From Streptosporangiaceae bacterium (GTDB taxonomy: Bacteria > Actinomycetota > Actinomycetes > Streptosporangiales > Streptosporangiaceae), in NCBI GenBank assembly GCA_035308365.1, contig DATGGU010000012.1:93161-125160 (forward strand): DNA of 32,000 nucleotides. Direction: 5' to 3'. Numbering within the stretch: the stretch's first letter is position 1; the number at the start of each line of letters is the position of its first letter. Positions 1 to 32,000 of this stretch are shown here, in pieces. Under the pieces are notes generated by a model that did no database searches, was not told the origin of the DNA, and was given only the letters and a program-made list of their open reading frames with translations. Made by a program: the position numbers and the translations under genes.

Positions 1-734
1 ACGAGCGGCAGGCCGAGGATCTCGTCGGCGGCCGGATCGACGCGGCGTGGAACTCCCCGCTGGCCTGGATTCGGGCGCGGCGGCTGGCCGACGCCGCGGG
101 AATCAAGCTGGAAGCCCTGGTCATGCGGGACACCGACCGGGATCTGCGGTCCCTGGTGGTCACCAAGGTGGGCTCGGGCATCGAGAACCTGTCCCAGCTC
201 GACGGCCGCACGATCGCCGTCGGCGCCGTCGACTCGCCGCAGGCCAACCTGCTGCCGGTGTCGCTGCTGCGCAAGAACGGCCTGATCCCTGGGGAGAACC
301 TGACCGTCCGGCGGTTCGACGTGGGCGTCGGGCTGCACGGCGACCACATCGGGGGCGAGCGGGATGCCGCCCGCGCGCTCATGGCCGGTGCGGTGGACGC
401 GGCCTGCATGATCGACGCGAACCACCTGCTGTTCTCCCGCGAGGGTGTGCTGCCGGCCGGATCGACCACGGTCATCGGCGAGACCGACCCCTTCGATCAC
501 TGCAACATGACGATCGGGCCGTCCGCCGACCCGGCGGAGGTGAGCCGGTTCCGCGAGCTTCTCCTAGCCATGTCCTACGACGACGCCACGCTGCGCCCGC
601 TGCTTGACCTGGAGGGCCTGAAGCTGTGGTGTCCCGGCCGCACCAGCGGGTATCAGGCGCTGGAGACGGCCGTTGACGAGATTGGCTTCTACGGAAGTGG
701 TGGTGATGTCCGCGCCAGCGACTATCGACCTTGA
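1..734 (+). CDS. PhnD/SsuA-like ABC-type substrate-binding protein (5' partial; open from the window edge)
   Basis: The frame is open from base 3 (ERQAEDLVGGRIDAAWNSPLAWIRARRLADAAG...) into the listed ORF at 123. Motifs such as 'LDGRTIAVGAVDSPQANLLPVSLLRKNGL' and 'GSTTVIGETDPFDHCNMTIGPSADP' resemble the phosphonate-binding-like fold. Confidence 0.75.
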   Translation, partial: ERQAEDLVGGRIDAAWNSPLAWIRARRLADAAGIKLEALVMRDTDRDLRSLVVTKVGSGIENLSQLDGRTIAVGAVDSPQANLLPVSLLRKNGLIPGENLTVRRFDVGVGLHGDHIGGERDAARALMAGAVDAACMIDANHLLFSREGVLPAGSTTVIGETDPFDHCNMTIGPSADPAEVSRFRELLLAMSYDDATLRPLLDLEGLKLWCPGRTSGYQALETAVDEIGFYGSGGDVRASDYRP

Positions 735-1893
735 GGATCTAGGCCTGGAGTCCGGAGGCCACCTGCTCGTGCAGCGTGGCCTCCGGGACCTTCCGGTCGG
801 CGGGCGGCTGTCCGTCCGCGGCCAGGATCCCGCACTGCGCACCCACCTGGGTGCCTGGTGCCGCAGCCAGGGTCACGGCATCGACCTGACCGGCGTAACA
901 CCCGTCGTGGTCAAGGGCTCGGCGAGCAGCGCACGCTGGCACCGCGCCGAACGGGCCGGCCGTCCTGACGTCAATGGAGTGGTGCCACGGGCGGACGTCC
1001 GCTGGGGCCTCGCGCCACGTGGCGCCCTGGTGGAAGAAGGTGGCCCGCCGCTCAACGTGGACCTCATCGACCAGGATGTGGTCTGGGCGGACGCGGCCAG
1101 GCAGCTCTATGTGAACGGCGCCGCCCGGCAGTGGAACCCCGATACCGCCATCGCCTGGGACGCCGAGTTCGAGCTGCCCGAAGAGATCGAGACCGCGGTC
1201 GTTCAGGTGATGACCTACCTGATCGAGAACGAGTACGCGGCGCTGCAGATACCGGCCAAGTTCATCGGGCGCCTGCACCCGCACTATCGCGAGGTGATGC
1301 AGGTTCTCTCGGTGCAGGTCGCCGACGAGGCCCGCCACGTCGAGGTGTTCACCAGACGGGCGCTGCTGCGTTCCAGCGAACTCGGCGTGTCCGGCGCCGG
1401 TGGCCGGGCTTCGCTGCAGACCCTGCTCGACGAGCCGGATTTCTCGCTCGCCGCCTTCCTGCTTTCGGTGCTCGGAGAGGGCAGCTTCCTGGATCTGCTG
1501 TCCTTCATCGCGCGGCACGCACCCGACCCGGTGACCCGTGAGGTGGCCAGCCTCGCCCAGCGGGACGAGCGCCGGCACGTGGCGTTCGGGATGGCGCACC
1601 TGAAATACGCGGTCGAGGCCGACCGGTCGATGCTCGGCCGGATGCGGATGGCGGCCGAGCGCCGGCATGACGCACTGGCCAGTACCGCGGGACTCAACCA
1701 GGACGTCTTCGATTCGCTGATCGTCCTGGCCGCGCATTCCTGGTCGCCCGCCGCGATCACCGACGGCTGGAGCGCCGTTCAGCAGTTGCAGTACGACATG
1801 GACCAGGGCCGGCAGCGCCGCCTGGCTCAGCTCGGCTTTCCCGCTGACGAGGCGACCGAACTGTCCGCGCTGCACACCCGCAACTTCATGTAG
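706..1893 (+). CDS. Ferritin-like di-iron domain protein with an N-terminal TusA-like segment
   Basis: N-terminus 'LRDLPVGGRLSVRGQDPALRTHLGAWCRSQGHGI' is TusA/SirA-like. The C-terminal part has di-iron motifs 'ENEYAALQ', 'DEARHVEVF', 'GEGSFLDLL' and 'DERRHVAFG'. ATG at 706 overlaps the upstream CDS. Confidence 0.7.
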   Translation: MSAPATIDLEDLGLESGGHLLVQRGLRDLPVGGRLSVRGQDPALRTHLGAWCRSQGHGIDLTGVTPVVVKGSASSARWHRAERAGRPDVNGVVPRADVRWGLAPRGALVEEGGPPLNVDLIDQDVVWADAARQLYVNGAARQWNPDTAIAWDAEFELPEEIETAVVQVMTYLIENEYAALQIPAKFIGRLHPHYREVMQVLSVQVADEARHVEVFTRRALLRSSELGVSGAGGRASLQTLLDEPDFSLAAFLLSVLGEGSFLDLLSFIARHAPDPVTREVASLAQRDERRHVAFGMAHLKYAVEADRSMLGRMRMAAERRHDALASTAGLNQDVFDSLIVLAAHSWSPAAITDGWSAVQQLQYDMDQGRQRRLAQLGFPADEATELSALHTRNFM

Positions 1894-1903
1894 GCAGATG
1901 GAT

Positions 1904-1933
1904 GGGGGCCGGCCGCCATAGCGGCCGGCCCCC
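1904..1933. terminator. Perfect 13-bp GC hairpin between convergent genes
   Basis: GGGGGCCGGCCGC-CATA-GCGGCCGGCCCCC lies between the stop at 1893 and the convergent stop at 1948. Confidence 0.75.
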
Positions 1934-1947
1934 GAGCGTGCCGGGCG

Positions 1948-3651
1948 TCAATCGCTGTGCTGGCCGAGTTCCGCGTGGTTCAGCCACCGGCCGAGGGCCC
2001 GCAGCGAGTAGGTGTGCGCGATGAGGTCGTCGCTGTAGTTCATCTGGTCGTAGTAGAGCCCGACCGCGGCCGGCCGCCATGTTCCCGCGCTGTCCTGCTG
2101 GGTGACCAGCCAGTCCACCGCCCGGACAACCTGGTCGTCCCACGGCGGCAGGCCGGCCCGCAGCAGCGCGTACAGAGCCCAGCCCGTTTCCTCGGCGGTG
2201 CCGCCATCCGGCCCCTCGGTGGCTGTCATCGGCCAGGAGCCATCCGGCCGCTGGGTGGCCCGCAGCCACTGCCGGGCACGGGTGGCCACCGGATCGGTCA
2301 GCCGGCCGAACTCCGCGTACGTCTCCAGCACCTTGGCGGTGCCATGGGTGCGGTCCCTGAACCACAGCGACGGGATGCCACCGTCGGCACCCTGCTCGGT
2401 CTCGAAGTACCTGAACGCCCGCTCGACCGGCGACCGCGGGCCGCCGCCGCCGGCGCCGAACCGGCGCAGCGCACTGATCACGTGAGCGGTGACACCGGCG
2501 CACGGCCCGTCGTGGATCATGGATGAATTCCGCACCCACTCCGACCATGAGCCGTCCTTGTTCTGCCGGGACAGCAGCCAGCGCAGGCCAGCCTTGATCG
2601 CCGGGTGCTCCGCGGGGACGCCGAGCATGCCCAGGGTGGACATGACGACCGCGGTGTCCTCCGATTCGGGCCAGCCGGTCGGGTTGGCCCAGGACCAGCC
2701 GCCGGCGGGCAGCCTGAGCGCGTCGAAGGGCTCCGTCCATTGCGCCGAGAGCAGCCAGTCCCTGGTGGCCACCAGCCGCTCGTCAGCACTGACATCCGCA
2801 CGTTCGGCCAGGGCGGCCACGGCGTAGCCGGTCACCGCCAGTTCCAGGTCCCGGTCGATCGCCCACGATCCGTCCGGCCGCTGCGTCGCCAGCAGGTAGT
2901 CCAGGCAGCCGCGCTGGATGTCCGCGCCGATATCCGGGCCGGCCAGGCTGAGGCCCAGGTAGACCAGTGCGGCCATCAGCGGGCACTCTTCCATCCCGCC
3001 GTTGCTCCCCTGAACGGCGCGCAGCCAGGCCAGGCCCTTGGGCTCGGCCAGCCGGCGGGCGATCCTGGCCGGCCTGCTGAGCTTCATGACCCGCGACTGC
3101 CAGGCGCCCAGCCCGATGACCCCGGGCAGCGCGATCGACGCCCGGTTGCGGAACCTGGCCGGAAGCAGCATCACCTCGATGGGCTGGACCGGCTGATCAT
3201 CGGCGTCACGCAGCCCGGCCATCGCCCAGACGATCGCCACAAGCTCCCGCCATGTCCTGATGTTCGGCAGGATCGCGGCCTCGCCGCCGCTGGCTTCGAT
3301 GAACTTCGTGCCTTCGCCGATGCACCGCCTCGAACCGGCCGGATCAAGGGACTTCAGCGCGGCCAGCGCGAACGCCGTGACGCTCGGATCGCCGGGCGGA
3401 TCGCTGTCCGCCATGCCCCAGCCGCCATCGGACTGCTGGCTGGCCCGCAGCCAGCCGAGCCCGGCCTCGATCTTGTCCTGGTACGCGGCGCGATCCGCCT
3501 GGGCCAGGGCCAGCAGCCCGATCGCCGTCGGCATCGCGGAGGATGAGAGCCGGTCGGTCCAGCCACCATCCCCCCGCTGCTGGGCGTAGAGCAGGCCGGT
3601 GGCGGCGGCAACCGCTTCGGTTGCCCTCTTGTGCAGGTTGCGGCGTTCCAT
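1948..3651 (-). CDS. Squalene-hopene cyclase-like class II terpene cyclase with divergent acid motif
   Basis: 567 aa with repeated QW-type motifs (QRGDGGW, QQSDGGW, QRPDGSW, QNKDGSW, QRPDGSW, QDSAGTW). 'WPESEDTAVVMSTLG' aligns with the usual 'xxDxDDTA' active-site motif. Confidence 0.85.
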   Translation of the reverse strand: MERRNLHKRATEAVAAATGLLYAQQRGDGGWTDRLSSSAMPTAIGLLALAQADRAAYQDKIEAGLGWLRASQQSDGGWGMADSDPPGDPSVTAFALAALKSLDPAGSRRCIGEGTKFIEASGGEAAILPNIRTWRELVAIVWAMAGLRDADDQPVQPIEVMLLPARFRNRASIALPGVIGLGAWQSRVMKLSRPARIARRLAEPKGLAWLRAVQGSNGGMEECPLMAALVYLGLSLAGPDIGADIQRGCLDYLLATQRPDGSWAIDRDLELAVTGYAVAALAERADVSADERLVATRDWLLSAQWTEPFDALRLPAGGWSWANPTGWPESEDTAVVMSTLGMLGVPAEHPAIKAGLRWLLSRQNKDGSWSEWVRNSSMIHDGPCAGVTAHVISALRRFGAGGGGPRSPVERAFRYFETEQGADGGIPSLWFRDRTHGTAKVLETYAEFGRLTDPVATRARQWLRATQRPDGSWPMTATEGPDGGTAEETGWALYALLRAGLPPWDDQVVRAVDWLVTQQDSAGTWRPAAVGLYYDQMNYSDDLIAHTYSLRALGRWLNHAELGQHSD

Positions 3652-3678
3652 AGCCGGCTCCTCCGGAGTGCGTCGTCG

Positions 3679-4725
3679 TCAGTTCTGGACGACCTGGTTT
3701 CTGCGCTTCACCCGGCTCGGTTCGTAGCTCTGCCGCATCATCACGATGGACGCCACCAGCCAGGCCCCCGCGGACGGTATGAGCAGCACCACGGCGATCC
3801 ACACGTTGCTCACGGCGGCGACGAATCCGGAGGTCAGGACCAGCCGCTCCACCACGATGATCTCGTGTGAGCGCAACGAGGTCAGCCGGGGTATCGGCCG
3901 CGGTGCGTGAATCAGCATGAGACCCGAGACCAGGCTCATCGCCACGGAGGCGGCCAGGAAGGGGACGTATCCGGCGAGGTGGAAGCGCGCGCCGAGGGTG
4001 AGCGGATAGCCGGCCGCCAGGCCCAGCCAGCCGAGGTCGAACGTGAGCAGCAACCACAGGGCCGGGGTGTCGCCGTGACGCACCGGGAACGTGCGGTAGC
4101 CACCGCTCCGGTCGCCGTCCCGGTCGCAGATGGCACCTATGACATTCGACCCGGAGTCGTGCAGCCAGAAGATCAGGGCGATCGGCAGCAGCCTGGGCTG
4201 CAGTGCGTGGCTGGTGGCCAGCGTGCCGTGGATAAAGGCCATGGCCGTCACCCCGCCGCGGACCAGATTGCCCCAAATGCCGTGCGCCTTAAAGTACTTG
4301 CTGTACGAGACGCCAAGCGTGAGGGCGGCAAGGACGACAAAGAAGTTCAATGGGTTCAGCAGAACCGCAATGACCATTCCGAGCAGCACGCAGACGACCA
4401 TGCCTGCGAATGCCTCCCAGGGCTTTACCCGGCCAGACGGCACCGGCCGCTGGGGCTTGGTTTTGGTATCCAGATCGCGGTCGAAATAGTCGCCACCATA
4501 CATGGCGGCGACCCAGCCGAGACTGGGTGCCAGCCAGGTTCCGATCAATCGCAGGGCAGGCCTGTCGCCCGACGCGAGCAGCGCGCCGGACACGCTGACC
4601 AAGCCGGTGTAAGAGAACAGGTCGAGCCGCCATATCTCGACATGCGCCACCAATCGGTCCCGCAGCTTGAGCCGTGGTTGCCCGGCGGCGAAGCCCGCGT
4701 CAGCACGGCCATAGGGAGACCTCAC
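3679..4725 (-). CDS. UbiA-family prenyltransferase (or UbiA-type terpene cyclase), membrane protein
   Basis: Two Asp-rich motifs, 'GGDYFDRDLDTKTKPQRPVPSG' and 'CDRDGDRSGGYRTFPVRHG', with multiple TM segments. A GTG start near 4725 is likely. The listed 1051-aa ORF is an over-extension antisense to senA. Confidence 0.85.
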   Translation of the reverse strand: MRSPYGRADAGFAAGQPRLKLRDRLVAHVEIWRLDLFSYTGLVSVSGALLASGDRPALRLIGTWLAPSLGWVAAMYGGDYFDRDLDTKTKPQRPVPSGRVKPWEAFAGMVVCVLLGMVIAVLLNPLNFFVVLAALTLGVSYSKYFKAHGIWGNLVRGGVTAMAFIHGTLATSHALQPRLLPIALIFWLHDSGSNVIGAICDRDGDRSGGYRTFPVRHGDTPALWLLLTFDLGWLGLAAGYPLTLGARFHLAGYVPFLAASVAMSLVSGLMLIHAPRPIPRLTSLRSHEIIVVERLVLTSGFVAAVSNVWIAVVLLIPSAGAWLVASIVMMRQSYEPSRVKRRNQVVQN

Positions 4726-4941
4726 AGTCACGACAGCGTTCCTCTCGGTTTGTCGGCATGCGTGTTCGCGGCCTGCGCGGACGAGGAGGAGGCAGAGCGC
4801 TCGGGTAGGGTCAGGTTTGCACGGAGTCTGGGAAAAGTGAAGTTGCACCCTGTTTATGTGCGGCAATGGCGACAACCGGTCTTTAGCCGCGGCCAAACGG
4901 GGAACTTCGCTTTTTATGGGATCGAGCGAAGGGGTGACGGC

Positions 4942-6237
4942 ATGCGAGCAATAACCCAGAGCGCGGAGCAGTTGGCCGGCTGGGTCATCGACGGCTGCCA
5001 GCGGACGCTGGATCTGGTGGCGGACCTGGACGACGAGCAGATGGTGGGCCCACTGCTGCCCACGGTAAATCCCCTGCTGTGGGAGATCGCCCACCTGGCC
5101 TGGTTCCAGGAGAAGTTCGTCCTCCGCCAGGCCTGCGGCCAGCCGCCGATCCTGAGCTTCGGGGACGCCCTGTACGACTCGGGGGCGATCCCGCACGACA
5201 CCAGGTGGCGGCTGGCGCTGCCGTCCCGCGAACAGACCGCCAGTTACATGCGCGAAGTGGCCGACCGGGTGGCGCAGGAGGTGCTGCGCCCGGACGCGAC
5301 CGACGTGGTGCGGCACTTCGCCCGGTACACCGTGCACCACTACGACATGCATACCGAGGCGCTGACATACACCAGGCAGACCCTGGGATTCCCGCCTCCC
5401 GTGCTGCCCGGGTCCACCGGCACACCGCAGGCGGCAGCCCTTCCCCGGGCGGGCGGACTGCCCGGGGACGTCGAGTTGCCGGGGGGGCGGTTCCTGCTCG
5501 GAGCCCTGCTGAGCGACCCGTTCGTCTACGACAACGAGAAATGGGCCCACCAGGTCGAGATCGCCCCGTTCGCCATCGCCCGGGCGCCGGTCACACAGGC
5601 CGAGTTCGCCGCGTTCGCCGACGACGGCGGCTATGCCGACACCAGGTGGTGGTCCGATGGTGGCGCCTGGCTGGGGGCCACCGGGGCGAAGCACCCGGTG
5701 TACTGGCGGCGCGACGGCGGCGGCTGGCAGCGCCGGCATTTCGACACCTGGGTGGACCTCGAGCCGCACCAGCCGGTGAGCCACGTGTGCTGGTGGGAGG
5801 CGGACGCGTACTGCCGCTGGGCGGGCCGCCGGCTGCCGACGGAGGCCGAGTGGGAGTACGCCGCAACCGGCGATCTCAAGCCGAGGCCCGTCTACCCCTG
5901 GGGTGATGCCGAGCCGGGCGCCGGGCACGCCGTGACCGACTGGCGCTGGTTCGGCCAGGCCGACGTCGCCGCCTGCGCCGAGGGGGACAGCCCGGCAGGC
6001 TGCCGGCAGATGATCGGCAACGTGTGGGAGTGGACGGCCAGCGACTTCACCGCCTACCCCAACTTCGAGCGGGACGCCTACTTCGAGAACTCCGAGCAGT
6101 TCTTCGGCCAGCGTAAGGTGCTGCGCGGGGGAGCCTGGGCGACCAGGGGCCGCCTGCTGCGGTCCACGTTGCGCAACTACTTCACCCACGAGCGCAGGGA
6201 TGTCGTGGCCGGCTTGCGCACCTGTGCGCCCCGCTGA
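4942..6237 (+). CDS. senA: SenA-like selenoneine synthase / EgtB-family non-heme iron enzyme (DinB_2 + FGE-sulfatase domain)
   Basis: 'HLAWFQEKFVLR' and 'HHYDMHTEAL' supply putative iron-binding His residues. FGE domain: 'DNEKWAHQVEIAPFAIARAPVTQAEF', 'LPTEAEWEYA', 'GNVWEWTAS', 'KVLRGGAWATR'. It is directly followed by a senB-type gene. Confidence 0.82.
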   Translation: MRAITQSAEQLAGWVIDGCQRTLDLVADLDDEQMVGPLLPTVNPLLWEIAHLAWFQEKFVLRQACGQPPILSFGDALYDSGAIPHDTRWRLALPSREQTASYMREVADRVAQEVLRPDATDVVRHFARYTVHHYDMHTEALTYTRQTLGFPPPVLPGSTGTPQAAALPRAGGLPGDVELPGGRFLLGALLSDPFVYDNEKWAHQVEIAPFAIARAPVTQAEFAAFADDGGYADTRWWSDGGAWLGATGAKHPVYWRRDGGGWQRRHFDTWVDLEPHQPVSHVCWWEADAYCRWAGRRLPTEAEWEYAATGDLKPRPVYPWGDAEPGAGHAVTDWRWFGQADVAACAEGDSPAGCRQMIGNVWEWTASDFTAYPNFERDAYFENSEQFFGQRKVLRGGAWATRGRLLRSTLRNYFTHERRDVVAGLRTCAPR

Positions 6238-6246
6238 CGGCCGGAC

Positions 6247-7257
6247 ATGATTCTGCTCGTCAGCCCGGCCGCCGCCGACAGCACGACCGGCAACGGAGTC
6301 ACCGCGCGCCGCTGGGCGGGTTTTCTGCGCGAGCTGGGCCACCAGGTGGAGCTGAGCCGCGAATACCGCGGCGGCGGCTACGACGCACTGCTCGCGCTGC
6401 ACGCCCGCAAGAGCGCGGACGCCATCCGCGCCTTCCGGGCCAGCCATCCGGGTACCCCGGTGGTGCTCGCCCTGACCGGGACGGATCTCTATCCCGACCT
6501 CGCCACCGCCGGTGTGGATCCGGAGGTGCTGGCCATGGCCGACCGGCTGGTGCTGCTGCAGCCACGTGGCCTGGATCAGCTCGATCCGGCCACGCGGGAA
6601 AGGGCCCGGGTGATCGTGCAGTCGGTGCCCCCGATCGAGCGGAAACCGCCGCGGGCCGGCTGCTTCGAGGTGGCCTTCCTGGCTCATCTCCGGCCGGTTA
6701 AGGACCCGCTGCGGCCGGCCGAAGCGGTGCGCGAGCTGCCAGCCGGGTCCCGGATCCGGGTCACTCACCTCGGTGCAGCCCAGGACGCCGAACTCGGCGC
6801 CGCGGCGGCGGCCGAGTCGGCCGCGAACCCGCACTATGACTGGCTCGGCCCAAGGCCACGGAAGGAGGCACTGGACCTGCTGGCCCGCAGCCGCCTGCTC
6901 GTGCTGACCTCACGGCACGAAGGCGGCGCCAACGTCATCTCCGAGGCGCTGGCCGCCAGGCTGCCCATTGTCTGCTCGGCGATCCCGGGCTCGGTCGGGC
7001 TCCTTGGCGAGGACTATCCCGGCTACTTCCCGGTCGGCGACGGCGGCGCCCTCGCCCGTGCGCTGTATGACGCGGAGCAGGACACCGGCGGCTACTACGG
7101 CGCGTTGCGCGAGCACTGCGCCTCGCTGGCCGGCCTGGTCGACCCCGAACGTGAACGCCGTGCCTGGGCCGGCCTGCTGGCCGAGCTGGCCCTGCCGGCC
7201 AGCGGGTTCGCAGACTTATTCAAAACCAGCCCGGCAGCCTTGACGCCAGGTTCGTGA
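6247..7257 (+). CDS. senB: SenB-like selenosugar synthase (GT-B glycosyltransferase family)
   Basis: 'DSTTGNGVTARRWAGFLRELGHQVEL', 'YDALLALHARKSADAIRAFRASHPGTPVVLALTGTDLYPDL', 'ADRLVLLQPRGL' and 'LLVLTSRHEGGANVISEAL' match the SenB-type pattern. The gene begins 9 bp after senA. Confidence 0.85.
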   Translation: MILLVSPAAADSTTGNGVTARRWAGFLRELGHQVELSREYRGGGYDALLALHARKSADAIRAFRASHPGTPVVLALTGTDLYPDLATAGVDPEVLAMADRLVLLQPRGLDQLDPATRERARVIVQSVPPIERKPPRAGCFEVAFLAHLRPVKDPLRPAEAVRELPAGSRIRVTHLGAAQDAELGAAAAAESAANPHYDWLGPRPRKEALDLLARSRLLVLTSRHEGGANVISEALAARLPIVCSAIPGSVGLLGEDYPGYFPVGDGGALARALYDAEQDTGGYYGALREHCASLAGLVDPERERRAWAGLLAELALPASGFADLFKTSPAALTPGS

Positions 7258-7296
7258 GCCGCGGTAGCTGGCTGCTCACCAGCGGTTCTGAATAAG
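7215..7296. terminator. Imperfect inverted repeat at the senB/prenyl-synthase convergent junction; possible bidirectional terminator
   Basis: CTTATTCAAAACC (7215-7227) pairs with GGTTCTGAATAAG (7284-7296) at 12/13 positions and encloses a smaller GCTGG...CCAGC hairpin. Confidence 0.35.
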
Positions 7297-7300
7297 CCTC

Positions 7301-8332
7301 TCAGTAGCTGCGGCCGACGGCCAGGTCGGTGAGGATGCTGAGCCGGTCGCGGCTCGGGCTGGGTGGCAGTTGGTCGAGGGCTGCCCGTGACTGCTTCGCG
7401 TACTGCCGGGCCATCTCGGTGGCCGCGCAGATCGCGCCGGTGCGGTCCAGGATCTCGCGCACGACCGCCAGGACCGGCCCGGCATCGCCGGGACCGAACA
7501 GGGCGTCGCTGATGAGCTGCCGGTCCGCCGGGGTTGCGGTGGAGCAGGCCAGGATGATCGGCAAGGTCGGGCGCCCGTTCTTCACGTCGCTGGCCTGCGG
7601 CTTGCCCATGACCTCAGTGTCGCTGACATAGGGGAGCAGGTCGTCATACATCTGGAAGGCAAGGCCGAGGGACTCACCGAAGTCGCACAGCGCGTCCACC
7701 AGGTTGGGTGGCCCGCCGCCAAGCAGGGCGCCGCTCTTGCACGCGCCGCGGAACAGCGCCGCGGTCTTCAGGCTGATCATCAGCAGATAGGCATCCAGGT
7801 CCAGGCTGCGGTCGCGGTGCAACTCCGCTTCCATGCTCTGCCCCCGGCACAGATCCAGGCCGGCCTGGGCCACCGCCTCCAGCGCCGCGACCACCCGGGC
7901 GGCGGGCACCCCGCTGTGGTGGCACTCGGCCAGGCCGGCGAACAGGTCGAAGATCAGCGCATCGCCGGCGATGATCGCGTCGGCGATCCCGTATGCGCAC
8001 TGCACGGAGGGCCGGCCGCGGCGCAGGTCGTCACCGTCGATGATGTCGTCGTGGATCAGGCTCGCGACGTGGCCACATTCGGCGCCGACGGCGGCCGGGA
8101 GAACCGCGGTGGCGCTGCCACCCACCGCGAGAGCGGCTTCGAGCAGCAGCGACGGCCGGAAGAGCTTGCCGGTCGGGACCAGCGCGTAGTGGCAGATCGA
8201 GGCCAGCAGCCCGGGCCGGCCGGTCCAGCGGGTTTCGAGCGCGCCCCCGACCAGCGAGGTCGTGGTTTCACCGGCGGCGATGCAGTCGTCGTGCTGCTGC
8301 CGAATCCCGGTCTCCAGCGTGCCATCCGTCAT
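7301..8332 (-). CDS. Polyprenyl (GGPP-type) diphosphate synthase
   Basis: 'GKLFRPSLLLEAA', first Asp-rich motif 'LIHDDIIDGDDLRRGRPSV', second region 'FQMYDDLLPYVSD' and 'DVKNGRPTLPIILA'. Confidence 0.9.
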   Translation of the reverse strand: MTDGTLETGIRQQHDDCIAAGETTTSLVGGALETRWTGRPGLLASICHYALVPTGKLFRPSLLLEAALAVGGSATAVLPAAVGAECGHVASLIHDDIIDGDDLRRGRPSVQCAYGIADAIIAGDALIFDLFAGLAECHHSGVPAARVVAALEAVAQAGLDLCRGQSMEAELHRDRSLDLDAYLLMISLKTAALFRGACKSGALLGGGPPNLVDALCDFGESLGLAFQMYDDLLPYVSDTEVMGKPQASDVKNGRPTLPIILACSTATPADRQLISDALFGPGDAGPVLAVVREILDRTGAICAATEMARQYAKQSRAALDQLPPSPSRDRLSILTDLAVGRSY

Positions 8333-8411
8333 CGCTGCTCACTCCCGCCCATGGTGCTGCCTGGGCGCACGCATCCATTGCTGGCTGCAGGATTCATCGT
8401 CAAACTCCAAA

Positions 8412-8443
8412 GGTCTTTATGATCACCGGTCTTTATGATCACC
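8412..8443. repeat. Perfect 16-bp tandem duplication upstream of the prenyl synthase
   Basis: GGTCTTTATGATCACC GGTCTTTATGATCACC, about 80 bp upstream of the minus-strand start at 8332. Confidence 0.9.
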
Positions 8444-8521
8444 GCAGAAATGACCCGATGGGCGCTTGACGCTAGCAGTTGAAACGCCGCGGAGAAAGAG
8501 CTTGACTGACAGTCGACAATC

Positions 8522-9178
8522 TTAGCTGACCGGCCTATTCTCAAGACTCCATTCCAGCATCCCGCCGTTCAGCCGCCTGGCCCGCCAGCCATTGGACCGC
8601 AGCAAGCGGACGGCCGCATAAGCGAGCACGCAGTACTCGCCCCGGCAGTATGCTACGACCTCGAGATCAGCGGGTAGTTCGGACAGCCGCTGGCATAGTT
8701 CGTCCAGCGGTATTCCGATTGCACCCTCGATGTGCGCGGCGGTGAACTCCGTCGCCGGCCGCACGTCGAGCAGGACCAGTTCGCCGTTCCTGAGCCCGTC
8801 GAGCAGGTCGTCCCGGCTGATCGCCTCGACCTCGTCTTCCCCGAGAAACTCTCTGGCCACCCGCTCGGTCTCGGCCAGGTACATCATCGCCACGTCGCGC
8901 AGCATGACATAAAGCCTGGCCACGTCGCCGGCGGCCAGCCGGTAGTAGATCCGGGCCCCGTCCCTGCGGCCGCGCACCAGCCCGCCGGCCCGCAGCGTCT
9001 GCAGGTGTGCCGAGGCCGTGGTGAGCTTGAGTGCGGTGGCCTGGGCCAGTGACTCCACGGTACGCTCGCCCTGCGCGAGCACGTCTATGATCTGCAGCCT
9101 TTTCGGGTTCGCCAGCGCCTTACCGACGCGAGCCAGCTGATCGAAAAGTGCATCCTTTGTGCGAGCGCGATCAGACAT
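8522..9178 (-). CDS. ArsR-family HTH regulator fused to a rhodanese domain
   Basis: HTH: 'LANPKRLQIIDVLAQGERTVESLAQATALKLTTASAHLQTLRAGGLVRGRRDGARIYYRL'. Rhodanese: 'LLDVRPATEFTAAHIEGAIGIP' and 'VVAYCRGEYCVLAYAAVRLLRSNGWRARRLNGGMLEW'. Confidence 0.9.
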   Translation of the reverse strand: MSDRARTKDALFDQLARVGKALANPKRLQIIDVLAQGERTVESLAQATALKLTTASAHLQTLRAGGLVRGRRDGARIYYRLAAGDVARLYVMLRDVAMMYLAETERVAREFLGEDEVEAISRDDLLDGLRNGELVLLDVRPATEFTAAHIEGAIGIPLDELCQRLSELPADLEVVAYCRGEYCVLAYAAVRLLRSNGWRARRLNGGMLEWSLENRPVS

Positions 9179-9347
9179 GTCAAGAGTCTCTCACGGCCGT
9201 TATCTCATACCTATATGGCGGCGCCTAATACGGGGTTCAGCCCACTAGTACCTGTGCCGGTTCGCCGCTAGACTCCCGTCGATCGCCGGCCGCTTTGGGC
9301 CGGCCCTCAGATAATGGGCCTTGACATTTCACTGAGTTCACGGACTG

Positions 9348-10529
9348 GTGATTACTGTGGATGCCGTAGCCTTTCCCCGGCCGATGACTCAAGACGGCCT
9401 GCCCGATCCCCTGCTGCTCGAGCTGGCCGCGGACAACCCCGTGCTGCCCGTCGCCGGGCCAGGCGGCAAGGCGTGGCTGATCACCGGCCACGAAGCCGTT
9501 CGCGAGGCGCTGTCCGAGCCCTCCCGGTTCACCAGCGTCATCGATCCGGCGGTGACCGACGCCAGGGCCCGCGCGGGTGTGTCGATGGTGGGGCTGGACC
9601 CACCCGACCACACCCGGGTACGGAAGCTGGCCGCGAAGGCCTTCACCGCCCGGCGCATCCAGGGGCTCGTGCCGAGCGTGGAACGTGTGGTCACCACGTT
9701 GCTGGACGCGATGGCGGAGGCCGGCCCGCCGGCCGACCTGGTGACGTCGCTCGCGGTGCCCCTCCCGCTGCACATGATGTGCCAGATGCTCGATCTGCCG
9801 GCCGAGGACCAGCCCGGCTTCCTGCGCTGGTCCGACGTGTTCACCGGCATGAACACCGGCTACACGATGGAGGAAGTCGCCGACGCCAACGACAAGCTGC
9901 ACGCCTACATGCTCGATCTGGCGGCGCGGCGCAGGAAGCACCTGGGCGAAGACCTGTTGTCCGATCTTATCCGCGCCCGCGATGGCGAGGACGCCCTGAC
10001 CGAGCAGGAACTGCTCAACACGATGGTCCTGTTGCTGGTGGCCGGGCACCAGACCACGGTGCGCGCCATCGCCAGGAGCGTGCTGGTCCTGCTCCACTCG
10101 GGTCAGTGGAAGCGGTTCGCCGCGGCCGAGGTCACCGCCGAGCAGGTGGTCGAGGAGGCGTTGCGGCACCAGACGCCGATCGACACCGGCCTGTTCCGCC
10201 GGGCTGCCGTGGACACCGAGATCGCCGGTGTCCAGATCAAGGCCGGCGAGCAGGTGTTCCTCAGCGTGCACCTGGCCAACTTCGACCGCAACGCCTGGCA
10301 CGAGCCGCACGTGTTCGACCCCGGCCGCGGTGACCAGCGGCACCTGGCATTCGGCCACGGTGTCCACTTCTGCCTCGGCGCGCCGCTGGCCAGACTGGAG
10401 CTCAGCACCGCCCTCAGCCTGCTGGCGGCCCGGTTCCCCGGCCTGCGGATGGACGTCCCGCTTGACGAGCTGACCTGGACGGTGGGTTCATGGCTCAACA
10501 GCCTGGTCGCTCTTCCCGTCACCTGGTGA
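9348..10529 (+). CDS. Cytochrome P450
   Basis: I-helix 'LLVAGHQTTVR', 'EEALRHQTPIDTGLFRRA' (ExxR region nearby) and heme-binding loop 'FGHGVHFCLGAPLARLEL'. Confidence 0.93.
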   Translation: MITVDAVAFPRPMTQDGLPDPLLLELAADNPVLPVAGPGGKAWLITGHEAVREALSEPSRFTSVIDPAVTDARARAGVSMVGLDPPDHTRVRKLAAKAFTARRIQGLVPSVERVVTTLLDAMAEAGPPADLVTSLAVPLPLHMMCQMLDLPAEDQPGFLRWSDVFTGMNTGYTMEEVADANDKLHAYMLDLAARRRKHLGEDLLSDLIRARDGEDALTEQELLNTMVLLLVAGHQTTVRAIARSVLVLLHSGQWKRFAAAEVTAEQVVEEALRHQTPIDTGLFRRAAVDTEIAGVQIKAGEQVFLSVHLANFDRNAWHEPHVFDPGRGDQRHLAFGHGVHFCLGAPLARLELSTALSLLAARFPGLRMDVPLDELTWTVGSWLNSLVALPVTW

Positions 10530-10703
10530 CGCCTGCCCATCCGATGTGCGACACTCCGCAATGCGTATCTTGGCCAATCGCTCGCGATGCTATTCCAGAA
10601 AGGACGCCAGCCCTGCCCACCCCACCAGGCTGGCCGCTATCACCGCGCGGACGGCGGAATAATGAATTCCGCCGTCCCCGCCCGTTAACTGAATGGTCAG
10701 CCG

Positions 10704-12197
10704 ATGAGCATCGAAATCAGTGCTGCGGACCGGGCGAAGCTACTGCATGCCCTGGTGGAAGAGATCGAAAACTATCTTGATACCGCGGCCGATGACACTG
10801 GCCGCTCGCCGGTGGCCGATGCGGACGTCGACGAGCTGCTGGCCGCCTTTGATTTCGATCAGCCGGTAGCCGCGGCCGATGCCCTGGATCTAGCCATTCG
10901 CGGATTGCGTGATATGCAGCCGCGCACCCGGCACCGGCGGTATTTCGGATTGTTCGATGCCACCCCCACGACCATGTCAATTATCGGTGAAGCGCTGTCC
11001 GCCACCTTCAACCCATGCCTGGCCACCCGCAACGGGAGCCCGTTCGGCATCGCCGCGGAGGAAAAGCTGGTTGCCGCATTTGGCGAGAAATTCGGTTATC
11101 CGCCCTGCGAGGTGGACGGAATCCTGACCAGCGGCGGGTCGGAGACGAATCTTTCGGCCATGCTGATGGCCCTTACCCACCGGATTCCCAGCTATCCGCA
11201 GACCGGCCTGATCGGGCTGGCCAGCCGTCCGGTCGTTTACGTTTCGCCGGAGGCCCACCCATCGGTGCCGCGTGCGGCCCGCCTGACCGGCCTGGGTGCC
11301 GAGTCGGTGCGCGAGGTTGAGACCGACTGCGCGCAGCGCATGGACCTGGCCGCGCTGGAGAAGATGATCGTCGCCGACCAGCGGGCCGGGCTGACGCCGG
11401 TTGCCGTGGTGGTGACCGCGGGCACAACCGGCGCGGGCGCCATCGACCCGATCGACGGAGCCGCCTGCATCGCTGCCAGGCACGGGCTGTGGCTGCACGT
11501 CGATGCGGCGTGGGGCGGCGCGGCCGCGCTGCTGCCCGATCCCGACCCGGCATTCCAGGGCCTGGCCAGGGCGGACTCGCTCACCTTCGACCCGCACAAG
11601 TGGATGTCGGTGCCGCTTGGCCTGGGAATGCTGCTCACCCGCCATCGTGGCCTGCTGGCCAGGACCTTCTCGGCCGGCCCGACATTTCTCGACGCCGATG
11701 GGCGGGAGGCGGAGCCATTCAGCCGGTCGCTGCGCTGGTCCCGTAGCTTCGCAGCACTGAAACTGCTGCTTTCACTCGCGGTGACCGGCTGGCAAGGGTT
11801 CGAGGAAACCTTGCGGCAGCAGATGAGGCTGGCCGACGAATTGCGCAAAGGGCTGGCCGGATCGGGCTGGCAGATCGTCAATGACACACCACTGCCGCTG
11901 GTTTGTTTCCTGCCGGCCGACCGGGCCGAACAGCACCCGCACAGATTGCGACTTATCGCCAGGGCCATCAATTCCACCGGTGACGCTCATATCTTCGTGG
12001 TCAAGTCCGGCGGACGGCACGTGCTGCGAGCCTCCATCACGAACTACGCGACCACGGAAGCGGACGTCGTGGCGCTGATCGGCCTGCTCGACGACGCGGC
12101 CCGGCGGTCACAGGGCTTACCCGGCCCGTCACACAACCGGCCCGCATGGGAGGTGCCGCCGCGATGGTCGATACGAAGACCGCGAGCCCCCCGCTGA
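10704..12197 (+). CDS. PLP-dependent group II amino-acid decarboxylase
   Basis: 'ILTSGGSETNLSAM', 'VVVTAGTTGAGAIDPI', 'LWLHVDAAWGGAAAL' and 'SLTFDPHKWMSVPLG' (PLP lysine). Confidence 0.88.
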   Translation: MSIEISAADRAKLLHALVEEIENYLDTAADDTGRSPVADADVDELLAAFDFDQPVAAADALDLAIRGLRDMQPRTRHRRYFGLFDATPTTMSIIGEALSATFNPCLATRNGSPFGIAAEEKLVAAFGEKFGYPPCEVDGILTSGGSETNLSAMLMALTHRIPSYPQTGLIGLASRPVVYVSPEAHPSVPRAARLTGLGAESVREVETDCAQRMDLAALEKMIVADQRAGLTPVAVVVTAGTTGAGAIDPIDGAACIAARHGLWLHVDAAWGGAAALLPDPDPAFQGLARADSLTFDPHKWMSVPLGLGMLLTRHRGLLARTFSAGPTFLDADGREAEPFSRSLRWSRSFAALKLLLSLAVTGWQGFEETLRQQMRLADELRKGLAGSGWQIVNDTPLPLVCFLPADRAEQHPHRLRLIARAINSTGDAHIFVVKSGGRHVLRASITNYATTEADVVALIGLLDDAARRSQGLPGPSHNRPAWEVPPRWSIRRPRAPR

Positions 12198-13450
12198 CCT
12201 CATGGCGCCGGGACTTCCGGCAGCTCTGGACAGCGCAGACGGTGTCGTCGTTCGGCAGCCAGATCACCACGGTGGCGCTGCCGCTGACGGCCGCGGGGCT
12301 GCTGCACGCCAGCGCGGGGGAGATGGGCATACTCGCGGCCGGGTCCACCCTGCCCAACCTGCTGTTCTCGTTCTATTTCGGGGCGCTGGTCGACCGGGTC
12401 TTCCGGCGCTGGGCGCTGCTGGTGTGGGCCGACCTGATCCGGATGGTGCTGCTCGCCCTGATCCCGGTGGCATGGGCGGCCGGTTTCCTGTCGGTCGGCC
12501 TGCTGATCGGCATCGCGTTCGTGACCGGCGCGGCCAGCCTGTCGTTCGGGATCACCTGGTCCGCGTATCTGCCCTCGGTGGTTCCGGCCGGCAACCTGGT
12601 CGAAGCGAACAGCAAGCTGCAGGCCAGCATGACGATCGCCGATCTCGGCGGTGTCAGCCTGGCCGGAGCGCTCGTGCAGCTCTTCGGCGCGCCCAACGCG
12701 ATGACCATCGACGCCGTCTCGTTCGCCTTCTCGGCGGTGTTCCTGGCCCGGATGCGTTACCGGGACGGCCAGAAGCCCGCCCCGCGTGAGGGCAAGCCCA
12801 ACATGTGGCGCGAGGTGGGCGAGGGCCTTCGGTACTGCGTCAGCGAACCGCGGCTCCGGGCGATCGCCGGGGCGGCGGCCAACCTGAACCTGTTCAGCAG
12901 CGTCGCCCTGGCGCTCGGCATCCTGTTCCTCAACCGGACACTGCGGATTCCGCCATACCTGATCAGCCTGATCTTCGCCGCGTGGGGAGTGGGCGCCGTG
13001 GGGGGCTCGCTGCTGGCCCCGATGCTGGGACGGCGGTTCACCGAGGGGCGCACGATCATCGCCGCGTCGGCCGTCTTCTCCGTCGCCCTGTTCGCCTACC
13101 CGCCGGTGCACGGGCCGGTGTGGTTCGAGTCCACCGCGCTGATCATCGTCAACATCGCCTTCGGCTTCGCGGTGTTCGTCTTCGACGTGCACACTGCCGC
13201 GCTGCGCCAGGTGATATCCCCGGACGAGCTGCAGGGCCGGACCGCGTCGGCGATGGCGTTCGTGACCCAGGGGGTCAAGCCGGCCGGCGCCCTGCTCGGC
13301 GGCGTGCTGGGCGAGACCATCGGAATCCGGGGGGCGCTGTGGTTCGCCGCCGCCGGAACGATCACCACCGTGCTGTGGACCTACCGGTCCCCCCTGCGCC
13401 TGGGGAAGGGAGCCGAGGCCGTCACGGCCGAACCAGATCCAGTGACCTGA
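12164..13450 (+). CDS. MFS transporter (EntS-like exporter type)
   Basis: 'FRQLWTAQTVSSFGSQITTVALPLTA' followed by about 12 hydrophobic segments. GGAGG lies upstream of ATG 12164. Overlaps the decarboxylase 3' end. Confidence 0.88.
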   Translation: MVDTKTASPPLTSWRRDFRQLWTAQTVSSFGSQITTVALPLTAAGLLHASAGEMGILAAGSTLPNLLFSFYFGALVDRVFRRWALLVWADLIRMVLLALIPVAWAAGFLSVGLLIGIAFVTGAASLSFGITWSAYLPSVVPAGNLVEANSKLQASMTIADLGGVSLAGALVQLFGAPNAMTIDAVSFAFSAVFLARMRYRDGQKPAPREGKPNMWREVGEGLRYCVSEPRLRAIAGAAANLNLFSSVALALGILFLNRTLRIPPYLISLIFAAWGVGAVGGSLLAPMLGRRFTEGRTIIAASAVFSVALFAYPPVHGPVWFESTALIIVNIAFGFAVFVFDVHTAALRQVISPDELQGRTASAMAFVTQGVKPAGALLGGVLGETIGIRGALWFAAAGTITTVLWTYRSPLRLGKGAEAVTAEPDPVT

Positions 13451-13468
13451 ACAAGCCTTGGAGACGTC

Positions 13469-14728
13469 ATCAAAGTCCTGTTCTTTGTCATCCCGGCGCA
13501 CAGCGACCTGCATTCGGTAATCCCGGTCGCCGAGGAACTTGTTGCCCGGGGCGATCAGCCGGTCCTCTACCTCACCGGGGAATTCGCCCCTGCGGTGCGG
13601 CGGGCCGGTGCGCAGTTCCGGCCGCTCGATCCCGCCGTCGACCTGTATGGGGAGCTTTCCAGCGGGAATCCGCTCGCTTCCATCGCAGATGCCGGAAAGG
13701 TCATCGAGCGGATGGGACCGTTGGTTGCCAACCTGCTCGTCGAGGGCCTGCGGGTGGTGCCGGCCATGATAGACGCGGTCCGTGCGGAGAATGCGGACTG
13801 CATCGTCTACAACCCCATGTGCCCGTGGGGCATCGCATTGGCGAGGATGCTCGGCCTGCCGGCGGTCACCTTCTCCACGACCTTCGTGATGAAGCCCGGA
13901 TCGGACTTCGAGCAGATGTTCGCCACCTCCGCGAACGCGGAGAAGATGGCGGCCACCTGGGACTACGTCCGGCGCAGCGTCGATGAACTGCACACCTTGC
14001 ACGGCGTCCCACCGCTGCGGCTGAGCGACATGTTCTCCCCCTGCGAGCCGGCGAACATCGTGCCGATCATCCGGGAGTTCCAGCCCGATGCCGCCAGCCT
14101 GGACGAGCGCTACCTGTTCACCGGCCCATCGATCCGCGGCGGCGGCACCGATCCCGGCTTCCCGCTCGATCACCTGGACGGCGGGCCCGGCCTGTATATT
14201 TCGCTCGGCACGGCCATCAGCCGCGGATCCGGATCACGGTTCGCCCGCCTCTGCTTCGATGCGTTCGGCGGTACCGGCTGGCGGGTGGTGCTGTCCGCCG
14301 GGGCCGGGACCGACCTGGCCTCGCTGGGCACGCCGCCCGCCAACTTCCTGGTCCGCGGCCACGTCCCGCAACTTGACGTGCTCCGCCGGGCGGACGTCTT
14401 CGTCACCCATGGCGGCGTCAACTCGGTCATGGAAGCCATGTGGCACGGCGTTCCGCTGGTCGCGATCCCGCACACGATCGAGCAGCTGATGTTCGCCGAC
14501 CGGGCCGCCCAGCTCGGCCTGGGAGTCAGGCTCGACCCAGCCGGCATCACCGCCGGTGCCCTGCGCGTGGCGGTGGACTCGGTCGCCGCCGATCCCGGCT
14601 ACCGGGCCAGGCTCGCCGGGATATCGGCAGCGGCCAGGCAGGCCGGCGGGTACCAGCGGGCCGCGGATGCCATTGCGCAGGCCGCCAGCCGGTCAGTTCT
14701 TTCCAGCCAGCCCACTGCCGCGATATGA
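13469..14728 (+). CDS. GT1/MGT-family glycosyltransferase, with N-terminus apparently beginning at a non-canonical ATC
   Basis: In-frame upstream coding gives (I)KVLFFVIPAHSDLHSVIPVAEELVARGDQPVLYLTGEFAPA joining the listed ORF at 13595. C-terminal donor motif 'VTHGGVNSVMEAMWHGVPLVAIPHTIEQLMFADRA'. Confidence 0.82.
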   Translation: MKVLFFVIPAHSDLHSVIPVAEELVARGDQPVLYLTGEFAPAVRRAGAQFRPLDPAVDLYGELSSGNPLASIADAGKVIERMGPLVANLLVEGLRVVPAMIDAVRAENADCIVYNPMCPWGIALARMLGLPAVTFSTTFVMKPGSDFEQMFATSANAEKMAATWDYVRRSVDELHTLHGVPPLRLSDMFSPCEPANIVPIIREFQPDAASLDERYLFTGPSIRGGGTDPGFPLDHLDGGPGLYISLGTAISRGSGSRFARLCFDAFGGTGWRVVLSAGAGTDLASLGTPPANFLVRGHVPQLDVLRRADVFVTHGGVNSVMEAMWHGVPLVAIPHTIEQLMFADRAAQLGLGVRLDPAGITAGALRVAVDSVAADPGYRARLAGISAAARQAGGYQRAADAIAQAASRSVLSSQPTAAI

Positions 14729-15642
14729 CCAGGGAAAAGTTTACGATGGCCGAAACGCCGGAGCTGCCGCCGATCGTGTGCGCGGTGGACGACCGTTACG
14801 TCAGCCCGCTCTGTGTCTTCATGCAGTCGCTGTCCGCGGCCCACCCCGGCCTGCCGCTCCGGGTGATCGTGATGCACCAGGGCCTGACCGACGGCAACTG
14901 CCACCGAATCCATTTCCACGCCGAACGGCTCGGGCTGCGAGCCGAACTGCGGGCGGCGCCGGGGGTGGACCCGAGGTACCCGGTGAGCATGTGGGTGACC
15001 GACGCGACGTATCTGCGGCTTGCGTTGCCGGATGTGGTCACGGACTACCCGCTCGCCTTGTACATGGACGTGGATCTCATTGTCCTGCGGGATCTGCGCC
15101 GCCTGCTGACCACCGGGCTGGACGGGTTCCCGCTGGCCGCGGTCCGTGACCCGCTCAACCCGACGCTGGGCACCGGATTCGGCCTGCCCGGCTGGCAGAA
15201 CCTTGGCCTGCCTGCCTCCAGGGAATACTTCAACGGCGGCGTCATACTCTTCAACCTGCCCGAATGCCGCCGGCGCGGGACCTTTGAAGCGAGCCAGCGA
15301 TTCGCCCGTGATATGCCGCGACACATTTTGTTCTGGGACCAGGACGCGCTGAACTGGGCAGTGGACGACACATGGCTGCGGCTGGACAGATGCTGGAACA
15401 CATTGTCGGTATCAGCGCTGAGCGAGACGTTCCAGGACTGGAAATACCTCGCCGAAGACGTCCTGCCGTTCAGCCGGCTCATCGAGGACGAGCGCACGGC
15501 CGCGGTGTTCCACTTCGCGGGCCCGCTCAAGCCGTGGAATCCGGACTATCCGGCCGGCCCGGCCCGTGATCTCTACGCGTCTTTCGCCCGGCAGGTCGCC
15601 GGCAGCGAGCCGCTGGCAGGTGTGACTGAGGAGAAGGCATGA
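14725..15642 (+). CDS. GT8-family glycosyltransferase
   Basis: 'YMDVDLIVLRDL' (DxD), 'YFNGGVILFNL', 'WDQDALNWAV' and 'VFHFAGPLKPW'. ATGA overlap with the upstream GT. Confidence 0.85.
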   Translation: MTREKFTMAETPELPPIVCAVDDRYVSPLCVFMQSLSAAHPGLPLRVIVMHQGLTDGNCHRIHFHAERLGLRAELRAAPGVDPRYPVSMWVTDATYLRLALPDVVTDYPLALYMDVDLIVLRDLRRLLTTGLDGFPLAAVRDPLNPTLGTGFGLPGWQNLGLPASREYFNGGVILFNLPECRRRGTFEASQRFARDMPRHILFWDQDALNWAVDDTWLRLDRCWNTLSVSALSETFQDWKYLAEDVLPFSRLIEDERTAAVFHFAGPLKPWNPDYPAGPARDLYASFARQVAGSEPLAGVTEEKA

Positions 15643-16232
15643 GTTCCCAGCGCAGCGAGGTCGCCGAAAGAAAGTCCCCGGCAGTTGCCACTCCCGTCAC
15701 ACTGGGCCTGCGCACCGGCCCACTCGGCCGTGCCATCCGGCTGTTCGGTGCCGTGGTGCTGGGCCTGGGGGTGTCCTCCTTCATCCAGACCGGAGTCGGT
15801 CATTTCGGCCGGGCCAGCGAGGTGCGATCGCCCACCATGTGGGTGCTCACCGTGATCGTGGCGATCCTCCTGGTCGACCTGATCGTCAGGTTCCTGCCGT
15901 TCCCCCGCGTGGTCCGAGGGGTCATCCTGGCCGCGGTGGTCATCGCGGTGATCGTGACGGCGGCCATCCGCGCCGCGTCCCCGGGGCCGCTGTGGGGCCC
16001 GCCGCTGAGCAGCCTGGTCTGGTGGATCGACGTGGCCGACCTGAGCTTCTCCACCGCCAGCCTGGTGCTCTCCATCCCGATCGGCACTCCTGGCTGCGAA
16101 AAGGTGGCGTGGGCCGAGTTGTACGTCATGCTGCGCGGCGGCCGGCGGCCGGCCGGGAGATGGTGCGTCGGCGGATTGCATGTTGTCGACAACTGGGAGA
16201 TCGCGCGCCGGCTCAGACGTGCTCAGGCCTGA
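15639..16232 (+). CDS. Small multi-pass membrane protein of unknown function
   Basis: ATGA start/stop overlap with the GT8 gene and several hydrophobic segments. No recognised catalytic motif. Confidence 0.6.
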   Translation: MSSQRSEVAERKSPAVATPVTLGLRTGPLGRAIRLFGAVVLGLGVSSFIQTGVGHFGRASEVRSPTMWVLTVIVAILLVDLIVRFLPFPRVVRGVILAAVVIAVIVTAAIRAASPGPLWGPPLSSLVWWIDVADLSFSTASLVLSIPIGTPGCEKVAWAELYVMLRGGRRPAGRWCVGGLHVVDNWEIARRLRRAQA

Positions 16233-16307
16233 CATATTCGCCTTACCGGAAGTATCATGGCGGCATGATATTCGCCTATCCGGATGAGTCAGGATGAAGG
16301 AGGCCGC

Positions 16308-16748
16308 ATGCGAGGGCGTTCCGGCCGCTCCTGCTGTGCCCAGGAACCTTCCCTGGGCACCGCCGACCGGTACCTGACCGGGGAGCGGCGCCGGGTCATG
16401 GTGCGCCGGGCGATCCTGGTTGTATCGGCCGCACTATTTGTGGCGGCCGTCACGATATCGGCGTCAGGGGTGGGGCAGGCGGCGCTCGCTCACCGATTGT
16501 GCTGGGGGTCTGCCATCTGCGCGTCCGGCCTTGCGGCCACCTGGATCCGGCAGGCGATGACCACCGGGCGGCCCGGCTGGCGGCTGCTGGCCGCGGTGGC
16601 CGCGGTGGCCGCCGGCATCGCCTGGCAGCCGGTCATCCCGGCGGCCGCGGCCGTCGCCGCGCTGACCGAGCACACGCTGCGCCGGGGCGCCGTCCCGGTG
16701 CTCACCGCGCGAGCCGGTTCCCGTCAGGTAGCCAGGACGAACGGCTGA
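16308..16748 (+). CDS. Small membrane protein of unknown function
   Basis: AAGGAGG precedes ATG 16308. Hydrophobic stretches 'AILVVSAALFVAAVTISAS' and 'LLAAVAAVAAGIAW'. Confidence 0.5.
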   Translation: MRGRSGRSCCAQEPSLGTADRYLTGERRRVMVRRAILVVSAALFVAAVTISASGVGQAALAHRLCWGSAICASGLAATWIRQAMTTGRPGWRLLAAVAAVAAGIAWQPVIPAAAAVAALTEHTLRRGAVPVLTARAGSRQVARTNG

Positions 16749-16753
16749 CTCCG

Positions 16754-17434
16754 GTGTCCTCGTTCGTCTTCATGAAGCTCCTTGAGACCCGGGCATCCCG
16801 CTACGACCGCGGGATGCGGTTGCTCACCTTCGGCCGGATCGGCGGGCTGTACCGGGCGATCGCCGGGCACATCCCACCGGGCAGCGAGGTCCTGGAGATC
16901 GGCTGCGGCACCGGCGGGCTCACCGCCGAACTGGCCGGCCGAGGCTGCCGGGTGACCGCGGTCGACCGCTCCCCCCAGATGCTCGCGATCGCCGCGCGCA
17001 AGCTGGCAGAGATCGATACGGCCGCGAGCCCGCGGCTGCTGCCCCTGTCGATCACCGGCCTGGACCGGACGTTCGGTGCCGGCGCGTTCGACTACGTCGT
17101 GAGCTGCCTGGTACTCAGCGAGCTGACGGCCACAGAGGAACGCTACGCGCTGGACTGCTCCGTCCGGCTGCTGCGCCCGGGCGGTGGCCTGGTGATCGCC
17201 GACGAGGTGCTGCCAGCGAACCCGGTGCGCCGGGTGATCTATCATGCGACGCGGCTGCCGGTGGCGGCACTGGCCTACCTGCTGACCCAGACGTCGAGCC
17301 ATCATCTCCGCGACATCGACGGCAAGCTGCGCAGCCGGGGGCTGGAGGCGGTCGAGCGGACGACGTTGCAGCACGGCTCGTTCGCCATCGTGGCGGGGAG
17401 GAAGCCGGCATGCCGTCTGCAGCCCCAGAAGTGA
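16754..17434 (+). CDS. Class I SAM-dependent methyltransferase
   Basis: 'GSEVLEIGCGTGGLTAELAGRGCRVTAVDRSPQML' and 'FDYVVSCLVLSEL...RLLRPGGGLVIADE'. Confidence 0.88.
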   Translation: MSSFVFMKLLETRASRYDRGMRLLTFGRIGGLYRAIAGHIPPGSEVLEIGCGTGGLTAELAGRGCRVTAVDRSPQMLAIAARKLAEIDTAASPRLLPLSITGLDRTFGAGAFDYVVSCLVLSELTATEERYALDCSVRLLRPGGGLVIADEVLPANPVRRVIYHATRLPVAALAYLLTQTSSHHLRDIDGKLRSRGLEAVERTTLQHGSFAIVAGRKPACRLQPQK

Positions 17435-25988: not shown

Positions 25989-26248
25989 AGCAGAGTCTCC
26001 ATGTCGTACTCTCGGTCGCTTGTCATATACCGCCTGGATCGCCGATGTGCCCGGATAGCATAACTAACTTTCGCCGCCGGGCGTGAGCCCTGGCGACAAA
26101 TTGCCATCCGCAAGTATATAACCCGGCGATTCGTACACCATCTCCCTTTGTGGCTTTCGCCGGAGCGCACAGTTAGTATGAGCGGAGCGTGATCAGCTTC
26201 ATGATCGTTAACAGTTGACGTGGTCCGGTCCTGCCGGGGAGGAATGCT

Positions 26249-27286
26249 GTGGTGTATGCGGGTCGGCGGCTGACCCAGTTCAGCAGCGGCGCTGGTTGAG
26301 CCTGTAAGTTCGCGCCCAGCGAACTGGCGCAGGTTCTGCGCTCCATGACACCTGTGGTTCATCCGGATCTGATCGTCGGCACCGAGACCGGTGACGACGC
26401 GGCGGTCTGGCGGATCAGCGACGACCGCGCGCTGGTGGCGACCGCCGACTTCATCACGCCGATCGTCGACGACCCCCGGACCTGGGGCAAGATCGCGGCC
26501 ACCAACTCGGTCTCCGATGTCTACGCGATGGGCGGGCGGCCACTGTTCGCGCTCAACCTGGTCGGCTGGAACAGCAGCGAGCTGCCCACCGAGCTGCTCG
26601 GCGAGGTGCTCTCCGGCGCGGCCGAGGTCGGTGCCGAGTGCGGGTTCGTGGCCATCGGCGGGCACACGGTCGAGGATCCCGAGCCCAAGTTCGGCCTGGT
26701 CGTGATCGGTGAGGTGGATCCTGCCCGGGTGCTCACCAACAGCGGGCTGCGCGACGGGGACGACCTGGTGCTGACGAAACGGCTCGGCACCGGCATCGTC
26801 GCCACGGCGATCAAGCAGGCGGTGGCGCCGGATCCGGTCGCGTCGGCGGCCATCGAGTCGATGACGACGCCGAACGCGCGAGCCGCGGCGGTCGCGGTGG
26901 CGGCCGGTGCCACCGGCTGCACCGACGTCACCGGGTTCGGGCTGCTCGGCCACCTGAGCCGGATGGCCGAGGCGTCCGGCGTCGACGTCGAACTCGACGT
27001 CTCGGCGGTGGCCCTGCTGCCCGGCGTGGCTGAGCTCGCGGAGAAGGACATGGTGCCCGGCGGCTCCCGGCGCAACCTCGCCTGGGTCCGTGACCGGCTG
27101 GATCCCGGTGACGCTCCGGAGCTCACGCAGCTCATCCTGGCTGACGCCCAGACGTCGGGCGGCATGTTGTTCGGCGTCGAGCCGGGCCGTGCACCTGGTG
27201 TGGTCGCCGAGATAACCGCGGCCGGTGTGCCGGCCGCCGTGGTCGGCCGCGCGAGCAGTGGGACCGGCCGCGTCCGGCTGCGCTGA
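26249..27286 (+). CDS. selD: Selenophosphate synthetase, selenocysteine-containing (UGA recoded at 26297-26299)
   Basis: GTG start at 26249 or 26252 behind GGGGAGG (26236-26242) gives VYAGRRLTQFSSGAG-U-ACKFAPSELAQVLRSM joined in frame to the listed ORF at 26345. SelD motifs 'GTETGDDAAVWRISDDRALVATADFITPIVDDP' and 'GCTDVTGFGLLGH'. Confidence 0.93.
26297..26333 (+). promoter_or_regulatory. Putative bacterial SECIS element immediately 3' of the Sec UGA
   Basis: Upper stem GTTCGC (26308-26313) / GCGAAC (26319-26324) with a 5-nt loop GCCCA. Lower stem CCTG (26301-26304) / CAGG (26330-26333), separated by internal loops. Confidence 0.7.
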
Positions 27287-27503
27287 CCGGAGGGGCCTCC
27301 TGCGCTGACGCGCAGAGTTTCCGGCGCTGGGGTGGACGGATGGGTTTGCCTGAGCGCCGAGCGGAAAGATGCGTTCCGTGACGTCGCCTCCGCCACCACT
27401 GGCAGACCATCAACCTGTTCTGGCAGACACACTGCGGCAGACCGAATATGGCGGACACAATACTGGGGAACGGACAGGAAGATCCGGGCCAAAGGTGGGT
27501 GTC

Positions 27504-28493
27504 ATGAGGTTGCGGGCAGGCGTGGCGATCGACTTGGGCACGGTCAACACGCTTGTCTGGATTGCCGGGCGCGGGATCGTGGTCGAGGAACCATCGGCGG
27601 TCGCCATCGACCGGGCCAGCGGTAGGGTGGCCGCCGCCGGCCGCCAGGCGGATGCACTGGCCGGTAAGGAGCCCCAGGACGTCGAGGTGATCCATCCGCT
27701 GCGGGACGGGGTCATCGCCGACCTGGGCGCGGCCGTGGCCATGCTGCAGGCATTCGTGCGGCGGGCCAAGCTGCGGCGCAGCTTGCTGAAGCCGTCGGCC
27801 GTGGTCTGCGTGCCCAGCGGCGCCACCGACGTGGAGCGGCAATCCCTGGTCGCGGCGGCGGCATCGACCCGGCCGCGGTGCTCCGTGCGGCTGGTCGACG
27901 AGCCGGTCGCCGCGGCGGCAGGAGCCGGGCTTGACCTCACCGAGGGAACCGGGGCGTTCATCGTCGACATCGGCGGCGGGACCACCGAAGCCGCGGTGGT
28001 GGCCGGTGGGCACCTGGTCCGGGCCCAGTCGCTGCGGATCGGCGGCAACGCCATGGACGAGGCGATCGTGGACGCGGTCAAGGCCGAGTTCGGCCTGCTG
28101 CTCGGCCGCGACGCCGCCCGCAGCCTGAAGATGACGCTGGGCCTGGCAGGCGCGGCCGGATCGGCCGAAACCGTTGGCATCGACGCGGCCCGCCGCACCC
28201 CGCGCATCGAACAGGTGCCGGCGAAGCTGGTGGCGAAGGCGCTCGAGCGGCCGGTCGGGATCATCATCGATTCGGTGCAGGAGATGATGTCGGACATCCC
28301 GCCGAACCTCGCCGAAGACGTGGTGCGCGGGAAGGTCCGCCTCGCCGGGGGCGGTTCCCTGCTGCCCGGCCTGGCCGACCGGATCGAAGCGGCCGCGCGC
28401 ATCCCGGCCTTCGTCGTGGATGACCCACTGCGCTGCGTGGTCCGCGGTGCGGCCGAGATCCTCGAGCACAAGGACGACACTGCCAAGGGCTGA
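27504..28493 (+). CDS. MreB/Hsp70-like actin-fold ATPase (MreB-like)
   Basis: 'AGVAIDLGTVNTLVWIAGRGIVVEEPSAVAID', 'DGVIADLGAAVAML', 'FIVDIGGGTTEAAVVAGG' and 'VRLAGGGSLLPGLADRI'. Confidence 0.82.
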   Translation: MRLRAGVAIDLGTVNTLVWIAGRGIVVEEPSAVAIDRASGRVAAAGRQADALAGKEPQDVEVIHPLRDGVIADLGAAVAMLQAFVRRAKLRRSLLKPSAVVCVPSGATDVERQSLVAAAASTRPRCSVRLVDEPVAAAAGAGLDLTEGTGAFIVDIGGGTTEAAVVAGGHLVRAQSLRIGGNAMDEAIVDAVKAEFGLLLGRDAARSLKMTLGLAGAAGSAETVGIDAARRTPRIEQVPAKLVAKALERPVGIIIDSVQEMMSDIPPNLAEDVVRGKVRLAGGGSLLPGLADRIEAAARIPAFVVDDPLRCVVRGAAEILEHKDDTAKG

Positions 28494-28513
28494 GATCGGC
28501 GGCCAGCCGCGTC

Positions 28514-29230
28514 ATGACTGACGGGATCGTGCACGTCTGGCTGATCCACCTGGATCTGCCGGACCCACTCATGGCAGGCTGCGCGGCCGTGCTCGACCGC
28601 ACCGAGCGGGAGCGCGCCGCGGCGCTGACCCATCCCGCGGGCAGGGACCGGTTCGTCGCGGCCCATGGCGCCGTGCGCCTGATCCTGAGCGGGCACCTGG
28701 GCGTCCCGCCGGGCCGGATCGCCTGGCAGCGCGGCCCCAAGGGCAAGCCGGAACTAGCCGGAGCCGGGGCCGGGGCCGGTGGCGTGCGGGTCAGCATCTC
28801 TCGTTCCGGCAGGCTCGCGGCGCTGGCCATCGCCGCCGGCCGGCCCGTGGGGGTTGACCTGCAGCAGTTCCCGGCCGCCCTGGATCCGTGCCGGATGGCC
28901 GAGCGGTTCTACCCGCCGGATGAAGCCAGGTTCGTCGCGGCCGGCCGGGCCGGGGCACAGCTCGGCCGCTTCATCAGGCTCTGGGCCCGCAAGGAGGCCT
29001 GCGTCAAGGTGGGTGGCGGCGTGCTCATGCAGGGCCTCCGGTTGCACGTGAACGGCCGCGGCAGCGTCGTGGTGACCGACCCCGGCGGCCCGCTTCCCGG
29101 CCCTTACCTGGTCCAGGACGTCCCGGCGCCGCAGCGGTTCGGCGCCGCCGTCGCGGCCGGCGGAACGGCCGGCTACGAAGTGGCCCGGCACTGGTGGCCG
29201 GCCCGCGTTACCGCTTCCCGGCGGGCTTGA
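28514..29230 (+). CDS. Sfp-type 4'-phosphopantetheinyl transferase
   Basis: 'GRIAWQRGPKGKPEL', 'VSISRSGRLAALAI', 'VGVDLQQF' and 'FIRLWARKEACVKVGG'. Confidence 0.82.
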   Translation: MTDGIVHVWLIHLDLPDPLMAGCAAVLDRTERERAAALTHPAGRDRFVAAHGAVRLILSGHLGVPPGRIAWQRGPKGKPELAGAGAGAGGVRVSISRSGRLAALAIAAGRPVGVDLQQFPAALDPCRMAERFYPPDEARFVAAGRAGAQLGRFIRLWARKEACVKVGGGVLMQGLRLHVNGRGSVVVTDPGGPLPGPYLVQDVPAPQRFGAAVAAGGTAGYEVARHWWPARVTASRRA

Positions 29231-29241
29231 GGATACCTCCG

Positions 29242-29757
29242 TCAGAGCAGTTTGGGCTGCTGGAAGTACGGGGTGGACTCGCGGTTGAAGAGGAGCATGA
29301 TCGCTCCGGCCCCGACCAGCCACACCGCGACCGCGACGATCACCGTCCCGATGTCGTGCACCTGGACGAACGAGCCGAACAGGTTCAGCGTATTGATGCC
29401 GAAGAACACCGCCGAGACGATCCGCGCCCAGTTCCGCCCGCGGCGGTTCGCCCAGGCCATCCACAGCCACAGGCCCACCGCGACCAGCCCGGAGAGCACG
29501 TCGGTGGCGATGAAGCCGACCTCCGCCGTGTGCACCTGCGACGAGCTGTAGTGCGGGTACTTCGCCAGGATCGCTGCCCTGAGCCCGCCGATGGTCGCCA
29601 AAGTGACGATCACGACGATCGCGCTGAGCCCGGCACCGACGTACATGAGCTTGACGGCGTTGAGCACCGAACGTGGTGGCTGCATCCCCGCAGGATTCTG
29701 CGGGCTGGCCGATGTGGGGTACCGCTCGTACATCGCTGCTCCCTTGAGTGTTCCCAA
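29242..29757 (-). CDS. Four-TM-like small membrane protein, unknown function
   Basis: Multiple hydrophobic segments (LMYVGAGLSAIVVIVTLATI; GFIATDVLSGLVAVGLWLWMAW; GTVIVAVAVWLVGAGAIMLLF). Confidence 0.65.
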   Translation of the reverse strand: MGTLKGAAMYERYPTSASPQNPAGMQPPRSVLNAVKLMYVGAGLSAIVVIVTLATIGGLRAAILAKYPHYSSSQVHTAEVGFIATDVLSGLVAVGLWLWMAWANRRGRNWARIVSAVFFGINTLNLFGSFVQVHDIGTVIVAVAVWLVGAGAIMLLFNRESTPYFQQPKLL

Positions 29758-29799
29758 GGATATTAGTCAAGGGCTTTTTGACGGTGTCAGGAACCGTGG

Positions 29800-30519
29800 T
29801 TACGAACCTCGCGACTCGCCGGGAGTTACCTGCCGGGGGAGCGGCTGGCCGTCGACGGGCCGGTTCAGCTGGTCATTCCAGCGATCCAGCTCCCCATCGT
29901 CCATGATCTGGAAGATGAACAGCGCCCGCATGGCTTCGAGCAGGTCCTGTGTGTCGGCCTGGAGCGGGCGCGGCCGGGCCAGCCCGTTGAGCAGGAAGCC
30001 GTTGACCATGGCCACGAAGGCACCGGCCGCCTGGGCCGGCCGGCGTGCGCCCAGCGCGGCCAGCGTGACGTAGGCCAGCCGCTCGAAGGTGTCCAGCGCC
30101 TCGGTGACGCTGTGCTGCAACGCCGGGTTGCGGGCCGCCTCCAGGAAGACCTCGAACTGGGCGATCGTCGAGTCCCGGTCACGGGCCAGCAGCGCCTTGA
30201 CGAACCGCCTGGCGACCTGTTCCGCTGTGCGCGAGCCGTCCGCTGCCGCCTCCGCCAGCTTGGTCAGCTCGCTCACCCGTTCGGCCACGTGGCGGCGGAG
30301 CGCTTCCTCGGTCAGCTGCTGGATCGACTCGAAGTAATAGGTGGTCGCGGCCAGCGGCACCTGGGCGCGAGCCGCGACCGCCCGGTGCGTGACGGAGCGA
30401 ACGCCGCCCTCGGCGATCAGGGCGACCGCGGCGCGCACCAGCGCGTCCCGCCGGATCCGGCTTCGCTCCTGCAACGGCTCGCGATCCTGTGGTGGCACGG
30501 CGGATGTGACCATTGACAC
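29800..30519 (-). CDS. TetR-family regulator
   Basis: 'RRDALVRAAVALIAEGGVRSVTHRAVAARAQVPLAATTYYFESIQQLTEEAL' is a typical TetR HTH followed by an all-helical C-terminus. Confidence 0.9.
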   Translation of the reverse strand: MSMVTSAVPPQDREPLQERSRIRRDALVRAAVALIAEGGVRSVTHRAVAARAQVPLAATTYYFESIQQLTEEALRRHVAERVSELTKLAEAAADGSRTAEQVARRFVKALLARDRDSTIAQFEVFLEAARNPALQHSVTEALDTFERLAYVTLAALGARRPAQAAGAFVAMVNGFLLNGLARPRPLQADTQDLLEAMRALFIFQIMDDGELDRWNDQLNRPVDGQPLPRQVTPGESRGS

Positions 30520-30695
30520 ACCCTACCCAGAGTTGTACCCCCGTCCCAATTTTAAAAGTGGTGCAAAAGTACTAATTCGCTCAGCAGGTCGCCGCCATGC
30601 CGTGGTCCGGCCAGACAATCCAGACAGCCGGTCTCGGCCGGCCGCCTGCCGGGCCGGTGCCGTGGTTGTAGCAACGCCGAGCCAAAAGTGCGGAT

Positions 30696-30712
30696 GTTGC
30701 CGTTGCGGCAAC
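30696..30712. terminator. Short perfect hairpin downstream of the minus-strand gene at 30744
   Basis: GTTGCCG-TTG-CGGCAAC just beyond the stop of the 30744..31433 gene. Confidence 0.4.
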
Positions 30713-30743
30713 GTCGGCCAAAGGCGAAATACCGGTTGGAATG

Positions 30744-31433
30744 CTAACTCTGAGGGGCGATCTTTTCCAGTTCCTTGTTTGCGCGTACGTCAACTGCGGC
30801 GCAGTACTTCCGGTAGATGCTCATGTAGGTGGCGATGTGCTTGAAACTGAAATTTCCCACACAGTCGGCGCCGCCGTCATACAGCGTCTGGGTGTAGATG
30901 TTGCCGCCGAGCCGGTAGGTGACCCGCAGCCCGGCTACCCAGTAGTCGGTGTTCAACCGAGAGCCCAGCACTCCGTATTCGATCATGTCGGGCATTGGGC
31001 CGTAGCGCCGCAGGCTGCTGCTCCGCGTCTTCCAGGGAAGCACGGTATAGCCGCGCAGCGGCAGCAGCCGCCAGGTGCGGGACGGTGAATTCCCTTTCCA
31101 GATAGGCCAGCCCCGGGCGGACGTCAGCAGGTCGTTGTGCTCGGGCAAGACACCAGCATGCACCAGCCGGGGCGTTGGGTAACCGGGCAATGGGACCAGG
31201 GCGATGCTTTCCAGGGTGACCGGGACTGAGCCGGTGTTCTGCACCTGCATCGGAAAGTCGGCGACCAGGCCGGGCGGGCTGCCGATGCCACCGTAGGACA
31301 GCCCGCCACCGTTAGTTAGGACGTTCCCGCCGGGATCCTGGGTGGCCGCCAGGGCGATCGCCACGGTGGCCGCCAGAACACCCCCGGCCCCCACCGCAGC
31401 GAACCCCCATCGCCGGCCTGGCAGCTTCACCAC
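30744..31433 (-). CDS. Secreted or membrane-anchored hypothetical protein
   Basis: N-terminal signal/anchor 'WGFAAVGAGGVLAATVAIALAA', then a beta-rich hydrophilic region with two cysteines. Confidence 0.6.
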   Translation of the reverse strand: MVKLPGRRWGFAAVGAGGVLAATVAIALAATQDPGGNVLTNGGGLSYGGIGSPPGLVADFPMQVQNTGSVPVTLESIALVPLPGYPTPRLVHAGVLPEHNDLLTSARGWPIWKGNSPSRTWRLLPLRGYTVLPWKTRSSSLRRYGPMPDMIEYGVLGSRLNTDYWVAGLRVTYRLGGNIYTQTLYDGGADCVGNFSFKHIATYMSIYRKYCAAVDVRANKELEKIAPQS

Positions 31434-31472
31434 TTGGCCCTCGCGGCAGGGAGGCGGTTAAAGATCACCGTC

Positions 31473-31834
31473 ATAATAGACCGTTGAGTCCTGTACGGGA
31501 TATTTGTTGCCGCAGACGTCTGTTTCGACCCGCTGTTTGCGGACGTCGATCGGGACGGTGCGCCCGCCGCTTGCATTGATGTCCAGGTGGATTCTGTTCT
31601 TGATCGTTTACCCTCGGGCACGACCTGGAACCAGATGCGTGGGCCGTGGCCATCCGGGTCCCGGATCCGGTCCGGGCCGCCGCCGAGTTCTTCTTCGGGG
31701 ACTCCTACTTCGCGCCAGTAATCGTCCCAGCTCGGGAAGCCGGGCGGCGCTAACCACCCAACAGCGGCAGCCCTCGGCCCGGCCTCGCGTGCGGACAGCA
31801 TTCCAGAAGACTGTGACAATGGGCTCATGTCCAC
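31473..31834 (-). pseudogene. VOC/glyoxalase-like gene remnant disrupted by a single-base deletion
   Basis: Frame 1 reads '...DPDGHGPRIWFQVVPEGK'. The family-like continuation '(T)IKNRIHLDINASGGRTVPIDVRKQRVE' is in another frame, so one base is apparently missing near 31605-31611. The family-like sequence then ends abruptly. Confidence 0.7.
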
Positions 31835-32000
31835 TGGCGCGCAGCCCGTTCGCAGCGCTCACCCGGGCACCGCGCGGAGCCAGGGCGGTCCGCGTAAGGA
31901 GCTGGCCGACCTGCTGAAGTCCCGGCGGGACCGGCTGACGCCCGCTGACGTGGGGCTGCCCGAGGGCACCCGGCGCCGTACCGCGGGGCTGCGCCGGGAA
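31827..32000 (+). CDS. XRE-family HTH regulator, N-terminus (3' partial at window edge)
   Basis: ATG 31827 gives MSTGAQPVRSAHPGTARSQGGPRKELADLLKSRRDRLTPADVGLPEGTRRRTAGLRRE, a typical start of this actinobacterial XRE group. Confidence 0.8.
   Translation, partial: MSTGAQPVRSAHPGTARSQGGPRKELADLLKSRRDRLTPADVGLPEGTRRRTAGLRRE

Follow-up and report, generated by a model that had tools for sequence, protein, structure and literature searches.

We found that the genes for selenoneine synthesis are tied to a terpene gene cassette in several actinobacterial genera, cultured ones among them. Judged on sequence, this conserved linkage is a real finding, and it suggests, but does not prove, that such clusters make an undescribed selenium-containing terpenoid. 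The DNA analysed here, called the window throughout, is a stretch of 32,000 nucleotides from a Streptosporangiaceae bacterium. The original prediction had placed a senA-senB pair at 4942-7257 and had raised the idea that its terpene surroundings might matter. Both points held: the two proteins pass the cut-offs of their curated families with their key residues kept, and the linkage recurs beyond the genus at hand.

Gene content of the window

In the window senA and senB are adjoining, co-directional genes with 9 bp between the stop codon of the first and the start codon of the second, and their coordinates are exactly those predicted. They are set among the following genes (loci used for comparison carry L numbers):

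3-734, plus strand: Rv1680-family protein, transporter substrate-binding-like, truncated by the window edge (NF049985, 163-221 bits, below the cut-off)
673-1893, plus strand: protein that combines a TusA-like N-terminus with an AurF/R2-like di-iron domain (60% identity to the L089 orthologue)
1948-3651, minus strand: SHC-like class II cyclase (SQHop_cyclase_N and SQHop_cyclase_C domains)
3679-4731, minus strand: UbiA-family prenyltransferase (PF01040, 131.5 bits, cut-off 34.2)
4942-6237, plus strand: senA, non-haem-iron selenoneine synthase (NF041186, 483.5 bits; DinB_2 and FGE-sulfatase domains)
6247-7257, plus strand: senB, selenosugar synthase (Se-glycosyltransferase; TIGR04348, 359.8 bits)
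7301-8332, minus strand: polyprenyl diphosphate synthase, convergent with senB (PF00348, 196.9 bits)
8522-9178, minus strand: fusion of an ArsR-type HTH and a rhodanese (HTH_5 and Rhodanese domains)
9348-10529, plus strand: cytochrome P450 (orthologues in sen-terpene clusters)
10704-16232, plus strand: lineage-specific block of PLP decarboxylase, MFS transporter, GT1 (MGT-type), GT8 and one unknown gene (domain assignments)
10704-12197: the PLP decarboxylase within this block
26249-27286, plus strand: selD, the senC equivalent (TIGR00476, 350 bits)

The UbiA gene is divergent from senA across a spacer of 210 bp. Domain matches (PF01040, SQHop_cyclase and PF00348) confirmed that the pair is flanked by UbiA/SHC-like and prenyl synthase genes. 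The exact SenA protein is also found on six soil-metagenome contigs, on which the neighbours are identical as far as each contig reaches; therefore the locus is not an assembly artefact. Neither a tRNA gene nor selA, selB or egtD was found within the window.

A senABC selenoneine cluster has been described in Variovorax paradoxus and in Amycolatopsis palatopharyngis (Kayrouz and Seyedsayamdost, bioRxiv 10.1101/2022.04.13.486033). Like this cluster, the window holds adjacent, co-directional SenA and SenB genes, a SelD gene and a nearby gene for a substrate-binding-type protein. It differs in that selD lies 19 kb off and contains selenocysteine, and in that the pair is divergent from the UbiA and cyclase genes and convergent with the polyprenyl synthase gene. 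Its context moreover adds an acyl-CoA-dehydrogenase-family gene, the TusA/di-iron protein and the ArsR-rhodanese regulator.

Identity and acceptor of SenA and SenB

SenA has 431 amino acids and its gene a third-position GC of about 0.9. It passes the model 'selenoneine synthase SenA' (NF041186, cut-off 420), remains below the cut-offs of the EgtB model TIGR03440 (313.5 bits, cut-off 360) and of the OvoA model (114.6 bits, cut-off 400), and its NCBI record is already titled 'selenoneine synthase SenA [Streptosporangiaceae bacterium]'. Grouping with sulfur-dependent EgtB or with ovothiol enzymes had been named as the outcome that would speak against the original prediction; SenA groups with neither EgtB nor OvoA. 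The key residues are N43/E48/H51, H85/R88, H133/M136/H137, the catalytic Y380, N383 and N412/Y413/F414/R418. H51, H133, H137 and Y380 align with H71, H167, H171 and Y363 of V. paradoxus SenA, which form the three-His iron site and the catalytic Tyr (roles from PMC11237966). The selenosugar pocket is present (N43, E48, H85, R88 and F414). According to the motif definitions in PMC11030361, N43/E48/H51 together with H85/R88 are of the selenosugar type, as opposed to S/D/H and R/R in EgtB-I, and N412/Y413/F414 stand where EgtB has N/W/D.

It is very improbable that the gene at 4942-6237 encodes a sulfur-dependent EgtB and that the pair is unrelated to selenium. Many homologues are labelled 'EgtB' or 'gamma-glutamyl hercynylcysteine S-oxide synthase' by JGI pipelines, and SenA matches the EgtB of M. 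thermoresistibile with 233 bits. It has the same fold (DinB and FGE-like) as this EgtB-I enzyme (PDB 4X8B/4X8D), the same iron site of three His, the catalytic Tyr and the Asn that binds hercynine. However, the EgtB cut-off is missed whereas that of SenA is passed. The comparison with characterised SenA and EgtB proteins that had been proposed places His85 and Phe414 of SenA at the thiol-binding Arg87 and Asp416 of EgtB, next to residues of the selenosugar type. Moreover, the partner gene is SenB and not EgtA, EgtC or EgtE; SenB itself passes its cut-off with the selenophosphate contacts kept, and SenA and SenB were adjacent in 64 of the 80 species-level loci of our genome scan.

SenB, a protein of 336 amino acids, clears the TIGR04348 cut-off of 300 and matches the solved structure of V. 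paradoxus SenB with 191 bits. N16, H53, T77, G78, R149, K152 and E225 correspond to N20, H58, T83, G84, R155, K158 and E232 of the V. paradoxus enzyme, whose residue roles are taken from PMC11237966. Thus the selenophosphate contacts N20, H58, T83, G84 and R155 are identical in the window protein, as are K158 and E232; R22 and H235 are not conserved.

The composite motif published for SenA is xNEH--HRHxHYYN(F/Y)(F/Y)R (PMC11030361). SenA of the window matches it in 16 of 17 positions, the one difference being position 13, which is N383 in place of Tyr and which aligns with Y366 of V. paradoxus SenA and M401 of OvsA. All 120 closest homologues show the same Tyr-to-Asn deviation, as do eight other actinobacterial sequences that were checked by name (six proteins as well as L007 and L008). 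A Phe-to-Tyr change two positions further along the motif always accompanies it and, from the sequences, looks compensatory. The entire active-site signature, the Asn deviation included, is also that of SenA from A. palatopharyngis, a protein 69% identical to the one in the window and from a demonstrated selenoneine producer (bioRxiv 10.1101/2022.04.13.486033). Since the Asn occurs in all 120 closest homologues and in this producer, we take it as a clade variant and no ground for exclusion; the strict motif would exclude the whole actinobacterial clade, the proven producer among them, a point of use for annotation whether or not a hybrid cluster exists. By analogy, SenA of the window would form selenoneine from hercynine and the selenosugar, with A. 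palatopharyngis as the only in vivo precedent.

The best solved-structure match of SenA is OvsA, with 293-299 bits compared to 221 bits for V. paradoxus SenA. In the ovoselenol cluster, OvsA and OvsM act with SenB and SenC (PMC11030361), and this system is a precedent both for the reuse of sen genes toward a second selenometabolite and for a set of genes split across the chromosome. OvsA and the window SenA share the selenosugar-binding N/E/H and H/R. The possibility that SenA and SenB load selenium onto an acceptor other than hercynine, for instance histidine, the acceptor of OvsA, or an amine that the PLP decarboxylase would make, draws on this score, on the acceptor-pocket residue N383, which differs from the published SenA motif (PMC11030361), and on the lack of egtD in the window. 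We regard it as improbable. The higher OvsA score is accounted for by a 49-residue segment that is missing from V. paradoxus SenA. The residues that define OvsA and its specificity for His (M401, Q430 and A431) are N383, N412 and Y413 in the window, N412 and Y413 being as in hercynine-using enzymes, and the Tyr-to-Asn change is shared with A. palatopharyngis, which makes selenoneine. No OvsM-type methyltransferase lies beside senAB, and the host is an actinobacterium, unlike the aquatic gammaproteobacteria that carry OvsA. An identity as OvsA was rejected on the basis of the residues.

The amine from the PLP decarboxylase, which the original prediction had offered as an acceptor, found no support. 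Its gene is part of the block at 10704-16232, which is conserved only in L001-L003 and L087. None of the genes of this block was found in L096, L097 or L100, and the Streptomyces, Amycolatopsis and Actinokineospora sen-terpene clusters lack the decarboxylase. In addition, the active site of SenA matches that of a species known to make selenoneine. The sen-linked clusters also showed no biosynthesis gene for any other aromatic acceptor, which was counted for the hybrid cluster discussed below.

The selD gene and the extended sen locus

The only selD-like gene within the window starts 18,992 bp after the stop codon of senB, with 14 other genes in between. It passes TIGR00476 (cut-off 125), starts with GTG downstream of a GGAGG box and contains an in-frame TGA at 26297-26299 in the motif SSGAG-U-ACK, which places selenocysteine in the N-terminal glycine-rich loop. 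The description of this gene as the only selD, about 19 kb away and Sec-containing, was thus correct. The hairpin that follows the TGA is weak (z = -1.8; 7 of 200 shuffles were equally good), so selenocysteine was called from comparison with other loci: the sen-embedded selD genes of L088-L090 share this in-frame TGA, and L092 and L093 have a Cys codon instead.

The window does not hold a three-gene senABC cluster with a co-localised selD. The separation of selD from senAB, to which the original prediction had given weight, is real but not unusual. Of 29 senA-senB pairs, each from a different species and with 7 kb or more of sequence to either side, 18 lack a selD in the vicinity. Moreover, the distant selD is an orthologue of the selD that related actinobacteria carry within their sen locus (L088-L090; 73% identity to that of L089). 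A senAB pair without a neighbouring selD is therefore normal, which is of use for annotation independently of any link to terpenes.

The divergent unit of UbiA-cyclase and SenA-SenB sits inside a larger selenium locus, which includes an Rv1679-like acyl-CoA-dehydrogenase-family gene, the Rv1680-like binding protein, the TusA/di-iron protein and the ArsR-rhodanese regulator. The Rv1680-family protein shows a weak match to a putative selenate-binding protein family, and its gene is syntenic with senA in L088-L090 and L093. The TusA/di-iron protein has its 60% identical counterpart immediately 5' of senA in L089, and this orthologue matches the AurF and TusA families. As far as gene order and similarity can tell, the Rv1680-family and TusA/di-iron genes are parts of an extended actinobacterial sen locus, and such conserved partners will also help annotation even if a hybrid cluster proves wrong. 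The ArsR-rhodanese fusion adjoins sen genes in L087, L092, L095 and L044 as well and is a candidate for a selenium- or persulfide-sensing regulator of the locus.

We found no operator shared between genera. In an alignment of the UbiA-senA spacers, the window, L087 and L092 have one block in common, and they share nothing with Amycolatopsis or Actinokineospora. A scan of three intergenic regions for inverted repeats gave no more than two palindromes of 10 nt, whose arms overlap; these were not accepted as operators.

Linkage of sen and terpene genes and a possible hybrid product

Amycolatopsis and Actinokineospora also have the divergent unit of UbiA-cyclase and SenA-SenB. There, in L097 (Amycolatopsis sp. 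TNS106, CP024972) and L100 (Actinokineospora sp.), it appears as a mirror image, with senA and senB reading one way and UbiA, cyclase, glycosyltransferase and IspG the other. In L096 (Streptomyces sp.), cyclase, SenA, SenB and a ferredoxin follow each other on one strand with an 18-bp gap and a 4-bp overlap, and the cluster also holds DXS, IspG, IspH and UbiA. In L092, whose SenA is 84% identical to that of the window, the order is ArsR-rhodanese, SelD and polyprenyl synthase, the latter an orthologue of the window enzyme that starts only 6 bp after selD. UbiA orthologues adjoin senA in L092, L097 and L100. In 16 pairs of a SenA and a cyclase homologue, both members come from contigs of identical length and from the same source collection; two of these pairs were verified directly, and we estimate that chance would give one or two such matches. 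Because the terpene link is conserved, it is not ordinary. No description of a selenium-terpene cluster was found in the openly accessible literature that was searched.

The evidence for the linkage comes from a few dozen contexts. None of the 80 species-level loci of the genome scan shows it, and only two of them (L007 and L008) are actinobacterial; since the scan returned mostly non-actinobacterial SenAs, the 80 loci are no gauge of how frequent the link is among actinobacteria. A metagenome scan with the cyclase yielded two short loci (L094 and L095), which are informative and too few for statistics.

UbiA carries two Asp-rich motifs (D81-YFDRDLD, KPQRP and DRDGD were recognised), and among solved structures digeranylgeranylglyceryl-phosphate synthase and chlorophyll synthase come closest to it. 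In the polyprenyl synthase, the small residues A/S precede the first Asp-rich motif DDIID, which suggests a product of C20 or longer. The cyclase has both SQHop_cyclase domains, scores under every curated cyclase cut-off, is without a close characterised relative and matches squalene-hopene cyclase best among solved structures (98 bits). At residue 329 it has E-S-E-D-T-A in place of the DxDD-T-A of squalene-hopene cyclases, and 107 of 120 cyclase homologues have ESED too. The lack of the canonical DxDD motif was counted against a hybrid cluster.

The pairing of a UbiA-type enzyme with a class II cyclase is known from bacterial terpenoid pathways, as with PtmT1/PtmT2/PtmT4 of platensimycin. The window resembles this logic in its set of polyprenyl synthase, SHC-fold cyclase, UbiA-family enzyme, P450 and glycosyltransferase, and departs from it in the cyclase family, with ESED where DxDD is expected. 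Cyslabdan is a precedent for a thiol-terpenoid conjugate, in which a low-molecular-weight thiol ends up on a terpenoid. To our knowledge, no terpenoid cluster with selenium genes has been reported.

We tentatively favour a hybrid cluster, to which we give somewhat less than an even chance and which we read purely from how the genes cluster. In it, a cyclised prenyl chain would be attached to selenoneine or to the selenosugar that precedes it. If the enzymes act like their homologues in the reconstituted Variovorax pathway, SelD with its selenocysteine (at 26.2 kb) would supply selenophosphate, and SenB would use it to displace UDP from UDP-GlcNAc to give 1-seleno-GlcNAc. SenA, an O2-using non-haem-iron enzyme, would then join the selenium of this selenosugar to C2 of hercynine, followed by a selenoxide elimination that leads to selenoneine; hercynine would be provided by an egtD elsewhere in the genome. 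Both halves of the divergent unit would serve one pathway. The polyprenyl synthase may provide a diphosphate of C20 or longer, and UbiA may move the chain onto selenoneine or the precursor selenosugar, with the nucleophilic selenium as the simplest point of attachment. Cyclisation of the chain would fall to the ESED cyclase, and its decoration to the conserved P450 and the glycosyltransferases, so that the end product would be a selenium-containing meroterpenoid. The more specific proposal, a first selenium-containing terpenoid in which the UbiA-family enzyme makes a Se-prenyl bond on selenoneine or 1-seleno-GlcNAc and the ESED class II cyclase then acts, is less likely than not in our view. 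The UbiA enzyme could also be a terpene synthase without any acceptor, which counts against the hybrid.

The main alternative, only slightly less likely in our view than the hybrid, is that the two modules are independent neighbours. senAB and the distant selD would then make selenoneine as an end product and the terpene genes an unrelated terpenoid glycoside, the clustering being due to inheritance of one ancestral region or to shared stress-responsive regulation, for example by the ArsR-rhodanese protein, with no shared product. Each module occurs alone in other actinobacteria: sen loci without terpene genes are L088-L091, L093, L007 and L008, and terpene cassettes without sen genes are found in Saccharomonospora and Crossiella. 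In the sen-less clusters, an FAD_binding_3 monooxygenase is divergent from UbiA, in the place that SenA-SenB occupy in the sen-linked ones, which was counted for the hybrid. That each half is self-sufficient in other genomes was counted against the hybrid. Independence is further in line with the result of the genome scan, with the UbiA-senA spacers, in which no operator is conserved across genera, and with SenA itself, whose active site does not differ from the one in a selenoneine-making species. In a neighbour-joining tree, terpene-linked SenAs are scattered through the clade and not split from the unlinked ones, and no active-site change distinguishes them; a specialised terpene-linked SenA subfamily was dropped for this reason. 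Hence, as the comparison of sequences indicates, SenA probably makes plain selenoneine with or without linked terpene genes.

Against mere neighbourhood stands the adjacency of the two modules, which persists through three gene orders in four genera, with operon-like spacing of cyclase, SenA and SenB in L096 and of selD and polyprenyl synthase in L092. In L100, terpene genes are interspersed between the genes for a selenate-type ABC transporter and for a molybdoenzyme whose relatives include thiosulfate, polysulfide and selenate reductases. Orthology of one P450 is confined to the sen-linked clusters: its counterparts in L096, L097 and L100 are 56-60% identical and those in sen-less terpene clusters only 30-41%. 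By this measure the P450 at 9348-10529 is part of the conserved core of the sen-terpene clusters.

Overall, the tie between senA-senB and the UbiA/cyclase cassette is a concrete and recurrent genomic signature of a possible third selenium product. Selenoneine and ovoselenol are the only dedicated selenium end products among small molecules that we know of; both arise via a selenosugar intermediate, and the discoverers of these pathways reportedly foresaw a larger selenium metabolome. The signature is present in the sequenced strains Amycolatopsis sp. TNS106 and Streptomyces sp. NPDC058812, and probably in Streptomyces sp. BB1-1-1, and is hence directly testable. If such a cluster does form a Se-prenyl bond, its product would found a third class of dedicated selenometabolites next to selenoneine and ovoselenol, and the bond itself would be a new way for enzymes to join carbon and selenium.

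Identity of SenA and SenB

The window has a G+C content of about 69%, and therefore third-position GC was chosen to pick the coding frames. The sen genes and the terpene genes next to them are:

1948-3651 (-), squalene-hopene-cyclase-like gene, left of senA on the opposite strand
3679-4731 (-), UbiA prenyltransferase, left of senA on the opposite strand
4942-6237 (+), senA, 431 aa, DinB_2 and FGE-sulfatase domains, NF041186
6247-7257 (+), senB, 336 aa, TIGR04348
7301-8332 (-), polyprenyl synthase, right of senB and convergent with it
26249-27286 (+), selD, the only one in the window, with an in-frame TGA at 26297-26299 (motif SSGAG-U-ACK)

The co-directional senA and senB are separated by 9 bp, and 18,992 bp lie between the senB stop and the selD start. 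Beyond the polyprenyl synthase gene follow an ArsR-rhodanese fusion and then genes for a P450, a PLP decarboxylase, an MFS transporter and two glycosyltransferases. Six soil-metagenome contigs carry the identical SenA protein, in each case beside the same genes up to the contig end, and NCBI already names it SenA (source, a Streptosporangiaceae MAG). Gene calls with their domain and family profile matches, the six contigs and the NCBI name thus confirm the original prediction of a senA-senB pair with terpene-gene flanks and a distant Sec-type selD.

SenA scored 483.5 bits against NF041186 'selenoneine synthase SenA' (cut-off 420) and stayed below the cut-offs of the sulfur-using families EgtB (313.5 versus 360) and OvoA (114.6 versus 400). 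SenB reached 359.8 bits against TIGR04348 'selenosugar synthase SenB' (cut-off 300). The top solved-structure match of SenA is the ovoselenol synthase OvsA (293-299 bits). Lower scores went to EgtB of M. thermoresistibile (233 bits) and, in two pieces, to SenA of V. paradoxus (221 bits). OvsA outscores the Variovorax enzyme because the latter lacks a 49-residue segment, kept in the others, as seen in the two-piece alignment.

The solved-structure alignments gave the window residues at the positions of the composite motif published in PMC11030361, and these were compared with characterised SenA, OvsA and EgtB. N43/E48/H51 and H85/R88 are of the selenosugar type common to SenA and OvsA and differ from S/D/H and R/R of EgtB-I. 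H133/M136/H137 account for the other iron ligands and Y380 for the catalytic Tyr. N412/Y413/F414/R418 fit the SenA pattern N(F/Y)(F/Y)R, unlike Q-A-Y of OvsA and N-W-D of EgtB. The active site is thus of the SenA type with a single deviating position, N383, and it is extremely improbable that 4942-6237 encodes a sulfur EgtB. In SenB, the residues to which the Variovorax structure assigns selenophosphate binding (N20, H58, T83, G84, R155) are kept, as are K158 and E232; R22 and H235 differ. The identities of SenA, SenB and SelD are established, and by homology the chemistry of SenA and SenB would follow the reconstituted pathway.

The active-site variant of actinobacterial SenA

N383 corresponds to Y366 in V. 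paradoxus SenA, Y380 in EgtB and M401 in OvsA. The Tyr-to-Asn change is present in all 120 closest SenA homologues and in L007 and L008, the only actinobacterial loci of the genome scan, and the Tyr is kept in almost all SenAs outside Actinobacteria. It never occurs without a second change, Tyr for Phe at motif position 15, and the two seem to compensate for each other. The SenA of Amycolatopsis palatopharyngis, a demonstrated selenoneine maker (bioRxiv 10.1101/2022.04.13.486033), is 69% identical and carries exactly the same motif; this is the weightiest reason for filing the gene as SenA. The published strict SenA motif (PMC11030361) would therefore wrongly exclude the actinobacterial clade.

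Six gammaproteobacterial SenA-like proteins (L042, L054, L056, L062, L063, L082) represent a further variant, with T-Y-Y instead of the N-(F/Y)-(F/Y) of SenA or the Q-A-Y of OvsA; their genes adjoin senB and selD. Two SenA-like genes stand in tandem in a Solibacteraceae locus (L068, 3778-6300) and two share one short Rokubacteria contig (L076).

The distant selD and the extended sen locus

The definition of a three-gene sen cluster goes back to a selD-based search (bioRxiv 10.1101/2022.04.13.486033). Searching from the senA side, we found senB adjoining senA in 64 of 80 species-level loci. Among the 29 pairs flanked by 7 kb or more on each side, only 11 have selD within reach, so that separation from selD is the majority state. 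In L088-L090 (SenA identity 74-77%) SenA is preceded, in this order, by a TPMT-like methyltransferase, SelD, a member of the acyl-CoA-dehydrogenase family, a binding protein and a TusA/AurF-like protein; the SelD of these loci shares the in-frame TGA, and its identity to the SelD of the window is 73%. Hence the selD about 19 kb away does contain Sec as predicted, but it is no outsider to the sen locus. It is an orthologue of senC, best read as relocated by rearrangement. A second SelD, of the Cys type (compared in L092 and L093) and about 49% identical to the selenocysteine type, serves the sen loci of L092 and Actinomadura alba.

The leftmost genes (3-734 and 673-1893) belong to an extended actinobacterial sen locus, the product of 673-1893 being 60% identical to that of an L089 gene upstream of senA. 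The sen loci of the window (3-1893), L001 (2137-3252, upstream), L088-L090 and L093 carry an acyl-CoA-dehydrogenase-family gene resembling Rv1679, a substrate-binding-type protein resembling Rv1680, and a protein that joins a TusA-like N-terminus to an AurF/R2-like di-iron domain; a TPMT-like methyltransferase often accompanies them, as does a MetE-like gene. The ArsR-HTH and rhodanese fusion (8522-9178, minus strand; active-site loop YCRGEYC) has counterparts next to sen genes in L087, L092, L095 and L044, including a Polyangiaceae MAG, and is a candidate selenium- or persulfide-responsive regulator.

A co-directional module (16499-21319, plus strand) lies between the sen/terpene genes and selD:

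within 16499-21319 (+), CpaM methyltransferase, 254 bits (cut-off 180)
within 16499-21319 (+), HgcAB-like corrinoid/ferredoxin fusion, 301.8 bits (cut-off 285), cap-helix motif GGMNVWCASAGG
within 16499-21319 (+), P1B heavy-metal ATPase
within 16499-21319 (+), MerB-like lyase with a CAID motif and a second Cys motif

The module looks like an actinobacterial unit for metal or metalloid methylation, demethylation and export.

Linkage of sen and terpene genes

No UbiA, cyclase or polyprenyl synthase gene was found beside senAB in any of the 80 genome-scan loci, of which only two are actinobacterial. Inside Actinobacteria the linkage recurs. L087, from the window's own lineage (SenA 93% identical), has the same arrangement. 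The order in L092 (SenA 84%) is cyclase, UbiA, SenA, SenB, polyprenyl synthase, SelD and ArsR-rhodanese, with 6 bp between the selD end and the polyprenyl synthase gene. Two loci found from the cyclase side, in Amycolatopsis sp. TNS106 (L097) and Actinokineospora sp. (L100), mirror the window's core: DXS, P450 and a group of ABC permease, ATPase, selenate-type binding protein (in L100, 358.7 bits against TIGR04553, cut-off 250), SenB and SenA, divergent from UbiA, cyclase, GT1 and IspG. Streptomyces sp. NPDC058812 carries P450, cyclase, SenA, SenB and ferredoxin on a single strand with an 18-bp gap and a 4-bp overlap, and DXS, IspG, IspH and UbiA a few kilobases further on. Across both hit lists, 16 SenA/cyclase homologue pairs share contig size and source collection, where we estimate that one or two would be expected by chance; two of the 16 were confirmed by retrieval. 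Orthologues of the window P450 (56-60% identical) occur only in sen-linked clusters. The clustering is therefore conserved, a step past the original observation.

In L100, UbiA, cyclase, GT and IspG are followed directly by a group of genes at 14171-18849 that may encode a reductase acting on selenium oxyanions or polyselenide: an Fe-S protein, a membrane subunit of the NrfD type, a molybdopterin oxidoreductase similar to PhsA/Psr (384 bits, under the cut-off) and a TorD-like chaperone.

The UbiA protein has both Asp-rich motifs and is nearest to the heteroatom-prenylating digeranylgeranylglyceryl-phosphate and chlorophyll synthases. The cyclase is distant from squalene-hopene cyclase (98 bits); E-S-E-D-T-A (residue 329) replaces the canonical DxDD-T-A in 107 of 120 family members, and no close characterised relative was found. 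Small residues ahead of the first Asp-rich motif of the polyprenyl synthase suggest a product of C20 or longer; its second such motif (residues ~228-236) reads DDLLP versus the usual DDxxD.

From the clustering, we give close to an even chance to a hybrid cluster in which the selenium compound feeds the terpenoid enzymes. In such a pathway selenoneine or the selenosugar would acquire a prenyl chain through the UbiA enzyme; cyclisation of the chain by the ESED cyclase and decoration by the P450 and glycosyltransferases would follow. Two self-sufficient pathways travelling together are a serious and almost equally probable alternative: each module also occurs alone, sen loci in L088-L091, L093, L007 and L008, and terpene cassettes in Saccharomonospora xinjiangensis and Crossiella cryophila, where a FAD_binding_3 monooxygenase divergent from UbiA takes the slot of SenA-SenB. 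Moreover, SenA is unchanged between linked and unlinked contexts; terpene-linked SenAs are scattered through the actinobacterial clade in a neighbour-joining tree and thus do not form a specialised subtype. It had also been proposed that the PLP decarboxylase supplies a different selenium acceptor, which is improbable since only the window's own lineage has its gene.

In the full-text literature outside subscription journals we found no description of a selenium-terpenoid cluster, which is absence of evidence only. The sen pair itself is orthodox; its hybrid context is conserved and seems not to have been described before, and the sen-terpene cluster is directly testable in sequenced strains.
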